In this document: piece after piece, positions 1-64,000 of the stretch
Numbering within the stretch: position 1 is the stretch's first letter
How the letters are laid out: every line of letters starts with the position of its first letter
Assembly: GCF_054482595.1 (NCBI RefSeq)
Contig: NZ_CM137008.1
Direction: 5' to 3' (one strand)
DNA length: 64,000 nucleotides
The notes under the pieces: model-generated
The model's database searches: none
What the model saw: the letters and a program-made list of their open reading frames with translations, nothing else
Told to the model about the DNA's origin: nothing
Position numbers and translations under genes: made by a program

Positions 1-825
1 ATATTCTCCCGGGGTACAACCAAACTCGCGAACAAACGCCTTGTGAAAAGATGATTCACTGGCATAGCCTACTGACTCAGCGATCACCACAACAGGGAGC
101 ATTTCCCGGGAAAACATCTGGGCCGCTATTTGTAGACGCAACTTTGTTAATACAGCCAGCGGCGTGGTTCCGGAAACATCACGGAAAAGCTGGGCAAAAT
201 TTGCCCGGGACATGTGGGCGATGCTGGCCAGCGATTCGACGGTCCAGGCGTGTCCTGGCATTTCCAGCATTTGCTGTATTACCGCACCAAGACGTGGATG
301 CAGAAGCAAACTGAGAATGTTTTTCTCAGTATTAACCTGTGCAATCCACTCACGCACCGCGAGGGTAAAGAATGTAGCGCAGATCTGGCTACACAGAGCA
401 TCCATTCCCGGCATTGCCGATCTGGATTCCTGTTGTAAAAACGGGATCGCCTCCCTCAGCCAGTTATATTCCACGCTGTGGTTAACCGGTGCTAAAAACA
501 GCGTTTCCGGCAAAGACGTTAAAAAATAACGCGCCGAATGTTGCAACCGAAGAGTGCCGCAGACAATACAGGTCGATTCATTATCGACATGACTCAGGCG
601 ATGAGCTGAATTTTGTGGTAGCAGGACCACATTTCCCGGGCGTAATGTAAAAATCTCTCCCGTCGGCATTTCCAGCTTCGCCGCTCCTTGCGTTAACGCA
701 TGCCAACGAATAACCGATAATTCCCCGGCACCATGTGGAAGCTGCCAGTCACTTCCTAACACGCAATTCTTATCGATCGTTCCTTGTGGAGCGTTAAGCA
801 TCAACAAACGGCTAAGGGCATCCAT
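1..825 (-). CDS. rclR: AraC-family regulator RclR, 3' end beyond window start
   Basis: Minus-strand frame starts at 825 (MDALSRLLMLNAPQGTIDK) and runs off the window with an AraC C-terminal motif (FHKAFVREFGCTPGEY) at 1-60; divergent from rclA. Not in ORF track because no in-window stop. Confidence 0.8.
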   Translation of the reverse strand, partial: MDALSRLLMLNAPQGTIDKNCVLGSDWQLPHGAGELSVIRWHALTQGAAKLEMPTGEIFTLRPGNVVLLPQNSAHRLSHVDNESTCIVCGTLRLQHSARYFLTSLPETLFLAPVNHSVEYNWLREAIPFLQQESRSAMPGMDALCSQICATFFTLAVREWIAQVNTEKNILSLLLHPRLGAVIQQMLEMPGHAWTVESLASIAHMSRANFAQLFRDVSGTTPLAVLTKLRLQIAAQMFSREMLPVVVIAESVGYASESSFHKAFVREFGCTPGEY

Positions 826-1050
826 ATCAGACTCCTGAGTGGTTTTTGATTAGAAGCACCAACAATCTTAGTAAATAACTAATCTAATACCATCAAATAG
901 TTAATCATGATTTTTGTTTTGTGATTCTGATTAAGAAAAAGAAAATACCAGACGATAAGACAAAATATCAAGCGTTGTGAAGAAATGTTATTTGCTCTTT
1001 TGCGTCTATAGTCATGATGTCAAATGAACACGTTTCGACAGGAAATCATC

Positions 1051-2376
1051 ATGAATAAATATCAGGCAGTGATTATTGGTTTTGGCAAGGCTGGAAAAAC
1101 ATTAGCCGTCACGCTGGCAAAAGCAGGTTGGCGAGTGGCTCTCATCGAACAATCAAATGCAATGTATGGCGGGACCTGTATTAATATCGGCTGCATCCCA
1201 ACCAAAACATTGGTTCATGACGCACAGCAGCACACAGATTTTGTCCGTGCCATACAGCGTAAAAATGAAGTGGTTAATTTTTTACGTAATAAGAATTTTC
1301 ATAATCTTGCAGATATGCCCAATATCGACGTGATCAACGGCCAGGCGGAGTTTATCAATAATCATAGCCTGCGTGTTCATCGGCCTGAGGGAAATCTGGA
1401 GATTCATGGCGAGAAAATTTTTATTAATACTGGTGCACAAACCGTGGTTCCGCCAATTCCTGGAATTACCACCACGCCTGGTGTATATGACAGCACCGGA
1501 TTACTTAATCTAAAAGAATTGCCTGGGCATTTAGGTATTTTGGGCGGCGGATATATTGGCGTTGAGTTCGCCTCTATGTTCGCTAATTTTGGCAGCAAGG
1601 TAACCATTTTAGAAGCAGCTTCGCTGTTTTTGCCTCGGGAAGAACGGGATATTGCTGATAATATCGCGATGATTTTACGCGATCAGGGCGTCGATATTAT
1701 CCTCAATGCCCATGTGGAGCGAATCAGTCACCATGAAAATCAAGTGCAAGTGCATAGCGAGCACGCCCAACTGGCGGTGGATGCACTGTTAATAGCTTCC
1801 GGTCGTCAACCGGCTACCGCTTCGTTACATCCAGAAAATGCCGGTATCGCAGTAAACGAGCGCGGGGCAATTGTCGTTGACAAGCGATTACATACCACCG
1901 CAGACAATATTTGGGCGATGGGAGATGTTACCGGCGGGCTGCAATTTACTTACATATCACTGGATGATTACCGCATTGTACGTGATGAGTTACTGGGTGA
2001 AGGCAAACGTAGTACTGATGATCGGAAAAATGTGCCTTATTCCGTATTTATGACACCGCCCCTGTCCAGGGTTGGTATGACAGAAGAACAAGCCAGAGAG
2101 AGTGGTGCTGATATTCAGGTGGTGACATTGCCTGTAGCTGCAATTCCGCGCGCCAGAGTGATGAACGATACCCGTGGGGTATTAAAAGCGATTGTTGATA
2201 ATAAAACCCAACGTATATTAGGGGCATCACTGCTGTGTGTTGACTCCCACGAGATGATTAATATAGTGAAAATGGTGATGGATGCCGGGCTGCCTTATAG
2301 CATATTACGCGATCAGATATTTACTCATCCGTCGATGAGCGAATCACTCAATGATCTATTTTCATTAGTCAAATAA
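1051..2376 (+). CDS. rclA: Pyridine nucleotide-disulfide oxidoreductase RclA
   Basis: ORF 1024..2376; likely start at internal MNKYQAVIIGFGKAGK (FAD-binding GxGxxG), giving 441 aa; CIPTK redox-active Cys motif. Confidence 0.9.
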   Translation: MNKYQAVIIGFGKAGKTLAVTLAKAGWRVALIEQSNAMYGGTCINIGCIPTKTLVHDAQQHTDFVRAIQRKNEVVNFLRNKNFHNLADMPNIDVINGQAEFINNHSLRVHRPEGNLEIHGEKIFINTGAQTVVPPIPGITTTPGVYDSTGLLNLKELPGHLGILGGGYIGVEFASMFANFGSKVTILEAASLFLPREERDIADNIAMILRDQGVDIILNAHVERISHHENQVQVHSEHAQLAVDALLIASGRQPATASLHPENAGIAVNERGAIVVDKRLHTTADNIWAMGDVTGGLQFTYISLDDYRIVRDELLGEGKRSTDDRKNVPYSVFMTPPLSRVGMTEEQARESGADIQVVTLPVAAIPRARVMNDTRGVLKAIVDNKTQRILGASLLCVDSHEMINIVKMVMDAGLPYSILRDQIFTHPSMSESLNDLFSLVK

Positions 2377-2385
2377 ACTCAAAAT

Positions 2386-2420
2386 CAGACGCCAGAACAA
2401 ATATTCTGGCGTCTCAGAGA
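2386..2420 (+). terminator. Hairpin after rclA (possible attenuator within rclABC)
   Basis: Inverted repeat gacgccag...ctggcgtc directly after the rclA stop; no strong T-run. Confidence 0.35.
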
Positions 2421-2484
2421 AAAGAATCTTATTAATTCCCTGTTACTCTATAACTTCTTAATCACTTCATTGATGGTATTTTAT

Positions 2485-2721
2485 ATGTTTAAAAAATCCG
2501 TTTTATTTGCAACACTATTATCTGGCGTTATGGCATTTTCCACCAATGCAGATGATAAAATAATTCTGAAACATATCAGCGTCTCGTCAGTATCAGCATC
2601 ACCGACAGTTCTGGAGGATGCCATTGCTGATATAGCCAGAAAATATAATGCTTCATCCTGGAAAGTCACATCGATGCGAATTGATAATAATTCAACCGCA
2701 ACAGCAGTATTGTATAAATAA
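2485..2721 (+). CDS. rclB: Small periplasmic DUF1471 (BhsA/YdgH-like) protein RclB
   Basis: ORF 2470..2721; 78-aa product from MFKKSVLFATLLSGVMA signal peptide; position between rclA and rclC. Confidence 0.8.
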   Translation: MFKKSVLFATLLSGVMAFSTNADDKIILKHISVSSVSASPTVLEDAIADIARKYNASSWKVTSMRIDNNSTATAVLYK

Positions 2722-2732
2722 GGATGTTCACA

Positions 2733-3326
2733 ATGGAAAAATACCTGCACCTGTTAAGTCGGGGAGATAAAATTGGCCTGACATTGATTCGTCTGAGTAT
2801 TGCGATTGTTTTTATGTGGATTGGGTTATTAAAGTTTGTCCCTTACGAGGCAGACAGCATTACACCATTCGTCGCAAACAGTCCACTAATGTCGTTCTTT
2901 TATGAACACCCGGAAGACTATAAACAGTATCTGACTCACGAAGGCGAATACAAACCAGAAGCAAGGGCATGGCAATCGGCCAATAATACCTATGGTTTTT
3001 CCAACGGTCTTGGCGTCGTGGAGGTGATTATTGCTCTGCTGGTTTTGGCTAATCCTGTCAATCGCTGGTTAGGTTTATTGGGAGGGCTGATGGCATTTAC
3101 CACACCGTTGGTAACACTCTCATTTTTAATCACCACCCCGGAGGCATGGGTACCCGCATTGGGTGACGCTCATCATGGTTTCCCTTATTTATCCGGTGCT
3201 GGTCGCTTGGTATTGAAAGATACTCTGATGCTGGCAGGTGCTGTCATGATAATGGCAGATTCGGCGCGGGAAATTCTTAAACAACGCAGTAATGAATCCA
3301 GTTCAACGTTAAAAACTGAATATTGA
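2733..3326 (+). CDS. rclC: Inner-membrane DUF417 protein RclC
   Basis: ORF 2724..3326; hydrophobic helices throughout; third gene of rclABC. Confidence 0.8.
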   Translation: MEKYLHLLSRGDKIGLTLIRLSIAIVFMWIGLLKFVPYEADSITPFVANSPLMSFFYEHPEDYKQYLTHEGEYKPEARAWQSANNTYGFSNGLGVVEVIIALLVLANPVNRWLGLLGGLMAFTTPLVTLSFLITTPEAWVPALGDAHHGFPYLSGAGRLVLKDTLMLAGAVMIMADSAREILKQRSNESSSTLKTEY

Positions 3327-3357
3327 TAATCCGAACACTGTCTGTTGTTCACTTTTT

Positions 3358-3398
3358 CAGGCGTCAGGCCCCCTTTCTGATGATGAAGCCTGACGCCA
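3358..3398. terminator. Bidirectional hairpin terminator between rclC and the convergent reductase gene
   Basis: Inverted repeat ggcgtcaggc...gcctgacgcc. Confidence 0.5.
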
Positions 3399-3485
3399 TA
3401 TTACCGGAGATATGACAGAGTGAAGATCAATATCACTCCCCTGTTAAAAGATTCTTGTCGTCTCAGGTAAAATACATGATTAATA

Positions 3486-4370
3486 TCAATCATGTATTTT
3501 TACAGCAAGACAACCACGAACAAATTCAGGATTAAAATGTTTTACCGACTCCCCAACATAACCCAAATCAAGCGAACTAATTTGTGCCATTTCTTTCTCT
3601 GTCAGTGAGAAATCCCAGATAGCAAAATTTTCTTCGATACGCTGTTGATGTGTCGATTTCGGAATAACGACCACTCCCCGTTGAATATTCCAACGCAGAA
3701 TGACTTGAGAAATCGATTTTTGATGGGCATCTGCAATACTCTGAAGCAGATTATTTTCAAAGGGTTTATGTCGTCCACCACCTAACGGAGCCCATGCTTC
3801 AGGCTGCACGTTATAATACTTCATGGTTGCCAGCGCCTCTGGTTGGGCAAAATAGGGATGCAACTCGACCTGGTTGACCATCGGTTTAACTCTTACCGTT
3901 TCACAAAAGTTCGCCAGAACATGAGGATAGAAATTGGAAACCCCAATCGCTTTTAATTTGCCCTCTTCATAGGCATCTTCGAGTGCACGCCACGCACTGA
4001 AATAATCGCGCATAGCCTGATGCAATAAATAGAGGTCGAAGTATTCTAGTCCCGATTTTTTTAATGATGCTTCAATACCTGCTGCTGCCGTATCCTGATT
4101 CAACATATCCTGCACCCACAATTTAGACGTTAAAAATAACTCTTCTCGGGTACATAAACCTTCGGATATAGCTTCACGAACGGCTTCACCGACGGCATCT
4201 TCATTACCGTATACCGCTGCAGTGTCGATGAGTCGATACCCCGTGCGGATAGCGTTCAACACTGACTGTTTGCACACGTTTTTATCGGTAACCTGAAAAA
4301 CACCAAATCCCATCATCGGCATTTTCAGATTGTTACTTAATACGGAAAATTCCACTGTCAGTCCCTCCAT
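3486..4370 (-). CDS. Aldo-keto reductase (DkgA-like)
   Basis: 294-aa ORF; AKR N-terminus (MPMMGFGVFQV...[13 protein letters not shown]); paralog of the ORF at 10394..11245. Confidence 0.85.
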   Translation of the reverse strand: MEGLTVEFSVLSNNLKMPMMGFGVFQVTDKNVCKQSVLNAIRTGYRLIDTAAVYGNEDAVGEAVREAISEGLCTREELFLTSKLWVQDMLNQDTAAAGIEASLKKSGLEYFDLYLLHQAMRDYFSAWRALEDAYEEGKLKAIGVSNFYPHVLANFCETVRVKPMVNQVELHPYFAQPEALATMKYYNVQPEAWAPLGGGRHKPFENNLLQSIADAHQKSISQVILRWNIQRGVVVIPKSTHQQRIEENFAIWDFSLTEKEMAQISSLDLGYVGESVKHFNPEFVRGCLAVKIHD

Positions 4371-4569
4371 TAGGCATGAACAATGAGTCTACGTTAAAAC
4401 GTAACCTCAAATTAGTATGTGGATTTTGATATCACTTATGCAAAAAATTCATTAATAATGTAGGACTGAAACCTCTCTATTTTCGGGGCAACGAAGCAGA
4501 CGCTACCAGTGCTTTTGCCTTGGGCCTTGCTGTTTTTGATACACTTAGGGCCCAGGGCATAACGAAAAT

Positions 4570-5454
4570 GTGCGATATGACAAAGAATTAACGGAGAATG
4601 TGATGATCAGGCAGAAGATTCTACAGCAGCTCCTGGAGTGGATTGAGTGCAATCTTGAGCACCCTATTTCAATCGAAGATATCGCACAGAAATCTGGCTA
4701 CAGCAGACGCAACATCCAGCTTCTGTTCCGAAATTTCATGCATGTGCCTTTGGGAGAATACATTCGCAAACGAAGGCTTTGTCGTGCCGCCATTCTTGTC
4801 CGGCTCACCGCGAAATCTATGCTTGATATTGCACTCTCTTTGCATTTTGATTCACAGCAATCATTCAGCCGCGAATTTAAAAAGTTATTCGGCTGCTCTC
4901 CCCGTGTATACCGCCACCGTGATTATTGGGATCTCGTAAATATCTTCCCTTCTTTTTTAATACGTCAACAGCAAAAGACGGAGTGTAGATTAGTCAACTT
5001 TCCTGAGACACCTATTTTTGGCAATTCATTTAAATATGATATTGAAGTGTCGAATAAATCACCGGATGAAGAAGTCAAACTGCGACGTCATCATTTAGCC
5101 AGATGTATGAATAATTTTAAGACGGATATCTATTTCGTCTCCACGTTTGAACCGTCAACAAAATCGGTCGATTTGCTCACGGTTGAAACTTTTGCTGGTA
5201 CGGTATGTGAATATGCTGACATGCCAAAAGAGTGGACAACGACCCGAGGACTTTATGCCTCTTTCCGTTATGAAGGAAACTGGGAAAATTATCCTGACTG
5301 GGTGCGTAACATCTATCTGATAGAGTTGCCTGCCAGGGGGTTAGCCAGAGTGAACGGCAGCGATATTGAGCGCTTTTATTACAATGAAGATTTCGTAGAA
5401 AAGGATGGCAATGATGTTGTTTGCGAAATTTTTATTCCCGTTCGTCCGATTTAG
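4570..5454 (+). CDS. AraC-type HTH regulator with C-terminal GyrI-like effector domain
   Basis: 294-aa ORF divergent from the reductase; AraC HTH region (SIEDIAQKSGYSRRNIQLLFR...FKKLFGCSPRVYR). True start may be the internal Met at 4603. Confidence 0.75.
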   Translation: MRYDKELTENVMIRQKILQQLLEWIECNLEHPISIEDIAQKSGYSRRNIQLLFRNFMHVPLGEYIRKRRLCRAAILVRLTAKSMLDIALSLHFDSQQSFSREFKKLFGCSPRVYRHRDYWDLVNIFPSFLIRQQQKTECRLVNFPETPIFGNSFKYDIEVSNKSPDEEVKLRRHHLARCMNNFKTDIYFVSTFEPSTKSVDLLTVETFAGTVCEYADMPKEWTTTRGLYASFRYEGNWENYPDWVRNIYLIELPARGLARVNGSDIERFYYNEDFVEKDGNDVVCEIFIPVRPI

Positions 5455-5574
5455 CTGTCGCTATGTCTAAATGAATTTATAACGAGACTACTGTCAGGAA
5501 ATTCAATAAATAATGGCGTTGAAGATGTCAACGCCATTATTGTTTATTAGAATGTTACTTTCATACTCTTAATA

Positions 5575-8500
5575 TTATTTCATCGCCTCCTCGCCCGTTG
5601 CCGTATTGGCATCCACCGCGGTAATGGTCACCGTCACTGGCTTCATTTCGTACCCGCCATAGGTCAGGGCGTTAAATGTGAATGTATAGACACCAGGCTT
5701 GCTGGTACTAAATGTACGCGTGATTTTTCCGCTCACGAAATGGTCATTTTTCGACGGCAGGAACTGATAATCCTCCTCCGTCACCCCTTCCGGCGTCTGA
5801 ATGTCGACCCACATATTCCCGCCAACGGGGTTATTTGCCGACATCAGGGTCACCTCCAGCTTCGCAGTCGATTTCCCATCCGCCACCAGAGATTGCATAT
5901 CAGATGATGCGGTGAGCACCGCGTTTTTATCATCCGCGACGAATTTAGATTCGGCAGTTTTCGTTGATACCTGACCGTTGGTCTGACTCACTTGCGCCGT
6001 GAGTTTATATGTCGCCGCAACAGTAGTGGTGGCGGTGAAAATAGCCTGCCCTTGCTCATTCGTTGTCGCAGTGCCATTCGGTTCCAGGTTTAACGAAGCC
6101 GGGCTGGCAGTTAGCGTCACGTCGCTATCTTTCACCAAATTGTTATTGGCATCAGTCACCGTAACTTTATACGTTTGTTTGGCTTTGCCGTCCGCCAGCG
6201 CATAGTTGCCCATCACCTCAATACCGGAGACGGTTGCGGTAGCCTTATCGGCTACAAACGTTATAGTCTGCGTATCCGAAGGCTGGCTATTCCCTGCCGA
6301 TGCCGTGATCTCATACGTTCCGGCAGTCACTGAAACCACCTGCAACTCGGCTTTCCCCTCATCGTTGGCTTTCACCCAGACATTATCGCCTGTAAGCGGC
6401 TTGACACCCCGGGGCAGATTAAAGGTCACCAGGCTCCCTGGAACAGGGTTACCATTTTTATCCTCAACGGTCGCCGTCAGCGTAAAGGCATCTTTGCCGT
6501 TTGCCACTTTTTGAACGGCGGTGTCTACCTGCAGGTTTGCCTGACCGGTGCTGGCATCCGCGTTGAATTTCACCGTGACCGTCTTCTGAGCACCATTCAC
6601 CGAAGCGGAAATATTGTGTTCTCCCGCAACCGTTGACATCAGCTCAATGTCCACTTTCCCTGCCGCATTGGTTGTTACTGTATTCCCCGTCTTGCTGGTC
6701 ACACCCTGCGGTAAAGTCAGCGTAACTTCTTGCCCCTGCAACGGGTTACCATAGCTGTCCACGACGGTCAGGGTTATCTGGTTCGCAGACTGTCCATTAG
6801 CCAGTTGGTTATTAAACTTCACTGTCATATCACGAATCTCAGCCTTAGATGCGTCACCTGCAACATTCAGCACCAGTGGCTGAGCAACGGCATTTTGGCC
6901 GTTCACTCGCGGCATCACAGACAACTGACCCGCGGCAGATCCCAGCGTTAAGGTCGACACGTAGACCCCATTACCTTTCTCTGTCCAGTTTCCTGCTGAA
7001 GGACGCTCACTCCCCGTGCTGGCGGCACCGCTAAACACTGGTGCATCTGGCTTCAGCCCGGTGACCGGGTTCCCGTACGCATCCTTCACGGTGAAGGTGA
7101 GTTCCGTCGTCGTTTTGACGGTCGGAGCCTTATTGTCCGCAACAAGCGTAGAGTTCGCTGATGACATCTCCCCGGCGATGACCGTCAACTGCGCGGCTTC
7201 GGTGGCTGCTGGCTGGCCGTTGAAGAGCGGCATGACGCGAAGCTCGCCCGTCTTTCCGCCTGTAGTCAACGTAGCAACATAGGAACCGTCACCTTTTTCG
7301 GTCCAACTGGAAACGGTCGCCCCTTCAGAGGCGGTCCCCGTCAAACTTGCCGACAACGCAAGACCACTGATAGCGTTGCCATGCGCATCTTTCGCCACCA
7401 GCGTCACGGTTGTGCTTTCGCCGGCTTTTACGTGGTCTTCTGCGACAGAGACTTTCGACTGGTTTGAAGATAACGCATCAGCCACCACGGTTACTTTTGC
7501 CGCATTTGCTGCCGCATTCTGTCCATTTAGCTTCGGCATAACTTCTAATTCACCCGCCGTAGAGCCGAGAGTAATCTGCGCAGTCCACGTCCCATCACCA
7601 TTATTTGTCCAGCCCGATGCCGTAGAACCTTCAGCAGCGGCACCCGCTAATGACGGCGCTTCCGGCGTGAGGCTGGTCACAGGGTTGTCATAGGCATCTT
7701 TTACCGTCCAGATTGCCGTAACTGTACCCCCAACCACCGGTTTATCAGGATTCAGGGTGATGGACGAATGTGCTGCATCAAGCGGCCCGGCAACAAACTT
7801 CAGCGTTTGTTGTAATGTGCCCAGCTGATACTGCTCGCTGAAAGCACGCACAACAACGTTTCCGGCACGGGTCGAAGAAACCGTGGCGCTGTAAACGCCT
7901 GGTTTTATTTCCGAAATGGCACCAACGGTTACACCATTAGTGTCTTGCGGAACAAATCGCAAGCGGCTGGCTTCTCCCGTCACCGGATTACCCTCGGAGT
8001 CCACCGCAGTCAACGTCAACGTATAGGCTTGCTGACCATCAGCAACCACGTCACCTGACGGCTCGTTAGCGCTCAGGGTGGAGTTTGCCACATCCATCAT
8101 CGTGGCCCGCAGTTCTGCAGTGACGGTTTTGCTCATGCCATCAACGCTAACAGTAATCGTTGCCTCACCTGACTGCGTTCCGGTAGTAAAGACAGACTGA
8201 TACACCCCTGCTTCAGTTTCGGTGAACTCACCCAGTGTTGGCTTTGCCTGTGATTTAGTGGCCTTCAGGGAACGAGTCACAATATTTCCAGCCGGTTTGA
8301 AAGTTAGTTCAGTCTTGATCTGATCTTTCATGCCCGTGACTGGCTGGCCCTCGGCGTCGCGCAGAGACAGCACCAGCGGTTTTTGCTCATTACCGTTAGC
8401 AAGCATTTGAATACGGCTCTGACCGTCAAGCGTTAACGCCGTGCGATCGGCGCTCATACCTGCTCCGGTAATGACCACCTCTGTCTGCACGCGTTTTGAG

Positions 8501-9828
8501 GCATTGCCTTTGTTATCGTAGGCAACCGCAGAAATCGCATAATAATTGTTTTTACCTGGACGATAAGCCGGGAGCGTTACTTGCCACTGACTACCCTGAC
8601 CGGTAATTTTGCCACCTTCAGCCAGTAATGACGGCGCTTCCCACTGCACATTTTTCAGTCCGTGAGTTGCTTTGCTGACCACAAGCCCCAGGGAAAGTGT
8701 CTGACCGCCCTTACCTTCAATACGCTCAGGCAGAGCAATACGGATCACCTCAGATTTGCGGTACTCAAGAACGATGTTGTTATTACGCTCAACCAGGTCA
8801 TAGCGGCTGCCTGCCAGTACCCGACGCTCGCGAATGCTATCCGTATCGAGTTGTTTCGCCAAAGGTTCGCCAATTCGGTAGTTAACTTCCAGGCCAAAGC
8901 GAGTGTCATTCTCACCGCTCTTGCCCTGCTTATGCCCGGCGCTCAGTGTCAGAAGAGGCACTGGCGTATAGGTCACCTCGGCAGAAATCGCATGCGGGTC
9001 TTTCTGGCGCTTATCTTTACCAAACAGCCCGACTTCATCGCCATAATACTGTTCATACATCAGGCTTGCGCCAAGCTGCGGCCAGGCAGGTAAATAGCCC
9101 TCTGCGCGGATATCCCAACCATTCGCCGGGCGTTCCTGATAATCCTCAATATCCGGCGATTTTTTCCAGCCAGAAGCCCGAATATAACCATTGGCGCTCA
9201 GTTTCAAATAATCACGCCAGTATTCCGCACCAACACCAATGCGGGTATGACTACGGGATAAATCATGGTCGATAAAGGTGTTCACCCCCGCCATCCAGTC
9301 ATTTCCTGAAAAATGACGCCAGCCAAAACCAATATTTGACTGAGTACGATCGTCGGTACGATGTATTGCTCCCTGAGTGAACAACATATTTGTTGGCGTA
9401 TCATAAATCGGATAAAGCATTTCCAGCGAAGAATCCTTCAGCGAGAAATTTTTATCGACATTCAGTTTGACGCGCGCAGTACCGTATTTCCCGAGCCACT
9501 CCTGTATTTCCTGGTTAGCTTTAGCGGTGGCCATTCCGGTAATAAAGTTACGTGTCGCATCGCTATCTGGCTGACTGCTTAAAAATGTCCCGGCATTTGC
9601 GGCAAACGACGCGACATTTTTCTCCACGTTATTATCAGCAGTTACCGTAGTATTTCCCATGCTCAACCGTGGCTGAACCGCATGCTGCGCACGTGCCGCC
9701 ATTACTGGGGTAAAGGTGACAGCGAGTGGAAAAAGAACCTGAACAGAGATATTTGCCCACGCCACGCAGCGGGCCAGAACTGAATAACGAAATCGTGGTT
9801 GTTTATGACCTGTTTTATAACGTGACAT
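5575..9828 (-). CDS. fdeC: Intimin-like inverse-autotransporter adhesin, apparently intact
   Basis: Single 1417-aa ORF; N-terminal signal and beta-barrel region followed by many Ig-like (Big) repeats rich in T/V/G/A. Confidence 0.85.
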   Translation of the reverse strand: MSRYKTGHKQPRFRYSVLARCVAWANISVQVLFPLAVTFTPVMAARAQHAVQPRLSMGNTTVTADNNVEKNVASFAANAGTFLSSQPDSDATRNFITGMATAKANQEIQEWLGKYGTARVKLNVDKNFSLKDSSLEMLYPIYDTPTNMLFTQGAIHRTDDRTQSNIGFGWRHFSGNDWMAGVNTFIDHDLSRSHTRIGVGAEYWRDYLKLSANGYIRASGWKKSPDIEDYQERPANGWDIRAEGYLPAWPQLGASLMYEQYYGDEVGLFGKDKRQKDPHAISAEVTYTPVPLLTLSAGHKQGKSGENDTRFGLEVNYRIGEPLAKQLDTDSIRERRVLAGSRYDLVERNNNIVLEYRKSEVIRIALPERIEGKGGQTLSLGLVVSKATHGLKNVQWEAPSLLAEGGKITGQGSQWQVTLPAYRPGKNNYYAISAVAYDNKGNASKRVQTEVVITGAGMSADRTALTLDGQSRIQMLANGNEQKPLVLSLRDAEGQPVTGMKDQIKTELTFKPAGNIVTRSLKATKSQAKPTLGEFTETEAGVYQSVFTTGTQSGEATITVSVDGMSKTVTAELRATMMDVANSTLSANEPSGDVVADGQQAYTLTLTAVDSEGNPVTGEASRLRFVPQDTNGVTVGAISEIKPGVYSATVSSTRAGNVVVRAFSEQYQLGTLQQTLKFVAGPLDAAHSSITLNPDKPVVGGTVTAIWTVKDAYDNPVTSLTPEAPSLAGAAAEGSTASGWTNNGDGTWTAQITLGSTAGELEVMPKLNGQNAAANAAKVTVVADALSSNQSKVSVAEDHVKAGESTTVTLVAKDAHGNAISGLALSASLTGTASEGATVSSWTEKGDGSYVATLTTGGKTGELRVMPLFNGQPAATEAAQLTVIAGEMSSANSTLVADNKAPTVKTTTELTFTVKDAYGNPVTGLKPDAPVFSGAASTGSERPSAGNWTEKGNGVYVSTLTLGSAAGQLSVMPRVNGQNAVAQPLVLNVAGDASKAEIRDMTVKFNNQLANGQSANQITLTVVDSYGNPLQGQEVTLTLPQGVTSKTGNTVTTNAAGKVDIELMSTVAGEHNISASVNGAQKTVTVKFNADASTGQANLQVDTAVQKVANGKDAFTLTATVEDKNGNPVPGSLVTFNLPRGVKPLTGDNVWVKANDEGKAELQVVSVTAGTYEITASAGNSQPSDTQTITFVADKATATVSGIEVMGNYALADGKAKQTYKVTVTDANNNLVKDSDVTLTASPASLNLEPNGTATTNEQGQAIFTATTTVAATYKLTAQVSQTNGQVSTKTAESKFVADDKNAVLTASSDMQSLVADGKSTAKLEVTLMSANNPVGGNMWVDIQTPEGVTEEDYQFLPSKNDHFVSGKITRTFSTSKPGVYTFTFNALTYGGYEMKPVTVTITAVDANTATGEEAMK

Positions 9829-10378
9829 TGAGATAATTTCCTGATGAACGAATTAACGAACATAGGCAGACACAAATAATGGCGTCTGCTTGTCAGAAAA
9901 ACCGGGGATTTCCCGGTTTCCTTTTCCGCAGAAAAGGAAATACCTTTATGTAAGAAAGTACACCGCCACCTAATATATCCAGTGCCTGTAGCCACTCATC
10001 AGGTGGTTGGGCGCGGGATTATATTTTTATTTATGGGTGAAAATTTAGCTTTTTGTGCAAGTCATTAAATAGATACTTAAGTTATATTTCTTACTCTGTG
10101 GACAGTGAATAATTCATTATTCAGAGTGAATAATAATGACCTACCTTTAATTAGCAACTATTGGAAATACGTCGAAGTAGGTATATACGCCAGGATAAAC
10201 CGATATATTTTTTATGGATATTCATTTTCCTTTATCGGACTGTAAATTGCGGAGATATCGAACTTGCACTACCCATCGCAACACTCAAACAGATTTATGA
10301 ATTTTGTTCATAACCCCTGACAAATCCTGCCGTCTAATCGAGCTTTTCCCTTTACGTTATGCTTCTCATGAACGATAA

Positions 10379-13246
<2,868 letters not shown>

Positions 13247-13603
13247 CTATTATTTTAGCCACATTATTAGTAACAATGATAATCTGGCTGTATCGAAAAT
13301 AATTCTAAACTTTCAGGAGATTTATTATGAATAAACGTATCCTCACGATTGTGCCATTCTTCTTACCGATATTCTGACACATATCATCAATTTTCGAGTT
13401 TTACTCTTTTCTCCACCATAAAATCAATAAAAGCACGAACTTTAGAGGGCATTCTCATCCGTGATGAAACATAAATATAAAATCCAGGAAATGAAACAGC
13501 CCAATCCTCAAGAATCGGCTGTAACTTGCCCGCATTGATATGTTCAGCGATTGCAAAATCCAGATGTTGAATGATACCCGTTCCATTCAGCGTGGATTTG
13601 CCC

Positions 13604-14509
13604 CTATATTTCCAGACACCTGTTATCACTTAACCCATTACTGGCTTGCTGCCGTAGATATTCCCGTGGCGAGCGATAACCCAGTGCACTATGCGGATGC
13701 CATTCGTTATAATGCTCGAATGCCTCTGCAAGGTTCTTTGCTGCCGTTAACCCGTCTGGTTTGGGCATGACACTGATGTAGTCACGCTTTATCGTTTTCA
13801 CGAAGCTCTCTGCTATGCCGTTACTCTCCGGACTCCGCACCGCCGTGTTCTTCGGTTCAAGCCCCAACATCCGGGCAAACTGCCGTGTTTCATTAGCCCG
13901 GTAGCATGAACCATTATCCGTCAGCCACTCTACTGGAGACGCCGGAAGCTCGTTGCCGAAACGGCGTTCCACCGCTCCCAGCATGACGTCCTGTACTGTT
14001 TCACTGTTGAAGCCGCCCGTAGTGACCGCCCAGTGCAGTGCCTCACGGTCACAGCAGTCCAGCGCGAACGTGACTCGCAGTTTTTCTCCGTTATCACAGC
14101 GGAACTCGAACCCGTCAGAGCACCATCGCTGATTACTTTCTTTCACAGCCACTCTGCCGGTATGTGCCCGTTTCGATGGCGGTACAGCGGGTTTTCGCTC
14201 AAGCAACAGCGCATTCTGGCGCATGATCCGGTAAATACGTTTGGCATTGATCGCAGGCATACCATCAAGTTCGGCCTGTCTGCGAAGCAGCGCCCATACC
14301 CGACGATAACCATATGTGGGCAGCTCTCCGATAACATGGTGTATACGGAGAAGCACATCCGTATCATCTGAGTGACGGCTGCGGCGACCATCTTTCCAGT
14401 CATCGGTTCGTCTGAGAATGACGTGCAACTGCGCACGCGACACCCGGAGACAACGGCTGACTAAGCTTACTCCCCATCCCCGGGCAATAAGGGCGCGTGC
14501 GCTATCCAC
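13604..14509 (-). CDS. insD: IS2 transposase OrfB (InsD, DDE integrase)
   Basis: 301-aa [23 protein letters not shown]... near-identical to IS2 InsD from memory. Confidence 0.9.
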
Positions 14510-14832
14510 TTTTTTGCACGCCCGTATTCAACGGCTTCTTTAAGGAGTTCATTTTCCATCGTTTTTTTGCCGAGCAGGCGCTGGAGTTCTTTAATCTGCT
14601 TCATGGCGGCAGCAAGTTCAGAGGCAGGAACGACCTGTTCTCCTGCGGCCACAGCAGTAAGACTTCCCTCCTGGTATTGCTTGCGCCAGAGAAATAACTG
14701 GCTGGCTGCCACACCGTGTTGCCGGGCAACAAGGGAGACTGTCATTCCCGGTTCAAAACTCTGCTGAACAATAGCGATCTTTTCCTGTGTAGTACGCCGT
14801 CTGCGTTTCTCCGGTCCTAAGACATCAATCAT
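14467..14832 (-). CDS. insC: IS2 transposase OrfA (InsC, HTH)
   Basis: ORF 14467..14877; start at [22 protein letters not shown] (14832); overlaps insD as expected for the frameshift-coupled pair. Confidence 0.9.
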
Positions 14833-15805
14833 CTGCTCTCCAATGACTAGTCTAAAAACTAGTATTAAGACTATCACTTAAATAAGTGATATTGGTTGTC
14901 TGGAGATTCAGGGGGCCAGTCTACAGCGCCATTCGTATCATGCTTTCGTCATCATTAGAAATATACTTACCTGAAACCTCTATTTCGAACTCTTCATTAC
15001 CCCCCACAACATTAGAAAACTCCCATGCAGAGAGTGCACCGCTACTTTTATGCCGCAACCGAAGGCAATTATGGTTACTCAGTTCCTGAGGCGTTTCAGG
15101 AATACCGTGTTCTTTTAAATAATCTGGCGATGCCACAGTAACCAGTTTAATAAGCGGAGAAACAGGAACGGCAGTCATATGCTCATCCAGTCCTTGCTCA
15201 AGACGTATGCCCACATCACAGCCGTCCGCAATAATGTTAGATAAACCGTCATCCATAATGAGTTCTATCTTTGTTTTGGGGTAACGAGTAAGAAACTCGC
15301 CAATATGAGGCTCAACAAGCATCCGTGCTGCAACACGGGAGGAATTTATTCTCAACAGGCCTGTAGGTTCAAGTTGGGTATCACCAACATCTTTCAAAGC
15401 ATCATCAATTTGCCCCAAAGCCGACACCAGCACTTCATACAGACGCTGTCCTTCCTCAGTAAGCGACATATTGCGGGTCGTACGGTATATCAGCTTGGTG
15501 TTAAGACGTTCCTCAAGAGATTTTAAATTCTGGGACAATGCGGCCCGCGTAATACCCATTTCAGAAGCGGCTCTGGAAAAACTGCCGGCACGAACAATCA
15601 GCGCAAACCAGGCAAGAGAAGGCAAAATTGAAGGCTCTATTTTCATCATTGTAAACCTTAACTTAACACTGTGATAGATATTAGACCATTGATGATAACC
15701 AATACAAGTCATACTATTACGCCGTTCTCGATATGAACACGAATGCCAGTTGCGGATAATAGAAATGATATTTAAATCTGTTTAGGCAAATCCCCGGAGC
15801 TTGAA

Positions 15806-16726
15806 ATGAAAACTGTTTCGATAAAACACACTTACTGGGATATAGCTGCTGATATCTATTTCCCTGACGATTTTAATAGTGAAAAAAAGTATCCTGCCAT
15901 TATCAGCGCCCATCCAATTGGAAGCTGCAAAGAACAGACATCGGGTAGTGTGTATGGTGCCGCCCTGGCAAAAGCTGGCTTTATCGTCATTGCTTTTGAT
16001 GCCAGTTTTCAGGGAAGCAGCGGTGGGGAACCGCGTTATCTGGAAGATCCAACAATGCGAGTAAAAGACTTCAGCATTGTCGTTGATTACCTTACCAGCT
16101 TACCTTACGTTGATGCCGGGCGTATTGGTGTACTGGGTATTTGTGGTGGAGGTGGATATGCCATTAATGCCGCAATGACAGAACGTCGAATTAAAGCTAT
16201 TGGTACTGTCACGGGTGCAAACTACGGGCGTCTTATGCGTGAGGGATTTACAGCGTTTAATCCTATCGGAGCACTCGAAGCAATGGCGCAACAAAGAACA
16301 GACGAAGCTAACGGCGCAAAACTTCGCGTAGATGATTTACTCCCCTCTTCTCCGGATGCAGCTCTTGAAGCGGGATTAACAGAAATAGACCTTTTTGAAG
16401 CCACAGAATATTATCGTTCGCCACGAGGCTATGCACCTAATGGGGTAAATCGTTCGCTATTCTCACATCAGACTGTTGCCGTGGGTTGGGATGCATTTCA
16501 TCTTGCAGAAGTCCTGTTAACTCAACCAATAATGGTTGTGGTGGGCGATAGAGTGGGCGCATTTGGTGCCTACCGTGACGGCTGCGAAATTATTGGCCGC
16601 GCTGCTTCAAAACATAAAGAGCTGGTCGTGGTTGAAGGTTATTCACATTACGACCTGTATGATAAGCCAGAACCTGTGAAACAGGCACTCGATAAATTAA
16701 TTCCTTTTTATAAAACACATTTATAA
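15806..16726 (+). CDS. Alpha/beta hydrolase (dienelactone-hydrolase-like)
   Basis: 306-aa ORF; nucleophile-elbow-like LGICGGGG; paralogous to the secreted hydrolase at 35494..36630. Confidence 0.75.
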   Translation: MKTVSIKHTYWDIAADIYFPDDFNSEKKYPAIISAHPIGSCKEQTSGSVYGAALAKAGFIVIAFDASFQGSSGGEPRYLEDPTMRVKDFSIVVDYLTSLPYVDAGRIGVLGICGGGGYAINAAMTERRIKAIGTVTGANYGRLMREGFTAFNPIGALEAMAQQRTDEANGAKLRVDDLLPSSPDAALEAGLTEIDLFEATEYYRSPRGYAPNGVNRSLFSHQTVAVGWDAFHLAEVLLTQPIMVVVGDRVGAFGAYRDGCEIIGRAASKHKELVVVEGYSHYDLYDKPEPVKQALDKLIPFYKTHL

Positions 16727-16735
16727 TAATTTTAC

Positions 16736-16756
16736 AGGGAGATCCCTTATCTCCCT
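16736..16756 (+). terminator. Hairpin after the hydrolase gene
   Basis: agggagatcccttatctccct inverted repeat. Confidence 0.4.
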
Positions 16757-16960
16757 GACATTTATCCTTTATTGACTACACAACAATAATAAAATTACTC
16801 AAAAAGAAATTTCATTAAAAAACAAAAAAGCAGCAACTCAATTATTAGAAACACTTTAAAGGGATTATAAATAAAGCCAGAACTCTTGGTTCCAAAGCTG
16901 GCAACAACTAACCAGTTAAAACATTCGCATCAAAATCAGATAAACATTTGAGGTATTGTT

Positions 16961-18103
16961 ATGACAAATAAACACCCATCATTGTTTTCTCCTTTTATGC
17001 TGACAGAAAAAATAAAGCTACGTAATCGTATCGTTATGGCTCCTATGACGACCTGGTCAGCGAATCCTGATGGAACCATCTCTGAGCAAGAACTCGAATT
17101 TTATAAACGCCGCTCACAAAATGTTGGTTTAGTAATAACAGGATGTACCTATGTCACGCCAAGCGGCATTGGGTTTACTCATGAATTTGCCGCATATGAC
17201 GACCGTTTCATTAACAGCCTTGAAAAGTTAGCAGCGGCAGCCCAAAGTGGGGGTGCTCCGGCTATTTTGCAGATTTTCCACGCCGGTAATAAAGCCATCC
17301 CGGAGCTTGTACCAAATAACGATGTTATTAGTGCCAGCGCATCAAGCGTAAAAAATGGTGACTTTATGAAGAGAGTGGTACAAAGCAGGGAAATGACTGA
17401 AAACGAAATTCAGGAAACCATTAGAGCATTCGGAGATGTCACAAAAAGGGCGATTAAAGCAGGTTTTGATGGCATTGAACTTCATGGTGCGCACGGATTC
17501 CTTCTACAGAATTTCTTCTCCCCTCTATTTAACCAGCGTAATGACCGATGGGGAGGAGATCTCGAAGGACGTATGCGCTTCCCGCTGGCCGTATTACAGG
17601 AAGTAAAAAATGTAGTCTATGAATATGCGACAAAGCCCTTTGCCATCGGTTACAGAATATCTCCTGAAGAATCTGCAACAGGGGGGCTGCGGATAGAGGA
17701 TACTTATAAACTCCTTGATCGGCTCATTTCATCCGGTATTTCGTATATACATACCTCGCTGGTCAGTATTAACGATAGCTACCCTGTTGAGTCGCCAAAT
17801 GGCCCCCGAACTATTGAATTGATTTTAAATCATATTGCAGGCAGAGTGCCGGTAATCGCTGCAGGTAAAATACGCACACCGTCTCAGGCTCAAGAAGCAA
17901 TTTCCACTGGCCTGCCACTTGTTGCGATCGGTAAAGGGCTGGTGATAAATCCAGAATGGGTGACTTTAGCTGAATCAGGTAGAGGCCATGAAATTCAAAC
18001 AACCCTTAATCCACAACTTGTTCCTGAATTAACCATTCCGGATAAACTATGGGATCAAATTCAGGCATCGAAAGGAACTGGCTGGTTTCCGTTAATGGAT
18101 TAA
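16961..18103 (+). CDS. NADH:flavin oxidoreductase, Old Yellow Enzyme family
   Basis: 380-aa ORF; OYE-type TIM-barrel signatures (RIVMAPMTT, LQIFHAGNKA, GFDGIELHGAHGFLLQNFFSP). Confidence 0.8.
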   Translation: MTNKHPSLFSPFMLTEKIKLRNRIVMAPMTTWSANPDGTISEQELEFYKRRSQNVGLVITGCTYVTPSGIGFTHEFAAYDDRFINSLEKLAAAAQSGGAPAILQIFHAGNKAIPELVPNNDVISASASSVKNGDFMKRVVQSREMTENEIQETIRAFGDVTKRAIKAGFDGIELHGAHGFLLQNFFSPLFNQRNDRWGGDLEGRMRFPLAVLQEVKNVVYEYATKPFAIGYRISPEESATGGLRIEDTYKLLDRLISSGISYIHTSLVSINDSYPVESPNGPRTIELILNHIAGRVPVIAAGKIRTPSQAQEAISTGLPLVAIGKGLVINPEWVTLAESGRGHEIQTTLNPQLVPELTIPDKLWDQIQASKGTGWFPLMD

Positions 18104-18576
18104 ATATCTATTACTCTCCCGAGAGTAAAACTATCAAATCAATGAGTAACCGATACAGCCTCACAAATTCTTTCAAATAATTAACCCGTCACTGCGGCAC
18201 GTTCTCTCATAAGGCGTGCCTGCAGTGTAATCCAGTATGTATCCGGCATAGTTGACGGTTTAATAGAGCTCAATTCCTCGCCCAGGTTACCAACAACGAT
18301 ATCTTGTATAACACCCCAGGAGATACGACATTATGATGAGATGCGATATGCTCCTCAGCGCCAATTAACGCCAGGACTGGGCCAGTCTTGAGATCAGACT
18401 CATTCCCGGAACTGACTTCAGGCGACATATATCAATGACGTTGGTGCAATAAAAGATAGCCGATGTAATACATCTATTCAAATTTGTGATACATGTCAAA
18501 AAATTGGTTGACCAAACTCGTTATTTATATAAGGGCACTTACGAAGTGCGCTCTTTTTTAAAGCGAGGAAGTACCA

Positions 18577-18678
18577 ATGAAAGAGAATAAAGTACAACAA
18601 ATCAGTCATAAACTGATTAATATCGTTGTTTTTGTCGCAATTGTAGAATACGCCTATTTATTTCTCCATTTCTATTAA
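18577..18678 (+). CDS. ykgR: Small 33-aa membrane protein YkgR
   Basis: ATG 18577 to TAA 18676-18678; MKENKVQQISHKLINIVVFVAIVEYAYLFLHFY; not in ORF track (below size cutoff); degraded paralog at 37927. Confidence 0.6.
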   Translation: MKENKVQQISHKLINIVVFVAIVEYAYLFLHFY

Positions 18679-19007
18679 TAACGGCAATAAACTGTTCACT
18701 TCAGTGATATTTAAAATATGCATCCTCTCCCTTTTTGTAAGTAATTATTATATCCGTGGGAGAGGAATACACGCTGTCAGGTAATCAATCATACTGCGAT
18801 AAATCATCGGCCAGTAAAGTGGAGATAACCTCCATTCTCGAAAAATCCATACTCTCAGCGAAACTATCATCAATCACTCATCCAGGCGTTTATGGGAGCG
18901 TCGCCAATGGCTGTTAACAATGCCAGACTTCCCCGTTGCGGAAATTCCACATACCACTAATGGTCACAGGGATTGGGTGTTGAAATGATCCGGATGAGCA
19001 TGTATCT

Positions 19008-19033
19008 TTATGGTTATGTTATAACATAACAGG
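19008..19033 (+). promoter_or_regulatory. Zur box (zinc-uptake-regulator operator) upstream of ykgM
   Basis: Palindromic tggttATGTTATAACATAACagg 6-30 bp upstream of the ykgM start; ykgM-ykgO are the classic zinc-independent ribosomal paralogs. Confidence 0.7.
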
Positions 19034-19038
19034 TAAAA

Positions 19039-19305
19039 ATGATGAAGCCCAATATCCATCCTGAGTATCGTACTGTGGTGTTCCACGACACCAGTGTTGA
19101 TGAGTACTTTAAAATCGGCTCGACTATCAAAACAGACCGTGAGATTGAGCTGGATGGCGTAACGTATCCGTACGTAACAATTGATGTCTCTTCGAAATCG
19201 CACCCGTTCTATACAGGGAAGCTGAGAACAGTGGCATCAGAAGGAAATGTTGCACGGTTCACCCAACGTTTTGGTCGTTTTGTTAGCACGAAAAAGGGGG
19301 CATGA
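19039..19305 (+). CDS. ykgM: 50S ribosomal protein L31 type B (zinc-independent paralog)
   Basis: [24 protein letters not shown]...; lacks the CxxC zinc ribbon; start may be 19042. Confidence 0.9.
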
Positions 19306-19445
19306 TGAAAGTCCTTAACTCTCTGCGTACCGCAAAAGAACGCCATCCAGACTGTCAGATTGTGAAGCGAAAAGGACGGCTGTATGTGATTTGTAAATCT
19401 AATCCACGTTTTAAGGCCGTTCAGGGTCGTAAGAAAAAACGTTGA
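19305..19445 (+). CDS. ykgO: 50S ribosomal protein L36 paralog (zinc-independent)
   Basis: 46-aa [46 protein letters not shown]; start overlaps the ykgM stop (ATGATG); not in ORF track. Confidence 0.9.
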
Positions 19446-19496
19446 TTTAAAATTCGACGAATTAACGATATTTGTCTGATTAATAATCAGACCGGA

Positions 19497-19535
19497 TTAA
19501 TGTTGGTGTATTTATTACACCAGCATTAATTTTCC
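19497..19535 (+). terminator. Rho-independent terminator after ykgM-ykgO
   Basis: ttaatgttggtgta...tacaccagcattaa hairpin followed by tttt; a second smaller hairpin at 19474-19493. Confidence 0.55.
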
Positions 19536-20460
19536 TGGGGATGTATCTTCCTGTTCATTTAAGGTCAACTGCCTGACGTTTCTCTCCGAATATTCCATTA
19601 TATTAATGTTGACTTGTTGACCAGCTTCGCCCCTGTATGCTGGCATCAACCCTCTTTTAGACTGAACACGCCACTCAGTTTCCTCCCTTTGCGACGCAGC
19701 CTGCATTTACACTCAAACTGTTAAGATGATAAATGTGGTAAATCTGTTGGTACTGACATAAAAACGTTTACGCCACAGGAACGGCCTGATCCACCGGTAA
19801 CCCCATCGCCGACGTTCGAGTGCCAGTTAGAGTAACGCGCACAGATAACTGCACTCAGTGCCCTGGCAAAGAGGCCATCGTTCCTGTGACAACTGGCAGT
19901 CTTCGTTTAACTTCACTTAATTTGGCTCTTAGGGGGCTTACCGGACAGATGAAATACTTACACCTGTTTAATTTTTCATCACTTATTGGGATGAACACCC
20001 ATAACCATTTTGTGCGGCATGTTAATCCATTAAAACACCTTACTGATTGGCAAATCATCTTTAATTATGACTCATGATAGTTTTATATTCTATTTCTTAT
20101 CATTTAAACTTGTTTTTTTACTAGTCCATTACACAACACATTAAGACTATTCCTAACACCTCAGGGCAAAGTTCCTGGCTAATATAAAATGCAAGTAAGA
20201 ATTGAACGATATATTGCCAATAACCTTATGAAACTGAATGTCTTTTTCTTCTTATCAAAAAAGCAATATTTTCATTTTTTGTAAATATTGACTTAACCAT
20301 GGAATTCCTTTTTCGTTCACATATTGACACTGATCGGGAAAAAAACATAAATTTAAGCCCAATCGAAAATAATTAAACTTAATCTCGTTTAACCTATATT
20401 GATATGTGCTACGTATCTTATTTACTTCCGATTTACTAAAGAAACTGAATGTACCTGTAA

Positions 20461-21072
<612 letters not shown>

Positions 21073-21146
21073 ACTCCAGACAAGTTAGTTTTAAAAAATG
21101 ACTCACCGGGACTTCATGTCCTCAATTCAACTCGGGAAGAAAAGCA

Positions 21147-21734
21147 ATGAAAAAAAAGGTTCTGGCAATAGCTCTGGTAACGGTGTTTACCGGTATAGGT
21201 GTGGCGCAGGCTGCTGACGTAACAGCTCAGGCTGTAGCGACCTGGTCAGCAACAGCCAAAAAAGACACCACCAGTAAGCTGGTTGTGACGCCACTCGGTA
21301 GCCTGGCGTTCCAGTATGCCGAAGGCATTAAAGGTTTTAACTCACAGAAAGGTCTATTTGACGTGGCTATCGAGGGTGACTCAACGGCTACCGCCTTTAA
21401 ACTGACCTCACGTCTTATCACCAACACATTAACCCAGTTGGATACCTCAGGTTCCACACTGAATGTGGGCGTGGATTATAACGGCGCGGCAGTCGAAAAA
21501 ACTGGCGATACCGTGATGATCGATACCGCCAACGGCGTACTGGGCGGCAACCTTAGCCCGCTGGCTAACGGTTACAATGCCAGCAATCGTACCACCGCAC
21601 AGGATGGTTTCACCTTCTCCATCATCAGCGGCACCACCAATGGTACCACCGCAGTAACCGATTACAGCACTCTACCGGAAGGCATCTGGAGCGGCGACGT
21701 TAGCGTACAGTTCGACGCGACCTGGACCAGTTAA
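21147..21734 (+). CDS. ecpA: E. coli common pilus major pilin EcpA (MatB)
   Basis: 195-aa ORF; signal peptide [22 protein letters not shown]; sequence recognised as EcpA. Confidence 0.9.
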
Positions 21735-21749
21735 TCTCTCTGATGTACC

Positions 21750-21775
21750 AGCAGGGGTAGCCCCCCTGCTTTATT
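21750..21775 (+). terminator. Hairpin after ecpA (intra-operon attenuator)
   Basis: agcaggggtagcccccctgct then ttatt; consistent with pilin being over-expressed relative to downstream genes. Confidence 0.5.
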
Positions 21776-21791
21776 CCTGGACGGAATTGTT

Positions 21792-22460
21792 ATGAAAAAG
21801 CACCTTCTGCTTCTCGCTCTGCTGTTATCCGGAATATCTCCGGCCCAGGCGCTGGATGTCGGCGATATATCATCGTTTATGAACAGTGACAGCAGCACGC
21901 TGAGCAAAACGATCAAAAACAGTACCGACAGTGGTCGCCTCATCAATATCCGTCTCGAACGGCTCTCTTCACCGCTTGACGACGGGCAGGTTATCGCAAT
22001 GGACAAGCCGGATGAGTTGCTACTCACTCCCGCCAGCTTGCTGCTACCCGCCCAAGCCAGCGAAGTGATCCGCTTCTTCTATAAGGGACCAGCAGATGAA
22101 AAAGAGCGCTACTACCGCATTGTCTGGTTTGATCAGGCCCTCAGTGATGCGCAGCGCGATAATGCCAACCGCAGCGCTGTGGCCACTGCTTCCGCCCGCA
22201 TCGGCACCATTCTGGTCGTCGCACCCCGCCAGGCAAACTACCACTTTCAGTACGCCAACGGCTCCCTGACAAATACAGGAAATGCGACGCTGCGGATCCT
22301 CGCCTACGGCCCCTGCCTGAAAGCCGCCAATGGTAAAGAGTGTAAAGAGAATTACTACCTGATGCCGGGCAAGTCGCGTCGTTTTACCCGCGTGGACACG
22401 GCGGATAACAAAGGACGGGTTGCACTTTGGCAGGGTGATAAGTTCATTCCCGTGAAATAG
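21792..22460 (+). CDS. ecpB: Pilus periplasmic chaperone EcpB
   Basis: 222-aa ORF with signal peptide; position in ecp operon. Confidence 0.85.
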
Positions 22461-22485
22461 ATAGCTGTGCAGATGGATAACGACA

Positions 22486-25011
22486 ATGCCTTTACGACGG
22501 TTCTCCCCAGGACTGAAAGCCCAGTTTGCCTTCGGCATGGTCTTTTTGTTCGTTCAGCCCGATGCCAGCGCTGCTGACATAAGTGCGCAGCAAATAGGTG
22601 GGGTGATTATTCCGCAGGCCTTCAGTCAGGCGCTTCAGGACGGCATGAGCGTCCCGCTCTATATTCATCTCGCCGGTAGTCAGGGTCGCCAGGACGATCA
22701 GCGAATCGGCAGCGCTTTTATCTGGCTGGATGATGGACAGCTACGCATCCGGAAAATACAGCTGGAAGAGAGTGAAGATAACGCCAGTGTCAGCGAACAA
22801 ACTCGACAGCAGCTGATGGCTCTGGCAAACGCCCCGTTCAATGAGGCCCTTACCATCCCCCTGACTGACAACGCGCAGCTGGATCTCAGCTTGCGCCAAC
22901 TGCTGCTGCAGCTGGTGGTCAAGCGCGAAGCGCTGGGCACTGTACTACGCTCACGTAGCGAAGACATCGGGCAGTCCAGTGTTAACACCCTCAGCAGTAA
23001 TCTGAGCTATAACTTCGGCATCTATAACAACCAGTTGCGTAACGGCGGGAGTAACACATCCAGCTATCTGTCGCTGAATAACGTTACTGCACTGCGCGAA
23101 CATCATGTGGTGCTCGACGGCTCGCTGTACGGGATCGGTAGCGGTCAACAGGACAGTGAATTATATAAAGCGATGTATGAACGCGATTTTGCCGGTCACC
23201 GATTTGCCGGTGGAATGCTCGACACCTGGAACTTGCAGTCCTTAGGGCCGATGACCGCCATTTCAGCAGGGAAGATTTACGGCCTTTCCTGGGGAAACCA
23301 GGCCAGCTCCACCATCTTCGACAGCAGCCAGTCAGCCACGCCAGTGATCGCCTTTTTACCGGCGGCGGGCGAAGTACATCTCACCCGTGATGGGCGGTTA
23401 CTAAGCGTTCAGAACTTCACCATGGGCAATCATGAAGTGGATACCCGGGGTCTACCGTACGGTATTTACGATGTGGAAGTTGAGGTGATCGTTAACGGTC
23501 GCGTGATCAGCAAACGCACTCAACGGGTCAATAAGCTGTTTAGCCGGGGGCGCGGCGTCGGTGCACCACTGGCGTGGCAGATATGGGGCGGTAGCTTTCA
23601 TATGGATCGCTGGTCGGAAAACGGGAAAAAGACGCGACCAGCTAAAGAGAGTTGGCTGGCAGGTGCCTCGACCTCCGGCTCACTGAGTACGCTTAGCTGG
23701 GCGGCAACGGGATATGGATACGATAATCAGGCGGTGGGTGAAACCCGTCTGACGCTGCCGCTTGGGGGAGCGATCAACGTTAACCTGCAAAATATGCTGG
23801 CCAGTGACAGCTCATGGAGCAACATCGCCAGCATCAGCGCCACTCTACCGGGAGGCTTTAGTTCGCTGTGGGTTAACCAGGAAAAAACCCGCATTGGCAA
23901 TCAATTGCGACGTAGCGATGCCGACAACCGTGCAATCGGCGGCACACTCAACCTGAACTCACTGTGGTCGAAGCTGGGCACATTCAGCATCAGCTACAAT
24001 GATGACCGCCGTTACAACAGCCATTATTACACGGCAGATTACTATCAAAATGTCTACAGCGGTCCCTTTGGTTCGCTTGGCCTGCGGGCCGGTATTCAGC
24101 GCTATAACAACGGCGACAGCAACGCCAATACAGGGAAATATATCGCTCTCGATCTCTCGCTACCACTGGGCAACTGGTTTAGCGCAGGGATGACTCATCA
24201 AAACGGCTACACCATGGCAAACCTGTCAGCACGCAAGCAGTTTGATGAAGGGACCATTCGCACTGTTGGTGCCAATCTGTCACGAGCCATCTCCGGCGAT
24301 ACCGGTGATGACAAAACTCTCAGTGGTGGGGCGTATGCACAGTTCGACGCTCGCTACGCCAGCGGAACGCTGAACGTCAATAGCGCGGCGGACGGCTACG
24401 TCAATACCAATTTAACCGCCAATGGCAGCGTCGGCTGGCAGGGTAAAAACATTGCTGCCAGCGGGCGGACTGATGGCAACGCTGGGGTGATATTCAACAC
24501 CGGGCTGGAGGACGACGGTCAGATCAGCGCCAAAATCAACGGGCGGATTTTCCCGCTTAACGGCAAGCGTAACTATCTCCCGCTCTCTCCCTATGGAAGA
24601 TATGAGGTGGAGTTACAGAACAGCAAAAACTCACTCGACAGTTACGATATCGTCAGCGGTCGCAAAAGTCATCTGACTCTCTATCCAGGCAATGTCGCTG
24701 TCATTGAGCCAGAGGTGAAGCAGATGGTTACCGTCTCCGGTCGTATCCGTGCGGAAGACGGCACACTGCTGGCTAACGCACGGATTAACAACCATATCGG
24801 CCGAACCCGAACCGATGAAAACGGCGAGTTTGTCATGGACGTGGATAAGAAATACCCCACTATCGATTTTCGCTACAGTGGCAATAAAACCTGCGAAGTG
24901 GCACTGGAACTCAACCAGGCGCGCGGTGCCGTCTGGGTCGGTGATGTGGTCTGCAGCGGCCTCTCATCGTGGGCGGCGGTGACGCAGACAGGAGAAGAGA
25001 ATGAGAGTTAA
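22486..25011 (+). CDS. ecpC: Pilus outer-membrane usher EcpC
   Basis: 841-aa ORF; signal peptide; size and position typical of usher. Confidence 0.85.
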
Positions 25012-26644
25012 CCTACTGATAGCGATGATAATCTTTGCGCTAATCTGGCCAGTAACTGCGCTCAGAGCGGCAGTGAGCAAAACAACCTGGGCGGATGCAC
25101 CGGCACGCGAGTTTGTGTTTGTCGAAAACAACTCAGACGACAACTTTTTCGTCACTCCTGGCGGGGCGCTGGATCCGCGCCTGACCGGTGCCAACCGCTG
25201 GACCGGTTTAAAATACAATGGTTCAGGAACCATCTATCAGCAAAGCCTCGGCTACATTGATAACGGTTACAACACCGGCCTTTATACCAACTGGAAGTTT
25301 GATATGTGGCTGGAAAATTCACCAGTTTCATCTCCTTTAACTGGCTTGCGCTGCATCAACTGGTACGCTGGGTGTAATATGACCACCAGTCTTATCCTGC
25401 CGCAAACCACCGACACCAGTGGATTTTATGGCGCGACGGTGACCAGCGGCGGCGCGAAGTGGATGCACGGCATGTTGTCAGACGCGTTTTACCAGTATCT
25501 GCAACAAATGCCCGTCGGCAGCAGCTTTACAATGACCATCAATGCCTGCCAGACCTCTGTGAACTATGACGCCAGCAGCGGCGCACGCTGTAAGGATCAG
25601 GCCTCCGGCAACTGGTATGTTCGCAACGTCACCCATACGAAAGCAGCAAACCTACGGTTGATAAATACCCACTCGCTGGCGGAAGTATTTATCAACAGCG
25701 ACGGAGTACCGACTCTGGGCGAAGGGAACGCCGACTGCCGGACGCAAACCATCGGCAGCCGTTCAGGATTAAGTTGTAAGATGGTTAACTATACCCTGCA
25801 AACAAACGGACTCAGCAACACCTCAATCCATATATTCCCGGCGATCGCCAACTCGTCGTTAGCCTCGGCCATCGGGGCGTACGATATGCAGTTCAGTCTG
25901 AATGGCAGTTCATGGAAACCGGTGAGCAATACTGCCTATTACTACACCTTCAACGAGATGAAGAGCGCAGACTCGATCTATGTTTTCTTCTCGAGCAACT
26001 TCTTTAAGCAGATGGTGAACCAGGGAATCAGCGATATCAACACCAAAGATCTATTCAACTTTCGCTTTCAGAACACCACATCACCGGAGTCTGGCTGGTA
26101 TGAATTTTCTACCTCCAACACGCTGATTATCAAACCCCGTGATTTCAGCATCAGTATTATCTCCGATGAATATACTCAGACACCGTCGCGGGAGGGATAT
26201 GTTGGCAGCGGCGAGTCGGCACTCGATTTCGGCTATATCGTAACCACCAGCGGTAAAACAGCTGCCGACGAAGTGCTGATCAAGGTGACCGGACCCGCGC
26301 AGGTGATTGGCGGGCGCTCCTATTGTGTCTTCAGCTCCGATGACGGTAAGGCGAAAGTACCGTTCCCGGCGACGCTTTCCTTTATTACCCGCAACGGAGC
26401 TACAAAAACCTACGATGCCGGGTGCGATGATAGCTGGCGGGATATGACCGATGCGCTGTGGCTGACCACACCGTGGACTGATATCTCTGGCGAAGTGGGG
26501 CAGATGGATAAGACCACAGTCAAATTTTCGATTCCAATGGATAACGCCATTTCGCTGCGTACGGTAGATGATAACGGCTGGTTTGGCGAAGTCAGCGCTT
26601 CAGGAGAAATTCATGTTCAGGCGACGTGGCGTAACATTAACTAA
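25001..26644 (+). CDS. ecpD: Pilus tip adhesin EcpD
   Basis: 547-aa ORF with signal peptide; 11-bp overlap with ecpC. Confidence 0.85.
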
Positions 26645-27323
26645 GGCCCTGCTGACAGCGGTCTGTATGCTGGCGGCACCTTTGACACAGGCGATTTCGG
26701 TCGGCAATCTGACATTTTCGCTGCCGTCCGAGACTGACTTTGTCAGCAAACGTGTAGTGAATAACAACAAAAGCGCACGGATATACCGTATTGCCATCAG
26801 TGCTATTGATAGCCCGGGCAGCAGTGAATTGCGCACCCGACCGGTGGATGGTGAACTGCTTTTCGCCCCCCGCCAGCTGGCGTTGCAGGCTGGTGAGAGC
26901 GAGTATTTTAAATTTTACTATCATGGTCCACAGGATAACCGCGAGCGCTACTACCGGGTCTCATTTCGCGAGGTCCCCACTCGTAACCTGACAAAACGCA
27001 GCCCTACCGGCGGTGAGGTCAGCACGGAGCCGGTGGTGGTGATGGATACCATTCTGGTAGTACGACCACGTCAGGTTCAGTTTAAATGGTCCTTCGACAA
27101 GGTGACAGGAACGGTAAGTAACACCGGCAACACATGGTTTAAGCTACTGATTAAGCCAGGATGTGATTCGACCGAAGAGGAAGGCGATGCCTGGTATCTA
27201 CGTCCGGGAGACGTGGTTCATCAGCCTGAGTTACGTCAGCCGGGGAATCATTATCTGGTCTATAACGACAAATTCATTAAGATTAGCGATTCCTGTCCGG
27301 CTAAGCCCCCTTCGGCGGACTGA
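26613..27323 (+). CDS. ecpE: Second pilus chaperone EcpE
   Basis: ORF 26568..27323; likely start [14 protein letters not shown] (236 aa); paralogous to EcpB (shared YYRVSF/YYRIVWF-type chaperone motifs). Confidence 0.85.
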
Positions 27324-27635
27324 TACTTATCCATCGGTCGAGGGAAGAATTCCACCTCAGAGACTCAAAAAACGTTTAAATGATGTGGAAGCGATCGTCA
27401 ATGTCACCTGTAACGATGGGCTTTCTCATATGCACACCATAGTGTTCAGGAGACACAGAAAGGTATCAGGCTGCCTGCTAACGAGTGGTTTATTCACGAA
27501 ATAGTACGTAAAATCGGTAACGGCTGGAAATCATTCAATACTCACACTATCGAAAGTACACCAGCCAACCGCGGTACGTTCTTACATACGATGTACCGCT
27601 GTTCTCTTTACGATTTATAGCTGTACTGGTGAATT

Positions 27636-27965
27636 ATGAGCAATCTGAATCCATGCATGACGTGTGGTGCCTGTTGTGCATTTTTCCGCGTCTCTTTTTA
27701 CTGGGCCGAAGCCGACGATGCTGGCGGTACCATTCCCGCCAGGCTCACTGAACAAATATCCCCTTTTCACCGATGCATGAGCGGTACCAATCAGAAAAAC
27801 CCCCGATGTATTGCCCTTGCAGGAACCCCAGGCAAAAATGCCTGCTGCACGATATATAAAAATCGATCGTCCACGTGCAGAGAATTCGCCATGTCTGGTG
27901 AGAACGGAGAAGTCAATGAGGCTTGCAATCGTGCAAGGGCTAAATACGGGCTGACACCGTTATAA
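27636..27965 (+). CDS. ykgJ: YkgJ-family Cys-rich (Fe-S/Zn-binding, UPF0153) protein
   Basis: 109-aa [14 protein letters not shown] and CTIY...CREF cysteine clusters. Confidence 0.8.
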
Positions 27966-27987
27966 ATATACAATAATTAATTGCACT

Positions 27988-28020
27988 GCCCCGCCAGCGA
28001 TAATAGCGGGGCTTCGTTTT
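27988..28020 (+). terminator. Rho-independent terminator after ykgJ
   Basis: gccccgccagcgataatagcggggc followed by ttcgtttt. Confidence 0.6.
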
Positions 28021-28169
28021 CAGGGACAACAAAACCCGAAACTTCTTGTATTTGCCAGCAACAATGCCTCTCTTCTGTAGCGTTCTTCGGATCTACATCA
28101 TCCTGAAGTAGCGCGATATACTCACTGACTATCTGAATCAGAATATAAAAAGCAATGTTTTTAACCTAT

Positions 28170-28199
28170 AAAAATGGCGCTGTATTTGCGCCATTTTTA
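28170..28199 (-). terminator. Rho-independent terminator after yagU
   Basis: aaaaatggcgctgtatttgcgccattttt; symmetric A/T runs. Confidence 0.6.
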
Positions 28200-28211
28200 T
28201 CATTCAATGCA

Positions 28212-28826
28212 TTATCTGTTTGAGCCTAAGGGGATCTCAGGGTCTGGCTCATGAGTAATTCTGTTTCGTAAATCTCTGCGAATAATTTCAATGGACCAGA
28301 ACCAGACTAAATGTCCAAAAATTTCAGAAACATTCTCATACCACGGGAGATCAAAAAGAGGTGGTGTCAGTCCCATGAGAGGGAATGAAATCATATGAAC
28401 AAAAAGTTGGGCTAAAGCACCTGCCAGTAAGCCCTGCCAGAGTTTAATTTTTGGAAATACTTCAGCGACCACACAATAACCGACAGCAAACACTATCGAA
28501 AAGATAATGTGCGTAACACCAACCCAGTTAAAGATATGCCCGGCAAAGGTATAAACAGCCGCATTGGGATCTGTCAGCCCCAGCCAGTCTCGAAGAAAAA
28601 TATACGGAGGATTGAGAAAATTACGCGAGCAATCAATTTGCCCAGCAGCCCTGATTAATGATTCCGGGCCACACGCTGCATTAAACATATCCACCGGGCT
28701 ACGTGGAGGCAATGGAACTTCAGCCCCCCACTTCACAAATGCGGAAACAACGCCAGCAATCAGCCCAATGAATGCAGCAAGACCATAACGTCTGCGGTTC
28801 GGTGGAGTTTGTTCAAATATATTCAT
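28212..28826 (-). CDS. yagU: Inner-membrane DUF1440 protein YagU
   Basis: 204-aa ORF; multiple hydrophobic helices; position next to pao operon. Confidence 0.8.
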
Positions 28827-29243
28827 ATCTACCCTGCTTGTACCATTATGTTATACACCTCTTTAGGAGTATTCATAAAACAAGGCGAATGTAAAGAACT
28901 GTATTGTTTTGTATAACAAGATGGTTGTCTAATCGCCAAAGAATATAAGCACCATCATTTCTCCCTATTTTTATATTAGAAGTGACATAGATTTGCAGGG
29001 TGATGCAGAGCTGACAATCACAGGTTTCCTTATCGGTTTTTGCATCGTACAACTCAAGCAATAAACCAGCTCCCATCATCATCAACATCCCGGCGAACAT
29101 GAATTTATTAGCCGGGCTCATAGCTGCATTCGCGTTTTAAGAATAATCCTCCTGCTGTCGCCGACTATGCTTAACGTTTAAAAAAGCATCAGCACTCTCG
29201 CAACGCACTCTTATTTTCCCCTTTAGAATACCGGAGGCCTGGT

Positions 29244-29933
29244 ATGAGCAACCAAGGCGAATACCCCGAAGATAATCGGGTTGGGAAGCACGAGCCGCAC
29301 GATTTTAGTTTGACCCGTCGCGATCTGATTAAAGTGAGCGCCGCAACGGCGGCGACCGCCGTGGTTTATCCTCATTCTACGCTTGCGGCAAGCGTTCCGG
29401 CAGTTACACCCGCGCCAGAGATAATGCCCCTGACACTTAAGGTGAACGGCAAAACCGAGCAGCTTGAGGTGGATACCCGAACCACGCTACTGGACGCTTT
29501 GCGTGAAAATCTGCATTTGATCGGTACCAAGAAAGGTTGCGATCACGGACAGTGCGGAGCCTGTACCGTGCTGGTCAATGGTCGCAGGCTTAATGCCTGC
29601 CTGACGCTTGCAGTCATGCATCAGGGGGCCGAGATCACCACCATTGAAGGCCTGGGTTCACCAGATAATCTTCACCCCATGCAGGCGGCCTTTATCAAGC
29701 ATGATGGCTTCCAGTGCGGCTACTGCACCTCCGGGCAAATTTGCTCATCAGTAGCGGTGCTAAAAGAGATTCAGGACGGCATTCCCAGTCACGTCACGGT
29801 CGATTTGGTTTCCCCTCCAGAAAGAACTGCCGATGAGATCCGTGAACGTATGAGCGGCAACATCTGTCGCTGTGGTGCATACGCTAACATCCTTGCCGCC
29901 ATTGAAGACGCTGCGGGGGAGATAAAATCATGA
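29244..29933 (+). CDS. paoA: Periplasmic aldehyde oxidoreductase 2Fe-2S subunit PaoA
   Basis: 229-aa ORF; Tat signal ([20 protein letters not shown]); two [2Fe-2S] Cys clusters ([19 protein letters not shown]). Confidence 0.9.
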
Positions 29934-30886
29934 AGGCGTTTACCTATGAACGAGTGAACACCCCGGCCGAGGCGGCACTTAGCGCTCAGCGCGTACCCGG
30001 CGCAAAATTTATCGCGGGCGGGACCAATCTGCTGGACCTGATGAAGCTGGAAATTGAAACGCCCACCCACCTTATCGATGTGAACGGGCTCGGGCTCGAT
30101 AAGATTGAAGTGACCGACGCGGGTGGGCTGCGCATCGGCGCACTGGTACGGAACACCGACCTGGCGGCTCACGAGCGCGTGCGTCGTGATTACGCGATAC
30201 TCTCCCGCGCCCTGCTCGCTGGCGCGTCTGGTCAGTTACGCAATCAGGCAACCACCGCAGGTAATCTGCTCCAGCGCACGCGCTGCCCCTATTTTTACGA
30301 CACCAATCAGCCCTGCAATAAGCGCCTGCCCGGGAGCGGCTGCGCGGCGCTTGAAGGCTTTAGCCGTCAGCACGCGGTGGTAGGCGTAAGCGAAGCCTGC
30401 ATTGCCACCCATCCGAGCGATATGGCGGTCGCAATGCGGTTGCTGGATGCGGTGGTGGAAACCATCACGCCGGAGGGAAAGACTCGCAGTATCACACTGG
30501 CTGATTTTTATCACCCACCGGGGAAAACGCCGCACATTGAAACCGCCCTGCTTCCCGGTGAGCTTATCGTTGCGGTGACGTTACCTCCGCCGCTCGGCGG
30601 AAAACATATTTACCGTAAGGTGCGCGATCGCGCCTCCTACGCCTTTGCCCTGGTATCGGTCGCGGCGATTATTCAGCCTGACGGCAGCGGGCGCGTCGCG
30701 CTGGGCGGAGTAGCACATAAGCCCTGGCGCATTGAGGCTGCGGATGCTCAACTATCCCAGGGGGCGCAGGCCGTATATGACGCGCTGTTCGCCAGCGCCC
30801 ATCCCACCGCTGAAAACACCTTTAAACTCCTGTTGGCGAAGCGAACGCTTGCCTCCGTACTGGCTGAAGCGAGGGCACAAGCATGA
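29930..30886 (+). CDS. paoB: Aldehyde oxidoreductase FAD-binding subunit PaoB
   Basis: 318-aa ORF; FAD-binding CO-dehydrogenase-medium-subunit-like; translationally coupled to paoA and paoC. Confidence 0.9.
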
Positions 30887-33081
30887 AATTTGATAAACCC
30901 GCAGGGGAAAACCCGATCGATCAGCTGAAGGTTGTCGGTCGTCCCCATGACCGCATCGACGGACCGCTGAAAACTACCGGCACGGCACGCTACGCCTACG
31001 AATGGCATGAAGAATCCCCCAACGCCGCCTATGGCTATATCGTCGGTTCCGCCATTGCCAAAGGACGCCTCACCGCCCTTGATACGGACGCCGCGCAAAA
31101 AGCGCCGGGCGTACTGGCTGTCATTACCGCCAGTAACGCCGGGGCACTCAGTAAAGGCGACAAAAACACCGCCAGGCTGTTAGGCGGCCCCACTATTGAG
31201 CACTATCATCAGGCCATTGCGCTGGTAGTGGCCGAGACCTTCGAACAGGCGCGAGCGGCGGCCTCGCTGGTGCAGGCGCACTATCGCCGTAATAAAGGAG
31301 CTTACTCCCTGGCGGACGAAAAACAGGCCGTCAGTCAGCCGCCGGAAGACACGCCCGACAAAAACGTCGGTGACTTTGACGGGGCTTTCTCCTCCGCTGC
31401 GGTGAAGATTGATGCTACCTACACGACCCCGGATCAGAGCCATATGGCGATGGAGCCGCATGCCTCGATGGCCGTCTGGGATGGAAATAAGCTTACTCTC
31501 TGGACCTCAAATCAGATGATTGACTGGTGCCGCACCGATCTGGCAAAAACGCTGAAAGTGCCCGTGGAGAATGTGCGTATTATCTCCCCGTATATCGGCG
31601 GAGGGTTTGGCGGCAAGCTGTTCCTGAGAAGCGATGCGCTGCTGGCAGCCCTCGCCGCCCGAGCGGTGAAACGTCCGGTTAAAGTGATGCTCCCCCGCCC
31701 CACTATTCCCAATAACACCACGCACCGCCCCGCCACCCTTCAGCACTTGCGTATCGGTGCCGACCAGAGCGGGAAAATCACCGCTATCTCACATGAAAGC
31801 TGGTCCGGAAACCTGCCCGGCGGCACGCCGGAAACGGCGGTACAGCAAAGCGAATTACTCTACGCCGGGGCAAACCGTCATACCGGCCTGCGGCTCGCCA
31901 CGCTTGATTTGCCGGAAGGGAACGCCATGCGTGCGCCCGGCGAAGCCCCCGGTCTGATGGCGCTCGAAATCGCGATCGACGAACTGGCGGAAAAAGCGGG
32001 CATCGATCCCGTCGAGTTTCGCATCCTGAATGACACTCAGGTTGACCCCGCCGACCCGACGCGCCGCTTCTCTCGCCGTCAGCTTATCGAGTGCTTGCGC
32101 ACCGGAGCGGATAAATTTGGCTGGAAGCAGCGCAACGCCACACCCGGACAGGTGCGCGACGGGGAGTGGCTGGTCGGCCACGGTGTTGCGGCGGGCTTTC
32201 GCAATAATCTGCTGGAAAAATCGGGTGCTCGGGTTCACCTCGAACAAAACGGCACCGTTACCGTAGAAACGGACATGACCGACATTGGCACCGGCAGCTA
32301 CACCATTCTGGCCCAGACGGCAGCGGAAATGCTTGGCGTACCGCTGGAGCAGGTTGCGGTTCACCTCGGCGATTCCAGTTTCCCGGTTTCTGCGGGTTCT
32401 GGTGGACAATGGGGCGCGAATACCTCCACCTCCGGCGTTTACGCCGCCTGTATGAAGCTTCGCGAAATGATTGCCTCGACAGTCGGGTTTGATCCTGAGC
32501 AGTCGCAGTTTGCCGACGGCAAGATTACCAACGGTACCCGAAGCGCCACGCTACATGAGGCCACCGCAGGCGGCAGACTGACAGCGGAAGAGAGCATTGA
32601 ATTCGGAACACTGAGCAAGGAGTACCAGCAGTCGACCTTTGCCGGGCATTTTGTGGAGGTCGGCGTGCATAGCGCGACGGGAGAAGTTCGGGTCCGGCGT
32701 ATGCTCGCTGTGTGTGCTGCAGGACGCATCCTGAATCCGAAAACTGCACGCAGCCAGGTCATTGGCGCAATGACTATGGGCATGGGCGCGGCACTGATGG
32801 AGGAGCTGGCGGTGGATGACCGTTTGGGCTACTTCGTTAATCACGATATGGCGGGGTATGAGGTGCCGGTCCATGCGGATATCCCAAAACAGGAGGTGAT
32901 TTTCCTGGATGATACCGACCCCATATCCTCCCCGATGAAGGCCAAAGGTGTCGGTGAGCTGGGCCTGTGCGGCGTGAGCGCGGCTATCGCCAACGCGGTG
33001 TATAACGCCACCGGTATTCGGGTACGGGATTATCCCATCACTCTGGATAAGCTGCTCGATAAGCTGCCGGATGTGGTTTAA
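30883..33081 (+). CDS. paoC: Aldehyde oxidoreductase molybdopterin subunit PaoC
   Basis: 732-aa ORF; xanthine-dehydrogenase-family molybdopterin-binding domains. Confidence 0.9.
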
Positions 33082-33090
33082 GGAGGAACA

Positions 33091-34047
33091 ATGTCATACC
33101 CGCTTTTTGACAAAGACGAACACTGGCATAAGCCAGAGCAGGCGTTTCTCACCGATGACCACCGGACCATTCTGCGCTTCGCCGTAGAGGCGCTAATGTC
33201 CGGTAAAGGAGCGGTGCTGGTGACGCTGGTGGAGATACGCGGCGGCGCGGCGCGCCCGCTCGGGGCGCAGATGGTGGTGCGCGAAGATGGTCGTTACTGC
33301 GGTTTTGTCTCTGGCGGCTGCGTGGAGGCCGCTGCCGCTTTTGAAGCGCTGGAGATGATGGGCTCAGGCTGCGAACGCGAAATTCGCTATGGCGAAGGTT
33401 CGCCGTGGTTTGACATCGTTCTGCCCTGCGGCGGTGGGATCACGCTGACGCTCCATAAACTACGCTCGGCACAGCCTCTGCTCGCCGTGCTGAACCGCCT
33501 GGAACAGAGAAAACCGGCGGGGCTGCGCTACGATCCGCAAGCACAATCGTTGGTGTGCCTGCCCACGCAAACCCGAACGGGCTGGAATCTCAATGGCTTT
33601 GAGGTGGGGTTCAGGCCATGCGTCAGGCTGATGATTTACGGACGTTCTCTTGAGGCGCAGGCAACCGCGAGTCTTGCAGCAGCCACAGGCTATGACAGCC
33701 ATATCTTCGATCTTTTTCCGGCCTCAGCCAGCGCTCAGATCGATACCGATACGGCGGTCATTTTGCTGTGCCATGATCTCAACCGAGAGCTGCCAGTGTT
33801 GCAGGCCGCGCGAGAGGCAAAACCCTTTTATCTCGGCGCATTGGGCAGCTATCGAACCCACACGTTACGTCTGCAAAAGCTCCACGAGCTGGGATGGTCC
33901 AGGGAGGAGACAGCGCAAATCCGGGCACCCGTCGGGATATTTCCCAAAGCCCGGGATGCGCATACTCTGGCACTCTCCGTGCTGGCAGAAGTCGCCTCTG
34001 TACGTCTCCATCAGGAGGAGGATTCATACCTGCCCCCGTCGTCCTGA
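33091..34047 (+). CDS. paoD: XdhC-like molybdenum-cofactor insertion chaperone PaoD
   Basis: 318-aa ORF downstream of paoC. Confidence 0.85.
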   Translation: MSYPLFDKDEHWHKPEQAFLTDDHRTILRFAVEALMSGKGAVLVTLVEIRGGAARPLGAQMVVREDGRYCGFVSGGCVEAAAAFEALEMMGSGCEREIRYGEGSPWFDIVLPCGGGITLTLHKLRSAQPLLAVLNRLEQRKPAGLRYDPQAQSLVCLPTQTRTGWNLNGFEVGFRPCVRLMIYGRSLEAQATASLAAATGYDSHIFDLFPASASAQIDTDTAVILLCHDLNRELPVLQAAREAKPFYLGALGSYRTHTLRLQKLHELGWSREETAQIRAPVGIFPKARDAHTLALSVLAEVASVRLHQEEDSYLPPSS

Positions 34048-34224
34048 TCCTTGCGGCCGGGCGTGGGAAGCGCTTTCTCACCTCCGGGGAAATACCATAA
34101 ATTAAGAGAAAAATCTGCAGTAGCCGTTTTAGAAAATCACCTAAATCGTTTAAAAGAGCGCCCTACCCATAGTGGGTGCTCATCGCCTTGTGTAACTTAT
34201 TCAGCAACGCGCGCCCTCGCCGGA

Positions 34225-35418
34225 CTAAAGCGCACCGGCCTTCTGGCGTGCGGTAACAAAGGTCAGTACGCCCGCGCAAAGGAGCAGCACACTACTCATG
34301 GCAAACGTACTCTGCCAGCCAAGGCGGTCAAACACGATGCCTCCTGCCGTTGATCCAAGGGCGATTGAGAGCTGAATCACCGCGACCATGAGACCGCCTC
34401 CGGCTTCGGCGTTGTCAGGCAACGTACGCGCAATCCATGTCCACCATCCGGTTGGCGCGGCGGTGGCCAGCATGCCCCAGAGTCCTAACAGCAGCGAGAC
34501 CGTCCAGACGTGATGCCCGGTAAGCATCAGACCGATGGCAATGACGGCCATCAGTCCGGGTATGGCCATCAGCGTGGGGTAGAATTTTCTGTTGAGAAAT
34601 GTCGAAACAACCAGCGTGCCAATAAAACCGGCCACGCCGATAATCAGCAAAATCAACGACAAGCCTAAGGAATTAACCCGTGTCACCGACTCCAGAAACG
34701 GGCGCACATAGGTGAATAGCGCAAACTGCCCCATGAAAAACAGGCCACAAGCTATCATGCCGACCACAACCATGCGGCGGCTAAATAAGCGGAATACCGC
34801 GCCACATGACGTGTGGCTTTTATTCGCATCCATGCTGGGCAGACTAATGCACTGCCAGATAAAGGCGACAACCGCCATGGGCACCAGGCACAAGAAAGCG
34901 CCTCGCCATCCGACCGTAGCCCCCAGATAGCTTCCCAGCGGCGCGGCCACGACCGTCGCCAGCGCATTACCGGCGTTGAAAATCGCCAGCGCACGCGTGA
35001 CCTGATGCTGCGGCACCAGACGAATCGCCGTTGCCGCTGACATAGACCAGAATCCGCCAATGGCCACACCAATCATCGCACGACCGACCATATACATCAG
35101 ATAACTGGTAGCCAGCGCAATAATAAGCCCCGATACGGCCATCAGAACCGTCATCCCCAGCAGCAGGAACTTACGATTCATCTTTCCAGCTAGCGTTGAA
35201 AGCGTCAGGCTGGTCAGAACCGCCAGCGCACCGGAGATAGCAATCCCCTGCCCTGCAAGCCCCTCCGTCACGCCTAAATCGCGGGTAATCGGCGTGAGCA
35301 GGCTGACGGGCATAAATTCAGAAGCAATCAGCACAAACACGCACAGGGTCATGGCAAAAATACCGCCCCAGTATGCGCGCTGATGATGAGGTGATAGTGT
35401 TTGGCTTAGTGTCGACAT
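34225..35418 (-). CDS. MFS transporter (12-TM)
   Basis: 397-aa ORF; highly hydrophobic, MFS-like loop motifs. Confidence 0.8.
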   Translation of the reverse strand: MSTLSQTLSPHHQRAYWGGIFAMTLCVFVLIASEFMPVSLLTPITRDLGVTEGLAGQGIAISGALAVLTSLTLSTLAGKMNRKFLLLGMTVLMAVSGLIIALATSYLMYMVGRAMIGVAIGGFWSMSAATAIRLVPQHQVTRALAIFNAGNALATVVAAPLGSYLGATVGWRGAFLCLVPMAVVAFIWQCISLPSMDANKSHTSCGAVFRLFSRRMVVVGMIACGLFFMGQFALFTYVRPFLESVTRVNSLGLSLILLIIGVAGFIGTLVVSTFLNRKFYPTLMAIPGLMAVIAIGLMLTGHHVWTVSLLLGLWGMLATAAPTGWWTWIARTLPDNAEAGGGLMVAVIQLSIALGSTAGGIVFDRLGWQSTFAMSSVLLLCAGVLTFVTARQKAGAL

Positions 35419-35493
35419 AGTGAAATTTCACAAAGATCAGGATAAAAGCCACCAGCCTATGGCCGGTGGCTTTGCATCAATTCAGGAGAGGTT

Positions 35494-36630
35494 TTATTTC
35501 AGTTTGGTCTGGAAAAATTGTTCGAACTTCGCGAAAGGTATTTTTCCGGCCACGTTATCGTACAGGTCCACGTGATTTGCCCCTGGTACCACCACCAACT
35601 CTTTGTCTTTACTGCCAACCGCCTTGTAAGCATCTTCAGCAAAATAGCGTGAATGCGCTTTCTCACCGGTCACAATCAGCGTCGGGATGGTGATTTCACT
35701 GGCGTATCTCAACAGCGGCATATTCATAAATGACAGCGGCATCGTTGCCGTCCACGCCCCGGTAGAGTTAACGGAACGTTCGTGGAAGCCGCGCGGCATG
35801 CGATAGTAGTCAAAGAACTCTTTCAGTACCGGATGAGGATTTGCCGGCAGCGTTTCTGGCAGAATGCGCTCGCCCGCACTGACCTTGCCGTTGCTGTCGA
35901 CATTAATATCATGACCACCGTGAGCAAACGTTCCGCTCTGCGCATCCTTCCAGCGCTGTTCATTCAGATATTGCAGAACAGCACGACGGTCGGCGGTAGA
36001 ATAACGGTCTTTGCCATCCCCCACACCATGACCCATCGCCCGGCTCATGTCATACATCACGCTGGTAGCTACCGCTTTAACGCGGGTATCCATCGCCACG
36101 TCGTTCAGCGCCATGCCGCCCCAGCCACAAATACCGAGCAGCCCGATACGGTTGCGGTCTACCTCTTTTTGCAGCCCTAAGAAATCCACCGCCGCGCTGA
36201 AATCTTCAGTGTTGATATCCGGTGAGGCGACGTTTCGCGGATAGCCGCCGCTTTCCCCGGTGTAAGAAGGATCGAACGCCAGGGTAACAAACCCTCGTTC
36301 CGCCAGCGTCTGCGCATACAGGCCGCTGGATTGCTCTTTCACCGCGCCAAATGGCCCACTGACCGCAATCGCCGCCAGCTTGCGATCGCCACGGTCTTTA
36401 GGCAGGTAAAGATCGCCCACTAAGGTGATGCCATATCGGTTCGGGAACGAGACTTTACGGTGATCGACTTTCTGGCTCTCGGCGAACGTTTTATCCCATT
36501 TATCTGTCATGGACACAGGGGCATTAGGATTGGTTGAATCAGCATAACTCATTGTCGTGACTCCACTTAATGATGCGAAAAGCAGCATGGTCGGCATCGC
36601 GGTTTTTAGCGTTCGGGTGAAGGCTTTCAT
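35494..36630 (-). CDS. Secreted alpha/beta hydrolase (dienelactone-hydrolase-like)
   Basis: ORF 35494..36651; signal peptide MKAFTRTLKTAMPTMLLFASLSGVTTMSYA; LGICGWGG nucleophile elbow; paralog of 15806..16726; 75 bp upstream of the MFS gene. Confidence 0.75.
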   Translation of the reverse strand: MKAFTRTLKTAMPTMLLFASLSGVTTMSYADSTNPNAPVSMTDKWDKTFAESQKVDHRKVSFPNRYGITLVGDLYLPKDRGDRKLAAIAVSGPFGAVKEQSSGLYAQTLAERGFVTLAFDPSYTGESGGYPRNVASPDINTEDFSAAVDFLGLQKEVDRNRIGLLGICGWGGMALNDVAMDTRVKAVATSVMYDMSRAMGHGVGDGKDRYSTADRRAVLQYLNEQRWKDAQSGTFAHGGHDINVDSNGKVSAGERILPETLPANPHPVLKEFFDYYRMPRGFHERSVNSTGAWTATMPLSFMNMPLLRYASEITIPTLIVTGEKAHSRYFAEDAYKAVGSKDKELVVVPGANHVDLYDNVAGKIPFAKFEQFFQTKLK

Positions 36631-36816
36631 AAAAATCCCCATAAAAAACAACAGAGAGATACAGGTTTCCGACGGACAACGCTGCGGTGCTTTACTTTGA
36701 TGGGGTCATTATAGTGAGCAGAATTAGTGCTGATTAGGGGGCGATTAATGCTAAGATTAATACCATATTGTTATAAATTAATGCGGAGATTGCCGGCATG
36801 AAGGGGGGATGTTTCA

Positions 36817-37701
36817 ATGGCGAAAAGGGAGAACTACAACGAGCTGTACCTGTTTATGCAGGTGGTGCGGGAAGGCAGCTTTACCGCAGCGGCTCAGCGG
36901 CTGGGTCTTGCTCAGTCAGGAGTCAGCCGTTCTGTTCGCGAGCTTGAAGAAAGGCTGGGTGTCCAGCTGCTAGTGCGCACCACGCGTAAACTGTCGCTGA
37001 CACAAGCAGGCGAGCAGCTCTACCAGAAGACGGCATCTGGATTTGAAATGTTAGATCTTGGGCTTGCCACACTGGCGCACTATCGAGAGACGCCCTCCGG
37101 CACGGTGCGTATCAATGCCAGCCAGCACGCGATTGATAAATGCCTGCTGCCAAAGCTGGCGGTATTTAAACAGCGATATCCTGATATCCGGCTTGAACTG
37201 ATAAATGAGAGCCGGTTCGTCGATATCATCGAGGAAAGATTCGATGCAGGTGTCCGCCTGGGGCCTGAAGTCGGCCAGGGTATGGTCGCGGTACGCATCA
37301 CGCCCGATATGGAGATGGCAATTGTGGGGACTCCGGAACATTTTCGTCGCTATGGTTTTCCGCAAACTCCGGCGGATTTAAAGGCGCATCCCTGTATCGC
37401 CTATCAGTTTGCCGACGGCAGCGTATACCAGTGGGAACTCAATCAGGATGATAAAAAAATCACTCATCGCCCTGAAGGACAATGGGCCCTATCCGACAGC
37501 TATATGGAAGCAGAAGCCGCCCGGCTGGGCCTCGGATTGGCCTATGTTCCTGTTGAACTGGTCGCGGATGATTTAGAACACGGTAAGCTTATCAGGGTGT
37601 TGCAGCGTTACAGCCTGCGAATGGAGGGATTGTTTCTCTATTACCCTCATCGCAACGTCTCCCCCGCCCTGCGGATGGTCATTGATACATTGAAAATCTG
37701 A
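36817..37701 (+). CDS. LysR-family transcriptional regulator
   Basis: 294-aa ORF divergent from the hydrolase-MFS pair; HTH FTAAAQRLGLAQSGVSRSVRELEERLGVQLLVRTTR. Confidence 0.85.
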   Translation: MAKRENYNELYLFMQVVREGSFTAAAQRLGLAQSGVSRSVRELEERLGVQLLVRTTRKLSLTQAGEQLYQKTASGFEMLDLGLATLAHYRETPSGTVRINASQHAIDKCLLPKLAVFKQRYPDIRLELINESRFVDIIEERFDAGVRLGPEVGQGMVAVRITPDMEMAIVGTPEHFRRYGFPQTPADLKAHPCIAYQFADGSVYQWELNQDDKKITHRPEGQWALSDSYMEAEAARLGLGLAYVPVELVADDLEHGKLIRVLQRYSLRMEGLFLYYPHRNVSPALRMVIDTLKI

Positions 37702-37926
37702 ACGTTAATAACGACCGACTCTTCACTGTGCAAAATTGTGTCAGGTAATCCCTCTGCGTTCAATTCCAGGGTCTGCTTTGAGCGAGAAAGATCAGACTTA
37801 TCTGTACAAGGGGACTATCCAGCAATGGAGATCATCCAAAAGAAAAAACCACCTGGCTCCCCTCGACAACCTTAATCCGGGCATTTAGCCTCAATCAACA
37901 TTTTCATATCTGTCAGGTTACTTCAT

Positions 37927-38200
37927 TATGAAAACCGATCAATATCGTTGTTTTTGTTGCAACAGTAGAATACGCGTATTTATCCCTCCATTTCTATTAA
38001 TAACGGCAATAAACTGTTCATTTCACTGATATTTAAAATATGCATCCTTTTCAAGCTGTTCAGCGGCATAAGAAAACGTATTAAATATGAATTCGACGAT
38101 TTAACCATTTCTGTCTGATTGGTAATCATCTGTGATTAATGCTGGTCTATTGATTACGCCAGCATTAACCGCTTAGGGATGTATTCTTCCTGTTGATATA
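37927..38200 (+). repeat. Degraded paralog of the ykgR-ykgM-ykgO locus
   Basis: 37940-38040 aligns to 18625-18725 (about 90% identity by eye); 38050-38085 resembles the last codons of ykgO; 38090-38200 resembles the terminator region 19450-19560; the ykgR-like frame is disrupted. Confidence 0.6.
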
Positions 38201-38403
38201 CAGCCCTCGAAAAAGAGAGAAAATAAAACTGTGTCCAATATTACTCTACCACTCCAGACCGAAGCATCGGTAGAATTAGCAGAACGACTGGTACAATAGA
38301 TTGGGATAGCGTCATTTGTCAGGTATTCCATTGCCTGACAAATGACAATTTTGAGTCAATAGACGTGCTTCTTGATCATGTCTTAAAAATTATACCATGA
38401 GCC

Positions 38404-38676
38404 TTATGAAGCATCATTTTTACTGACTGGTGTTAATTTTGCTATCATATAAACTCTGTTCTTAAAAAACGCGCCCAGAATTTTATATGATTTCCCTTGT
38501 TTTTCTGCCTGTAAAGAAATTTCTTTTTCAGTGCTGTCAATGGTTGAACCGACGGCAGTAATCGTTTTGGCGACGCTACTGAATGATAATAAAGACAGTG
38601 TAACAACAACAATTAAAGAACAGATAGTATTCACGCTAATTCTCCTGACAATTGAGAGGATGAGTTTTATATACAT
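38404..38676 (-). CDS. Small secreted DUF1471 (BhsA/YdgH-like) protein
   Basis: 90-aa ORF; hydrophobic signal segment then motif TIDSTEKEISLQAEKQGKSYKI typical of the family; compare rclB. Confidence 0.55.
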   Translation of the reverse strand: MYIKLILSIVRRISVNTICSLIVVVTLSLLSFSSVAKTITAVGSTIDSTEKEISLQAEKQGKSYKILGAFFKNRVYMIAKLTPVSKNDAS

Positions 38677-38846
38677 AGGTATTAAACATGAGTCATATTT
38701 ACCCCAAGAGAAAATACTCCTTCTGTAATTAAACCTTCATCTCCTTCGGGGTGAGCAATACATAATACATCTTGCTATGAAAACACAGGGATATATAAAT
38801 CTTCCTTCTGACCTATTTAATAAAACGTGAATGTAAAAATTATTCT

Positions 38847-39088
38847 TCAGTTTGCAGATGCAGTGGGTCTGATGGTAATTTCGGTTGTATCAACGCTTTC
38901 GGGAGATTCAATAATATGCCTTACAGCACGGGCAATATCCGCGGGTTGAAGTGCAACAGAACGGTAGGCGTCCATTGCCTTCATGGTTTCCACATGGGTA
39001 ATGGTTGAAGCCAGTTCACTTTCGACAACGCCAGGATTTACGCAGGTCACACGGATTTTCGAGCTTTCTTGCCGTAAGCCATCAGAAA
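38847..39088 (-). pseudogene. 3' fragment of a short-chain dehydrogenase/reductase gene
   Basis: Frame encodes only an SDR-like C-terminal tail (NPGVVESELA...TEITIRPTASAN); the N-terminal Rossmann part is absent and its position is occupied by the next fragment. Confidence 0.45.
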
Positions 39089-39091
39089 TAG

Positions 39092-39526
39092 CCCGTACTG
39101 CAAATCAGGCAGCGTGAAATGGTCGTTGCCTCTCCCTCCTATCTCGCAGCCAACAGCACACCTGTTCATCCGCGTGAACTTGTGAATCATAAGTGTATCG
39201 GCTGGCGTCAATCCCCGGATGTTGCGCCTTATCGCTGGCCATTTGAAGAAAACAGGAGAGCTTTCGACCTTGCGATTGAACCGCAGATTACGACTAATGA
39301 TCTGCGTCTGATGTTGAGGCTGGCTCTTGCCGGCGGAGGAATAACAATTGCCACTCAGGAAACTTTCAGGCCATATATTGAAAGCGGTAGGCTTGTATCT
39401 CTGCTTGATGACTTTCTTCCACAATTTCCGGGCTTCTATCTGTATTTCCCACAGCGTCGCAATATTGCACCAAAGCTCCGCGCCCTGATTGACCACGTCA
39501 AGGAATGGCGGCAGCAATTGGCTTAA
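39092..39526 (+). pseudogene. 3' fragment of a LysR-family regulator gene (effector domain only)
   Basis: Open frame from 39092; encodes MVVASPSYLA...FPGFYLYFPQRR (LysR C-terminal domain) with no HTH; abuts the SDR fragment head-to-head. Confidence 0.6.
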
Positions 39527-39652
39527 ATGTCTGCACCTGCATTGCCTGATGTCAGAACAGTATTTTGATTAATTGCCAGGGTTACAATGGCATAAATACG
39601 GCACAGGAGGAAACGTGGTGTATTTGAATATGGGGTAACTACTTGATTTAAA

Positions 39653-39728
39653 TGGTGCCGATAATAGGAGTCGAACCTACGACCTTCGCATTACGAATGC
39701 GCTGCTCTACCAACTGAGCTATATCGGC
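39653..39728 (-). tRNA. thrW: tRNA-Thr (anticodon CGT)
   Basis: Reverse complement GCCGATATAGCTCAGTTGGTAGAGCAGCGCATTCGTAATGCGAAGGTCGTAGGTTCGACTCCTATTATCGGCACCA; cloverleaf with CGT anticodon and CCA end. Confidence 0.9.
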
Positions 39729-39842
39729 CCTGAAAGGACATGTTCACGAACGTGAATCACGGTGGACAAGGTTAAAACTAACCGGGCGATGCGTCAATGG
39801 CCTTGTGAATCAAACGGCTACTTTTGCATCACCCGGTTTTAT

Positions 39843-41096
39843 TTACGCACGAATGGTGTAATCACCAATGCCGATCCACTTGTAAGTGGTCAGTGCTTCC
39901 AGCCCCATTGGGCCACGCGCGTGGAGTTTTTGTGTGCTTACCGCCACTTCCGCACCCAGTCCAAACTGGCCGCCGTCGGTAAAACGCGTAGAGGCGTTAA
40001 CGTAAACAGCGGACGAATCCACTTCGTTAACAAAACGCTGGGCGTTGCGCATATCGCGGGTCAGGATCGCATCGGAGTGTTGTGTGCCGTGTTCACGAAT
40101 ATGGGCGATGGCATCGTCAAGATCGCTGACGATTTTGACGTTCAAATCTAATGACAGAAACTCATCGTCATACTCTTCAGCTTTAACCGCCACCACCTTC
40201 GCAGGGCCTGCCTGCAACTGTGTCAGCGCAGCTGCATCTGCGTGTAATGTCACGCCGCTTTCCGCCATTTGTTTGCTTAATGCGGGCAGGAAGCTATCGG
40301 CGATGTTTTTATTCACCAGCAACGTTTCTACCGTATTACATGTGCTCGGACGCTGAGTTTTCGCGTTGACGATCACTTTTAATGCTTCAGCGATCTCTGC
40401 ACTTTCATCAACGTAAATATGGCATACGCCTATACCACCAGTGATCACCGGGATCGTCGACTGTTCACGGCACAGTTTATGCAAACCAGCGCCACCACGC
40501 GGGATCAGCATGTCGATGTATTTATCCATACGCAGCATTTCACTGACCAGCGCACGGTCAGGATTATCAATCGCCTGCACGGCACCCGCCGGTAAGCCAC
40601 AGGATTTCAGGGCGTCCTGAATCACCGCTACCGTTGCCGCGTTAGTGCGACAGGTTTCTTTGCCACCACGCAGGATCACCGCATTACCGGTTTTCAGGCA
40701 CAGCGAAGCGACATCAACCGTCACGTTCGGGCGCGCTTCATAAATCACGCCAATAACCCCCAGCGGTACGCGACGACGCTCAAGACGCAGGCCGCTGTCC
40801 AGTACGCCGCCATCGATTACCTGCCCCACCGGATCGGCGAGGTTACACACCTGGCGTACATCGTCGGCAATGCCTTTCAGCCGTGCGGGCGTCAGTGCCA
40901 GACGGTCAAGCATCGCTTCGCTAAGGCCATTGGCTCGCGCGTCAGCAACATCCTGGGCGTTAGCGTTGAGGATGATTTCGCTTTGTGCTTCCAGTTCATC
41001 GGCGATTTTTTCCAGCACGCGATTTTTTTCGCGGCTGGAGAGTTGCGCTAATTTATACGAGGCTTGCTTCGCGGCAATGCCCATTTGTTCCAGCAT
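39843..41096 (-). CDS. proA: Gamma-glutamyl phosphate reductase
   Basis: 417-aa ORF recognised as ProA. Confidence 0.9.
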
Positions 41097-41107
41097 CAGC
41101 CTGCTCC

Positions 41108-42211
41108 TTAACGGGTAATCATGTCATCACGGTGAACGGCAACCGGGCCGTATTCATATCCCAGTATTGCATCAATTTCTTGCGAGTGGTGTCCGGCAAT
41201 ACGGCGTAATGCATCGCTGTTGTAACGACTGACACCGTGGGCGATATCGCGACCTTCGAGGTTGCAAATGCGGATGACTTCACCACGCGAGAAATTGCCA
41301 GTTACGCTCTTAATGCCTTTCGGCAACAGGGAGCTGCCGCGTTCAAGAATGGCGGCGGTTGCCCCTTCATCTACCGTGATTTCACCCGCAGGCGGCGCAC
41401 CGAAAATCCAGCGTTTACGGTTTTCTAATGGCGTTGCCTGGGCATGGAACAGCGTACCGACGGAAATGCCTTCCATCACATCACCAATAACGCCCGGCTT
41501 GCTGCCCGCGGCAATAATGGTGTCGATACCCGCACGGCAAGCCACGTCCGCGGCCTGCAATTTGGTACTCATGCCGCCAGTTCCGAGGCCTGAAACGCTG
41601 TCACCTGCAATCGCGCGTAGTGCGTCATCAATGCCGTAAACATCTTTAATCAGTTCTGCCTGCGGATTGCTGCGCGGGTCAGCGGTATACAAACCTTTTT
41701 GATCGGTCAGCAGCAACAGTTTATCGGCACCCGCCAGAATCGCCGCCAGCGCAGAAAGATTGTCGTTATCGCCGACCTTAATCTCTGCAGTAGCGACAGC
41801 ATCGTTCTCATTGATTACCGGAACGATATTGTTATCGAGCAACGCACGCAGGGTGTCGCGGGCGTTCAGGAAGCGTTCACGGTCTTCCATATCAGCACGG
41901 GTCAGCAGCATCTGCCCGACGTGAATGCCATAAATCGAAAACAGCTGTTCCCACAGTTGAATCAGTCGACTCTGCCCTACCGCCGCCAGCAGTTGTTTCG
42001 AGGCGATAGTCGCTGGCAGTTCCGGGTAACCCAGGTGCTCACGTCCGGCGGCGATCGCGCCCGACGTCACAATAACAATCCGATGCCCGGCGGCATGTAA
42101 CTGCGCGCACTGGCGAACAAGTTCAACGATATGGGCACGGTTCAGGCGGCGCGATCCGCCTGTTAGCACACTGGTGCCGAGTTTTACCACCAGCGTCTGG
42201 CTGTCACTCAT
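41108..42211 (-). CDS. proB: Glutamate 5-kinase
   Basis: ORF 41108..42298; start at [16 protein letters not shown] (367 aa). Confidence 0.9.
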
Positions 42212-42498
42212 GATTCTCTGCCATTCAATTTTAGGAAAAATGATATCAAACGAACGTTTTAGCAGGACTGTCGTCGGTTGCCAACCATCTGCGAGCAAAG
42301 CATGGCGTTTTGTTGCGCGGGATCAGCAAGCGTAGCGGCAGTTGTTTACGCTTTTATTACAGATTTAATAAATTACCACATTTTCAGAATATCATTAATC
42401 TGTAATATATCTTTAACAATCTCAGGTTAAAAACTTTCCTGTTTTCAACGGGACTCTCCCGCTGAATATTCGCGCGTTAATTAAAATCAGGAATGAAA

Positions 42499-43554
42499 AT
42501 GAAAAAGAGCACTCTGGCATTAGTGGTGATGGGCATTGTGGCATCTGCATCCGTACAGGCCGCAGAAATATATAACAAAGACGGTAATAAACTGGATGTC
42601 TATGGCAAAGTTAAAGCCATGCATTATATGAGTGATAACGACAGTAAAGATGGCGACCAGAGTTATATCCGTTTTGGTTTTAAAGGCGAAACACAAATTA
42701 ACGATCAACTGACTGGCTATGGCCGTTGGGAAGCGGAGTTTGCCGGAAATAAAGCGGAGAGTGATACTGCACAGCAAAAAACGCGTCTCGCTTTTGCCGG
42801 GTTGAAATATAAAGATTTGGGTTCTTTCGATTATGGTCGTAACCTGGGCGCGTTGTATGACGTGGAAGCCTGGACCGATATGTTCCCGGAATTTGGTGGC
42901 GACTCCTCGGCGCAGACCGACAACTTTATGACCAAACGCGCCAGCGGTCTGGCGACGTATCGGAACACCGACTTCTTCGGCGTTATCGATGGCCTGAACT
43001 TAACCCTGCAATATCAAGGGAAAAACGAAAACCGCGACGTTAAAAAGCAAAACGGCGATGGCTTCGGCACGTCATTGACATATGACTTTGGCGGCAGCGA
43101 TTTCGCCATTAGTGGGGCCTATACCAACTCAGATCGCACCAACGAGCAGAACCTGCAAAGCCGTGGCACAGGCAAGCGTGCAGAAGCATGGGCTACAGGT
43201 CTGAAATACGATGCCAATAATATTTATCTGGCAACTTTTTATTCTGAAACACGCAAAATGACGCCAATAACTGGCGGCTTTGCCAATAAGACACAGAACT
43301 TTGAAGCGGTCGCTCAATACCAGTTTGACTTTGGTCTGCGTCCATCGCTGGGTTATGTCTTATCGAAAGGGAAAGATATTGAAGGTATCGGTGATGAAGA
43401 TCTGGTCAATTATATCGATGTCGGGGCTACATATTATTTCAACAAAAATATGTCAGCGTTTGTTGATTATAAAATCAACCAACTGGATAGCGATAACAAA
43501 TTGAATATTAATAATGATGATATTGTCGCGGTTGGCATGACCTATCAGTTTTAA
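42499..43554 (+). CDS. phoE: Phosphate-starvation outer-membrane porin PhoE
   Basis: ORF 42493..43554; [21 protein letters not shown] signal; porin ending ...MTYQF. Confidence 0.9.
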
Positions 43555-43562
43555 TGATTATT

Positions 43563-43583
43563 GCCGGATGTGATGCATCCGGC
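43563..43583. terminator. Hairpin terminator between phoE and crl
   Basis: gccggatgtgatgcatccggc. Confidence 0.5.
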
Positions 43584-43592
43584 ACATTTCAC

Positions 43593-44051
<459 letters not shown>

Positions 44052-45296
44052 TTAACACAAACGTTTTTCGATCCATTCTGTGATTTCCTGAAGACCTTTG
44101 TCAAAATTCCGATACACCGGGTTAAATGGGATCTCTAATAATTTACCGTCAGCAGATGATGAGGTGATTAAGCGTGAGTCCTCTTCCGGGCTGAACGGAT
44201 CGTTCTTCCAGTAGCCTGATAACATTGGCGTTGGGCAGCGACGTCCCAGCAATCCTTGCACTTTTAATGAATAGCGATTCAGCTCCACGCGCAACGCTTC
44301 GTCGGAAGCATCATGCATCCCCAAACGACTGGCCAGAACGTCAAGATACATTTCCGGCACCTGTTGCTGGCACTTAAAATCACTCAACAGGGTATGAACT
44401 ACCGGACCAAGACAGGCAACCGCTTTCAGACGCGGCGATTCAAGGTATGCCAGACGCACGGCAACGTTAGCGCCGAAACGGAAACCAAAGGCCGCGACGC
44501 GAGTGTGATCCACCCACGGTACGTTAGGCAGTGCCTTTAAGACGTGCTGATGCAACAGGCTGGAGTCCTGGGTGAGCTTCCATTTTGAAGAAAAGCCCAC
44601 CGACGGCATATCAATAGTCAGCATCGCAATGCCGCGCGGCGCAAAATAACGTTCATACAGGCTGTAATAGTCCGTCTGCATCGCATCCAGACCACCACAC
44701 ATTAATACCGTCGGGAACGGGCCATCGCCTTTCGGCATATGCAAAAAGCCGGTGATGGGCGCACCGCCAGGTACGGTAAACTCCATCTGCCGCATCGTGC
44801 CCGGTAGACGCTGAGCGGCCTCTTCATAGGCGCGGTTTGACAAAGCCTGCGCTTGCTCGGCCAGGTCATCTCCTTTCAGATGAGGATAGGCGGCAATGTT
44901 GTACAACGTAGCCGCATGCAGCCAGTGACGACCACTGAGTTGCGGATCTTCTTCCGCACAGGCTTTTTGTTGCCACACCATCGCCTGGGTGGCCCACTCA
45001 TAAATCCAGTTGCCGCCACGGTAGCCAATCACCGTATCGTATAAATCATCGTCGGTACGTTCGGCATCGCTCATCACAATACGTGCCTGGACGTCGAGGA
45101 TTTCGCGTGGGTCAATGCCGCGCCAGATCCACATCAGACGGTTAATCATGCGATACCAGTGAGGGATGGTTTTACCATCAAGGGCCGACTGCACAGGCGG
45201 TTGTGCGCCGTGATTAAAGCGGCGGACTAGCGTCGAGGTTTCAGGATGTTTAAAGCGGGGTTTGAACAGGGTTTCGCTCAGGTTTGCCTGTGTCAT
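44052..45296 (-). CDS. frsA: Fermentation/respiration switch esterase FrsA
   Basis: 414-aa ORF; alpha/beta hydrolase. Confidence 0.9.
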
Positions 45297-45387
45297 GGAT
45301 GCAGCCTCCAGAATACTTACTGGAAACTATTGTAACCTGCCTGAAGTTAAAAAGAACAACGCCCGGCAGTGCCAGGCGTTGAAAAGA

Positions 45388-45846
45388 TTAGCGACCGGAG
45401 ATTGGCGGGACGAATACGACGCCCATATCCCACGGCTGTTCGATCCAGGTATCTTGCGGGATATCAACAACATAATCATCAACCAGCGGACGACCAGCCG
45501 GTTTTGCAAAGATGGTGACAAAGTGCGCTTTTGGATACATTTCACGAATCGCAACCGCAGTACCACCGGTATCCACCAGGTCATCAATAACGATGAAGCC
45601 TTCGCCATCGCCTTCTGCGCGTTTCAGCACTTTAAGCTCGCGCTGGTTGTCGTGATCGTAGCTGGAAATACAAACGGTATCGACATGACGAATACCCAGT
45701 TCACGCGCCAGTAACGCACCCGGTACCAGACCGCCACGGCTTACGGCAATAATGCCTTTCCATTGTTCAGAAGGCATCAGTCGGCTTGCGAGTTTACGTG
45801 CATGGATCTGCAACATGTCCCAGGTGACGATGTATTTTTCGCTCAT
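45388..45846 (-). CDS. gpt: Xanthine-guanine phosphoribosyltransferase
   Basis: 152-aa [26 protein letters not shown]... Confidence 0.9.
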
Positions 45847-46106
45847 GTGAAGTGTCCCAGCCTGTTTATCTACGGCTTAAAAAGTGTTCGAGGGGAAAAT
45901 AGGTTGCGCGAGATTATAGAGATCTGGCGCACTAAAAACCAGTATTTCACATGAGTCCGCGTCTTTTTACGCACTGCCTCTCCCTGACGCGGGATAAAGT
46001 GGTATTCTCAAACATATCTCGCAAGCCTGTCTTGTGTTGACAACATTTTCTGCTAACCCTGTGACCTGCAATACTGTTTTGCGGGTGATCGACAAGGAGA
46101 CTTAAC

Positions 46107-47564
46107 GTGTCTGAACTGTCTCAATTATCTCCACAGCCGCTGTGGGATATTTTTGCCAAAATCTGTTCTATTCCTCACCCGTCCTATCATGAAGAGCAAC
46201 TCGCTGAATACATTGTTGGTTGGGCAAAAGAGAAAGGTTTCCATGTCGAACGCGATCAGGTAGGTAATATCCTGATTCGTAAACCTGCTACCGCAGGTAT
46301 GGAAAATCGTAAACCGGTCGTCTTACAGGCCCACCTCGATATGGTGCCGCAGAAAAATAACGACACCGTGCATGACTTCACGAAAGATCCTATCCAGCCT
46401 TATATTGATGGCGAATGGGTTAAAGCGCGCGGCACCACGCTGGGTGCGGATAACGGCATTGGTATGGCGTCTGCGCTGGCGGTTCTGGCTGACGAAAACG
46501 TGGTTCACGGTCCGCTGGAAGTGCTGCTGACCATGACCGAAGAAGCCGGTATGGACGGTGCGTTCGGCTTACAGAGCAACTGGTTGCAGGCTGATATTCT
46601 GATTAACACCGACTCCGAAGAAGAAGGTGAAATCTACATGGGTTGTGCGGGGGGTATCGACTTCACCTCCAACCTGCATTTAGATCGTGAAGCGGTTCCA
46701 GCTGGTTTTGAAACCTTCAAGTTAACCTTAAAAGGTCTGAAAGGCGGTCACTCCGGCGGTGAAATCCACGTTGGCCTGGGTAATGCCAACAAACTGCTGG
46801 TGCGCTTCCTGGCGGGTCATGCAGAAGAACTGGATCTGCGTCTTATTGATTTCAACGGCGGCACACTGCGTAACGCCATCCCGCGTGAAGCCTTTGCGAC
46901 CATTGCTGTCGCAGCTGATAAAGTCGACGCCCTGAAATCTCTGGTGAATACCTATCAGGAGATCCTGAAAAACGAGCTGGCAGAGAAAGAGAAAAATCTG
47001 GCCTTGTTGCTGGACTCTGTAGCGAACGATAAAGCTGCCCTGATTGCGAAATCTCGCGATACCTTTATTCGTCTGCTGAACGCCACCCCGAACGGTGTTA
47101 TCCGCAATTCCGACGTGGCAAAAGGTGTGGTCGAAACCTCCCTGAACGTCGGTGTGGTGACCATGACTGACAATAATGTAGAAATTCACTGCCTGATCCG
47201 TTCTCTGATCGACAGCGGTAAAGACTACGTGGTGAGCATGCTGGATTCGCTGGGTAAACTGGCTGGCGCGAAAACCGAAGCGAAAGGCGCATATCCTGGC
47301 TGGCAGCCGGACGCTAACTCTCCGGTGATGCATCTGGTACGTGAAACCTATCAGCGTCTGTTCAACAAGACGCCGAACATCCAGATTATCCACGCGGGCC
47401 TGGAATGTGGTCTGTTCAAAAAACCGTATCCGGAAATGGACATGGTTTCTATCGGGCCAACAATCACCGGTCCACACTCTCCGGATGAGCAAGTTCACAT
47501 CGAAAGCGTAGGTCATTACTGGACACTGCTGACTGAACTGCTGAAAGAAATTCCAGCGAAGTAA
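46107..47564 (+). CDS. pepD: Cytosol non-specific dipeptidase (aminoacyl-histidine dipeptidase)
   Basis: 485-aa ORF; M20 peptidase. Confidence 0.9.
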   Translation: MSELSQLSPQPLWDIFAKICSIPHPSYHEEQLAEYIVGWAKEKGFHVERDQVGNILIRKPATAGMENRKPVVLQAHLDMVPQKNNDTVHDFTKDPIQPYIDGEWVKARGTTLGADNGIGMASALAVLADENVVHGPLEVLLTMTEEAGMDGAFGLQSNWLQADILINTDSEEEGEIYMGCAGGIDFTSNLHLDREAVPAGFETFKLTLKGLKGGHSGGEIHVGLGNANKLLVRFLAGHAEELDLRLIDFNGGTLRNAIPREAFATIAVAADKVDALKSLVNTYQEILKNELAEKEKNLALLLDSVANDKAALIAKSRDTFIRLLNATPNGVIRNSDVAKGVVETSLNVGVVTMTDNNVEIHCLIRSLIDSGKDYVVSMLDSLGKLAGAKTEAKGAYPGWQPDANSPVMHLVRETYQRLFNKTPNIQIIHAGLECGLFKKPYPEMDMVSIGPTITGPHSPDEQVHIESVGHYWTLLTELLKEIPAK

Positions 47565-47576
47565 TTATTTGATTTG

Positions 47577-47608
47577 CTGCCGGATGGCGTTTAATCGCCT
47601 TCCGGCAG
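47577..47608. terminator. Bidirectional hairpin terminator (pepD / prfH)
   Basis: ctgccggatggcg...cgccttccggcag. Confidence 0.55.
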
Positions 47609-47620
47609 TTTCATCCTTCA

Positions 47621-48356
47621 TTATCCTTCGATAAAAGCCATCCCTGTAAACGTTCGTCGCGGGTTGCCACGTTCAATCTGGTGATGGAACATTCGCCGCT
47701 GCGATTTCAGCACTGCGCTATTTTCCTGTTGCTGTTGCTCCAGCTTCCAGGCAATCAGCAATCGTGCCAGCCGCTTGTTGGCATGCTGGCTGCGCTCTGA
47801 CTGAACCTTCACGCTAATCCAGGTAGCCAGATGCGTGGCGCGCGCCGCCGAATCGGTTTTATTGACATGTTGACCGCCCGGCCCCGACGAACGCAGCGTC
47901 TCATAACGGACCGCGTCGGATTGTTCCTGCTCATCAGCAGTAAAACGCCCAATGCCCAGAAACCAGTTTTTACGCCCATGATGTGGGCGATACGGACTCC
48001 GACAAATCCACTGAATAGTGCCATACCAGCTTTCGCTTAATGCCCATGCGTTGTCGCCATTCAGAGAAACCAGCGCTGAACGCAGGGTGTCAGAGTAACG
48101 ACCTGTTTCTGTTTCCAGCACTGTTACCGCGACGTCTTGTCGGGTAAAAACGACCAACAGAGAAGAACGCTGCGCCAATCGGGTAGCCGCGTCCGGGGTG
48201 TAAATCTGGCATCCCCACTACGCGCTGCATGTTGGGTAAATTTGCCGTGGTGTGTAATTGTTGGATCGCTAAACTCTCGATCCACAGGTCATCAGATGCG
48301 ATGGTAAATACCGCATCGGATAAGGGACGAATATATTTGCCCATGTACCATTCCAT
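47621..48356 (-). pseudogene. prfH: Decayed rtcB-prfH module: RtcB-like N-terminal fragment in one frame fused to a release-factor-H body with a divergent N-terminus
   Basis: 47621..48178 encodes a class-I release-factor fold with GGQ ([15 protein letters not shown]) but an unusual N-terminus; 48090..48356 encodes a short RtcB-like N-terminal stretch ([17 protein letters not shown]) in another frame. Confidence 0.6.
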
Positions 48357-48646
48357 TTATACTCGTCATACTTCAAGTTGCATGTACTGCGACTACGTTC
48401 GTTCACCCCAGTCACTTACTTTAGTAAGCTCCTGGCGATTCACTCGCTTGTCACCTTCCTGCAACTCGAATTATTTAGAGTATATAAATATTAAAAATCA
48501 GGAAATGGCAGACGAATCCAGGGCAAGAAAAAAAGAATTAATCCTGGAAAGGTCTGCAAAGAGTCATTGATAAAGGATTTGTCATGATTTACCTCCTTGC
48601 AGTTTGTGGAATAAGAAAACGCGCACATACCAGGCGGGCGTTATTT

Positions 48647-49114
48647 TCATTGCAAGCTGGATTTAATGTTGCGGTTTATATCGCATAGAAAAATTAGTAA
48701 ACCACGCTCCCCGGCATTCAACGCGCTGCTGCTTAACTGTCTGAAAACCATAACGTTCAAAAAAGGGTTTGCGGTTATGCTTGCGTCCACCGTAAGTTCG
48801 GATTCAGACTTAATCAAAGGTTTTAACAAAGCGCTGGCAACCCCACGGCGGGTGTATTCAGGGTCAACAAATAACATATCGATATAATGTTCAATGCGGG
48901 AAATAAAACCAACCGGTTGTGCATTAATGACTGCAACCCGCACTTGTGATTTCGCGAGTTTCTCCTTCCAGCGAGATTCGTCAATCTGCGCCCAGGCGGC
49001 AATTTGTTGTGGTGAATAATGCTGACTTGCGGTCATCATAACCGCTCTAATGAAAATAGCGCATAGTTGCTGAAAATCGCCAGGCTGATAGTTTCTTATT
49101 TGTATGTTATTCAT
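48647..49114 (-). CDS. yafP: GNAT-family acetyltransferase YafP
   Basis: 155-aa ORF; start overlaps the dinB stop. Confidence 0.8.
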
Positions 49115-50166
49115 AATCCCAGCACCAGTTGTCTTTCCATTTGCGGGTCAAGCAACGTCACATGCAGCCCCACCAGACGCACACCTCGCCCGCCGCGGCG
49201 TTCATCCCAGGTTTTACGCGCGGTGGCGATTAAGTCAGCTTTATTCAGCCTCGGCCAGACGTGCTCCTGGGTGGTTTGCTGAAAATCGTCGAACTTTAAT
49301 TTCACCCCCTGGCGAGCAATCAGTAAATCAGGTTTTACCTTTGCCAGACGGCGTTCAAGTTCCGGATACAGCCGCTCGATAATCGCCTCACATTCAGACC
49401 AGTGATGAATATCTTCCGCCATCGTGCGTTCCACGCCGACGGATTTTCGCAACCGTTCGCTGTTAACATCGCGTTCGTCAATCCCCTGACTACGCTCCCA
49501 CAAAATGCGGCCAAATTTGCCAAAGCGTTTAAGCAGTATCACCAGATCACACTTTTGTACATCACCGCAGGTCCGCAGCCCCATCGCTTCCAGTTTTGCC
49601 GCCGAGACTTTGCCGACGCCGGGGATTTTTGCCAGTGATAAGGTTTGTAAAAATGCCGGAACTTCTGCCGGCGTAATCACAAACTGGCCGTTGGGTTTAT
49701 TCATGTCGGAGGCGATTTTGGCGAGAAACTTTACTGGTGCCACGCCCGCAGATGCCGTCAGTTGCAGCTCGTTGAAAATCGTCTGGCGGATTTCCTGGGC
49801 GATGAGGGTCGCAGAACCGTGGCAATGGACGCTGTCGGTGACATCGAGATAGGCTTCATCCAGTGACAACGGTTCAATGCGCGAGGTGTAGCGCGAGAAG
49901 ATTTCACGGATATGATTTGAGGCTTCTTTGTAGGCGTCAAAGCGCCCCGGAAGCAAGGTGAGATGTGGGCATAATTTGAGCGCCATCCCTGTCGGCATAG
50001 CGCTACGTACGCCAAATTTACGCGCGGGATAATTGGCGGTGCTGATCACCCCTCGACGTTCGCGGCTGCCGCCAATAGCAATAGGGATATCGCGCAGGGC
50101 GGGATTGTCGCGCATCTCCACCGCTGCGAAAAAGCAGTCCATATCCACATGAATGATTTTACGCAT
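49111..50166 (-). CDS. dinB: DNA polymerase IV
   Basis: 351-aa [36 protein letters not shown]... Confidence 0.95.
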
Positions 50167-50182
50167 TGCTCACCTCTCAACA

Positions 50183-50198
50183 CTGGTAAAGTATACAG
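50183..50198. promoter_or_regulatory. LexA (SOS) box upstream of dinB
   Basis: CTGGTAAAGTATACAG (CTG-N10-CAG palindrome) 17-32 bp upstream of the dinB start. Confidence 0.75.
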
Positions 50199-50236
50199 TG
50201 ATTTCAGGGTTTGAGAAATGCGTAAAGATTCAGCAT

Positions 50237-51000
50237 TTAACGCGTTCGCTGCGAAAGCACCTGCTGCTTATCCAGCTTTTGCACCAGTGGCTGCACCACT
50301 TTATCCCCATGCTGACCAAAGTATTGATACAGCGTATCGGACGCACTTTTGGTCAGCACCATAATCTCAATACGCCGATTGCCCGCGCTTTGCGGATTTT
50401 TGGCATCCAGCAGCATCTGGTCCGCCATTGCGCTTACCTGCATCACTTTATCTTCCGGCATTCCGGCCTCTTCCAGCACCCGACGAGCTGAAAGCGCGCG
50501 ATCGCCCGAAAGGTTCCAGTTGTTGTAGATATTGTTTTTGTAGGCCATCGCATCGGTATGCCCGGTAATAATAATTTTGTTATCGAGCGAGTCGAACACT
50601 GGCGCTAGCTCCACCAGCAGCGTTTTAAAGAACGGCATAATCTTCGCGCTGCCGCGTTCGAACATATTGCGATTCTGGTCGTCTTTAATCAGCACGCGTA
50701 ATCCCTGGGGAACAATCTCCATCTCCAGATTCGCTTCCATATGCGCATCACGGGCAATGGTGTTGATACTGGTTGCCAACTCGCCAAGCTCGGTGGCGGA
50801 TTTCTTCTTCAGCAGCGCCGTTTTCTCATTCACATCACGCGCTTTTTTCTCCGTCTCTTCCGGCACCGCCACGGTGGCAGGTTTTGGCGGATGAGACGGG
50901 CTGATTTTATTTAACGGCGACAGCCCACCACCGTTAAAAATCGACTGCCCGTGCAGCGCGGCGATAATGCTTTCACGCTCGGATTTACTGACGCTGTTGA
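50237..51000 (-). pseudogene. lafU: MotB-like Flag-2 motor protein remnant, 5'-truncated
   Basis: C-terminal OmpA-like peptidoglycan-binding domain (ITGHTDAMAY...NRRIEIMVL); the apparent N-terminal 40-50 aa of ORF 50237..51127 is antisense lfhA sequence. Confidence 0.7.
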
Positions 51001-52706
51001 CAATCAACTTTATCGTCGTCACCAAAGGGGCCGAGCGTATTTCCGAGGTTTCTGCCCGCTTTACCCTGGACGCGATGCCCGGCAAACAGATGGCGATTGA
51101 CGCCGACCTTAACGCCGGGTTGATCAACCAGGCGCAGGCGCAAACCCGGCGTAAAGATGTCGCCAGCGAGGCCGATTTCTACGGCGCGATGGACGGGGCA
51201 TCAAAGTTTGTGCGCGGGGACGCCATCGCCGGGATGATGATTCTGGCGATCAACCTGATCGGCGGTGTCTGTATCGGGATCTTCAAATACAACCTGAGCG
51301 CCGATGCTGCCTTCCAGCAATATGTGCTGATGACCATCGGCGACGGGCTGGTGGCGCAGATCCCTTCCCTGCTGCTCTCCACCGCGGCGGCGATTATCGT
51401 CACCCGCGTCAGCGACAACGGCGATATCGCCCATGACGTGCGCCACCAGCTGCTGGCAAGCCCGTCGGTGCTCTACACCGCCACCGGGATTATGTTTGTG
51501 CTGGCGGTGGTGCCGGGAATGCCGCATCTGCCGTTTTTGCTGTTCAGCGCCCTGCTTGGCTTTACCGGCTGGCGGATGAGCAAACGCCCGCAGGCAGCGG
51601 AGGCGGAGGAGAAAAGTCTCGAAACGCTGACCCGCACCATCACCGAAACCAGCGAGCAACAGGTCAGTTGGGAAACGATACCGCTGATCGAGCCTATCAG
51701 TTTAAGCCTCGGCTACAAACTGGTGGCGCTGGTGGACAAAGCCCAGGGCAACCCACTCACCCAGCGGATCCGCGGCGTGCGACAGGTGATATCCGACGGC
51801 AACGGCGTGCTGCTGCCGGAGATCCGCATTCGGGAAAATTTCCGCCTCAAGCCCAGCCAGTACGCCATTTTCATCAACGGTATTAAGGCTGATGAAGCGG
51901 ATATTCCGGCGGATAAACTGATGGCCCTGCCCTCCAGCGAAACCTACGGCGAGATTGACGGCGTGCTGGGGAACGACCCGGCGTACGGGATGCCGGTGAC
52001 CTGGATCCAGCCCGCGCAGAAAGCGAAGGCGCTGAATATGGGGTATCAGGTGATCGACAGCGCCAGCGTGATTGCCACCCATGTGAATAAGATTGTGCGC
52101 AGCTATATTCCTGATTTGTTTAACTATGATGATATTACGCAGTTGCATAATCGTTTGTCGTCGATGGCACCGCGCCTGGCAGAAGACTTAAGCGCGGCGC
52201 TGAATTACAGCCAGTTGCTGAAAGTGTACCGCACACTACTGACCGAAGGCGTTTCCCTGCGCGATATCGTCACCATCGCCACCGTGCTGGTCGCCAGTAG
52301 CGCGGTGACTAAAGATCATATTCTGCTGGCGGCCGATGTACGCCTGGCGCTGCGGCGCAGCATTACCCATCCGTTCGTTCGCAAGCAGGAGCTGACGGTG
52401 TATACGCTGAATAATGAGCTGGAAAATCTGCTCACCAATGTGGTGAATCAGGCGCAACAGGGCGGCAAAGTGATGCTCGACAGCGTGCCGGTTGACCCGA
52501 ATATGCTCAACCAGTTCCAGAGCACGATGCCGCAGGTAAAAGAGCAGATGAAAGCGGCGGGGAAAGACCCGGTGCTGCTGGTGCCGCCGCAGCTTCGCCC
52601 TTTGCTGGCGCGCTATGCGAGATTGTTTGCGCCGGGGCTGCATGTGCTGTCGTATAACGAAGTGCCGGATGAGCTGGAGTTGAAGATTATGGGGGCGTTG
52701 ATGTAG
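50967..52706 (+). pseudogene. lfhA: Flag-2 FlhA-family export-apparatus gene remnant lacking the first ~120 codons
   Basis: ORF begins inside the FlhA transmembrane region (VVTKGAERISEVSARFTLDAMPGKQMAIDADLNAGLI); no upstream coding sequence. Confidence 0.75.
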
Positions 52707-52900
52707 GTATCCGGCATCGGTGCACAACCGCCGGATGCGGCGTGAACGCCTTATCCGGCCTACCGATCCGGCACAGGTTTGTAGGCATGATAAGACGCGC
52801 CAGCGTCGCATCAGGCATCCGCGCACAATTGCCGGATGCGGCACAAGTTTGTAGGCATGATAAGACGCGCTAGCGTCGCATCAGGCATCCGCGCACAATT
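52707..52900. repeat. REP/BIME cluster (several REP palindromes)
   Basis: Repeated gccggatgcggcgtgaacgccttatccggcctac and gtaggcatgataagacgcgccagcgtcgcatcaggc units. Confidence 0.85.
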
Positions 52901-53396
52901 ATGAAATGATACGCTCCCCGGCACTAAAATCCGTTATGTTACCCGCCCAATCAATGGGATATAACCCTCGCGCCACATCGCGATGGAACGTTGAGAATGG
53001 CCAATCACACACCTGCTTTACCCAGCCATGTTTCACTGGATTTATATAAATATAATCAACATGATGCCGATAATCTTTTGTATTACGGATGGCATGCTCC
53101 CAAAAACGTGGTTGCCAGATATTTTTCAATCCACAAGCATGGGTGAATTGCTTTTTAATCTCTCTCCAGCGCGAGGAAAAATCATCATCGCCTTCAGGTA
53201 ATGTCCATATGCAATGCATATGCTCTGGCAAAACGACCCAAGCGTTGATTTCAAAAGGTCTGTCTCGCTTAACGTTAATAATAGCGTTACGGAGCATCTG
53301 GAACTGAGCGGTCAGAAGGTGGCTTCGACGATTTCGTAGGTTAACCGTGAAAAACCAGGTTCCCCCCTTGATGTAATACCGACGATATTCAGACAT
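52899..53396 (-). CDS. rayT: REP-associated tyrosine transposase (RAYT)
   Basis: 165-aa ORF with HuH-type motif (PEHMHCIWTLPEGD) and catalytic Tyr region; flanked by REP clusters on both sides. Confidence 0.8.
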   Translation of the reverse strand: MSEYRRYYIKGGTWFFTVNLRNRRSHLLTAQFQMLRNAIINVKRDRPFEINAWVVLPEHMHCIWTLPEGDDDFSSRWREIKKQFTHACGLKNIWQPRFWEHAIRNTKDYRHHVDYIYINPVKHGWVKQVCDWPFSTFHRDVARGLYPIDWAGNITDFSAGERIIS

Positions 53397-53479
53397 AGCG
53401 ACTCCTTTTTCTCAACGGTAAGAAGAAAAGGAAAGGTTGGCAATGAGGTTGTTTTATATCGGGAAAGCGGCTCGCAAAT

Positions 53480-53575
53480 ATTCGCGGGCTCGTAGGCATG
53501 ATAAGACGCGCCAGCGTCGCATCAGGCACCTGCGTACAACTGCCGGATGCGGCGTAAACGCCTTATCCGTCCTAC
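53480..53575. repeat. REP elements
   Basis: tcgtaggcatgataagacgcgccagcgtcgcatcaggc...gccggatgcggcgtaaacgccttatcc. Confidence 0.85.
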
Positions 53576-54321
53576 AAAATCGTCTCTTCCGTCAAAATCC
53601 GGCGCGCGCCTAAAAAATGATCCTGCCAGAAAGGTTCAGCTAACCGACTTACCCGAATGGTTTCCCCGGTGCGCGGTGACTCAATAAACTGACCGTCGCC
53701 CAGATATACCCCCATATGGTCGGCAATCTCGCGGCTGTGGATATGGAAAAACAGCAAATCTCCCCGGCGCAGGTCGTTATTCGCCACAATCGTTGCCCGA
53801 TGGTAGTGATACATCTCATTAGCCGTACGCTGGAGCTTCGCCTCGAGGATCTTGTTGTAGGCATAAAAAACCAACCCGCTACAGTCAAAGCCTTTATCAG
53901 GCCGCGTGCCGCCCCAGACGTAAGGCTTGCCAAGCTGCTGCTCCAGGCGGTGAATCGCCACTTCGGTAATGTTATGCAGATGGTCGCTGCTTAAAAAGTG
54001 GTTGTTTTCCGCCAGCGCCTGCCAGCGTCTGTCACTCGCCTTGAGCGGCGCAGGAAACCATTCTGGATGCTGTTTTATCTGTTCGCGGTTGTGCTGGCGC
54101 AGCGCCCTTCTGCTTTCGGCATTGCCTTCCACAATATAGCTGGCCTGCTTTTTCAGATGGGTTTGGTACTGTTTTAATAAACGCGCACGGTTTTGCATCC
54201 GCTGGCGGGCGGCGTAGCTGAAAGAGATATGTGATGTGGTGGCGCTGGCAAATGAAGAAAACGGCAAACAAATCAACAGTAATCCCGACAATACAAAGGA
54301 TGGAATCGACGGCAAGGACAT
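53572..54321 (-). CDS. yafL: NlpC/P60-family peptidoglycan endopeptidase lipoprotein YafL
   Basis: ORF 53572..54381; start at MSLPSIPSFVLSGLLLICLPFSSFA; catalytic Cys context GFDCSGLVFYAY and His (HMGVYLGDG). Confidence 0.85.
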   Translation of the reverse strand: MSLPSIPSFVLSGLLLICLPFSSFASATTSHISFSYAARQRMQNRARLLKQYQTHLKKQASYIVEGNAESRRALRQHNREQIKQHPEWFPAPLKASDRRWQALAENNHFLSSDHLHNITEVAIHRLEQQLGKPYVWGGTRPDKGFDCSGLVFYAYNKILEAKLQRTANEMYHYHRATIVANNDLRRGDLLFFHIHSREIADHMGVYLGDGQFIESPRTGETIRVSRLAEPFWQDHFLGARRILTEETIL

Positions 54322-54498
54322 ACTCAATAATGGCTGGTCATGCTTTAATGTTGCAGTGTATCCCGGATCGTTTCTGAACAAACTTAATAAACCATTATTA
54401 TAAAATTAACATATATATTTCAGTGAATTATGTAAATACATCAGTTTATTGAATTGCTCATAAATTGCCGCTGTTGCTCAATTGAGCTACAATTCAAG

Positions 54499-54514
54499 CT
54501 GAATATATATACAG
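54499..54514. promoter_or_regulatory. LexA box upstream of dinJ
   Basis: CTGAATATATATACAG 17 bp upstream of the dinJ start. Confidence 0.75.
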
Positions 54515-54530
54515 CACAGGAGATACCCCA

Positions 54531-54791
54531 ATGGCTGCAAATGCATTTGTTCGCGCCCGAATCGATGAAGATCTGAAGAATCAGGCGGCGGACGTACTGG
54601 CCGGGATGGGGCTGACCATCTCTGACCTGGTTCGCATAACCCTCACAAAGGTCGCGCGTGAAAAGGCATTGCCGTTTGATTTACGCGAGCCTAATCAATT
54701 AACCATTCAATCAATCAAAAACAGCGAAGCTGGCGTTGGTGTTCATAAGGCCAAAGACGCCGATGATTTATTTGATAAATTAGGAATTTAA
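54531..54791 (+). CDS. dinJ: Antitoxin DinJ
   Basis: 86-aa MAANAFVRARIDEDLKNQAADVLAGMGLTISDLVRITL... Confidence 0.9.
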   Translation: MAANAFVRARIDEDLKNQAADVLAGMGLTISDLVRITLTKVAREKALPFDLREPNQLTIQSIKNSEAGVGVHKAKDADDLFDKLGI

Positions 54792-54793
54792 AT

Positions 54794-55072
54794 ATGATTC
54801 AAAGGGATATTGAATACTCGGGACAATTTTCAAAGGATGTAAAACTTGCACAAAAGCGTCATAAGGATATGAATAAATTGAAATATCTTATGACGCTTCT
54901 TATCAATAATACTTTACCGCTTCCAGCTGTTTATAAAGACCACCCGCTGCAAGGTTCATGGAAAGGTTATCGCGATGCTCATGTCGAACCGGACTGGCTC
55001 CTGATTTACAAACTTACCGATAAACTTTTACGATTTGAGAGAACTGGAACTCACGCGGCGCTCTTTGGGTAA
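54794..55072 (+). CDS. yafQ: mRNA interferase toxin YafQ (RelE fold)
   Basis: 92-aa MIQRDIEYSGQFSKDVKLAQKRHKDMNKL...; 2 bp after dinJ. Confidence 0.9.
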   Translation: MIQRDIEYSGQFSKDVKLAQKRHKDMNKLKYLMTLLINNTLPLPAVYKDHPLQGSWKGYRDAHVEPDWLLIYKLTDKLLRFERTGTHAALFG

Positions 55073-55227
55073 AGCCCGCTGCCGATGAAATTTGTAAACC
55101 CTGCGCCGACAGGCTTGCGTAAAACTCTTTTGGTGATAATGTGAGCCTTCCAAATCCAGACTATTCCGATTTGGGATCCATTTTGCCGTCCTGGCGTGTG
55201 TAACCGTTTTATCAAGGAATAAGCAGT

Positions 55228-55968
55228 ATGCGTAAAATCGCATTAATTCTTGCGATGTTGTTGATCCCGTGCGTTTCGTTTGCCGGTTTGCTGGGCAGCA
55301 GTAGCTCGACCACGCCAGTGAGCAAAGAGTATAAGCAGCAGTTGATGGGATCCCCTGTCTACATCCAGATCTTCAAGGAAGAACGTACGCTCGATCTCTA
55401 CGTCAAAATGGGTGAGCAATATCAACTGCTCGACAGCTATAAAATCTGTAAATATTCCGGCGGCTTAGGGCCAAAACAGCGTCAGGGCGATTTCAAAAGC
55501 CCGGAAGGGTTTTATAGCGTCCAGCGTAATCAGTTAAAACCAGACAGCCGTTACTACAAAGCGATTAATATTGGTTTCCCCAATGCCTATGACCGTGCGC
55601 ATGGTTATGAAGGGAAATACCTGATGATCCACGGCGATTGTGTTTCCATCGGCTGCTACGCAATGACCAATCAGGGTATTGATGAGATCTTCCAGTTCGT
55701 TACTGGTGCGCTGGTGTTTGGTCAGCCGAGCGTGCAAGTGAGTATTTACCCGTTCCGCATGACCGACGCTAATATGAAGCGCCACAAATATTCCAACTTT
55801 AAGGACTTCTGGGAGCAACTGAAGCCAGGCTACGACTACTTTGAGCAAACCCGTAAGCCACCGACCGTTTCTGTGGTCAATGGCCGTTACGTGGTCAGCA
55901 AGCCGTTAAGCCACGAAGTTGTGCAACCACAACTGGCATCAAACTACACGCTCCCCGAGGCAAAATAA
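55228..55968 (+). CDS. yafK: L,D-transpeptidase-family periplasmic protein YafK
   Basis: 246-aa ORF with signal peptide; YkuD-like motif [14 protein letters not shown]. Confidence 0.85.
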
Positions 55969-56706
55969 GCGCCATTCGCCTGGCATAATCTTTTGCCAGG
56001 TTTCATTGCCCGTCAGCGGCTGTGTCGCAATCACCGTGACCACATCATTCGGTGTGGTCTGCGAGCTGAAGTCGATTTCTACATCCTGATCCAGCAACGT
56101 TGCCACGCCAAACGGCGCGCGGCGGGTGATCCAGTGTAAATTAGTCGAGCAATACGCCATTACATAGCGACCGTCCGAAAGCAGCATGTTGAAAACGCCC
56201 TTCGCCCGCAGTTCATCCGCCAGTGAGGCGATATATTTAAACACTGCCGCCATGTTGCCCGGCGTGCGCGGGTAACGCTGCGTTAATTTATGCAGGAGCC
56301 AGCAAAAGGCTTTTTCGCTGTCGGTTTCACCGACCGGGCGGAAGTTGCCGGTTTCCAGTGATTTGTAGCCCGTCAGTTGCCCGTTATGGGCATAAGTCCA
56401 GTTACGCCCCCATAACTCGCGGGTAAACGGGTGAGTATTTTCCAGCGCCACCTCGCCCCGATTAGCCTGGCGAATATGAGCCACCACCGAACAGGATTTT
56501 ATCGGGTAGTCCTGGACCAGTTTGGCGATAGGTGAGTTAAAGCTGGGTTGCGGATCTTTAAATGTGCGACAGCCTTTACCTTCGTAAAAGGTAATGCCCC
56601 AGCCATCTTTATGTGGCCCGGTTCCACCACCACGCTGCACCAGACCGGTGAAACTAAAGCAGATATCGGTAGGGACGTTGGCGCTCATCCCGAGCAATTC
56701 GCACAT
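55939..56706 (-). CDS. yafJ: Class II glutamine amidotransferase YafJ
   Basis: ORF 55939..56721; N-terminal [11 protein letters not shown] (Cys2 nucleophile). Confidence 0.85.
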
Positions 56707-56759
56707 GGGTAACCTCCACAACAGCGGGAGCGCATGGCCCCCGGCGAAGATTGATTTAA

Positions 56760-56905
56760 GAATTTTCAGGTCGGATGCGGCGTGAACGCATTATTCGGCC
56801 TACGGTTCGCGTACAGATTTGTAGGCATGATAAGACGCGTCAGCGTCGCATCAGGCATCGGTGCACAATTGCCGGATGCGGCGTAAACGTCTTATCCGGC
56901 CTACG
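56760..56905. repeat. REP/BIME cluster
   Basis: tcggatgcggcgtgaacgc...gtaggcatgataagacgcgtcagcgtcgcatcaggc...gccggatgcggcgtaaacgtcttatccggcctacgcc. Confidence 0.85.
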
Positions 56906-56911
56906 CCAGAC

Positions 56912-57490
56912 TTACTTAACCATCTCTTTTTCAATCAACTGGATCAGGATATGGATCACTTTAATGTGAATCTCCTGAATGCGGTCGGCATAACCAAAGT
57001 GCGGTACGCGAATTTCGATATCCGCCGTGCCAGCCATTTTGCCGCCGTCTTTACCGGTCAGGGTGATCACTTTCATTCCCTTCTCACGCGCCGCTGCGAT
57101 CGCTTTGATCACGTTTGCAGAGTTACCGGAGGTGGAGATCCCCAGCAGTACATCGCCTTCGCGACCTACCGCTTCAACGTAACGGGAGAAAATATCATTG
57201 AAACCGAAATCGTTACCGACGCAGGAAATATGACTAACGTCAGAAATAGCAATCGCCGGGTAGCCCGGACGGTTTTCACGGTAGCGACCGGTCAACTCTT
57301 CGGCAAAGTGCATAGCGTCGCAATGGGAACCGCCGTTGCCGCAGGAAAGCACTTTGCCACCGGCTTTAAAGCTGTCTGCTAACAGGACCGCCGCGCGCTG
57401 AATGGCGTGAATATTGGCGTCATCTTTTAAAAAGTTAGCCAGCGTTTCCGCCGCTTCGTTCAGTTCGTTACGAATAAGATCCTGGTACAT
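56912..57490 (-). CDS. gmhA: Sedoheptulose-7-phosphate (phosphoheptose) isomerase
   Basis: ORF 56912..57652; start at [17 protein letters not shown] (192 aa); SIS domain. Confidence 0.9.
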
Positions 57491-57691
57491 GAGGATATCC
57501 TTCAGCATAAATGTAATAGACAAAATGCAGTGTACCGGATACCGCCAAAAGCGAGAAGTACGGGCAGGTGCTATGACCAGGACTTTTTGACCTGAAGTGC
57601 GGATAAAAACAGCAACAATGTGAGCTTTGTTGTAATTATATTGTAAACACATTGCTAAATGTTTTTACATCCACTACAACCATATCATCAC

Positions 57692-57708
57692 AAGTGGTCA
57701 GACCTCCT
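57692..57708. promoter_or_regulatory. FadR operator upstream of fadE
   Basis: AAGTGGTCAGACCTCCT resembles the FadR consensus (TGGTCnGACC core), 22 bp upstream of the fadE start. Confidence 0.6.
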
Positions 57709-57729
57709 ACAAGTAAGGGGCTTTTCGTT

Positions 57730-60174
57730 ATGATGATTTTGAGTATTCTCGCTACGGTTGTCCTGCTCGGCGCGTTGTTCTATCACCGCGTGAGCTTATT
57801 TATCAGCAGTCTGATTTTGCTCGCCTGGACAGCCGCCCTCGGCGTTGCTGGTCTGTGGTCGGCGTGGGTACTGGTGCCTCTGGCCATTATCCTCGTGCCA
57901 TTTAACTTTGCGCCTATGCGTAAGTCGATGATTTCCGCGCCGGTATTTCGCGGTTTCCGTAAGGTGATGCCGCCGATGTCGCGCACTGAGAAAGAAGCGA
58001 TTGATGCGGGCACCACCTGGTGGGAGGGCGACTTGTTCCAGGGCAAGCCGGACTGGAAAAAGCTGCATAACTATCCGCAGCCGCGCCTGACGGCTGAAGA
58101 GCAAGCGTTTCTCGACGGCCCGGTAGAAGAAGCCTGCCGGATGGCGAATGATTTCCAGATCACCCATGAGCTGGCTGATTTGCCGCCGGAGTTGTGGGCG
58201 TACCTTAAAGAGCATCGCTTCTTCGCGATGATCATCAAAAAAGAGTACGGCGGGCTGGAGTTCTCGGCTTATGCCCAGTCTCGTGTGCTGCAAAAACTCT
58301 CCGGCGTGAGCGGGATCCTGGCGATTACCGTCGGCGTGCCGAACTCATTAGGCCCGGGCGAGCTGCTGCAACATTACGGCACTGACGAGCAGAAAGATCA
58401 CTATCTGCCGCGTCTGGCGCGTGGTCAGGAAATCCCTTGCTTTGCACTAACCAGCCCGGAAGCGGGTTCCGATGCGGGCGCGATTCCGGATACCGGGATT
58501 GTCTGCATGGGTGAATGGCAGGGCCAGCAGGTGCTGGGCATGCGACTGACCTGGAACAAACGCTACATTACGCTGGCACCGATTGCGACCGTGCTGGGTC
58601 TGGCATTTAAACTCTCCGACCCGGAAAAATTGCTGGGTGGCGCAGAAGATTTAGGTATTACCTGTGCGCTGATCCCGACCACCACGCCGGGCGTGGAAAT
58701 TGGTCGTCGCCACTTCCCGCTGAACGTACCGTTCCAGAACGGACCGACGCGCGGTAAAGATGTCTTCGTGCCGATCGATTACATCATCGGCGGGCCGAAA
58801 ATGGCCGGGCAAGGCTGGCGGATGCTGGTGGAGTGCCTCTCGGTAGGCCGCGGCATCACACTGCCTTCCAACTCAACCGGCGGCGTGAAATCGGTAGCGC
58901 TGGCAACCGGCGCGTATGCTCACATTCGCCGTCAGTTCAAAATCTCTATCGGTAAGATGGAAGGGATTGAAGAGCCGCTGGCGCGTATTGCCGGGAACGC
59001 TTATGTAATGGATGCTGCGGCATCGCTGATTACCTACGGCATTATGCTCGGCGAAAAACCTGCCGTGCTGTCGGCTATCGTTAAGTATCACTGTACCCAC
59101 CGCGGGCAGCAGTCGATTATTGATGCGATGGATATTACCGGCGGTAAAGGCATTATGCTCGGGCAAAGCAACTTCCTGGCGCGTGCTTACCAGGGCGCAC
59201 CGATTGCCATCACCGTTGAAGGGGCTAACATTCTGACCCGCAGCATGATGATCTTCGGACAAGGAGCGATTCGTTGCCATCCGTACGTGCTGGAAGAGAT
59301 GGAAGCGGCGAAGAACAATGACGTCAACGCGTTCGATAAACTGTTGTTCAAACATATCGGTCACGTCGGTAGCAACAAAGTTCGCAGCTTCTGGCTGGGC
59401 CTGACGCGCGGTTTAACCAGCAGCACGCCAACCGGCGATGCCACTAAACGCTACTATCAGCATCTTAACCGCCTGAGCGCCAACCTCGCCCTGCTTTCTG
59501 ATGTCTCGATGGCAGTGCTGGGCGGCAGCCTGAAACGTCGTGAGCGTATCTCGGCACGTCTGGGGGATATTTTAAGCCAGCTTTACCTCGCCTCTGCCGT
59601 TCTGAAGCGTTATGACGACGAAGGCCGTAATGAAGCCGATCTGCCGCTGGTGCACTGGGGCGTACAGGATGCGCTGTATCAGGCAGAACAGGCGATGGAC
59701 GATTTACTGCAAAACTTCCCGAACCGCGTGGTTGCCGGGCTGCTGAATGTGGTGATCTTCCCGACCGGACGTCATTATCTGGCACCGTCTGACAAGCTGG
59801 ATCATAAAGTGGCGAAGATTTTACAAGTGCCGAACGCCACTCGTTCACGTATTGGTCGCGGTCAGTACCTGACGCCAAGCGAGCATAACCCGGTTGGTTT
59901 ACTGGAAGAGGCGTTGGTGGATGTGATTGCCGCCGACCCGATTCATCAGCGGATCTGTAAAGAGCTGGGTAAAAATCTGCCATTTACCCGTCTGGATGAA
60001 CTGGCGCACAACGCGCTGGCGAAGGGGCTGATTGATAAAGATGAAGCCGCTATTCTGGTGAAAGCGGAAGAAAGCCGTCTGCGCAGTATTAACGTTGATG
60101 ATTTTGATCCGGAAGAGCTGGCGACGAAGCCGGTAAAGTTGCCGGAGAAAGTGCGGAAAGTTGAAGCCGCGTAA
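57730..60174 (+). CDS. fadE: Acyl-CoA dehydrogenase FadE
   Basis: ORF 57652..60174; start at [13 protein letters not shown] (814 aa). Confidence 0.9.
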
Positions 60175-60182
60175 TTGAATAA

Positions 60183-60212
60183 CGGAGCCGAAAGGCTCCG
60201 TTTCTTTATCCG
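60183..60212. terminator. Rho-independent bidirectional terminator (fadE / ivy)
   Basis: cggagccgaaaggctccg followed by tttcttt. Confidence 0.7.
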
Positions 60213-60216
60213 CTAA

Positions 60217-60690
60217 TTATTTAAAATTAAAGCCATCCGGATGGTTTTCCAGGCTGCCGGTCAACGCCGCGAACAGCACCGTTTTACCATCAATCGAAAG
60301 CGCATCGTTCACATTCAACCAGGTGAGTTTCTCTTGCGACGTTTTCTCATCAATAGTCGAGAACAGCCCCGTCATCTGATTAGATTTCTCGGACCACATC
60401 ACAGCGATACGTTGCGAGCCACAGTCATGCGGTTTGCACGCGCTCATCACCTGATACGTCTCATCTCCCAACGTTACGGTTTGTGCGGGAGTATAAGTAC
60501 CGCCTTTCATCACCCATGCAGGTAGCTTATGCCCTTGCACCATCTGATTAAACGCAGCTTTGGTGGTTTCGCCCTTTGCCAGGCTGCTAATGGTTAAATC
60601 ATCCTGCGCCATTGCACTGGTGGCGATGACCAGAGCGGCGACTGTCGTTATTGCCTTAAACATCATTCCTCCCGAGCTTATCCTGCCCAT
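60217..60690 (-). CDS. ivy: Inhibitor of vertebrate (C-type) lysozyme Ivy
   Basis: 157-aa ORF with signal peptide and the CKPHDC inhibitory loop. Confidence 0.9.
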   Translation of the reverse strand: MGRISSGGMMFKAITTVAALVIATSAMAQDDLTISSLAKGETTKAAFNQMVQGHKLPAWVMKGGTYTPAQTVTLGDETYQVMSACKPHDCGSQRIAVMWSEKSNQMTGLFSTIDEKTSQEKLTWLNVNDALSIDGKTVLFAALTGSLENHPDGFNFK

Positions 60691-60843
60691 GTTATTAACC
60701 TCCTAAAGCCTGGCGATAACACGATAATTTGCAAATCAGATATTTCCAATATCAGCGTTGGTTATCAATTTATTCTGCGCTAAGGCAACTGCCTGATAAG
60801 GTGTTAAAGTTATAAAACCCTTCGCATAAAGGAGTTGTACACC

Positions 60844-61614
60844 GTGCCTGGTTTGAAGATTACGCTTTTGCAGCAACCACTGGTGTGGATGGATGGTCCT
60901 GCCAACCTGCGCCATTTTGATCGTCAACTGGAAGGTATTACCGGGCGCGATGTGATCGTTCTACCGGAGATGTTTACCAGCGGCTTTGCCATGGAAGCGG
61001 CAGCTTCGTCGCTAGCGCAAGATGACGTAGTGAACTGGATGACAGCTAAAGCGCAGCAGTGCAATGCGCTGATTGCAGGCAGTGTTGCATTACAAACGGA
61101 GTCTGGTTCGGTTAACCGCTTTTTGCTGGTTGAGCCGGGCGGCACGGTACATTTTTATGATAAGCGTCATCTGTTCCGCATGGCAGATGAGCATCTGCAT
61201 TATAAAGCGGGCAATGCGCGAGTGATTGTGGAATGGCGCGGCTGGCGTATTTTGCCGCTGGTGTGCTACGACTTACGTTTTCCTGTGTGGTCGCGCAATC
61301 TCAACGATTATGACCTCGCCCTGTACGTCGCCAACTGGCCTGCTCCGCGCTCTCTGCACTGGCAGGCATTGCTGACGGCCCGCGCGATTGAGAATCAGGC
61401 GTATGTGGCGGGATGCAATCGCGTCGGCAGCGATGGCAACGGCTGCCATTATCGCGGTGACAGCCGGGTGATTAATCCACAAGGCGAGATTATCGCTACT
61501 GCCGACGCGCATCAGGCAACGCGCATTGATGCCGAGCTGTCGATGGCGGTGTTAAGGGAATATCGCGATAAGTTTCCGGCATGGCGAGATGCGGATGAGT
61601 TTAGGTTGCGGTGA
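60844..61614 (+). CDS. yafV: Nitrilase-superfamily omega-amidase YafV
   Basis: ORF 60835..61614; carbon-nitrogen hydrolase motifs ([19 protein letters not shown]); start may be the GTG at 60844. Confidence 0.85.
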
Positions 61615-62040
61615 GTGGGGGCTGTGTTTAGGGCCGGGGAGAGTCGGGGTAAGACTACGAAAGCCCGCTCTCCTGCGACCACTTTTATCATAGGAGTGTG
61701 GAAGCGCTTTTCCATCAATCGCGATGACGTCTTTGTCATTTGATGAATGGCAGTCACGCATCCAGTTAATAAAGCACTCGTGAAATTTTGCAGGACTGAT
61801 ACAGGATACAACTCTGGCAATGGTATCGTGAACAGGCATACCATTTTCAAAATCACCATATTGCTTCAAAAAATCGAGATGTGTTTCCCCAAAACCCTCT
61901 ATATCTTCCCAACCTTCTGCACCAGAAATAACGGCACAAATAGTCAACAGTAGAATATCCGATAATTTATGTTCCACGTTCCAGGCTTGTCTGTAATCAG
62001 GGATAATAGAAATATGTTCCATCAATTTTTTAAGTTCCAT
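61552..62040 (-). pseudogene. H-repeat-associated (ISAs1-family) transposase, N-terminal fragment
   Basis: First ~120 aa ([61 protein letters not shown]...) match H-rpt proteins, then the frame diverges and runs antisense into yafV. Confidence 0.75.
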
Positions 62041-62343
62041 TTTGTTCTCCTTAATTATGCAAGGAGTATTTGATCATGTATAAGCAATAAAAACAGCTTC
62101 AGGTAATGAGGAATATCTCAATTTTTAAACATAAAATGCGAACTATTTAGTACAAAAAGTGAACTTCTGATGATCTTTCCCTGGATTTACATTAGGTTGG
62201 TTATTTTCCATACCCACAACTATATTTTCTCTCTGAATTTAATACGTGCAAGACAATCGCAGCACTCTAACTGACTTCGATGTGATTTGATGTTCAGAAA
62301 AATCCCTCATTAGATTATTATCATGAAATACAGCCAATTATCT

Positions 62344-63369
62344 TTAGTTTTTATATTTCTCAATATATTCTTTTGAAAGGATTCGCGCCTTTTCAAACTC
62401 TTCAGGAGTTAATCTATTTTCCATCTTCAATTTATATTGAACACTTTTATCAAGTCCATGAGCGTATGCGGCACTGAACCAGGCATATGCCTTTTTATTA
62501 TCGAGTGGTAACTCTTTCGTGCCTACGGAATAGATTAATGCAAGATTATGTTGTGCAACAGGATCACCATGTGTGGCTGACTTTCTTAACAGTTCTATTG
62601 CTTTATATTTATTTACAGTAATCCCACCCAGTCCTTCATAGTAAAAGATACTTAGTGCTGATTGTGCTTTTATGAAACCTTGACTTGCCGATTTATCATA
62701 CCAAAAGGCGGCTTTATTATAATCCTTTTTAATAATAACGCCTTCATAATAGAGTCGCCCTAAATGATACTGAGCAACCTTATCCCCTTGCTCCGCAGCG
62801 ATACGATACCACTTATCTGCCAGATCTTTTTTATTAGTCTCATCATATAGTAAAGCAAGGTTAGTTTGAGCCGTAACTAATCCAGAATTTGCAGCTTTAT
62901 TTAACCACGCTATGGCCTTACCATAATCTCTTATCACGCCACTCCCTTTACTATATAATACTCCTAAGTTTCCCTGCGCTTCTGGAAAACCTTTTTCAGC
63001 TGCCATTTGATAACATTCAAATGCTTTTTCATAATTTTGAGACACCCCATAACCATGAGCATACATAACACCGAGGTTATACTGAGCCTCTGTCAGCCCC
63101 TGTTTTGCTGCAAGCGAGTACCAATATACTGCATCTTTATAACTCTGGATTCCTTCAGAACCACTTCGATATAACTCCGCGAGTTTAAATTGCGCAGTAG
63201 CATCTCCCTTATCAGCATCTTTTCTTATATATGTCATTTTATTGGAGGCTGCTGTGTCTTCTGTCACCCCAATTGCAACAGGAATACTCAACACTTCAAA
63301 AAAAAACATCACAACAACACACATTAATATTTTTCGGTTATTTTTTATCGGCATCTTTTTTATCATCAC
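62344..63369 (-). CDS. Secreted Sel1-repeat (TPR-like) protein; candidate immunity protein
   Basis: 341-aa ORF; N-terminal hydrophobic signal/anchor; about 8 tandem Sel1 repeats (AQxxLGxxYxxGxGVxxDYxKAxxWYxKAA); immediately downstream of the toxin tip. Confidence 0.7.
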   Translation of the reverse strand: MMIKKMPIKNNRKILMCVVVMFFFEVLSIPVAIGVTEDTAASNKMTYIRKDADKGDATAQFKLAELYRSGSEGIQSYKDAVYWYSLAAKQGLTEAQYNLGVMYAHGYGVSQNYEKAFECYQMAAEKGFPEAQGNLGVLYSKGSGVIRDYGKAIAWLNKAANSGLVTAQTNLALLYDETNKKDLADKWYRIAAEQGDKVAQYHLGRLYYEGVIIKKDYNKAAFWYDKSASQGFIKAQSALSIFYYEGLGGITVNKYKAIELLRKSATHGDPVAQHNLALIYSVGTKELPLDNKKAYAWFSAAYAHGLDKSVQYKLKMENRLTPEEFEKARILSKEYIEKYKN

Positions 63370-63472
63370 CTTTAAATTTATCTACCGCTTCACTAGAAGT
63401 CATGTCAGTAATATAATCTCCAAATGCATTTTCAGGCACAAAGGGTAATTTACCCAAAGTTGCACCTAATAA

Positions 63473-64000
63473 TTACTCCGCTCCTGTATCAGCAGCAGCA
63501 TAAACACCAGATTTAAAATCCCCTCCCTTACTTAAAAATGACAATCCCATTTTCAAAGCTATTTTCTCAACAAACGTTTTTCCCGCTCCCCAAGAACCAC
63601 CTAAAGCACATAGCGCCAACTCGGATTTATCCGGCATCTTATGATCAGACATATAGTCAGTCGTAGCAACCGCACCACATGAACTAAGACTTCCAATTGC
63701 TATCTCCCCCCATGTAAGAGTCCCCCCTTCTAATGCAGCCGCACTTGCTACTGGCCCGGTAAATACTACTCCGGCAATAACAGGAGGCAGTAAAGCCCAT
63801 CCTTTTACATAATCGTCTAATGGATTATACACTCCACGCATACTTGAAAAATCATCCAACGCTTTAAATTTTTCTTCATCTGACAGGTTCGGGGCGAATC
63901 CAACATTAGCCCCCTGCATAGTGTTATAATAATTAGTTCCAAATATCATTTGCGGCGTTACATTAGCTAACCCCAACGGATCTATATGTTCAATAGGATT
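63473..64000 (-). CDS. C-terminal tip of an Rhs-type polymorphic toxin (5' end beyond window)
   Basis: Frame is open to the window edge; translation at 63970-64000 reads NPIEHIDPLGL (PxxxxDPxGL demarcation motif), followed by a ~165-aa glycine-rich, partly hydrophobic domain ending at the stop at 63473. Confidence 0.6.
   Translation of the reverse strand, partial: NPIEHIDPLGLANVTPQMIFGTNYYNTMQGANVGFAPNLSDEEKFKALDDFSSMRGVYNPLDDYVKGWALLPPVIAGVVFTGPVASAAALEGGTLTWGEIAIGSLSSCGAVATTDYMSDHKMPDKSELALCALGGSWGAGKTFVEKIALKMGLSFLSKGGDFKSGVYAAADTGAE

Follow-up and report, generated by a model that had tools for sequence, protein, structure and literature searches.

The stretch of DNA analysed here (64,000 nucleotides, the window throughout) likely carries two members of the DUF1471 family: the known gene rclB and, near thrW, a divergent mini-DUF1471 gene that a deletion has orphaned from its cassette. 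Both ORFs had been picked out in an initial annotation made from the sequence, and both are present, rclB at 2485..2721 on the plus strand and a 90-aa ORF at 38404..38676 on the minus strand. The window is a segment of E. coli chromosome with the order rclR-rclABC ... pao ... thrW-proAB; from left to right, its genes include rclR (cut by the edge), rclA, rclB, rclC, fdeC, ykgR, ykgMO, the ecp operon, paoABCD, thrW and proAB. Strain XH990 is 100% identical to the window around 37700-39850, and, as a 99.99% identical strain, served as the source of the rclA annotation. The coordinates of rclR and rclC were carried over from the XH990 annotation, in which rclR lies at L003 1307..2161, an offset of 1336 bases relative to the window.

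rclB is a textbook member of the rcl operon

The left end of the window contains the following features:

1..825, minus strand: rclR, reactive-chlorine-specific AraC-type activator, truncated by the window start (XH990 mapping)
1051..2376, plus strand: rclA, flavoprotein oxidoreductase (HOSCN / Cu(II) reductase), first gene of rclABC (ORF and XH990 PGAP annotation)
2387..2414, plus strand: hairpin with an 11-bp stem between rclA and rclB, without a T-run behind it (read from the sequence)
2485..2721, plus strand: rclB, 78-aa DUF1471 periplasmic protein, signal peptide MFKKSVLFATLLSGVMAFSTNA/DD, where the slash marks cleavage (HMM scores)
2733..3326, plus strand: rclC, DUF417 inner-membrane protein (XH990 PGAP annotation mapped onto the window)

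rclB runs from ATG 2485 to TAA 2719-2721 and sits between rclA and rclC, with rclR divergent from rclA, as seen in the window and in the XH990 annotation. Its product matches the NCBIfam model NF040474 (peri_RclB) over its full length (1-78 of 78) with 153.3 bits against a cutoff of 100, and passes the PF07338 gathering cutoff of 27 with 45.9 bits; together with the rclR-rclABC context, these scores bear out its earlier assignment to the DUF1471 family. rclB is a textbook gene, with no departure from the known one. RclB has been described as a cysteine-free periplasmic DUF1471 protein encoded in the RclR-activated rclABC operon, in which RclA is the HOSCN / Cu(II) reductase and RclB and RclC are both required for resistance to HOSCN and HOCl; rclB and rclC mutants have similar HOSCN sensitivity, and an outer-membrane-porin model for RclB was tested and found unsupported (PMC12096828). 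The hairpin between rclA and rclB might relate to the levels of rclB and rclC mRNA, which are lower than that of rclA mRNA (PMC12096828). A scan against Rfam gave no match near rclB or the second gene.

The second gene probably encodes a 76-aa precursor

We assign the following features to the second gene and the DNA immediately upstream of it:

38404..38634, minus strand: most likely coding sequence of the second gene, a 76-aa precursor of a putative divergent mini-DUF1471 protein (start and Shine-Dalgarno conservation)
38635..38682, minus strand: N-terminal extension of the maximal ORF (from 38676) and the PGAP model (from 38682), probably untranslated (frame unconserved)
38642..38646, minus strand: Shine-Dalgarno sequence AGGAG, 7 nt before GTG 38634 (read from the sequence)
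38569..38634, minus strand: predicted signal peptide, codons 1-22 (MNTICSLIVVVTLSLLSFSSVA), cleavage A22/K23 (hydrophobicity, alignment and model)
38407..38568, minus strand: predicted mature 54-aa domain, with a beta-alpha-beta-beta core at precursor residues 24-68 (model and composition)

The maximal ORF encodes the 90 aa that had been taken as the product, and PGAP extends it to 38404..38682 as a "hypothetical protein" (WP_024227134.1); the orthologue in O157 Sakai is ECs_0307. When we compared alleles and aligned the upstream DNA of six loci, an internal start was found in all of them, GTG 38634 in the window and ATG in most other alleles, always behind a purine-rich Shine-Dalgarno sequence. 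The frame of the N-terminal extension, by contrast, is lost in cryptic-clade Escherichia and in the cassette of P0146, the closest relative. Because the extension is unconserved and the internal start and its Shine-Dalgarno sequence are conserved, the likely product has 76 aa, and the true start is probably GTG 38634. The annotated long form, of 90 or 92 aa from 38676 or 38682, is used by PGAP and many database entries, and its extension adds K/RR residues that could form a signal peptide n-region; its start codon varies, however, and the sequence holds no Shine-Dalgarno sequence before ATG 38676, which, with the lost frame, makes it very unlikely that the long form is the real product. K-12 YkgL, considered as an identity for the ORF, was rejected, the two sequences being unrelated.

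Homologues with at least 60% identity to the second gene occur in Escherichia and Shigella only, and 436 of 5426 complete E. coli genomes (~8%) carry its DNA, with O157:H7, O55:H7 and O145 represented among them. The Nei-Gojobori method gives a dN/dS of 0.14-0.32 over the full coding sequence and of 0.12-0.32 when restricted to the mature part, at a dS of 0.31 relative to cryptic-clade Escherichia and 0.93-1.0 relative to the P0146 cassette, the same as for the neighbouring genes; omega is 0.04-0.08 for the SDR gene next to it (0.17 for the closest pair) and 0.04-0.08 for the LysR gene. Contigs with an intact allele far outnumber those with a frameshifted one. This pattern of substitution points to a real coding gene under moderate constraint. 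Of the alleles P0020, P0021 and P0059 in other E. coli strains, some have a frameshift that is compensated, with the helix residues DSTEKEISLQAEKQGK changed to NSTEKNFFTGRKQGK and the remainder in frame, and others are truncated after homopolymer runs.

Transitive evidence places the second gene in the DUF1471 family

The initial annotation had assigned the second ORF to DUF1471 and had named an HMM search for family motifs and an alignment with RclB as checks. Searched directly, the ORF stays below threshold: it scores 14.1 bits (E 0.05) against PF07338, under the cutoff of 27, in a partial match to profile positions 8-40 of 55, and BLASTP gives no alignment with RclB at E<=100. P0146 likewise has no match to PF07338 at E<=0.01. 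The best NCBIfam match of the ORF is BhsA (NF047859), at 19.2 bits against an equivalog cutoff of 90; the ORF is therefore not BhsA, and the name "BhsA" given by JGI to allele P0030 is unjustified.

The assignment itself stands by an indirect route. In an exhaustive HMMER profile search, 60 of 1.84 billion representatives matched at E<1e-3, almost all of them 68-73 aa long; library-wide E-values went down to 1e-20 and 1e-13 for relatives that pass Pfam. Four of them, P0091, P0093, P0094 and P0095, were reached by the full profile at E 4e-13 to 3e-12 in 1.8 billion proteins and score 33-38 bits against PF07338, above its cutoff; overall, 35 of the 41 aligned subfamily members match PF07338 at E<=0.01, and the Pfam-passing relatives carry a DUF1471 annotation in Enterobacter and Pantoea. 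As a control for the signal peptide, a profile of the mature part only still found Pfam-passing members, at E 9e-9 to 1e-5 on the scale of the whole library. The homologues are confined to Enterobacterales: Escherichia and Shigella, with named relatives in Enterobacter, Pantoea, Atlantibacter and Klebsiella. P0103 and P0130, which matched the profile in multiple stretches, were rejected as spurious; they are pentapeptide / tachylectin-like repeat proteins with no PF07338 match.

The same subfamily alignment connects the ORF to RclB. With it, hhalign pairs ORF residues 24-69 with RclB residues 35-78 at 91% probability (E 1e-6) and ~21% identity, and a subfamily HMM run over the 781 six-frame ORFs of the window matches, besides the second ORF, the rclB frame alone. 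A shallow, Escherichia-only alignment gave nothing in hhalign against RclB, and the corresponding profile gave nothing against PDB sequences; the wider profile gave weak PDB matches only (2jna, 2ma4 and 2noc, E 0.07-0.24).

The published DUF1471 fold is alpha+beta, with an antiparallel sheet (strand order 2-4-3-1) under one long helix. From the 41-sequence alignment, AlphaFold2 predicts a signal helix (residues 3-19), a strand (24-29), a second helix (32-45) and two further strands (49-57 and 61-68), with a pLDDT of 84 and block means of 89-96 in the core; the model has no counterpart to the short strand and helix with which canonical DUF1471 structures begin. A first AlphaFold run on a shallow alignment gave a poor, all-helix model (pLDDT 60) and was discarded. 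Foldseek comparison with the PDB gave nothing below E 0.07, with 4evu at rank 19.

That the ORF is no gene at all and resembles DUF1471 by chance might be read from its sub-threshold Pfam score, the missing BLASTP match to RclB and its "hypothetical protein" annotation. This reading is extremely improbable: the library-wide E-values of the Pfam-passing relatives, the purifying selection and the confident fold prediction all count against it, as does a gene order kept across cassettes (see below) in which the small protein is only 37-58% identical. The profile search, selection and synteny effectively refute it. We conclude that transitive profile, fold and selection evidence identifies the second gene as a real, highly divergent DUF1471 gene.

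The product is predicted to be exported

In its 76-aa form, the protein begins MNTICSLIVVVTLSLLSFSSVA/KTITAV, with a hydrophobic core SLIVVVTLSLL (mean KD 2.73), Ser at -3 and Ala at -1 (S-V-A/K), and its cleavage position aligns with A/Q or A/K in 41 subfamily members. The n-region, however, contains no Lys or Arg. The core and the cleavage site make plausible the cleavable signal peptide that the initial annotation had called for, and we infer a Sec signal peptide cleaved after Ala22, which would release a basic periplasmic protein. The predicted mature protein has 54 aa (56 in mature RclB), a mass of 5.9 kDa, a pI of 9.6 and no Cys.

The lack of basic residues in the n-region would also fit an uncleaved signal anchor, with the product tethered to the inner membrane rather than soluble in the periplasm, and one source names allele P0032 a "putative membrane protein". 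The small residues at -3 and -1 are nonetheless conserved, the 41 relatives whose cleavage position aligns have normal MKK-type signal peptides, and characterised DUF1471 family members are soluble periplasmic proteins according to the literature, so that an anchor is unlikely and cleavage remains our preferred reading.

The second gene belongs to a LysR/SDR cassette

Upstream of the second gene, the window contains:

38847..39104, minus strand: 3' fragment of an SDR gene, C-terminal 85 codons of 240 (PGAP pseudogene; intact in O145, O157 and the cryptic clade)
39105..39106, no strand: deletion junction, 1041 bp lost (BLASTN against O145)
39107..39526, plus strand: 3' fragment of yagP, LysR substrate-binding domain (PGAP pseudogene; intact as ECs_0305 in Sakai)
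39653..39728, minus strand: thrW, tRNA-Thr (CGU) (ARAGORN and Rfam tRNA)

The second gene comes third in a conserved cassette: a LysR-type regulator gene (yagP) is divergent from a gene for a 240-aa SDR oxidoreductase, and the mini-DUF1471 gene follows the latter. The cassette is intact in O145, O157 (LSU61 and Sakai) and cryptic-clade Escherichia, where the small gene lies 213-221 nt downstream of the SDR gene; in Sakai, the intact LysR gene is yagP (ECs_0305, 299 aa), divergent from the SDR gene. Homology searches assigned no substrate to the SDR protein, whose best solved relative is the uncharacterised 3tfo, followed by clavaldehyde dehydrogenase.

This arrangement replaces two parts of the earlier description. 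The second gene had been placed in a stress-linked context, and its actual context is the LysR (yagP)/SDR cassette, broken here by the 1041-bp deletion. It had also been placed in a "thrW island", which is a misnomer: thrW is indeed nearby, but the interval from thrW to the ORF contains neither an integrase nor an island, and the ORF is on the chromosomal side of the attachment site at thrW. In Sakai, prophages Sp1 and Sp2 occupy the interval from thrW to yagP and so separate thrW from the block, which puts the second gene outside the integrated elements.

The closest outside relatives are P0146 (58% identity to the ORF), P0089 (48%) and P0092 (44-47%, depending on allele and method). Their loci have the same layout, LysR gene divergent from SDR gene followed by the small-protein gene, and then an 81-aa Atu4866-like gene; the surroundings of these cassettes differ widely and include prophage tails, CP4-57-like islands and two-component systems. 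In cassettes of this non-Escherichia type (L010, L022 and L023), the Atu4866-like gene (PF11512, 120 bits) has no signal peptide and always comes after the small gene. No remnant of it was found downstream of the second ORF in the window, and it is absent from the thrW-paoD version of the cassette. Across cassettes, identity is 80-98% for LysR, 83-98% for SDR, 37-87% for the small protein and 63-70% for Atu4866, a pattern indicating that the cassette moves as a unit and that both of its small genes are fast-evolving. Other subfamily members are stand-alone in unrelated contexts, and the link to SDR is therefore clade-specific.

A 1041-bp deletion has broken the cassette in this strain

BLASTN shows that the O145 segment L004 5407..6447 is missing from the window. 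The deletion took the divergent promoter region between the SDR gene and yagP along with the 5' half of each of these genes, and left the small gene and its 212-nt upstream spacer intact. Among 5426 complete E. coli genomes, 24 share the identical junction; the deleted segment is kept (at least 80% coverage) in 386 genomes. With regulator, SDR gene and promoter region deleted, expression, if any, could come only from a promoter in the 212-nt spacer. A promoter scan upstream of the second gene and a terminator scan around it gave nothing above chance, and the DNA between the SDR fragment and the small gene has no terminator-like hairpin. The spacer does contain blocks that are invariant across cassettes at a dS of ~1, for example TTAATTACAG. 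In the literature, ECs0307, ECs0306, ECs0305 and the protein accessions gave no real match; the single one obtained was the KEGG code "ecs03070".

We conclude that the second gene is probably weakly expressed or silent in this strain. A stronger form of this reading, which we regard as possible though less likely than its alternatives taken together, holds that the gene is a silent relic, intact by chance since the deletion and on its way to becoming a pseudogene. The loss of the LysR-SDR divergent promoter region, the position of the small gene on the same strand as the SDR gene with no terminator-like hairpin between them, the upstream promoter-like sites at chance level, the frameshifted alleles known in other strains and the absence of the whole block from K-12 all fit such a relic. 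On the other hand, the ORF is intact in genomes that carry the deletion and whose flanking DNA differs by up to ~2%, and the invariant blocks of the spacer could be a promoter of its own. The question concerns expression only and is compatible with true DUF1471 membership. Since the module is broken, the physiological relevance of the gene in this strain is probably small.

Comparison with known DUF1471 systems

In length class, the second protein resembles the short (68-73 aa) DUF1471 proteins of Enterobacterales, such as Enterobacter WP_248243945 (P0091) and Pantoea ananatis P0175, annotated as "YdgH/BhsA/McbA-like domain containing protein". It shares with them the signal peptide end A/Q or A/K, a mature domain that begins at the first long strand, and the motif xTxSAxxSTLDxAExxIAxxAxxxGxSYKIxxAxxxNxVYMTAxL. 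None of these short proteins has been characterised. Unlike the Enterobacter and Pantoea proteins, the window protein, P0146, P0092 and P0089 fall under the Pfam cutoff; all four terminate in ...VYMIAKL plus a tail, whereas the short Enterobacter and Pantoea proteins end in ...HMTAELYK. The Enterobacter and Pantoea genes are also stand-alone, between lpxH and purE or beside an MCP gene, and not behind an SDR gene.

RclB (YkgI) and the second protein are alike in being small DUF1471 proteins without Cys, exported by Sec (as predicted for the second) to mature forms of 54-56 aa, and both genes lie directly downstream of a gene for a cytoplasmic oxidoreductase that is divergent from an activator gene. 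The components differ: the regulator is AraC-type RclR in one and LysR-type YagP in the other, the enzyme is the flavoprotein RclA as against an SDR, rclB is followed by rclC (DUF417) and relatives of the second gene by the Atu4866-like gene, and the low identity given above separates the small proteins themselves. The HOSCN/HOCl phenotype has been demonstrated for RclB (PMC12096828) and not for the second gene.

BhsA/YcfR, the multiple stress resistance protein, is the nearest model in NCBIfam and lent its name to one allele, but it has 85 aa, an extra N-terminal strand and helix, and another locus. Domains I and III of YdgH/SssB, SrfN and YahO (2m2j, 4evu, 2jna/2ma8 and 2ma4) are only 12-19% identical to the second protein, whose model, unlike these structures, is without strand 1 and the short helix; YdgH itself has three domains.

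A possible role for the cassette

In the mechanism we propose, translation from GTG 38634 behind AGGAG would give the 76-aa precursor, and Sec export with cleavage after Ala22 would yield a periplasmic protein of 54 aa, basic and built on the beta-alpha-beta-beta core of the family. The layout of the cassette mirrors that of the rcl locus, in which rclR is divergent from rclA and followed in turn by rclB and rclC, and by this analogy the small protein would most likely be an envelope-side accessory of a LysR-induced carbonyl/redox detoxification response. It might act by binding a partner in the periplasm or the outer membrane, the mode of action proposed for BhsA and YjfN; BhsA is reported to lower envelope permeability and YjfN to engage DegP (PMC12096828). 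Any stress role for the second gene is suggested by analogy with these proteins.

More speculatively, and with considerable doubt on our part, the cassette, with or without the Atu4866-like gene, could be a self-contained, horizontally mobile, two-compartment defence module on the rcl plan, which may obligatorily join a cytoplasmic oxidoreductase to a periplasmic DUF1471 partner that evolves fast. If so, the combination of an oxidoreductase with a DUF1471 protein would be a general design, and the cassette a second, simpler system in which to solve DUF1471 function.

E. coli K-12 is said to have 10 DUF1471 paralogues, and we know of none with an established mechanism. The second gene would be a further paralogue, overlooked by Pfam, and its fixed place behind a LysR-controlled SDR gene offers a testable handle comprising regulator, enzyme and periplasmic partner, which could help to make sense of the family and, within it, of the role of RclB. 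For annotation, we suggest that the start codon be corrected and that "hypothetical protein" or "BhsA" be replaced by "divergent DUF1471".

Other features of the window

A ykgR remnant lies close to the second ORF, as the initial annotation had noted:

37932..38000, plus strand: ykgR remnant, C-terminal 22 codons, KPINIVVFVATVEYAYLSLHFY followed by a stop, convergent with the small gene (PGAP and translation)

A full ykgR copy at 18577..18678 and the remnant are in direct orientation ~19 kb apart, with ykgMO, ecp, ykgJ, yagU, paoABCD and genes for an MFS protein, a hydrolase and a LysR protein between them. In cryptic-clade Escherichia, a full ykgR occupies the position of the remnant, directly after the small gene and followed by a LysR gene and aldo/keto reductase genes; given this arrangement, the ykgR-bracketed segment looks like an insertion or deletion mediated at ykgR. 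Positions 38048..38197, which directly abut the ykgR-like stretch, are 73.5% identical to the K-12 ykgL / ykgO 3' end region, as if the two together were an old ykgR-ykgL copy without ykgMO. Between the small gene and the ykgR remnant, an inverted repeat at 38311..38346 with a 15-bp stem (GTCATTTGTCAGGTA...TGCCTGACAAATGAC) scores as terminator-like on the plus strand only.

Elsewhere, a 1331-bp IS2 copy at 13593..14923, flanked by a 5-bp target duplication, interrupts a LysR-family regulator gene; its InsC/InsD-like ORFs are at 14467..14877 and 13604..14509 on the minus strand, and the copy is absent in XH990. Rfam matches at gathering level comprise, all on the minus strand, the IS009 sRNA at 28008..28206 (183.6 bits) and two naRNA4/CssrE copies at 53495..53572 and 56824..56901 (73-77 bits).

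Follow-up and report, generated by a model that had tools for sequence, protein, structure and literature searches.

Sequence comparison points to a conserved folded leader RNA upstream of the Escherichia coli adhesin gene fdeC

RNA thermometers of the fourU type are known from Salmonella agsA, Yersinia lcrF, and Vibrio toxT. The agn43 (Ag43) gene of E. coli has a long structured 5' leader that is reported to influence transcript completion, under a control that is dominated by Dam/OxyR phase variation, and a terminator hairpin lies in the 5' leader of Shigella icsA. As outlined in PMC3185424, icsA is an H-NS-silenced virulence gene for an outer-membrane autotransporter whose transcript is subject to attenuation through the antisense RNA RnaG. 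Premature intrinsic terminators in E. coli 5' untranslated regions (UTRs) yield short RNAs (Adams et al. 2021, PMC7815308), and the geometry of class II marboxes has been defined in PMC12052159. The leader of the adhesin gene fdeC has points in common with each of these systems. Judged from orthologous loci, it is a folded RNA of about 185 nt with a predicted transcription start, in a region conserved from TATAAT to ATG. Like agn43, it would place a long structured 5' leader on an adhesin or autotransporter gene, but the sequences are unrelated and there is no sign of Dam/OxyR phase variation at fdeC.

In the window, by which we mean the whole 64,000-nucleotide stretch of DNA analyzed, fdeC occupies positions 5575-9828 on the minus strand and encodes 1417 amino acids from an ATG in an uninterrupted frame of the open reading frame list. 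The locus is identical in strain XH990, where RefSeq labels the product "inverse autotransporter adhesin FdeC." Pfam places IAT_beta at residues 76-350 (E = 1.5e-108), and the C-terminal passenger of the full-length frame holds nine Invasin_D3 and four Big_1 stretches of Ig-like repeats. FdeC thus combines the N-terminal beta-barrel and the C-terminal Ig-like passenger that define an inverse autotransporter (type Ve) adhesin. A preliminary description of this DNA had stated that the fdeC/eaeH frame is intact and that the K-12 allele is disrupted by an insertion sequence. Both statements hold, the first by the full-length frame with its full Pfam domain set and the second by K-12 eaeH, an 888-bp pseudogene abutting IS3A. 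The interest it had implied in an intact gene does not survive a wider count, as 4585 of 5426 complete E. coli genomes have a full-length fdeC match. The intact gene is the ordinary, common state in E. coli and K-12 is the IS3-disrupted exception, in agreement with PMC6714894 and PMC3324786.

Three consecutive inverted repeats had also been claimed upstream of the start codon, and all three were located on the minus strand, together spanning 9866-9940, or 38 to 112 nt upstream of the ATG at 9828. The first (HP1, UUUCCUUUUC-UGCG-GAAAAGGAAA, 9917-9940) pairs 9917-9926 with 9931-9940 in 10 perfect bp around a 4-nt loop, at -10 to -13 kcal/mol. The second (HP2, AAACCGGG-AAAUC-CCCGGUUU) pairs 9899-9906 with 9912-9919 in 8 perfect bp around a 5-nt loop and runs into a U-tract and UUCU, the whole covering 9895-9919. 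The third (HP3, GCAGACGC-loop-GUGUCUGC, 9866-9889) pairs 9866-9871 with 9884-9889 in 6 perfect bp, 8 bp as RNA, and lies inside a predicted helix (helix 7). Folding of the leader, a check proposed in the preliminary description, gave -44.7 kcal/mol for the 141-nt core (9820-9960, minus strand) versus -25.9 ± 3.1 kcal/mol for 200 dinucleotide shuffles (z = -6.0), none of which folded as well as the native core. Farther upstream on the same strand, RNAalifold and pair counts indicate a 5'-domain long-range stem, P1 (CCACC/GGUGG, 9966-10006), around a variable inner hairpin. The segment HP0, CUUUCUUACAUAAAGGUA (9941-9958), has two predicted folds among the alternatives computed for 37°C and 42°C and in the consensus, either a small hairpin of its own or, as an anti-start segment, helix 4 with the start-codon region (CAU plus AGGUA); its stretch CAUAAAGGUA is invariant in 14 sequences.

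Homology with divergent clades starts at a marbox-like block and the -10 box and extends to the ATG, and the DNA farther upstream of that block is unalignable across those clades (42 to 53% identity). Across 13 Escherichia sequences, 85.6% of the columns of the core leader do not vary. Within E. coli, 2564 records match the 202-nt leader at 99% identity or more, and 2968 records match the fdeC coding sequence at only 90 to 95%. All three hairpins stay paired through compensatory or wobble changes across the Escherichia clades and the Kosakonia orthologue: HP1 shows a U-A to C-G compensatory change in Kosakonia, the closing pair of HP2 passes through a G-C, G.U, A-U series with a C-to-U wobble in K-12, and HP3 replaces G-C by A-U in the E69 clade, a compensatory change, and is retained with a different stem sequence in Kosakonia. 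P1 likewise shows one compensatory and several wobble-preserving changes by pair counts, and in Kosakonia it keeps the same architecture in another sequence. The segments flanking the hairpins are invariant down to the fdeC start codon. Standard pairs fill 97.7% of leader pair cells, versus 39 to 50% after sliding the partners. Five pairs have double changes, and the covariation score, which is based on few independent events in 11 distinct sequences, was reached by only 1 of 500 shuffles. All nine distinct leaders, that of Kosakonia among them, share one minimum free energy (MFE) architecture, in which AGGA pairs with UUCU and AUG with CAU; the RNAalifold consensus shows it too.

The fdeC-sense strand retains standard pairing better than the antisense strand does (97.7% versus 91.6% of cells, with 41 G.U cells), which indicates that the hairpins act as RNA and not as DNA operators. 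The preliminary description had suggested either a structured leader RNA or protein-binding control. The leader RNA is upheld by the compensation, the sense-strand bias and the invariant flanks; protein binding to DNA palindromes is not, given the G.U intermediates and loop changes, and the DNA operator palindrome was rejected on the pairing bias and the G.U-mediated stem changes. Binding of a transcription factor to operator palindromes, or of CsrA or another RNA-binding protein to four GGA motifs, is on the whole highly improbable. The perfect 10-bp arms of HP1 and a direct repeat, UUCGUU-AA-UUCGUU, ahead of the Shine-Dalgarno sequence speak for it, but the compensated and G.U-mediated substitutions of the stems and the drifting loops are the signature of RNA rather than of half-sites. 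The GGA motifs, in HP1, HP2 and the Shine-Dalgarno region, are kept in Kosakonia, but most of them fall in stems, not loops, and they resemble the CsrA SELEX consensus only loosely. That the three hairpins are RNA structures within a 5' UTR of about 185 nt is, taken jointly with the attenuation and ribosome-site masking set out below, the account that we narrowly favor.

HP2 has the makings of an intrinsic terminator, a G+C-rich stem-loop (CCGGG-AAAUC-CCCGG) directly before a U-tract (UUUUUCU). A strict hairpin-plus-U-run scan of the window yields only two sites on the minus strand, HP2 being one, and 8 on both strands together versus 0.7 expected in shuffles. The energy of the HP2 hairpin ranges from -8 to -12 kcal/mol across all lineages. 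A separate terminator scan of the window did not call HP2 on the minus strand, in our reading because maximal stem extension uses up the U's. Like the sites of Adams et al. 2021 (PMC7815308), this hairpin and U-tract in a 5' UTR could give a short leader RNA and limit downstream expression; unlike those sites, the fdeC locus is missing from the K-12 data set, the locus appearing silent in K-12 and the gene there being a pseudogene. As with icsA (as outlined in PMC3185424), this would be an H-NS-silenced autotransporter gene with a transcription attenuator, attenuation being only probable at fdeC. For icsA, however, the trigger of attenuation is an antisense RNA of 450 nt, and fdeC has no evident antisense partner; there is no sequence similarity between the two, and the fdeC element adds a predicted masking of the ribosome site.

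A terminator-like HP2 would also fit an independent small RNA gene, in which the invariant promoter drives a trans-acting RNA of some 116 nt (P1-HP0-HP1-HP2) terminated at HP2, fdeC being expressed only by leakage or from another promoter. The nascent 116-nt RNA does consist of four consecutive stem-loops, the last a canonical hairpin with a U-tail at a stringent terminator-like site; fold analysis of the nascent leader found no convincing antiterminator alternative to HP2, which also weighs against the account that we favor, and the conserved single-stranded CAUAAAGGUAUUUCC could be a seed. We nevertheless regard this as unlikely. HP3 and the last 40 nt before the ATG show no less conservation, the U-tail has only five U's, and the element is found with fdeC in every case, another genus and genomic context included. 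A promoter would not fit between HP2 and HP3, and HP3 has RNA-level compensation; as it lies only 3 nt past the U-tract, read-through from upstream must produce it. In 60 sampled genomes the leader locus carries no small RNA annotation, and the 3'-end mapping supplements for K-12, where the locus appears silent, have no eaeH, ykgP or ykgR entry.

HP2 follows the strict hairpin-plus-T-run rule on the plus strand too, and the separate scan called HP1 terminator-like on that strand. Together with the AT-rich adjacent DNA (27 to 36% GC), typical of H-NS-bound regions, this would agree with a bidirectional terminator or insulator, in which HP1 and HP2 stop transcription that crosses, from either side, the region between fdeC and the aldo-keto-reductase genes, such as spurious antisense transcription from an H-NS-bound gene, with no part in fdeC translation. 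Such a role leaves the sense-strand pairing bias and the invariance of P1, HP3 and the 40 nt next to the Shine-Dalgarno sequence unexplained, and the element is unchanged in K-12-type strains without the reductase genes. We consider it very unlikely.

The U-tract of HP2 has a second predicted role. In the MFE and consensus folds, the invariant UUUUCUGA (9893-9900, minus strand) is the 5' strand of helix 7 and a putative anti-Shine-Dalgarno segment; its partner is UCAGGAAA (9837-9844, minus strand), which holds the Shine-Dalgarno AGGA (9842-9839), and the helix 7 partners are the same in 9 of 9 distinct leaders. The invariant segment UAUCU..AAUG(U) (9825-9835, minus strand), with the start codon at 9828-9826, is the 3' strand of helix 4, for which CAU..AGGUA is the predicted partner. 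Masking helices 4, 7 and 9 are invariant and so give no covariation information. Their energetic gain is -7.9 kcal/mol versus -3.9 ± 2.0 kcal/mol for shuffled tails, 40 of 1000 shuffles being as good, a modest thermodynamic support (p of about 0.04). Opening the ribosome-binding site of the full-length leader would cost only about 4.3 kcal/mol.

On balance, we hold it probable that fdeC carries a cis-acting 5'-UTR element that combines attenuation with ribosome-site masking. Transcription would begin a few bases past the invariant TATAAT (10023-10018), and the nascent RNA would fold into P1 and HP0 and then HP1 and HP2, hairpins whose conservation as RNA is drawn from the comparison above. With the terminator-like HP2 and UUUUUCU, part of the transcripts would probably end there. 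In read-through transcripts, the same U-tract would pair with the Shine-Dalgarno segment in a helix that encloses HP3, and UAUCU..AUG is the predicted partner of the invariant CAU..AGGUA, which lies directly before HP1. Both long-range pairings would therefore close the ribosome-binding site and start codon in a multi-branch structure. Low basal FdeC synthesis would be expected until some signal opens the structure. The obvious candidate for that signal is heat, as FdeC reportedly does not appear below 39°C; a trans-acting factor is also possible.

A pure RNA thermometer would act on translation only, the helices over the Shine-Dalgarno sequence and start codon melting at about 39°C and the terminator likeness of HP2 being incidental. 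As in fourU thermometers, a UUCU within a U-run pairs in prediction with AGGA in an imperfect, AU- and G.U-rich helix with internal loops, in front of a gene for virulence or adhesion with a product that is seen at raised temperature only. Unlike in those thermometers, the U-run doubles as the U-tail of the terminator-like HP2, about 125 nt of multi-branch structure are closed by the masking helix, and the reported threshold of at least 39°C lies above the usual 30-to-37°C switch; the fdeC case is known from predicted folds, which show no sharp melting. Predicted melting from 25 to 50°C is gradual, without a switch near 39°C, although nearest-neighbor models are poor judges of melting. The modeled opening energy drops from 4.3 to 4.0 kcal/mol with heating, the Shine-Dalgarno bases of the core construct are 1 to 13% unpaired at 37°C and 3 to 17% at 42°C, and in the full-length leader the last two are already 36 to 51% unpaired at 37°C. 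The element is moreover kept in plant-associated Kosakonia. H-NS reportedly lies behind the thermoregulation of FdeC, going by the title of Easton et al. 2014, and this published explanation could by itself account for the temperature effect. FdeC is not expressed in vitro at 37°C; in enterohemorrhagic E. coli (EHEC) it is detected from 39°C upward, and in avian pathogenic E. coli (APEC) it is induced at 42°C from the native upstream region (PMC11143625, PMC3324786). The published temperature dependence of the protein concerns native upstream DNA only (PMC11143625). The pure thermometer is quite unlikely in our estimate; under attenuation with masking, the modeled leader structure may still underlie the published expression at 39°C or above.

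The leader matches no Rfam family (best hit 18.5 bits versus a gathering score of 41.2, E = 1.9) and has no annotation or mention in the accessible literature. Apart from weak self-complementary matches at HP1, a leader profile search picked up only the fdeC leader of the window and its counterparts at orthologous loci. Leader copies occupy a median of 1 place per genome and a maximum of 2 in 5035 genomes, and a repetitive extragenic element of the REP, BIME or ERIC kind was ruled out on that median.

The -10 box is a perfect TATAAT within the invariant block AAAAATATAATCCCG (10018-10023, minus strand), kept in every orthologous locus while its flanks diverge, and the transcription start is predicted near 10011; Cappable-seq of K-12, where the locus appears silent, gave no start site here. 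The marbox-like block CTTGCACAAAAAGCTAAAT (10043-10061, minus strand) matches the pattern AYNGCACNNWNNRYYAAAY with 1 mismatch in forward orientation. Its last consensus base lies 19 bp from the -10 box, or 18 bp counting the customary unspecified 20th position (10042), and it is invariant in all Escherichia clades, Kosakonia differing at the first base only. The match alone is not significant (2 in the window versus 1.2 expected). Reckoned from the predicted start, it would be centered at about -40.5, the class II range being -36 to -55. As in class II MarA/SoxS/Rob promoters (PMC12052159), a forward marbox-like sequence would stand about 40 bp upstream of the predicted start in place of a -35 hexamer; unlike in those promoters, the start is only predicted, the match has a mismatch and is of a common kind, and the neighboring regulator is a Rob paralogue and a candidate only. 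That regulator gene (4603-5454, plus strand), of the AraC family and with the Rob architecture (HTH_18 plus GyrI-like by annotation and Pfam), adjoins its would-be target fdeC and is a candidate partner of the marbox-like site. It is syntenic in Kosakonia (64% identical) and in the E69-like clade (82% identical), three lineages in all. The gene is convergent with fdeC, and K-12 ykgA is its pseudogene.

The adhesin gene at 5575..9828 on the minus strand is a 1417-amino-acid ORF that opens with ATG and runs without interruption, as the preliminary description had it, and the identical locus of strain XH990 carries the annotation inverse autotransporter adhesin FdeC. The protein combines an IAT_beta barrel (residues 76-350) with a passenger of Big_1/Invasin_D3 repeats. 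The disruption of the K-12 allele by an insertion sequence was likewise correctly described there: K-12 eaeH is an 888-bp pseudogene abutting IS3A, a state noted earlier (PMC3324786). The interest that had been attached to an intact gene did not hold up, however, as intactness is usual. Of 5426 complete E. coli genomes, 4585 contain a contiguous fdeC match over at least 80% of the gene, and published surveys put the share with a complete fdeC at 67% among 126 genomes and 83% among the ECOR strains (PMC6714894). The intact gene is ordinary and already in print, and there is no novelty in the gene itself. Decay also occurs outside K-12, in the bovine strain RM9131, where fdeC (801-5049 of the collected locus) is annotated as frameshifted behind an intact leader.

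The three inverted repeats described upstream of the start codon were all found in place, in a 565-bp intergenic region between fdeC and a divergently oriented aldo/keto reductase gene (10394..11245, plus strand). Read on the minus strand, HP1 (9917-9926/9931-9940) is a perfect 10-bp stem with a 4-nt loop, HP2 (9899-9906/9912-9919) is a perfect 8-bp stem with a 5-nt loop, and HP3 (9866-9871/9884-9889) is a perfect 6-bp stem that lengthens to 8 bp as RNA. The RNA fold of 9820-9960 in the fdeC sense reaches -44.7 kcal/mol, compared with -25.9 +/- 3.1 kcal/mol for dinucleotide shuffles (z = -6.0), and none of 200 shuffles folded as well. RNAalifold and the single minimum free energy folds of nine distinct leaders (9/9) concur on a consensus architecture. 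From 5' to 3', the predicted leader comprises a stem, P1, an optional hairpin, HP0, the 5' strand of helix 4 (CAU..AGGUA, 9950-9941), HP1, HP2, the 5' strand of helix 7 (UUUUCUGA, 9900-9893), HP3, and a small helix 9. The 3' strand of helix 7, UCAGGAAA, bears the Shine-Dalgarno sequence, and that of helix 4, UAUCU..AUG, bears the start codon. Between HP3 and the Shine-Dalgarno sequence lies an invariant direct repeat, TTCGTT-AA-TTCGTT (9846-9859, minus strand), weakly paired in the predicted fold as helix 9.

The leader region is single-copy, so that a repeat or mobile element was discarded as a reading, and of 5426 genomes about 5030 have it. Among E. coli records, identity over the 202 nt that precede the ATG is at least 99% in 2564 and 95 to 99% in 2471; the fdeC coding sequence is only 90 to 95% identical in 2968 records. 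Orthologous leaders were collected from Escherichia sp. E1V33, E. whittamii, the divergent E69 clade labeled as E. coli, a Logan contig (L041), three metagenomic contigs, and a Kosakonia-like genome; a genome scan for further sequence diversity yielded 3 close orthologues, and a metagenome scan restricted to leaders unlike the E. coli type yielded 3 E69-like contigs only. In the divergent clades, homology begins abruptly at an invariant block, CTTGCACAAAAAGCTAAAT, followed by AAAAATATAATCCCG, and continues through to the start codon; the DNA upstream of that block is unalignable, at 42 to 53% identity. Over 13 Escherichia sequences, 85.6% of columns -133 to -1 are invariant versus 31 to 73%, by segment, over the gene's first 450 nt, the latter figures being lowered by one contig (L052) that aligns badly past +150. 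The Kosakonia-like genome (GCA_051411795.1, 3001-5752 of the collected locus L039) carries a full leader and an fdeC orthologue with a 78% identical N terminus in a different genus and genomic context, with different flanking genes and a neighbor gene 99% identical to Kosakonia sacchari proteins. The ORF calls split its fdeC in two (522 and 397 amino acids), and it is probably frameshifted and much shorter than the E. coli version. The phylogenetic range is narrow, covering fdeC of Escherichia and one Kosakonia, and the same leader was absent before other inverse-autotransporter genes in Salmonella, Citrobacter, Pectobacterium, Rahnella, Gilliamella, and other loci.

Pairwise identity to Kosakonia is similar in leader and gene, and the differences in the leader are concentrated in hairpin stems and loops, with the linking segments identical. 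These changes preserve pairing. A U-A pair of HP1 is C-G in Kosakonia; the closing pair of HP2 is G-C in E. coli, G.U in L041, and A-U in Kosakonia, and a C-to-U change in K-12-type strains gives HP2 a U.G pair; and a G-C pair of HP3 is A-U in the E69 clade. The HP3 of Kosakonia has another stem sequence that still forms a hairpin of -11.6 kcal/mol, and the upstream stem P1 (CCACC/GGUGG) follows the same pattern as the three hairpins. In an alignment of 14 sequences (11 distinct rows), 97.7% of pair cells hold standard pairs, falling to 39 to 50% when partners are slid by 1 to 3 columns. Five pairs show double changes, and the observed covariation score was reached by 1 of 500 column shuffles; this support is good, short of statistical proof given the shallow depth and few independent events. 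The preliminary description had left open structured leader RNA or protein-binding control. A rival reading takes the repeats for a DNA operator or a CsrA-type platform. Standard pairs fill 97.7% of pair cells when the fdeC sense is read but 91.6% in the antisense, and G.U occupies 41 cells, which would be C.A mismatches on the opposite strand. Both observations argue against operator palindromes and for a transcript in the fdeC direction, so that the RNA half of the earlier proposal stands. We consider an operator or CsrA-type platform highly improbable. The hairpins are, with high confidence, selected RNA structures in an fdeC-sense transcript.

HP2 is followed by UUUUUCU and resembles an intrinsic terminator in the fdeC direction. 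A strict scan (a perfect stem of 5 bp or more with 4 or more G-C pairs, a 3- to 8-nt loop, and 5 or more T among the 7 bases that follow) returned 8 sites on both strands of the 64-kb window versus 0.7 in shuffles, two of them on the minus strand, HP2 being one. A second terminator scan did not call HP2 on the minus strand, which we read as the result of stretching the stem into the U's. When HP2 was forced open, no conserved antiterminator alternative lay within 5 kcal/mol. A terminator at this place might instead end a separate small RNA, about 116 nt long. That seems unlikely to us. No small RNA or small gene is annotated at the leader in a sample of 60 E. coli genomes, and a permissive E-value search of 4227 Rfam families gave no match to the leader. 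The K-12 3'-end supplements of Adams 2021 have no entries for eaeH, ykgP, or ykgR, the EHEC RNase E CLASH supplements have none for ECs0336, eaeH, or fdeC, and the Cappable-seq GTF lists no plus-strand start in U00096.2 313100-313699. HP2 also qualifies in the strict scan on the plus strand, where HP2 and HP1 (9899-9941) are both terminator-like, with tails TTTCCTT and ACCTTTAT, and the pair could also stop antisense transcripts running from fdeC towards the reductase gene. That the element is at heart a bidirectional insulator terminator is nonetheless very unlikely in our estimation, the pairing being better kept in the fdeC sense.

Masking of the ribosome-binding site by the leader fold is a reasonable prediction, short of a demonstrated feature, given a modest energy gain, a low opening energy, and gradual melting. 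Joining tail to head gains -7.9 kcal/mol versus -3.9 +/- 2.0 kcal/mol for shuffled tails, with 40 of 1000 shuffles as good. Opening -15 to +5 in the full-length leader costs about 4.3 kcal/mol at 37°C, declining smoothly to 3.8 kcal/mol at 45°C, and the unpaired probability of the Shine-Dalgarno sequence changes gradually from 25 to 50°C. No sequence varies in helix 4, 7, or 9, which leaves covariation unable to test them. In vitro, FdeC is not produced at 37°C; it appears upon contact with host cells (PMC3324786). In EHEC, FdeC was seen only from 39°C upwards and at alkaline pH, and in APEC an HA-tag reporter with the native upstream region was induced at 42°C versus 37°C (PMC11143625, citing Easton et al. 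2014). These temperatures would suit a pure thermometer, an idea that the modeling neither supports nor excludes and that we rate as quite unlikely. We favor instead, with moderate confidence, a cis-acting 5'-UTR element that would limit FdeC synthesis after initiation, in part by premature termination at HP2 and in part by closing the ribosome-binding site into a multibranch fold. The hairpins are a real element of a familiar kind, a structured regulatory leader, apparently undescribed in reachable sources; the accessible papers tie no thermometer, small RNA, Term-seq signal, leader structure, or terminator to the fdeC/eaeH locus. FdeC, a vaccine candidate, is an adhesin conserved broadly in E. 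coli whose expression is puzzlingly tight, and the conserved leader is a concrete, mutable target for postinitiation control that makes its long-noted temperature dependence directly testable and offers a route to engineered FdeC-expressing strains for antigen or adhesion studies.

Upstream of the leader, an invariant TATAAT (10023-10018) stands without a -35 partner. The invariant block preceding it lies in forward orientation and differs at one base from the marbox consensus AYNGCACNNWNNRYYAAAY. By itself the match is of chance frequency in the window (2 hits, with 1.2 expected); it gains weight from being invariant, at a constant spacing, across genera. On the minus strand at 10018-10061, the marbox-like block and the perfect TATAAT keep that spacing, a distance of 31 bp from core (TTGCAC) to -10 hexamer, in Kosakonia and the cryptic Escherichia clades as in E. 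coli. The end of the matched 19-mer is 19 bp from the -10 box, or 18 bp if the customary 20th, unspecified marbox position is counted, and its center is about 40 bp from an inferred start near 10011, some 183 nt ahead of the ATG. Such spacing is the geometry of class II MarA/SoxS/Rob promoters as defined in PMC12052159. Block and TATAAT together look like a promoter of this type lacking a -35 hexamer. An alternative promoter, TTGCTA-16-TATTAT (10157-10130), is unconserved even in K-12, a sigma-54 reading of TTGCAC..GC was dropped for a spacing off by 2, and inspection found no credible -10/-35 pair between HP2 and the ATG. The DNA just upstream, at 10000-10300, has 27 to 36% G+C, which fits the repression of fdeC by H-NS that Easton and colleagues reportedly found in 2014.

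Convergent with fdeC (4603-5454, plus strand) lies a gene for an AraC regulator of Rob architecture (HTH_18 and GyrI-like domains), of which K-12 ykgA is a pseudogene. This gene keeps its place beside fdeC in the E69-like clade (82% identity, L051 1387-2238) and in Kosakonia (64%, L039 5870-6814), although the upstream neighbors differ in both. The regulator is a candidate dedicated regulator of fdeC and, with the predicted promoter, points to a candidate for the missing activator. A wider proposal would have one invariant U-tract act as both terminator tail and anti-Shine-Dalgarno strand, a two-layer switch set the 39°C threshold, the Rob-like regulator (YkgA) serve the class II promoter, and the promoter-leader-gene-regulator cassette move between genera as a unit. 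Taken jointly, we regard this as speculative and doubtful.

Two small ORFs in the leader were set aside. A 9-codon ORF in P1, considered as a leader peptide, is missing from the E69 clade. A 53-codon ORF from an invariant AUG at 9863 (9702-9863, minus strand) runs across the fdeC start out of frame with fdeC and lacks a Shine-Dalgarno sequence; most lineages keep it open, L052 has it cut at codon 16 (15 codons), and it was judged noncoding. Two protein matches considered as divergent homologues were rejected as bisulfite-converted reads. Six Logan contigs (L042-L047), 65 to 76% identical, are the E. coli locus converted from C to T or from G to A along its whole length and look like assemblies of bisulfite-treated reads, not real divergent sequences. 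Farther upstream (10334-10393), homology of the window with K-12-type strains stops near 10379, which is 15 nt short of the start codon of the reductase gene, and those strains carry ykgP/ykgR DNA in place of the reductase, LysR, and hydrolase cluster. The 46-bp piece at 10334-10379 occurs alone in an fdeC-less genome, H25.

Follow-up and report, generated by a model that had tools for sequence, protein, structure and literature searches.

IS2, which gives its name to the IS2 group of the IS3 family, transposes by a two-step copy-out/paste-in route in which asymmetric cleavage at the right terminal repeat (IRR) leads through a figure-of-eight to a minicircle, which is then integrated by the OrfAB transposase and flanked by direct repeats (PMC3299598). 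The repeats of the element measure 41 bp (IRR) and 42 bp (left repeat, IRL), and an A6G frameshift window has been described between its reading frames (PMC3299598). Abutment of the two ends in the minicircle creates a strong promoter, Pjunc, with a mandatory spacer of 17 bp (PMC3299598). D306 and E342 have been named as members of the catalytic triad (PMC3219604). Once integrated, IS2 can also form fusion promoters by means of an outward-facing −35 hexamer in IRR (PMC9330008), as in the case of ampC (Jaurin and Normark 1983, cited in PMC9330008).

The element considered here lies in a 64-kb window, the whole stretch of DNA that was analysed, where it divides a gene for a LysR-type regulator (LTTR) into two fragments (Table 1). 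The feature is almost certainly a simple, recent and strain-specific transposition of an intact IS2 into this gene, which lies on an E. coli chromosome and encodes an uncharacterised LTTR. No feature of the sequence speaks against this reading. As an event, the entry of IS2 into a gene is ordinary and of a kind already known. Its parts can be compared in turn with the reference copy of IS2 in K-12, with the empty site of related strains, with the IS2 fusion promoters and with a second IS2 that has entered the same gene in swine ETEC.

Table 1. Coordinates of the IS2 element, its genes and the interrupted LysR gene in the window.
Feature	Position	Strand	Remarks
Complete IS2, 1331 bp	13593..14923	−	Both transposase genes read on this strand; isoform with 95.6% identity to K-12 IS2A
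IRR, 41-bp right terminal inverted repeat	13593..13633	−	Donor end, with candidate outward −35 hexamer TGGAAA
IRL, 42-bp left terminal inverted repeat	14882..14923	−	Terminal TAG ends the truncated LysR frame
orfA (insC), 121 aa	14467..14832	−	IS2 repressor/DNA-binding protein; NF006928, K-12 comparison
orfB (insD), 301 codons	13604..14509	−	Integrase-core catalytic part of the transposase; NF006918, Pfam rve and rve_3
Slippery heptamer A AAA AAG	14509..14515	−	Programmed −1 frameshift giving OrfAB
Target-site duplication CAGCG (5 bp), left copy	13588..13592		
Target-site duplication CAGCG (5 bp), right copy	14924..14928		
LysR gene, 5' fragment	14921..15649	−	Codons 1-242 plus TAG from IS2; includes the HTH domain and roughly two-thirds of the effector-binding domain
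LysR gene, 3' fragment	13387..13587	−	Codons 243-308 plus stop; parted from promoter and start codon; in frame after excision

An IS2 isoform compared with K-12 IS2A

On re-reading of the sequence, exactly 1331 bp separate two CAGCG pentamers. The element starts with TGGATTTGCCCC... at 13593, which is the right repeat, and finishes with ...GGGGGCCAGTCTA at 14923, the left repeat; over the terminal ~17 nt both ends are those of K-12 IS2A (NC_000913.3 381260-382590) base for base. Read on the minus strand, IRL opens with TAGACTGGCCCCCTGAATCTCCAGACAACCAATATCACTTA and IRR closes with ...GTCTGGAAATATAGGGGCAAATCCA, and the outermost bases are again as in K-12. The ends of IS2 are recognised as imperfect repeats, a 41-bp IRR ending ...CA-3' and a 42-bp IRL starting 5'-TA, and this is the arrangement present here, the two repeats aligning with one gap. 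Searched for additional copies of IS2 and for large repeats, the window proved to contain one IS2, and nothing thus points to a composite element or to a product of recombination between insertion sequences.

The two transposase genes overlap. The heptamer A AAA AAG stands in phase with orfA at its end, and orfB begins at the last G of the heptamer. OrfA scores 276.4 bits against the NCBIfam model NF006928, "IS2 repressor TnpA" (cut-off 229), and OrfB 709.7 bits against NF006918, "IS2 transposase TnpB" (cut-off 597). The reconstructed OrfAB fusion comprises 409 aa with the Pfam domains HTH_Tnp_1, HTH_21, rve and rve_3, and D240, D306 and E342 are all kept.

By the ISfinder convention, an isoform of IS2 is about 1331 bp long, aligns without gaps and has at least 95% nucleotide identity to the reference. 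Against K-12 IS2A the window element shows 0 indels and 59 mismatches, an identity of 95.6% that passes the 95% threshold narrowly. Since its identity to the K-12 reference reaches only this value, the window copy is classed as an isoform of IS2 and not as a canonical copy. The two elements share their length of 1331 bp, a gap-free alignment and matching termini (TAGACTGGCCCCC... and ...GGGGCAAATCCA), as well as the A6G frameshift window and an OrfA with no difference from K-12 InsC1, and both are bordered by a 5-bp target duplication, ATTAC/ATTAC in the K-12 copy. They differ at the 59 nucleotides and in 10 OrfB substitutions in the window copy, with none at D240, D306 or E342. In the OrfA operator palindrome the two central bases also differ, TT in the window copy and AA in K-12 (IS positions 42-43). 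At these positions (window 14881-14882) the isoform reads CACTTATTTAAGTG and K-12 IS2 reads CACTTAAATAAGTG, the central TT being equivalent to the K-12 palindrome read from the opposite strand. The published OrfA docking site, 5'-TAAATAA-3', sits within that palindrome (PMC3299598).

Copies of IS2 that are 100% identical to this one occur at other sites on chromosomes and plasmids of other E. coli strains, where they are annotated as IS3-family transposase. The isoform is the less common form, with 383 records matching at 99% or more against 6,589 at 95-99%. Matches to IS2 as a whole were obtained in 4,899 of 5,426 complete E. coli genomes, at a median of 4 places per genome; chromosome records that hold the identical copy have 4-8 IS2 places each, counts that take in all IS2 matches, identical or not. 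All cis and trans parts needed for the copy-out/paste-in route are present in the window element. Because its termini, orfA and orfB, frameshift site and triad residues are intact, and identical copies are found elsewhere, the element is regarded as a complete, competent-looking isoform, apparently capable of transposition by every sequence criterion. An earlier reading of the window, made from the sequence only, had called it a complete IS2 with both termini, an assignment borne out by TnpA and TnpB scores above the NCBIfam cut-offs and by the gap-free alignment to K-12 IS2A.

Target-site duplication, empty site and age of the insertion

The left junction reads ...gttccatt CAGCG / TGGATTTGCCCCTATATTTCC... 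(13588-13593) and the right junction ...GGGGGCCAGTCTA / CAGCG ccattcg... (14923-14928). The chance of an identical pentamer at two fixed positions is about 1/1024, and a 5-bp duplication is likewise present at the control IS2 sites, namely K-12 IS2A and the swine ETEC copy described below. Excision in silico consisted of deleting 13593-14928, that is, the element and one pentamer. A stronger test than the chance estimate is given by the excised locus, which, with its single CAGCG, is identical over 1240 of 1240 bp in 12 complete genomes, in which it is annotated as one LysR family regulator. When the comparison with strain XH990, which has one CAGCG, is extended to 13,240 bp centred on the site, 13,239 bp of the excised window are identical. 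The sequence-only reading had placed the pentamers at 13588-13592 and 14924-14928 and had claimed that excision restores the LysR frame (...MIRMAL/NGTGIIQHL...). Re-inspection found the pentamers identical and the coordinates right, and re-translation gave an ORF of 308 aa, free of stops, equal to the product translated from the XH990 CDS that carries the annotation WP_021556516.1.

Neither IS/flank junction was detected among the 5,426 complete E. coli genomes with two 600-bp junction probes, and a 41-nt exact junction pattern was absent from the GTDB species representatives. Eighteen full-coverage matches to a junction probe were considered as the same insertion and rejected, being a separate IS2 insertion 709 bp away. 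The right flank, 24,972 bp, gives one ungapped match to XH990 and to GF66.1, with the maximum bit score of 46115 and listed as 100.0%; both strains have the empty site. Since the excised locus equals that of the empty-site genomes and the junctions occur in none of the 5,426, the insertion is taken to be recent, simple and strain-specific. The flanks are essentially identical to those of the empty-site strains across more than 30 kb, which places the insertion later than the split from them. The identity of the two pentamers, and that of the element to copies elsewhere, likewise fits a recent date. The same two observations, near-identical flanks at the empty site and the absence of either junction from the genome collection, uphold the earlier proposal of a recent simple transposition. 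Substitution rates commonly quoted for E. coli are of the order of 1e-7 to 1e-6 per site per year, and a rough calculation from them suggests an age of decades to at most a few centuries.

The wide occurrence of IS2 in E. coli (4,899 of 5,426 genomes, median 4 places) makes recombination between copies possible in principle, and the insertion might accordingly be the product of such an exchange between two IS2 copies or, alternatively, an old and inherited scar. The probability of either is very small. A rearrangement between insertion sequences is ruled out by the identity of the two 5-bp repeats and by the exact empty site with its one pentamer; the difference from XH990 amounts to 1 base in 13,240 bp, and 24,972 bp are listed as 100.0% in one piece. 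In addition, the junctions were found neither in the 5,426 complete genomes nor in the GTDB species representatives. An old scar is rejected on account of the intact parts of the element and of flanks that hardly differ from those of empty-site relatives.

A different concern is that the insertion, unique among thousands of genomes, reflects a misplacement of IS2 by the assembly, or an insertion that arose during laboratory passage and is absent from the natural population; IS2 does transpose during storage and culture. This is very unlikely to account for the locus, as a misassembly would not yield a precise 5-bp duplication at the exact termini of the element, and an insertion of laboratory origin would still be a genuine transposition, leaving the interpretation unchanged.

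A simple, recent transposition can be fitted to the pathway known from the literature. The OrfAB transposase would have cut the two strands 5 bp apart at CAGCG and integrated a copied-out IS2 minicircle there, and gap repair would then have doubled the pentamer.

The disrupted regulator and its neighbourhood

The CAGCG duplication takes in codon 242 as a whole and, before it, the final two bases of codon 241. Read along the coding strand, the gene runs ATG GCG CTG / TAG across the junction, where a stop is formed by the three bases with which IRL begins. Because the IRL terminus supplies this TAG immediately, the encoded product comprises exactly residues 1-242 (...MAL*), with no foreign tail and with the last 66 residues gone. 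The intact 308-aa protein contains HTH_1 (PF00126) at aa 11-68 and LysR_substrate (PF03466) at aa 94-301, and the insertion, after codon 242 of 308, falls in the effector-binding domain, of which truncation therefore removes the last ~60 residues. From the position of this domain, the regulator is most likely inactivated, although DNA binding could persist in a truncated LTTR whose HTH domain is preserved. Among the NCBIfam equivalogs the restored protein scores best against YafC (192.8, cut-off 470) and passes the cut-off of none, and the regulator is for that reason described as an uncharacterised LTTR.

The target gene is accessory, being found in 2,215 of the 5,426 complete E. coli genomes; about 116 genomes match the LysR locus with partial coverage. 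On one side it is neighboured by another LysR gene, two aldo-keto reductase genes and fdeC, and on the other, beyond the intergenic region 15650-15805, by a divergent pair encoding an alpha/beta hydrolase (15806-16726) and an Old-Yellow-Enzyme-type (OYE) flavin oxidoreductase (16961-18103), followed by ykgR-ykgMO-ecp. The whole block between fdeC and ykgR (window 10394-18103), with its two aldo-keto reductases, two LysR regulators, alpha/beta hydrolase and OYE flavin oxidoreductase, is accessory and confined to the same number of genomes. The divergent hydrolase and flavin-oxidoreductase genes are the probable target of the regulator, as assumed from their divergent arrangement. If it behaves as other members of the LTTR family do, its loss would deprive these genes of inducible control. 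The genes in question, regulator and neighbours alike, are accessory and uncharacterised, which is why the insertion predicts no known phenotype, and the significance of the insertion outside annotation is small. For annotation, the two LysR fragments are best recorded as one IS-disrupted pseudogene and not as two genes. The unique junctions (e.g. GTTCCATTCAGCG/TGGATTTGCCCC) may serve as a strain-specific marker for typing or for tracking the clone.

Two short reading frames border the 3' fragment or run into it. An unannotated ORF of 16 codons, MNKRILTIVPFFLPIF, lies at 13329-13379 on the plus strand with a good AGGAG ribosome-binding site 7 nt upstream; it is situated in the 200 bp that separate the two LysR genes and diverges from the left one. 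The swine ETEC locus, ~97.5% identical, has kept it with a single V-to-A change. A small hydrophobic protein, a leader peptide or mere chance could lie behind it. An 80-codon ORF at 13387-13629 on the minus strand has a GTG start inside IRR and continues in frame into the orphaned 66 LysR codons; as neither a ribosome-binding site nor promoter evidence was seen for it, it is probably not expressed.

Elsewhere in the window, a four-copy family of 111-nt direct repeats at 52732-56901 overlaps matches to the Rfam family naRNA4 (REP325/CssrE) in two places (53495-53572 and 56824-56901); these belong to the known repetitive extragenic elements of E. coli. A 117-nt AT-rich direct repeat is present in two copies, 91% identical and 19.3 kb apart (18610-18726 and 37932-38048), and matches no Rfam family at the gathering threshold. 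Rfam also gives a match to the sRNA candidate IS009 at 28008-28206 (minus strand, 183.6 bits) and a tRNA gene at 39656-39728 (minus strand), neither of which has a connection with the IS2 insertion.

Comparison with IS2 fusion promoters and with a second insertion in the gene

The fusion promoters formed by IS2 at ampC, acrEF and neoR have in common with the insertion described here the element itself and its outward −35 within IRR (PMC9330008). In those cases the flank contributes a well-spaced −10 upstream of a silent gene, whereas in the window there is no credible −10 in the flank and IRR looks onto the defunct 3' part of a gene. For this comparison a hybrid promoter was defined by a flank −10 lying 16-18 bp (optimum 17) downstream of the IRR −35 and upstream of an expressible gene, an arrangement that was not found at this site. 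The candidate outward −35, TGGAAA, which was derived here from the Pjunc spacer rule, ends 16 nt from the tip of IRR, and a −10 would begin about 1 bp outside the element. The hexamers available there are CGCTGA (0/6 matches), GCTGAA (2/6, spacer 17) and CTGAAT (3/6, spacer 18), the last without the key A at position 2. A consensus scan found no promoter-like site across either IS/flank junction. Downstream of IRR comes the dead 3' LysR fragment and then, after ~400 bp, the LysR gene at 12293-13186 on the minus strand, whose intergenic region contains its own promoter-like sites. The explicit spacing analysis and the consensus scan thus leave a hybrid promoter at this insertion unsupported. 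The sequence-only reading had pointed out that IS2 ends can create outward hybrid promoters; this holds for IS2 generally (PMC9330008) and finds no sequence support at this site, with a poor −10 and an empty scan.

The same data bear on whether the insertion might be adaptive or regulatory, either because the outward −35 of IRR, or read-out from the element, drives the LysR gene at 12293-13186, or because the truncated, HTH-bearing LTTR acts constitutively or as a dominant negative. Fusion promoters made through the IRR −35 are documented (PMC9330008), the geometry of Pjunc, with its mandatory 17-bp spacer, is what puts TGGAAA 16 nt from the end of IRR, and the 18 swine ETEC genomes, in which this gene carries an independent IS2 pointing the same way, could hint at selection. 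Such an effect is nonetheless judged quite unlikely, given that the flank offers as −10 only GCTGAA or CTGAAT, that no promoter-like site spans a junction, that the next gene is ~400 bp away with promoter-like sites of its own, and that two IS2 events in one gene could reflect chance or a target preference. A simple transposition that truncates the regulator remains the preferred reading.

A close counterpart of this insertion is found in the swine ETEC genomes themselves. In all 18 (for example K_EC180, NZ_CP062203.1, with IS2 at L002 4010-5340), IS2 interrupts the same LysR gene at codons 4-5. The two insertions agree in the gene, the IS family, the length of 1331 bp, the orientation and the presence of a 5-bp duplication. 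They differ in the site, which in the swine ETEC genomes corresponds to window-equivalent 15633-15637, in the duplicated sequence, GGCTC/GGCTC, and in the element, which has 22 mismatches to the window copy. Because both the site and the IS2 variant differ, the swine ETEC insertion is an independent event, and the gene has been hit by IS2 at least twice. Whether this marks the regulator as a recurrent IS2 target is doubtful: selection to silence or deregulate the adjacent genes, whether those for hydrolase and flavin oxidoreductase or those for aldo-keto reductases, is conceivable and rated as unlikely; in that case the truncated HTH-bearing protein, or read-out from IS2, would change the expression of neighbours. 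The window insertion adds one more data point on the activity of IS2, together with a gene that the element has entered twice independently.

Follow-up and report, generated by a model that had tools for sequence, protein, structure and literature searches.

The window analysed here, a 64-kb stretch of DNA, contains a single tRNA gene according to ARAGORN, the tRNA-Thr(CGT) gene thrW (39653-39728, minus strand). Between it and the end of paoD at 34047 lies an interval of 5,605 bp (34048-39652), a variable stretch of chromosome that flanks the thrW attB on its far side. Over positions 33900-39800 the window and E. coli XH990 (NZ_CP019359.1) are 100% identical, and RefSeq annotates at the XH990 locus every gene and gene fragment that the initial annotation had listed. 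Reading from paoD toward thrW, these are a gene for an MFS transporter (34225-35352, minus strand), an alpha/beta hydrolase gene, a divergent gene for a LysR-type regulator (LysR1), a ykgR fragment, a gene for a 92-residue hypothetical protein (38404-38682, minus strand), and 3' fragments of an SDR oxidoreductase gene and of a second LysR gene (LysR2). These 5.6 kb are unremarkable accessory DNA of E. coli for which annotation already exists, and the earlier description of the interval as accessory and eroded agrees with its distribution and its pseudogenes.

By sequence comparison, the interval is a mosaic whose pieces differ in composition and distribution. The GC content is 0.59 in pao, 0.55 in proBA, 0.54 in a three-gene cassette comprising the MFS, hydrolase and LysR1 genes, and 0.36 in the spacer between the cassette and the SDR fragment, compared with 0.50 for the whole window. 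As we read it, the interval would be composed of three parts of separate history: the 3.6-kb cassette, the AT-rich spacer, and a divergent SDR/LysR2 pair. Genome counts given below represent megablast coverage thresholds applied to 5,426 complete E. coli genomes and were taken without phylogeny.

The MFS, hydrolase and LysR1 genes

We delimited the cassette by comparison with Kluyvera genomosp. 1, which is 91.7% identical at the nucleotide level over exactly 34208-37786 and has unrelated flanks. All three genes are present, at about 73-75% identity, on plasmids of Klebsiella, Kosakonia, Salmonella and Pantoea, and on a Salmonella IncFIB plasmid they adjoin Tn3-family tnpA/tnpR genes; LysR, hydrolase and MFS genes are also linked in many Proteobacteria. 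Among the E. coli genomes, 912 of 5,426 (17%) carried the cassette. There were no recognisable insertion scars of the cassette in E. coli, and we did not see a tRNA-targeting integrase travelling with it. Only this part of the interval is common to other genera and plasmids; it is a self-contained mobile unit, and no other part behaves as transferable.

The hydrolase gene (35494-36630, minus strand) encodes a predicted periplasmic protein of the PA2218/YcjY family, 378 residues long when read from the ATG at 36630. This protein had been described as secreted, which holds when translation begins at the ATG at 36630, from which a Sec signal peptide ending SYA/D is predicted, but not when it begins at the RefSeq start at 36552, from which a 352-residue product is read and the signal is omitted. 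This upstream ATG is preceded, at a distance of 5 nt, by a GGGGA Shine-Dalgarno sequence, and most homologues carry Sec, Tat or lipoprotein signals. The protein is similar over its full length to PA2218 (PDB 2HDW, E = 1e-124) and YcjY (PDB 5XB6, E = 1e-43), and all three share the GIC motif of the nucleophile elbow. In a set of 81 sequences, conservation of Cys142, His327 and several Asp residues was 97% or higher, and from their positions we infer that Cys142, His327 and an Asp would form a catalytic triad with a cysteine nucleophile. Identity remains 54-67% across Proteobacteria, Bacteroidota, Firmicutes, gut Melainabacteria and a methanogen. We found no demonstrated substrate among members of the PA2218/YcjY family. 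The elbow cysteine and the conserved His and Asp also recall dienelactone hydrolase-type enzymes, and a weak Pfam DLH match covers the elbow (E = 0.007), but the sequence similarity is marginal and the predicted elbow motif of the window protein is GICGWGG, whereas the classical DLH motif is GYCLGG.

LysR1 (36817-37701, plus strand; 294 residues) is full length and divergent from the hydrolase gene. It matches LysR-family models end to end, its closest family being YafC, below the cut-off, and 27 of 80 loci in other genomes retain its pairing with the hydrolase gene. The 186-bp gap between LysR1 and the hydrolase ATG (36631-36816) is a putative control region. It contains three copies of the hexamer ATTAAT and a -10 element, TATAAT; this block is conserved in alignment from E. 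coli to Aeromonas, and we regard it as a predicted operator. The remaining member of the cassette, the MFS transporter, is represented by one accession common to XH990 and strain 88-3493, and its best NCBIfam match was to NepI, a purine ribonucleoside efflux pump (NF007578), at 282 bits, below the cut-off of 584.

A related arrangement is known from K-12, where the gene for the LysR regulator PgrR (YcjZ) has a divergent YcjY hydrolase gene beside it and the system is assigned to peptidoglycan-peptide recycling; the PgrR regulon is listed in PMC5934670. The window hydrolase is a YcjY paralogue that has the same GIC motif and is likewise paired with a LysR gene. It is, however, much closer to P. 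aeruginosa PA2218 and has a signal peptide, its gene is linked to an MFS gene and not to mpaA, and the best family for LysR1 is YafC rather than PgrR. Taken as a pathway, LysR1 would sense a small molecule and then activate the hydrolase promoter; the hydrolase, exported via its Sec signal peptide, would cleave an ester, lactone or amide in the periplasm by means of the Cys/His/Asp triad; and the MFS protein would then transport either the substrate or the product through the inner membrane.

The AT-rich spacer and the SDR/LysR2 pair

Two features stand out in the AT-rich spacer (37787-38846), a degenerate duplicate derived from the ykgR region and a small gene of DUF1471-like type. What had been noted as a ykgR-like repeat is real, and we can now correct its identity to a partial copy of the region from ykgR to downstream of ykgO, which lies elsewhere in the window at 18.6-19.6 kb. 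In this decayed duplicate (37932-38200, plus strand), the 3' part of ykgR is fused to ykgO-downstream sequence, without ykgM and ykgO; 37932-38048 is 91% identical to 18610-18726, and 38048-38200 is 75% identical to 19409-19561. RefSeq annotates the ykgR fragment at 37932-38000 (plus strand), a pseudogene according to PGAP. A putative terminator-like inverted repeat of 15 pairs is also present in the spacer (38311-38346). The 92-residue protein has a signal peptide and is predicted to be a small exported protein resembling the YdgH/BhsA/McbA family. Pfam supports its earlier assignment to DUF1471 only marginally (PF07338, E = 0.076, 13.5 bits, residues 40-71), but the assignment is backed by 38% identity over 68 residues, the mature length, to an annotated YdgH/BhsA/McbA-like protein from a Salmonella plasmid (WP_322499985.1, E = 7e-14).

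The SDR fragment (38847-39105, minus strand; RefSeq 38847-39104) comprises the last 85 codons of its gene, and the LysR2 fragment (39106-39526, plus strand; RefSeq 39107-39526) the last 139 codons, encoding the substrate-binding part; both lack the N-terminus. They do abut head to head, as had been reported, but at 39105/39106 and not at about 39090, and the junction is a blunt deletion junction with no microhomology. They are true pseudogenes of two separate genes rather than one mis-framed gene, and intact SDR (240 residues) and LysR2 (299 residues) occur at the same locus in strains 88-3493, SCU-316 and 2013C-4465. Strain 88-3493 has the same interval undeleted and its attB empty; the window is collinear with it and differs by 1,041 bp lost at 39105/39106, with identical breakpoints against both 88-3493 and 2013C-4465. 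The lost segment contained the 5' ends of the two divergent genes as well as their common promoter region. More broadly, 88-3493, O145:H28 and O157:H7-like strains have the same genes in the same order as the window at 98% identity, but with SDR and LysR2 intact, and the O157-like strains, unlike the window, carry an island at thrW. The intact form of the interval, at 6.65 kb, is still extant. We propose that in this lineage a blunt loss of 1,041 bp took away the two 5' ends together with the 98 bp of promoter region that separated them, and that the two head-to-head pseudogenes are what remains of the pair.

The window junction was found in only 24 of the 5,426 genomes. The initial proposal would fall if this exact arrangement were the conserved ancestral backbone in most relatives, and the comparison goes partly against it: the exact arrangement is rare, and the undeleted form is the one from which it derives. 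A far more common junction, that of K-12 and BL21, was present in 2,684 genomes (of 5,426). It corresponds to 34100/39188 of the window, with a 5-bp CATAA microhomology and 5,087 bp lost in window coordinates. K-12 yagP, at the same chromosomal site, is a pseudogene and the orthologue of the window LysR2 fragment. Compared with K-12, the window is without the prophage and retains 5.1 kb that K-12 has lost. A different, smaller deletion truncated its LysR2, with an end point 82 bp upstream of the K-12 one, and left 420 bp, whereas K-12 and BL21 keep 339 bp. The common layout of paoD, yagP fragment and thrW would have come from the intact form via a separate deletion, and yagP would therefore be the scar of that loss. 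Strain FCI48 has a third, separate deletion, and in 2022N21 the distal part is replaced by an island. The structural variants are deletions that end within LysR2, SDR or the spacer and not at att sites. The undeleted form is the source of the window arrangement, of the K-12/BL21 layout and of at least one other deletion arrangement.

The opposite order of events would make the short K-12/BL21 layout the older one, and the cassette-bearing interval would have reached a few lineages only recently, through homologous recombination of its flanks. The cassette is indeed present in only 17% of genomes, and E. coli C, which we take to be phylogroup A, has it while K-12 does not. However, K-12 and BL21 keep an N-terminally truncated LysR2 joined downstream of paoD at a microhomology, and their layout must therefore descend from one in which the gene was still intact. 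Divergence of the cassette inside E. coli (97.7-100% identity) also resembles that of the flanking genes, and we consider a recent import very improbable.

thrW and the origin of the interval

thrW is listed as one of the tRNA genes most often used as a target, and PAI III536, Vat PAI, SHI-O and CP4-6 are integrated there (PMC7545054). The view of thrW as an integration hotspot that is empty in this window was borne out: its 3' end, the attB core (39653-39669 for the O157-type element, reaching 39704 for CP4-6), is unoccupied and lies 126 bp from the end of the LysR2 fragment. yagP and thrW were contiguous in 947 of 5,426 genomes, and contiguity was missing in 82%. No integrase is annotated in the interval, and tblastn with IntF gave no match below E = 0.9. 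A single PHROG "integrase" match, to the DUF1471-like ORF, was weak (E = 0.0048) and judged spurious. A search of the 64-kb window for further copies of the thrW 3' end found none, with up to 3 mismatches allowed in 17-25 nt or 5 in 25 nt. The initial observation of neither integrase nor tRNA-end repeat stands.

In genomes with an occupied thrW, the element lies on the tRNA side of the interval. In the O157-like strain 2013C-4465, homology to the window stops 17 nt into thrW (39669), at a partial tRNA copy, and attR is readily visible, unlike in the window. The K-12 locus runs from paoD through the yagP fragment and a partial thrW to intF and the remaining CP4-6. In both cases the element sits between thrW and the paoD-side interval. 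The earlier suggestion that the interval stands in place of a prophage is not supported.

Could the 5.6 kb, perhaps along with paoABCD, still be an eroded old thrW island that lost its integrase and distal att, with newer elements inserting on the tRNA side? The position of attB alone does not decide against this, since later insertions can push an older island off the tRNA gene. The interval adjoins a proven hotspot where most genomes do not have yagP and thrW side by side, its distribution is accessory, its GC is atypical, and one usable B2 genome is without the whole 10.7-kb yagU-to-thrW block (window 28988-39650, including paoABCD) and has the Vat island there. PAI III536, Vat PAI, SHI-O and CP4-6 share this neighbourhood, but they encode integrases and have the tRNA gene at one boundary and a partial tRNA repeat at the other, and the interval has neither an integrase similarity nor an att repeat even at relaxed thresholds. 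The interval is also mosaic in composition and distribution, its variants are internal deletions ending inside genes rather than att excisions, and its sole demonstrably mobile unit is the 3.6-kb cassette, found on plasmids and once beside Tn3 genes. We therefore judge an old thrW island unlikely, and the initial proposal of a remnant of a thrW-integrated element is unsupported.

In the sequences compared, we saw no sign that the interval entered through thrW. We think it probable instead that the interval is a variable flank beside an unoccupied thrW, in which a mobile cassette, a spacer and a deletion-broken SDR/LysR2 pair have separate histories. Considerably more tentative is a reading of what these parts do, which we hold to be possible but doubtful: the cassette would be an uncharacterised, widely exchanged module whose target may be a widespread ester, lactone or amide of environmental or host origin, one so far assigned to no enzyme family, and, separately, the repeated, independent truncation of SDR/LysR2 could reflect selection against the pair rather than neutral decay.

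Gene content of the paoD-thrW interval

The 5,605 bp between paoD, which ends at 34047, and thrW were matched in full by E. coli XH990, which was 100% identical to the window across 33900-39800. The RefSeq annotation of that genome lists an MFS transporter (34225-35352, minus strand), an alpha/beta hydrolase (35494-36552, minus), a LysR regulator, LysR1 (36817-37701, plus), a ykgR fragment (37932-38000, plus), a hypothetical protein of 92 aa (38404-38682, minus), an SDR fragment lacking its N-terminus (38847-39104, minus), and a LysR substrate-binding fragment that also lacks its N-terminus (39107-39526, plus). This is the set proposed in the initial annotation, with small corrections only. 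tRNA-Thr(CGT) was the sole tRNA that ARAGORN found in the window (39653-39728, minus strand), and proA, proB and phoE lie on its other side. A promoter scan of the interval gave no excess over shuffled expectation, and a permissive Rfam scan of 33500-40500 detected the tRNA only, apart from one match antisense to it that fell far below its gathering score.

LysR1 is separated from the SDR fragment by an AT-rich spacer (37787-38846, GC content 0.36). Within it, 37932-38048 was 91% identical to the 3' part of ykgR (18610-18726), and 38048-38200 was 75% identical to 19409-19561, which covers the ykgO end plus downstream sequence. The segment 37932-38200 is a direct duplicate, now decayed, of the ykgR-to-ykgO-downstream locus, 19 kb from the original and without ykgM and ykgO. 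It stems from a copy that once carried both of these genes, because sequence homologous to the final 37 nt of ykgO has been retained. The 92-aa ORF gave a marginal match to Pfam DUF1471 (E = 0.076) and was 38% identical to an annotated member of the DUF1471 family (E = 7e-14). An inverted repeat (15 pairs, 6-nt loop) at 38311-38346 overlaps the first part of a minus-strand ORF of 52 aa and had no Rfam match.

Internal deletions beside an empty thrW

thrW is a documented integration hotspot (PMC7545054), and the interval had initially been read as an old, eroded island remnant at the 3' end of this gene. In the O157-like genome 2013C-4465, homology to the window ended at 39669, 17 nt into thrW, and a partial tRNA copy (TGGTGCGATAATAGGA) was followed by an island. 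In a K-12-type genome, paoD is followed by a LysR fragment of 339 bp and an incomplete repeat of the thrW 3' end, in which homology reaches window position 39704; intF, yagN, yagM and yagL of CP4-6 come next. Homology therefore ends inside thrW in both genomes, placing the crossover site at the tRNA 3' end, and the integrating elements sit on the thrW side, between thrW and the interval. The site was empty, with yagP and thrW contiguous, in 947 of 5,426 complete E. coli genomes, including that of the window. The absence of an integrase and of a direct repeat of the tRNA end, noted at the outset, held up: there was no integrase in the annotation of the interval, an IntF search for remnants was likewise empty, and relaxed-stringency searches of the whole 64 kb at several lengths and mismatch levels did not turn up the thrW 3' end a second time. 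The island reading thus stands only in part. The DNA is accessory, eroded and beside an empty hotspot, but nothing indicates that it came in through thrW, and its variants are internal deletions.

In 2013C-4465, a complete SDR gene (240 aa) faces a complete LysR gene (299 aa) across a 98-bp intergenic region. Comparison with the window left one clean gap of 1,041 bp, with a junction at 39105|39106 that lacks microhomology; approximately 155 SDR codons, the intergenic region, and approximately 160 LysR codons including the DNA-binding domain were lost. Strain 88-3493, in which the interval is fully intact and thrW carries no insertion, yielded identical breakpoints. The complete form of this second LysR gene (LysR2, the orthologue of the K-12 pseudogene yagP) immediately adjoined an empty thrW in 39 genomes, and the 39105|39106 junction was present in 24 of the 5,426. 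We also asked whether the two fragments might be a single mis-framed gene. This was ruled out, as they are encoded on opposite strands and intact orthologues of both exist in other genomes. The SDR and LysR2 fragments are genuine pseudogenes, derived from two distinct genes that one lineage-specific deletion truncated.

Other genomes had lost different portions of the interval. In the form shared by BL21 and K-12, window position 34100 is joined to 39188 at a 5-bp CATAA microhomology, a deletion that spans 5,087 bp in window coordinates and 6,128 bp when measured against the intact form. What remains is a truncated LysR, named yagP in K-12, and the junction was found in 2,684 genomes. Because it keeps a LysR gene without an N-terminus, the BL21/K-12 form must descend from the full form. 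FCI48 lost 2,047 bp in a third deletion, separate from the others, and in 2022N21-074-17 an AbiE/reverse-transcriptase island takes the place of all DNA beyond the ykgR fragment. The deletions of the window, K-12/BL21 and FCI48 each have one end inside the same 190-bp stretch of LysR2 (39106-39295), and the SDR 5' end is gone in all three. This clustering of independent ends could reflect recurrent inactivation or a local deletion hotspot. Next to the thrW hotspot, DNA is thus eroded through nested internal deletions and not through excision. In O157:H7 strain F6667, an IS1203-family transposase is annotated in the SDR/LysR2 region, where two SDR features are listed.

A longer stretch was absent from the B2 genome of clone D i14, which lacked window 28988-39650 altogether, paoABCD included; the Vat island lies between thrW and yagU instead. 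Approximately 2,085 genomes had no match to a BL21 junction probe (the paoD 3' end plus the adjoining yagP segment), which, as a probe result and not a genome-by-genome assessment, is consistent with this type of absence being common. The Vat autotransporter island of clone D i14 (locus L089, 1197-8852) abuts the region 160 bp upstream of yagU. Since the integrase fragment at that junction is unrelated to IntF, loss of the B2 pao block by a deletion starting in a CP4-6-like integrase is unsupported. F11 was of no use as a representative of B2: in this strain (locus L088, 1-18000) the thrW island directly adjoins the hyc/hyp formate hydrogenlyase region, a junction that indicates a large chromosomal rearrangement with one end in the island. 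Elsewhere in the window, between fdeC and ykgR (11730-18103), lies an accessory-looking cluster of two aldo/keto reductases, two LysR regulators, an alpha/beta hydrolase and a flavin oxidoreductase, which occurs in the B2 genome of clone D i14 too.

A mobile cassette and its predicted periplasmic hydrolase

The only part of the interval common to other genera was 34208-37786, the cassette that carries the MFS, hydrolase and LysR1 genes. Kluyvera genomosp. 1 was 91.7% identical across exactly this segment, with unrelated flanks, and Enterobacter, Hafnia and an 'Escherichia sp.' isolate carried cassettes approximately 75-79% identical, with pao and proA not nearby. All three genes were also present on plasmids of Klebsiella, Kosakonia, Salmonella and Pantoea. 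On the Salmonella IncFIB plasmid pSAbAus-trunc (locus L092, 1-6644), the cassette adjoins a Tn3-family transposase (tnpA) and resolvase (tnpR), and between its LysR and hydrolase genes is a DUF1471 gene whose product is 38% identical to the 92-aa ORF of the window. Within E. coli, the cassette was found in 912 genomes at 97.7-100% identity. In the LysR/hydrolase intergenic region (36631-36816), a block that holds ATTAAT repeats together with a TATAAT element is conserved as far as Aeromonas. A second hydrolase-LysR pair, 78% identical and without the MFS gene, occupies another chromosomal position in 33 E. coli genomes (e.g. FDAARGOS_1260 and strain 3908).

We examined the neighborhoods of the hydrolase family at 80 loci from other genomes. 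Neighbors included LysR (27 of 80 loci), MFS (23 of 80), cupin, a 156-aa family, acetyltransferase, AKR and SDR; none of them gave a specific clue to the substrate, and no DUF1471 gene was found beside the hydrolase at any of the 80. Outside the Enterobacteriaceae the hydrolase often lies beside a secreted cupin, which matched the NCBIfam (R)-mandelonitrile lyase model above cut-off (23/80 loci). The 156-aa family (22/80 loci) had no NCBIfam match and was taken to be cyclophilin-like.

The closest solved relatives of the hydrolase are PA2218 (2HDW, E = 1e-124) and E. coli YcjY (5XB6, E = 1e-43), neither of which has a proven substrate. YcjY belongs to the PgrR (YcjZ) regulon, for which a link to peptidoglycan recycling has been made (PMC5934670), a connection that offers no more than a lead. 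A cysteine in the motif GICGWGG (Cys142, counted from the RefSeq start) occupies the expected nucleophile position; across 81 sequences its conservation is at least 97%, as is that of His327 and several aspartates. The GIC motif is common to both PDB relatives. Initiation at the ATG at 36630, which is preceded by GGGGA as a Shine-Dalgarno sequence, would add a typical predicted Sec signal peptide; export signals of the Sec, lipoprotein or twin-arginine type are present in most homologues, and a plasmid orthologue is annotated at 375 aa. The RefSeq start at 36552 is therefore probably too short by 26 codons, and with the longer form the earlier description of the hydrolase as secreted is right. 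The MFS protein was nearest to the NepI efflux pump, with a score below the family cut-off. In a working model, LysR1 would respond to an effector and activate the hydrolase and MFS genes, the hydrolase may cleave an ester, lactone or amide in the periplasm, and the MFS protein would carry the substrate or product across the inner membrane.

All components of the interval are already annotated and of known kinds, and its significance is little beyond bookkeeping. A probable start-codon error in the RefSeq annotation of the hydrolase has been corrected. The origin of the K-12 pseudogene yagP is explained: it is the scar of a deletion that took the SDR/LysR pair and the mobile cassette. The conserved periplasmic cysteine hydrolase family, which has solved structures, is a reasonable target for biochemistry.

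Follow-up and report, generated by a model that had tools for sequence, protein, structure and literature searches.

Organization of the region downstream of paoD

The window analysed here is a stretch of 64 kb of Escherichia coli DNA, of which positions 33600-34700 are 100% identical to strain XH990. In the RefSeq annotation of XH990 the genes follow each other in the order ykgJ, yagU, paoA, paoB, paoC and paoD, then an MFS transporter gene on the minus strand and, beyond it, an alpha/beta hydrolase gene (also minus strand), a LysR regulator gene, several gene fragments, tRNA-Thr and proA; the interval between paoD and the MFS gene carries no annotated feature. The final intact gene of paoABCD is paoD, which ends with a TGA codon at 34045-34047. 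Overlapping its last 22 nt is the start of a remnant of a MocA-like nucleotidyltransferase gene, and the putative ribosome-binding site and the former start codon of this remnant are both held within the 3' end of paoD. The features of the region are listed in Table 1.

Table 1. Features of the paoD-MFS interval and of the endpoints of the second deletion (window coordinates).
Feature	Position	Strand	Basis
paoD, XdhC-family molybdenum cofactor insertion chaperone	33091..34047	+	ORF list; XH990 RefSeq annotation
Shine-Dalgarno-like run AGGAGGAGGA	34013..34022	+	Read from sequence; 4 nt upstream of former start codon
Remnant, codons 1-27 of MocA-like nucleotidyltransferase gene	34026..34104	+	nhmmer, protein HMM, alignments
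Left CATAA pentamer, left endpoint of K-12/B-type deletion	34096..34100	+	L002 alignment
Junction of older ~7.1-kb deletion	34104..34105		Homology switch; 1 nt ambiguous (A34104)
Right-hand scar, last 20 nt of alpha/beta-hydrolase gene (...EKNLQ)	34104..34123	+	L094 alignment
Non-coding spacer, former 3' flank of hydrolase gene, then MFS 3' flank	34124..34224		blastn to L094
MFS transporter gene, first intact gene past the scar	34225..35352	-	XH990 RefSeq annotation
LysR substrate-binding-domain gene fragment	39107..39526	+	RefSeq annotation, translation
Right CATAA pentamer in the LysR-family fragment, right endpoint of K-12-type deletion	39188..39192	+	L002 alignment

At the start of the remnant (34026-34028) an ATG codon is found in the BL21-type strain C43, K-12 MG1655, four other E. 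coli strains, the metagenome-assembled genome L003 (whose PaoD is 89% identical to that of the window), Enterobacter oligotrophicus (L083) and a Salmonella enterica contig (L086), while the window strain reads ATA. The overlap with paoD is likewise 22 nt in L003 and L083. Embedded in paoD codons (HQEEDS), the Shine-Dalgarno-like run is kept in L003 and L083, where it precedes the ATG of the full-length gene, and also in K-12 and BL21; judged by its sequence and place, it would have the ribosome-binding function for the remnant. Besides the lost start codon, the window strain carries two 1-nt deletions, G5>G4 at 34086-34089 and C3>C2 at 34095-34096. The ORF at 33894..34100 (+) reads ...IPAPVVLILAAGRGKRFLTSGEIP, quoted as ...SGGGFIPAPVVLILAAGRGKRFLTSGEIP in the initial annotation, before the TAA at 34098-34100, and its frame ends ...SGEIP instead of ...SGGNTHKL because the two deletions shift it. 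When repaired by alignment with BL21, K-12, L003, L086 and L083, the reading is MPAPVVLILAAGRGKRFLTSGGNTHKL, and the last surviving codons, His-Lys-Leu, occupy 34096-34104. The initial annotation had thus correctly recognized a frame that carries the motif and runs into a stop, but had placed it immediately after the paoD stop, whereas it begins 22 nt before that stop, and had counted about 20 codons where 27 survive. With 27 of ~184 codons, disabling lesions and a residual ORF of variable length, 34026-34104 is a pseudogene remnant.

Homology of the remnant to full-length genes

A DNA profile of 19 full-length genes (nhmmer) aligned window positions 34027-34104 with gene positions 2-81 (E = 6.9e-16), the sole match in the 64-kb window. 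Using a protein HMM of 24 full-length orthologues, 34029-34091 was matched with E = 1.4e-7 in a local six-frame search and with E = 4.4e-5 when all 64 kb were translated in six frames, again as the sole significant match. In the closest full-length gene (L003 4936..5490), the first 81 nt share 87.7% DNA identity with E. coli and the remainder shows no match; at the protein level, the repaired peptide reaches 85-89% identity with the N-terminal ends of its nearest full-length counterparts. The HMM search that had been proposed as a check therefore succeeded with the model built from orthologues and failed with Pfam, where the repaired 27-aa peptide alone gave no NTP_transf_3 match at E<=1; the complete domain of ~160 residues is not there, the remnant comprising profile positions 1-27 only. 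Family membership of the remnant rests on its orthology to full-length genes. The orthologues have conserved central and C-terminal segments (...ILPADLP... and ...GHPV...), and neither the protein HMM nor the DNA profile revealed other parts of the gene in the 64-kb window.

The failure of the short peptide in Pfam is what would be expected if a Gly/Ala-rich, low-complexity stretch, read off-frame from the 3' region of paoD, resembled a MobA/MocA-type N-terminus by accident. This account, which the initial annotation had itself named as a possible refutation, is refuted by a DNA homology that lies at the identical position in relatives and by the identity of the repaired peptide to full-length N-termini, and we consider it extremely improbable.

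The intact gene in relatives

To place the remnant in context, one genome per bacterial species was scanned for PaoD relatives, which yielded 80 loci. A tblastn search with the remnant peptide gave a same-strand match right behind paoD in almost every enterobacterial locus; in these relatives the frame runs on for ~180-199 codons, and the gene overlaps or abuts paoD. According to an HMM scan the intact gene adjoins paoD in 31 of the 80 loci, including 26 of the 28 enterobacterial ones, the two loci without it next to paoD being from Erwinia. The proposal of a truncated 5' relic of a MobA/MocA-type gene beside the pao operon is borne out by these orthologues of 180-199 aa located directly after paoD. 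From the 22-nt overlap, translational coupling with paoD is suggested for the ancestral gene.

The 184-aa product of L003 4936..5490 matches Pfam PF12804 (NTP_transf_3) with E = 9.4e-26 and 91.3 bits, the cut-off being 27. Its best NCBIfam model is MocA/YgfJ (TIGR03310, 84.7 bits versus an equivalog cut-off of 186.45), followed by a DVU_1551-family model and PucB, and all its NCBIfam matches are below the respective equivalog cut-offs. Since its score falls short of the MocA/YgfJ cut-off and its identity with E. coli MocA is just 21% (115 aa aligned, E = 5e-4), we regard the intact orthologue as a MocA-related paralogue and not as MocA itself. Among public sequences, those with 82-98% identity to the L003 protein, including entries from S. 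enterica and E. oligotrophicus, bear the name 'nucleotidyltransferase family protein'; the name molybdenum cofactor cytidylyltransferase is given to a few less similar ones, and no Escherichia names occur among the best 120 public homologues. The best solved structure is not a close one (a Mycobacterium MobA/MocA-related protein, 2we9, E = 2.6e-4).

MocA (YgfJ, CTP:molybdopterin cytidylyltransferase, b2877) belongs to the same Pfam family, NTP_transf_3, as the intact orthologue, and the N-terminal Gly-rich loops can be aligned (LILAAGRGERF against IITAAGLSSRMG). The genomic settings differ, however: mocA lies beside yqeB/yqeC, the intact orthologue follows paoD, and of the copy in the window only the 27-codon stump is left. 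Residues that set nucleotide specificity were reportedly described by Neumann et al. in 2011. The molybdenum cofactor guanylyltransferase MobA shares this fold family and has an N-terminal nucleotide-binding loop of the LAGG/LAAG type, but its NCBIfam matches to the intact orthologue are confined to the N-terminal region and, with E = 1.8e-4 and 7.2e-4, are much weaker than those of MocA. It serves a different branch of cofactor synthesis, that of the bis-MGD enzymes.

The link of MocA to the pao operon is functional: PaoABC carries molybdopterin cytosine dinucleotide (MCD), which MocA makes and hands to PaoD (PMC3909100). Pairs of an xdhC-family gene and a mocA-like gene are known from Bacillus (pucA-pucB), Arthrobacter pAO1 and Oligotropha, the pair being part of a gene cluster for a xanthine-oxidase-family enzyme (PMC2997495). 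As a MocA-like gene adjoining a gene for an XdhC-family chaperone, the intact orthologue has the same arrangement as in these systems, which are nevertheless distant in sequence (the B. subtilis PucB model TIGR03202 is its third-best NCBIfam match, E = 1.3e-11, with 44.6 bits versus a cut-off of 235), and in E. coli the partner gene is destroyed. Based on sequence and gene context, the intact gene most likely encodes a pao-dedicated cytidylyltransferase forming the MCD that PaoD inserts into PaoC. With the same activity available from mocA (ygfJ) at its separate locus, E. coli could probably cope with the loss of the gene.

The junction at the end of the remnant

At 34104 the homology changes from the nucleotidyltransferase genes to the terminal part of the alpha/beta-hydrolase gene in L094, a genome carrying the label E. 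coli FDAARGOS_1373; this switch defines a junction at 34104|34105 with one ambiguous base. Window positions 34104-34203 are 97% identical to L094 12001-12100, where the hydrolase coding sequence ends at 12020. What is left of the hydrolase gene in the window includes its stop codon (TAG, 34121-34123), the gene body being deleted; a homologous hydrolase with the C-terminus ...FLKQKNLQ is present in L003. The origin of the 132-bp spacer was traced through a stray 32-nt match (H57) in L094, after blastn-short of 34095-34245 had given no match to any of the loci collected before. Within the spacer a degenerate hairpin (34156-34181), perfect in L094, has two mismatches in the window and folds no better than shuffled sequences (z = -1.25). 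Scans for promoters and terminators and an Rfam search of 33800-34400 returned nothing.

Two hints of a longer remnant were considered. The frame after His-Lys-Leu reads ...VLENHL..., similar to VLEHVL of the orthologues, and the window has the 9-mer GTTTTAGAA in common with L003 and L086, at an offset differing by 3 nt. An extension past 34104 was rejected: the matches of the protein HMM and the DNA profile both end at or before this position, and the stretch that follows is the 3' end and flank of the L094 hydrolase gene at 97% identity.

The extent of the missing segment can be read from the Salmonella contig L086, in which a truncated paoD is followed by the intact 184-aa gene, a hydrolase gene (minus strand), genes for a response regulator and a histidine kinase, cupin, CMD and flavodoxin genes, an alpha/beta-hydrolase gene, an MFS gene (minus strand) and a second hydrolase gene (minus strand). 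In this contig the alpha/beta-hydrolase gene lies ~7.1 kb downstream of the intact nucleotidyltransferase gene and the MFS gene 6.7 kb past it. The window aligns with L086 4819-5674 (92.7% identity); the alignment breaks off at 34104 and is taken up again from L086 12881 on, with the MFS gene, whose identity is 80.9%, so that about 5675-12775 of L086, or ~7.1 kb, is missing from the window.

A separate difference is seen in comparison with L094. Window 34195-37786 corresponds to L094 13819-17410 (94.9% identity), and the window is without ~1.7 kb (L094 12101-13818) containing a further MFS gene and an Lrp/AsnC regulator gene. This absence is located between the 3' flank of the hydrolase gene and the kept MFS gene, with 9 nt ambiguous at the join (34195-34203). 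The segment is likewise lacking in L086, and both insertion and deletion are possible.

Proposed origin of the stump

We conclude with high confidence that 34026-34104, with 27 of ~184 codons, is what a ~7.1-kb deletion left of a MobA/MocA-family nucleotidyltransferase gene: a 5' stump without function. The ancestral enterobacterial pao locus would have carried the gene after paoD with the 22-nt overlap. In the E. coli lineage, a single illegitimate deletion of ~7.1 kb would then have removed codons 28-184 together with about seven downstream genes (hydrolase, two-component system, cupin, CMD, flavodoxin and most of the alpha/beta hydrolase) and left codon 27 fused to the 20-nt remainder of the alpha/beta-hydrolase gene. 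Thereafter the stump would have drifted neutrally, the window strain losing the start codon and gaining two frameshifts. As no Escherichia with the intact arrangement was present among the genomes compared, this ancestral state is a reconstruction from other genera. Read in this manner, the stump explains why a fifth, MocA-like gene that is present in most relatives is missing from the pao operon of E. coli, which stops at paoD, and the reliance of E. coli PaoABC on the distant mocA would stem from gene loss and not from original design. The value of the finding lies in annotation and in the history of the locus; it is an ordinary relic of a gene of a known enzyme family and implies no new biology.

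The left flank of the junction is best matched by L003 and L086 and the right flank by L094, with identities of ~91-93% and 95-97%, respectively; given this difference, the junction could be the recombination boundary of an acquired segment. The stump would then be the edge of a horizontally acquired, already truncated paoABCD segment joined illegitimately to a backbone like that of FDAARGOS_1373, a genome in which the entire hydrolase/two-component/CMD/flavodoxin cluster is present and pao genes are absent from the place; moreover, the Salmonella copy adjoins integrase and conjugation genes. On the other hand, both relics flanking pao, the MFS gene fragment at 28990-29055 and the hydrolase end, fit the gene order of L083 and L086, so two deletions in a resident locus suffice. 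We consider acquisition unlikely. Whether by acquisition or by deletion in situ, the feature is a dead stump.

Distribution and decay in E. coli

Among 5426 complete E. coli genomes, the region of the remnant was found in 3597, of which 912 have the junction of the window; ~2,680 genomes match just to 34100 and then continue into the LysR substrate-binding-domain fragment. None of the 5426 contains more than 81 nt of the nucleotidyltransferase gene, which places the ~7.1-kb event before the sampled E. coli strains diversified. For these genomes and for the 64-kb window, it is also excluded that the gene is split and its other part located elsewhere. The triply damaged allele of the window is rare: over 34000-34135, no more than 22 records reach 99% identity. 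In five strains with the arrangement of the window, the residual ORFs have 24, 26, 35 and 49 codons; the four strains other than the window strain have kept the ATG, with ORFs of 26, 35, 35 and 49 codons. Such variable ends past codon 27 are the pattern expected of unconstrained sequence.

Some aspects of this distribution could speak for a stump retained for function, be it a short translated ORF with coupling to paoD or an element in the 3' region that acts on the pao mRNA or on the termination of PaoD translation: all E. coli genomes matching the paoD 3' end contain the 81 nt, the Shine-Dalgarno-like run and the ATG are kept in 6 of the 7 E. coli sequences compared, and the mRNA of yagP, the K-12 ORF described below, was reported to be up-regulated under carbon limitation (PMC6390033). 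However, the first 22 nt and the Shine-Dalgarno-like run lie inside paoD codons and are therefore constrained by paoD itself. In addition, the ORF ends variably past codon 27 (24, 26, 35, 49 or 136 codons in all arrangements), the window strain has neither start codon nor frame, and searches for an RNA family or a stable structure found none. A function of the stump thus appears very unlikely to us, and it probably evolves neutrally.

Beyond these genomes, ~1,830 of the 5426 have no match to the paoD 3' region. Some E. coli records match only to window position 33945 (e.g. H20), which suggests another disruption within paoD, and twelve matches to the paoD 3' region are on plasmids.

A second deletion and the origin of yagP

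The BL21-type sequence L002 aligns with window 33899-34100 and then with 39188-39589, the two segments sharing 5 nt. This K-12/B-type deletion of 5,092 bp between CATAA pentamers is absent from the window and occurs in about half of the E. coli genomes. It fuses ...GGNTHK in frame to CIGWRQ..., generating an ORF of 136 codons, which in K-12 MG1655 is the annotated coding sequence yagP (b0282) that starts 22 nt inside paoD. The last 110 codons of the LysR fragment of the window (39107..39526) are the C-terminal part of K-12 yagP, and the first 26 codons of yagP, annotated as 'putative LysR family substrate binding domain-containing protein', are the remnant with the same start position. In Pfam, the BL21 chimera matches LysR_substrate only (residues 25-131, E = 7.1e-15). 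Given this in-frame fusion, yagP is a chimera of two gene fragments; it is to be read as a product of two dead genes and not as a LysR-family protein with an odd N-terminus. Unlike the K-12 yagP locus, the window has no fusion, and the MFS, hydrolase and LysR genes in between are retained. In the literature on yagP and paoD, no description of the remnant or of the chimeric nature of yagP was found. In the proposed history, the chimeric ORF would have arisen by the second deletion after that of ~7.1 kb. Together with strain-specific frameshifts, the 7.1-kb and 5,092-bp deletions provide three discrete markers for lineage typing in the thrW-pao region.

The CATAA pentamer at 34096-34100 is only 4 nt from the older junction at 34104|34105, within one A/T-rich decamer. 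Two independent rearrangement endpoints in a single decamer may be due to chance or to a local hotspot.

A more far-reaching reading would combine two propositions: that the intact gene is a dedicated, MCD-forming 'PaoE' in most Enterobacteriaceae, with E. coli as the exception rewired to MocA, and that the ribosome-binding site and ATG of the remnant drive paoD-coupled translation of YagP, perhaps an active protein, in the ~2,700 K-12-type genomes. If both held, YagP would consist of a nucleotide-binding loop and a LysR effector domain and might have gained some activity. As a combination we rate this as rather improbable.

Further observations on the flanking regions

A second relic is located upstream of paoA. 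Window 28990-29055 (+, 66 nt) encodes residues 48-69 (95% identical) of the 398-aa MFS transporter that precedes paoA in L083, and window 29049-29393 matches the end of this MFS gene and the start of paoA; it follows that ~976 bp of the interior and the 5' end of the MFS gene were deleted. In XH990 a 'hypothetical protein' is annotated on the opposite strand across 28990-29055.

In L094 (NZ_CP069945.1, 'E. coli' FDAARGOS_1373, 1-24032) the full hydrolase/two-component/cupin/CMD/flavodoxin cluster is found, with a nitroreductase gene at the place of the pao-nucleotidyltransferase genes and no megablast match to the paoD 3' end. The sequence is ~95% identical to the window over the common MFS-hydrolase-LysR genes, and FDAARGOS_1373 may represent a divergent lineage or a mislabelled species. 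In S. enterica GCA_011508625.1 (L086/L087, 1-5615), where paoD is 5'-truncated and the nucleotidyltransferase gene intact, paoD abuts genes for an integrase, an S24 peptidase, a UvrD-like helicase and a TraI-like relaxase; with such neighbours, an integrative conjugative element appears to have cut into the pao operon.

Finally, the window between the LysR regulator gene and tRNA-Thr (~37930-39530) contains a run of fragments annotated in XH990 by RefSeq: ykgR without its N-terminus, an SDR oxidoreductase fragment and, head to head with it, the LysR substrate-binding fragment. This run suggests repeated rearrangement beside the thrW integration site.

Follow-up and report, generated by a model that had tools for sequence, protein, structure and literature searches.

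The 64,000-nucleotide stretch of DNA analysed here (the window) carries the ykgR–ykgM–ykgO module and, about 19 kb further on, a second and much shorter sequence that resembles both ends of that module. What is this second sequence, does it still serve any purpose, and how did it come to lie there? Genes were placed in the window according to the annotation of a near-identical record, that of E. coli strain XH990 (NZ_CP019359.1), which matches window positions 14924-49999 at 99.99% identity; positions 37000-39000 are 100% identical to several E. coli strains. The functional module contains the following features, the genes being taken from the XH990 annotation and the palindrome from a palindrome scan of the window.

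18577..19565, plus strand: functional ykgR–ykgM–ykgO module
18577-18678, plus strand: functional ykgR
19012-19031: Zur-box-like palindrome
19042-19305, plus strand: ykgM
19305-19445, plus strand: ykgO

The hairpins that follow the functional ykgO reach position 19530. Homology to the functional module ends at 19561-19565 for both the second sequence and E. albertii, whose module is homologous to window positions 18462-19565 only.

Self-BLAST of the 64-kb window paired this module with positions 37932-38200. Positions 37932-38048 match 18610-18726 without a gap (107/117, 91.5% identity, E = 2e-41), and positions 38048-38200 match 19409-19561 (119/158, 75% identity, E = 3e-20). Both matches run in the same direction, collinearly with the ykgR–ykgO locus, at an offset of 19,322 bp. 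This agrees with an earlier note, made from the letters of the sequence, which had described a degraded second copy of the ykgR/ykgM-ykgO locus about 19 kb from the functional one; its estimate of about 90% identity between 37940-38040 and the 3′ half of ykgR with its downstream sequence was close, with coordinates correct within about 10 bases, and its assignment of 38090-38200 to the hairpin region after ykgO is borne out by the 75% identity to 19446-19561. Judged by its sequence, the stretch 37932-38200 (hereafter the relic) represents a second copy of the ykgR–ykgM–ykgO module, non-functional and gutted by a deletion of ~0.7 kb. As in a paralogous pseudogene remnant, the similarity is significant, collinear and in the same order, and the coding capacity is gone. 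The relic is composed as follows, a slash marking the join.

37932..38000, plus strand: ykgR remnant, codons 12-33 and the TAA stop (alignment to 18610-18678, RefSeq/PGAP, NF041474)
38001..38048, plus strand: 48-nt homolog of the non-coding sequence downstream of ykgR (matches 18679-18726, within the 117-bp ungapped match)
38046..38051, no strand: deletion junction CCT/TTT (the two BLAST segments abut at 38048)
38049..38084, plus strand: ykgO remnant, the 11 C-terminal codons FQAVQRHKKTY and the stop (alignment to 19410-19445)
38085..38200, plus strand: ykgO-downstream homolog, with one hairpin left

Inverted repeats in the region, and REP/naRNA4-type repeats elsewhere in the window, could suggest that the similarity is that of a short dispersed repeat (REP-like, or a fragment of a mobile element) unrelated to the ykg locus. 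We give this explanation practically no chance. The relic is collinear with ykgR–ykgO and retains coding remnants of two genes in the right order and frame, and it has no homologs elsewhere in the window: the non-REP repeats of the self-comparison are exactly the ykgR/ykgO pair, the remaining internal repeats being REP-type elements past 52 kb and one palindrome. Across 5,084 genomes, the relic sequence occupies at most two places per genome, always these two loci. The similarity thus extends beyond a generic repeat, as the earlier note had taken it to do.

In one respect the anatomy departs from that first description, in which the ykgR-like frame was said to be broken. The frame is intact from codon 12 to the stop, without internal break, and it is the 5′ end that has been cut off. 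Codons 1-11, including the start codon, are missing together with the promoter/upstream region, and unrelated sequence stands in their place; an in-frame TGA (37929-37931) directly precedes the remnant, and no in-frame ATG, GTG or TTG follows within it. The conceptual translation, KPINIVVFVATVEYAYLSLHFY, includes two non-synonymous changes (I to T and F to S). It scores 44.6 bits against the NCBIfam model NF041474 (YkgR), passing the cut-off of 40 but aligning to profile positions 14-33 only, whereas functional YkgR scores 78.1 bits over positions 1-33. The 48-nt downstream segment has 2 differences from the functional copy here and 2-3 across the compared alleles. Relative to ykgR (b4671, NF041474 / PF28062), the relic therefore keeps 22 of 33 codons, the stop, these 48 nt and a predicted hydrophobic segment, but it is annotated as a pseudogene: RefSeq/PGAP labels 37932-38000 as “small membrane protein YkgR, incomplete, missing N-terminus” in XH990, O157:H7 and the other relic-bearing records examined, except for one in which it is called a hypothetical protein. 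The ykgO tail and the hairpin of the relic carry no RefSeq annotation, and a literature search on a ykgR–ykgO relic near thrW found nothing.

The right part of the relic descends from the Zur-regulated ykgM–ykgO operon, which encodes the zinc-independent ribosomal protein paralogs L31B and L36B. It keeps the last 11 ykgO codons (plus the stop, where a dozen codons had been noted before), ~115 nt of downstream sequence and the main hairpin, all in the same order and orientation, but the counterpart of 18727-19408 (683 bp) is missing, and with it the Zur-box promoter, ykgM and ykgO codons 1-35. In these anatomical terms, the earlier proposal of an ancestral duplicate that lost ykgM-ykgO through a ~700-bp deletion is sound as far as the deletion goes. 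That a duplicate arose and then decayed is probably only part of the history, because the same junction and tail occur elsewhere as a sole copy with an intact ykgR, as described below.

The relic lies between two genes, and a long block separates its ykgR part from that of the functional module.

18727..37931, plus strand: block between the two ykgR 3′ repeats, defined by the repeat offset of 19,322 bp
36817-37701: LysR-type regulator gene (LysR1), after a major facilitator superfamily (MFS) transporter and an alpha/beta hydrolase gene and before the relic
38404-38682, minus strand: hypothetical gene of 90 aa (DUF1471-like), on the 3′ side of the relic

The block contains the ykgM promoter, ykgM, ykgO, a ykgL-like ORF, ecpRABCDE, ykgJ, yagU, paoABCD, the MFS transporter, the alpha/beta hydrolase and LysR1. 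Beyond the 90-aa gene, the window continues with fragments of an SDR gene and of a second LysR gene (LysR2), tRNA-Thr (thrW) and proA. The 90-aa protein showed a weak match to BhsA and none in a search against Pfam; its homologs are named DUF1471 in their source records. Hydrolases are found beside both copies of the module. They are only 32% identical, which marks them as old paralogs outside the repeat, and co-duplication of neighbouring genes was rejected.

We infer that the relic does nothing today, a reading that its sequence features support. A search of the whole window for the Zur-box palindrome ATGTTATAACATAACA, with up to 3 mismatches, returned solely 19012-19031 and no site in the relic. 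Promoter and terminator scans of 37600-38800 gave nothing above background except an unrelated hairpin at 38311-38346, and the intrinsic terminator scan placed no site within 37927-38200. At the gathering score, no Rfam 15 covariance model matched 37900-38200 or 19446-19561; the Rfam matches in the window were IS009, two naRNA4 copies and tRNA-Thr only. Three hairpins form in the RNA downstream of the functional ykgO (-36.3 kcal/mol, z -6.5), and the last of these (19496-19530) has a stem of 15-17 bp followed by TTTTCC. Of the three, the relic retains just this one, at 38135-38169, where a stem of 11 bp with 2 additional pairs (-27.7 kcal/mol, z -3.2) is followed by CCGCTTAGGG; it has lost the second clear hairpin as well as the T-run present in the functional copy.

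It could be argued that the relic is nevertheless a working element: it might terminate transcription of the upstream LysR gene or stabilise its 3′ end, give rise to a small RNA, or encode a small protein of 33 codons. The hairpin at 38135-38169 folds better than shuffled sequences (z about -3 to -4.5, on either strand) and is identical in most relic alleles, and an ATG-initiated 33-codon ORF (37928-38029) overlaps the ykgR remnant in another frame. These features are outweighed by others, and we consider any such function very improbable. The hairpin has no U-tract on either strand, in keeping with the empty terminator scan and the absence of an Rfam match. Two stem pairs alternate compensatorily among the functional E. 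coli, K-12 and E. albertii copies (C-G/U-A/U-G and G-C/A-U), but the second of these is broken in the relic-lineage copies, which is weak evidence as only six sequences were compared. In strain F5446, an insertion of an AbiE toxin-antitoxin system splits the hairpin. The 33-codon ORF has no Shine-Dalgarno sequence and no Pfam match, its residues vary between alleles, and one allele has lost the stop. Finally, the region is absent from 83% of complete E. coli genomes. The previous suggestion that retained hairpins might act as terminators or small-RNA elements is therefore not supported: one of two clear hairpins has been lost, and the survivor combines a broken pair with the lack of a U-tract and of any Rfam match. 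The relic is probably, on these sequence grounds, an ordinary and inert pseudogene scar, already half-annotated.

The relic was present in 912 of 5,426 complete E. coli genomes (~17%; at least 80% of the 321-bp query), and the 3′ flank of LysR1 in 916. No empty site, with the two flanks of the relic joined directly, was found among them; wherever the right flank was also present, the relic lay between the flanks. The 5′ boundary and the junction are identical in all alleles examined, yet divergence among these alleles reaches about 8% in the ykgR part and about 4% in the tail. The relic is therefore older than much of the diversification of E. coli. In K-12, which has no relic, the gene directly after paoD is yagP, a fragment from the 3′ part of LysR2; in O157:H7, both the SDR gene and LysR2 are intact. 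Because yagP of K-12 is a fragment of a gene that is intact in O157:H7, the relic-less majority form is a deletion derivative. An intact second ykgM/ykgO cassette near thrW, which the earlier note had proposed to seek in other genomes, was found in none of the 5,426 complete E. coli genomes. Extra ykgM matches proved to be loci split by insertion sequences, or a lone ykgM (80.7%) located after ureG in a urease island, which shares nothing with the relic.

The closest relatives of the relic are loci in which its right part is joined to a complete ykgR. A chimeric query, in which the left side of the functional ykgR was joined in register to the right side of the relic, found contiguous matches in three complete E. 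coli genomes (6EVA, wlxctx60 and GF4-3). In these, the genes are arranged as fdeC – oxidoreductase fragment – intact ykgR – relic-type junction and tail – small hypothetical gene – SDR – LysR2 – … – thrW – proA. Their YkgR protein does not differ from the functional one. All 19.3 kb that begin with the ykgM promoter and end with LysR1 are absent as a unit, and neither ykgMO nor ecpA occurs anywhere in the three chromosomes. In the proBA–phoE–crl region these genomes are 98.2-98.5% identical to the window, as ordinary E. coli, and they represent at least two lineages, 2% apart. Through homologs of the small hypothetical protein, the same arrangement was also reached in the draft L031, which is E. 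coli-like in proBA, and in two divergent lineages with an identity of only 83-91% to E. coli, named Escherichia sp. KTE114 and Escherichia sp. MOD1-EC6842 by their source names (L020-23 and L028-30). The single-copy loci compared below are thus L014, L015, L017, L031, L020-23 and L028-30. They share with the relic the right endpoint of the deletion, the lineage of the tail and hairpin, the right-hand neighbours and two derived synonymous sites, but differ from it in that ykgR is complete, has its own promoter region and normal left neighbours, and is the sole copy.

Several lines of evidence suggest that the single-copy form is older than the relic, namely fixed sites, a series of junctions, the lack of a full-length right copy and a coincidence of boundaries. 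With respect to the fixed sites, the derived synonymous codons ATC and ATA are common to the single-copy genes and the relic, in contrast to ATT and (A/G)TT in functional copies and outgroups, and a derived GTC is found in all functional E. coli copies compared. The changes to GCG, TYC and CAC are confined to the relic and do not occur in single-copy genes. Beginning at position 9 of the 117-bp repeat, single-copy ykgR shows the states of the relic lineage. In a search of about 5,000 genomes, the functional allele that came closest to the single-copy allele was 97.1% identical to it.

The junctions form a graded series. In the divergent lineage represented by L020, the junction reads CCTCTCCCTGCTT/TTCAAG, with 13 nt of functional-type sequence kept; in 6EVA and GF4-3 it reads CCTTTTTCTGCTT/TTCAAG, the same 13 nt with C-to-T changes; and in L031 and all relics it reads CCTT/TTCAAG, which is 9 nt shorter. 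A locus with an intact ykgR, L031, thus already has the short junction of the relic. On the right, the boundary of relic homology (19561) coincides with the end of the homology between E. coli and E. albertii (19565), beyond which the three flanks are mutually unrelated (z below 1). The E. albertii contig stops 230 bp past the module, and its flank matches neither E. coli flank. No two-copy genome contained a full-length right copy.

Outside these lineages, few genomes bear on the question. A search for ykgR in other genomes by a degenerate codon pattern gave matches in Escherichia only (E. albertii and Escherichia sp. E1V33) and in two tiny, contaminant-like contigs. In Escherichia sp. E1V33, ykgR and 52 nt of functional-type downstream sequence are followed by a jump to a thrW-proximal integrase remnant; this is an independent deletion. 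Klebsiella and Enterobacter carry ykgMO beside ylaC–maa–hha–tomB–acrB, without ykgR. Because ykgMO lies elsewhere and ykgR is missing there, their synteny does not polarise the arrangements in Escherichia.

From these comparisons we propose, as the somewhat favoured account, that the relic is the dead ykgR–ykgO remnant of a resident single-copy locus, whose ykgR was cut at codon 12 when a 19-kb block was joined to it. An ancestral Escherichia ykgR–ykgM–ykgO locus would first have lost ykgMO by a deletion of ~0.67 kb that left ykgR intact, in a position adjoining the DUF1471-like gene, SDR, LysR2 and thrW. Two divergent Escherichia lineages, together with a few E. coli, would have kept this deleted form as their sole copy. 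In an E. coli lineage, DNA of the functional form (ykgR–ykgM–ykgO, ecp, ykgJ, yagU, pao, the MFS transporter, the hydrolase and LysR1) would then have recombined in, through homologous crossing-over on the upstream side and an illegitimate join that linked the sequence 230 bp past LysR1 to codon 12 of the resident ykgR. The truncated resident gene would have decayed thereafter, acquiring three further substitutions among other changes, and most E. coli, including K-12, would later have lost the relic in a 5-kb deletion from paoD to the middle of LysR2. In homology-facilitated illegitimate recombination, one homologous crossover is combined with one illegitimate join and the resident sequence past the join stays intact. 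By analogy, this process would explain why the left copy is complete at its 5′ end and the right copy is cut at an arbitrary codon. The direction of the events depends on few informative sites, about 8 in the 117 bp plus the junction. In a 900-bp neighbour-joining tree of relic and single-copy haplotypes, the branches within E. coli were poorly supported, with bootstrap values of 28-44%, and a donor form, in which LysR1 continues into sequence other than the relic, was not seen in any complete E. coli genome.

The alternative is that the module was duplicated within the genome. A copy would have been placed between LysR1 and the DUF1471-like gene and would then have suffered the 0.7-kb deletion and a second deletion at its 5′ end, and the single-copy form would have arisen later through excision of 19.3 kb. 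The direct repeats, 19,322 bp apart, lend themselves to this, as homologous recombination between them would give the same gross single-copy structure. The single-copy E. coli are moreover rich in deletions here (the ykgE/F and rcl segment next to bet is missing, and pseudogene fragments lie upstream of ykgR), and the lack of ykgMO and ecpA from these genomes altogether is likewise what an excision would leave. The site patterns fit this explanation poorly, however, since the crossover would be forced into the first 8 bp of the repeat, or into upstream homology that is absent from extant relics. An excision product would also not be expected to lack the relic-only substitutions, or in some cases to keep a longer and more ancestral junction, as the single-copy genes do. 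Furthermore, the single-copy form is the arrangement found at the locus in two divergent Escherichia lineages, and the coincidence of 19561 with 19565 is unexpected for the arbitrary endpoint of a duplication or deletion. Duplication would thus need a full-length right copy that is no longer observed and several independent, oddly placed crossovers, and we regard it as unlikely, though far less so than a functional relic.

The two parts of the relic differ markedly in their identity to the functional copy (91% versus 75%), and the grouping of sequences differs between them too. In the ykgR segment, sequences cluster by species, with ATT/ATA and GGCAATAAACTGTTC in every E. coli copy, whereas in the tail they cluster by haplotype, with the relic, single-copy and divergent-lineage sequences set against the functional tail. 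This is expected if the sequence to the left of the ykgMO/deletion heterology is still exchangeable, while the 150-bp tail is not exchangeable between haplotypes because heterology boxes it in on both sides. In three-point comparisons with E. albertii, the ykgR segment has changed once in functional E. coli since the split and nine times on the relic branch. The corresponding tail branches are both long, with roughly 15 and 16-21 changes; the tails of K-12 and the window already differ by about 5%, and the relic tail lineage is about as distant from the functional E. coli tail as the E. albertii tail is. The contrast in identity is therefore partly one of rate, ykgR being strongly constrained and the tail fast-evolving, and the single-copy loci explain the rest. 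Intragenomic gene conversion, which was considered as a cause, is not required, as ykgR follows the species and the tail follows the haplotype, though it may have contributed.

Under the proposed block join, the relic probably records how the ykgMO–ecp–pao block came to be joined to the thrW-proximal region. A further step, which we put forward tentatively and with somewhat less than even confidence, is that ykgMO–ecp–pao in E. coli is a re-acquisition, as a block of ~19 kb, from a lineage that had kept it, and that the relic is the scar of the join. In that case, the two forms of the locus would be old structural haplotypes that still segregate in Escherichia, and the zinc-sparing ribosomal paralogs would have arrived together with the genes for the ECP pilus and the periplasmic aldehyde oxidase. 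The proposal offers a testable account of how the block containing ykgMO (ribosomal paralogs for zinc limitation), the E. coli common pilus and the Pao aldehyde oxidase obtained its place.

The boundaries and junction of the relic tie together three forms of the fdeC–thrW interval: the two-copy form, the K-12-like form from which the relic has been lost, and the single-copy form without the 19.3 kb. The relic is thus a marker for one end of a 19.3-kb structural polymorphism that spans ykgMO, ecp and pao. It resembles the pseudogene scars of the thrW hot spot, such as yagP of K-12 (beside the CP4-6 prophage), in lying in the same variable paoD–thrW interval among genes truncated by deletions and island insertions, but differs from them in being a paralogous piece of a chromosomal locus that lies 19 kb away, and in not deriving from an island or prophage. 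The natural E. coli isolates without ykgMO and ecp could serve as natural knock-outs. For practical work in the region, the 117-bp direct repeat is a caveat in assembly, annotation and recombineering.

The functional ykgR–ykgM–ykgO module, about 1.1 kb long, acts as a self-contained unit. Homology between the window and the Escherichia albertii locus (L008) is limited to window 18462-19565, and in E. albertii the module sits amid effector-like genes. In Klebsiella and Enterobacter, ykgMO occurs without ykgR and adjoins ylaC–maa–hha–tomB–acrB. The module has thus changed its location within the Enterobacteriaceae. A third ykgM was found outside the window at the following position.

L006 (pB39_V) 4000-4263, also in L007: third ykgM, GTG start

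In STEC-type strains this gene, with 80.7% nucleotide identity and no accompanying ykgO, lies 3′ of ureG in the urease island, adjoining a hok/gef gene; it resembles neither the relic nor ykgR. Two small contigs, from a Sulfoacidibacillus assembly (L009, 403 bp) and an Alkalicoccobacillus assembly (L010, 264 bp), match the E. coli ykgR locus at 98% identity and are almost certainly E. coli contamination of these assemblies.

In the hairpin 3′ of the functional ykgO (window 19496-19530), two stem pairs alternate in a compensatory manner among the compared E. coli, K-12 and E. albertii sequences. This pattern of substitutions suggests that the 3′ end of the ykgMO transcript is a conserved structure, for which there is no Rfam entry.

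The single-copy E. coli GF4-3 carries three tandem copies of TTCAAGCTG at the deletion junction, where ykgR-downstream sequence joins the ykgO tail (L015 ~12290-12320). The junction appears to be prone to 9-nt slippage, which may be the cause of the 9-nt difference among junction forms. In Escherichia sp. E1V33 (L011 9826-10363), 52 nt of functional-type sequence remain downstream of ykgR; an integrase remnant and the thrW att fragment come immediately after. This locus is an independent deletion, which took out all the sequence from the ykgM promoter up to thrW.

The relic is bordered on its right by the following features.

38311-38346: strong hairpin with a 15-bp stem, then AATTTTGAGT, 58 nt past the stop codon of the minus-strand gene for the 90-aa protein
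38404-38682, minus strand: hypothetical protein gene, 90-92 aa, adjoining the relic
38847-39526: SDR oxidoreductase fragment (minus strand) and LysR2 fragment (plus strand), meeting at 39104/39107

The hypothetical protein has a signal-peptide-like N-terminus, no match in Pfam and a weak match to BhsA (E 0.0014); some sources call its homologs "DUF1471 domain-containing". Its start and length differ widely among strains (62-96 aa). The downstream hairpin, which looks like a terminator, is partly deleted in GF4-3. Both the SDR and LysR2 genes are intact in O157:H7 (L012); therefore, a deletion of about 1 kb in the window strain fused the two pseudogenes.

To the left of the relic, LysR1 (36817-37701) has its nearest homologs outside E. 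coli in Kluyvera, Enterobacter, Raoultella and Chimaeribacter proteins (88-90% identical). The patchy distribution of the MFS–hydrolase–LysR1 module, which closes the 19.3-kb block on the right, is suggestive of transfer.

Further features were found elsewhere in the window.

13593-14923: insertion of 1,331 bp relative to strain XH990, carrying IS2-type InsC/InsD ORFs
28008-28206: IS009 (Rfam), in the ykgJ–yagU spacer
53495-53572 and 56824-56901: two naRNA4 elements (Rfam), REP-derived

Both naRNA4 elements are inside a REP-like repeat cluster (52.7-56.9 kb). The IS2-type insertion interrupts a LysR-family regulator gene and is accompanied by an apparent 5-bp target duplication at 14924-14928.
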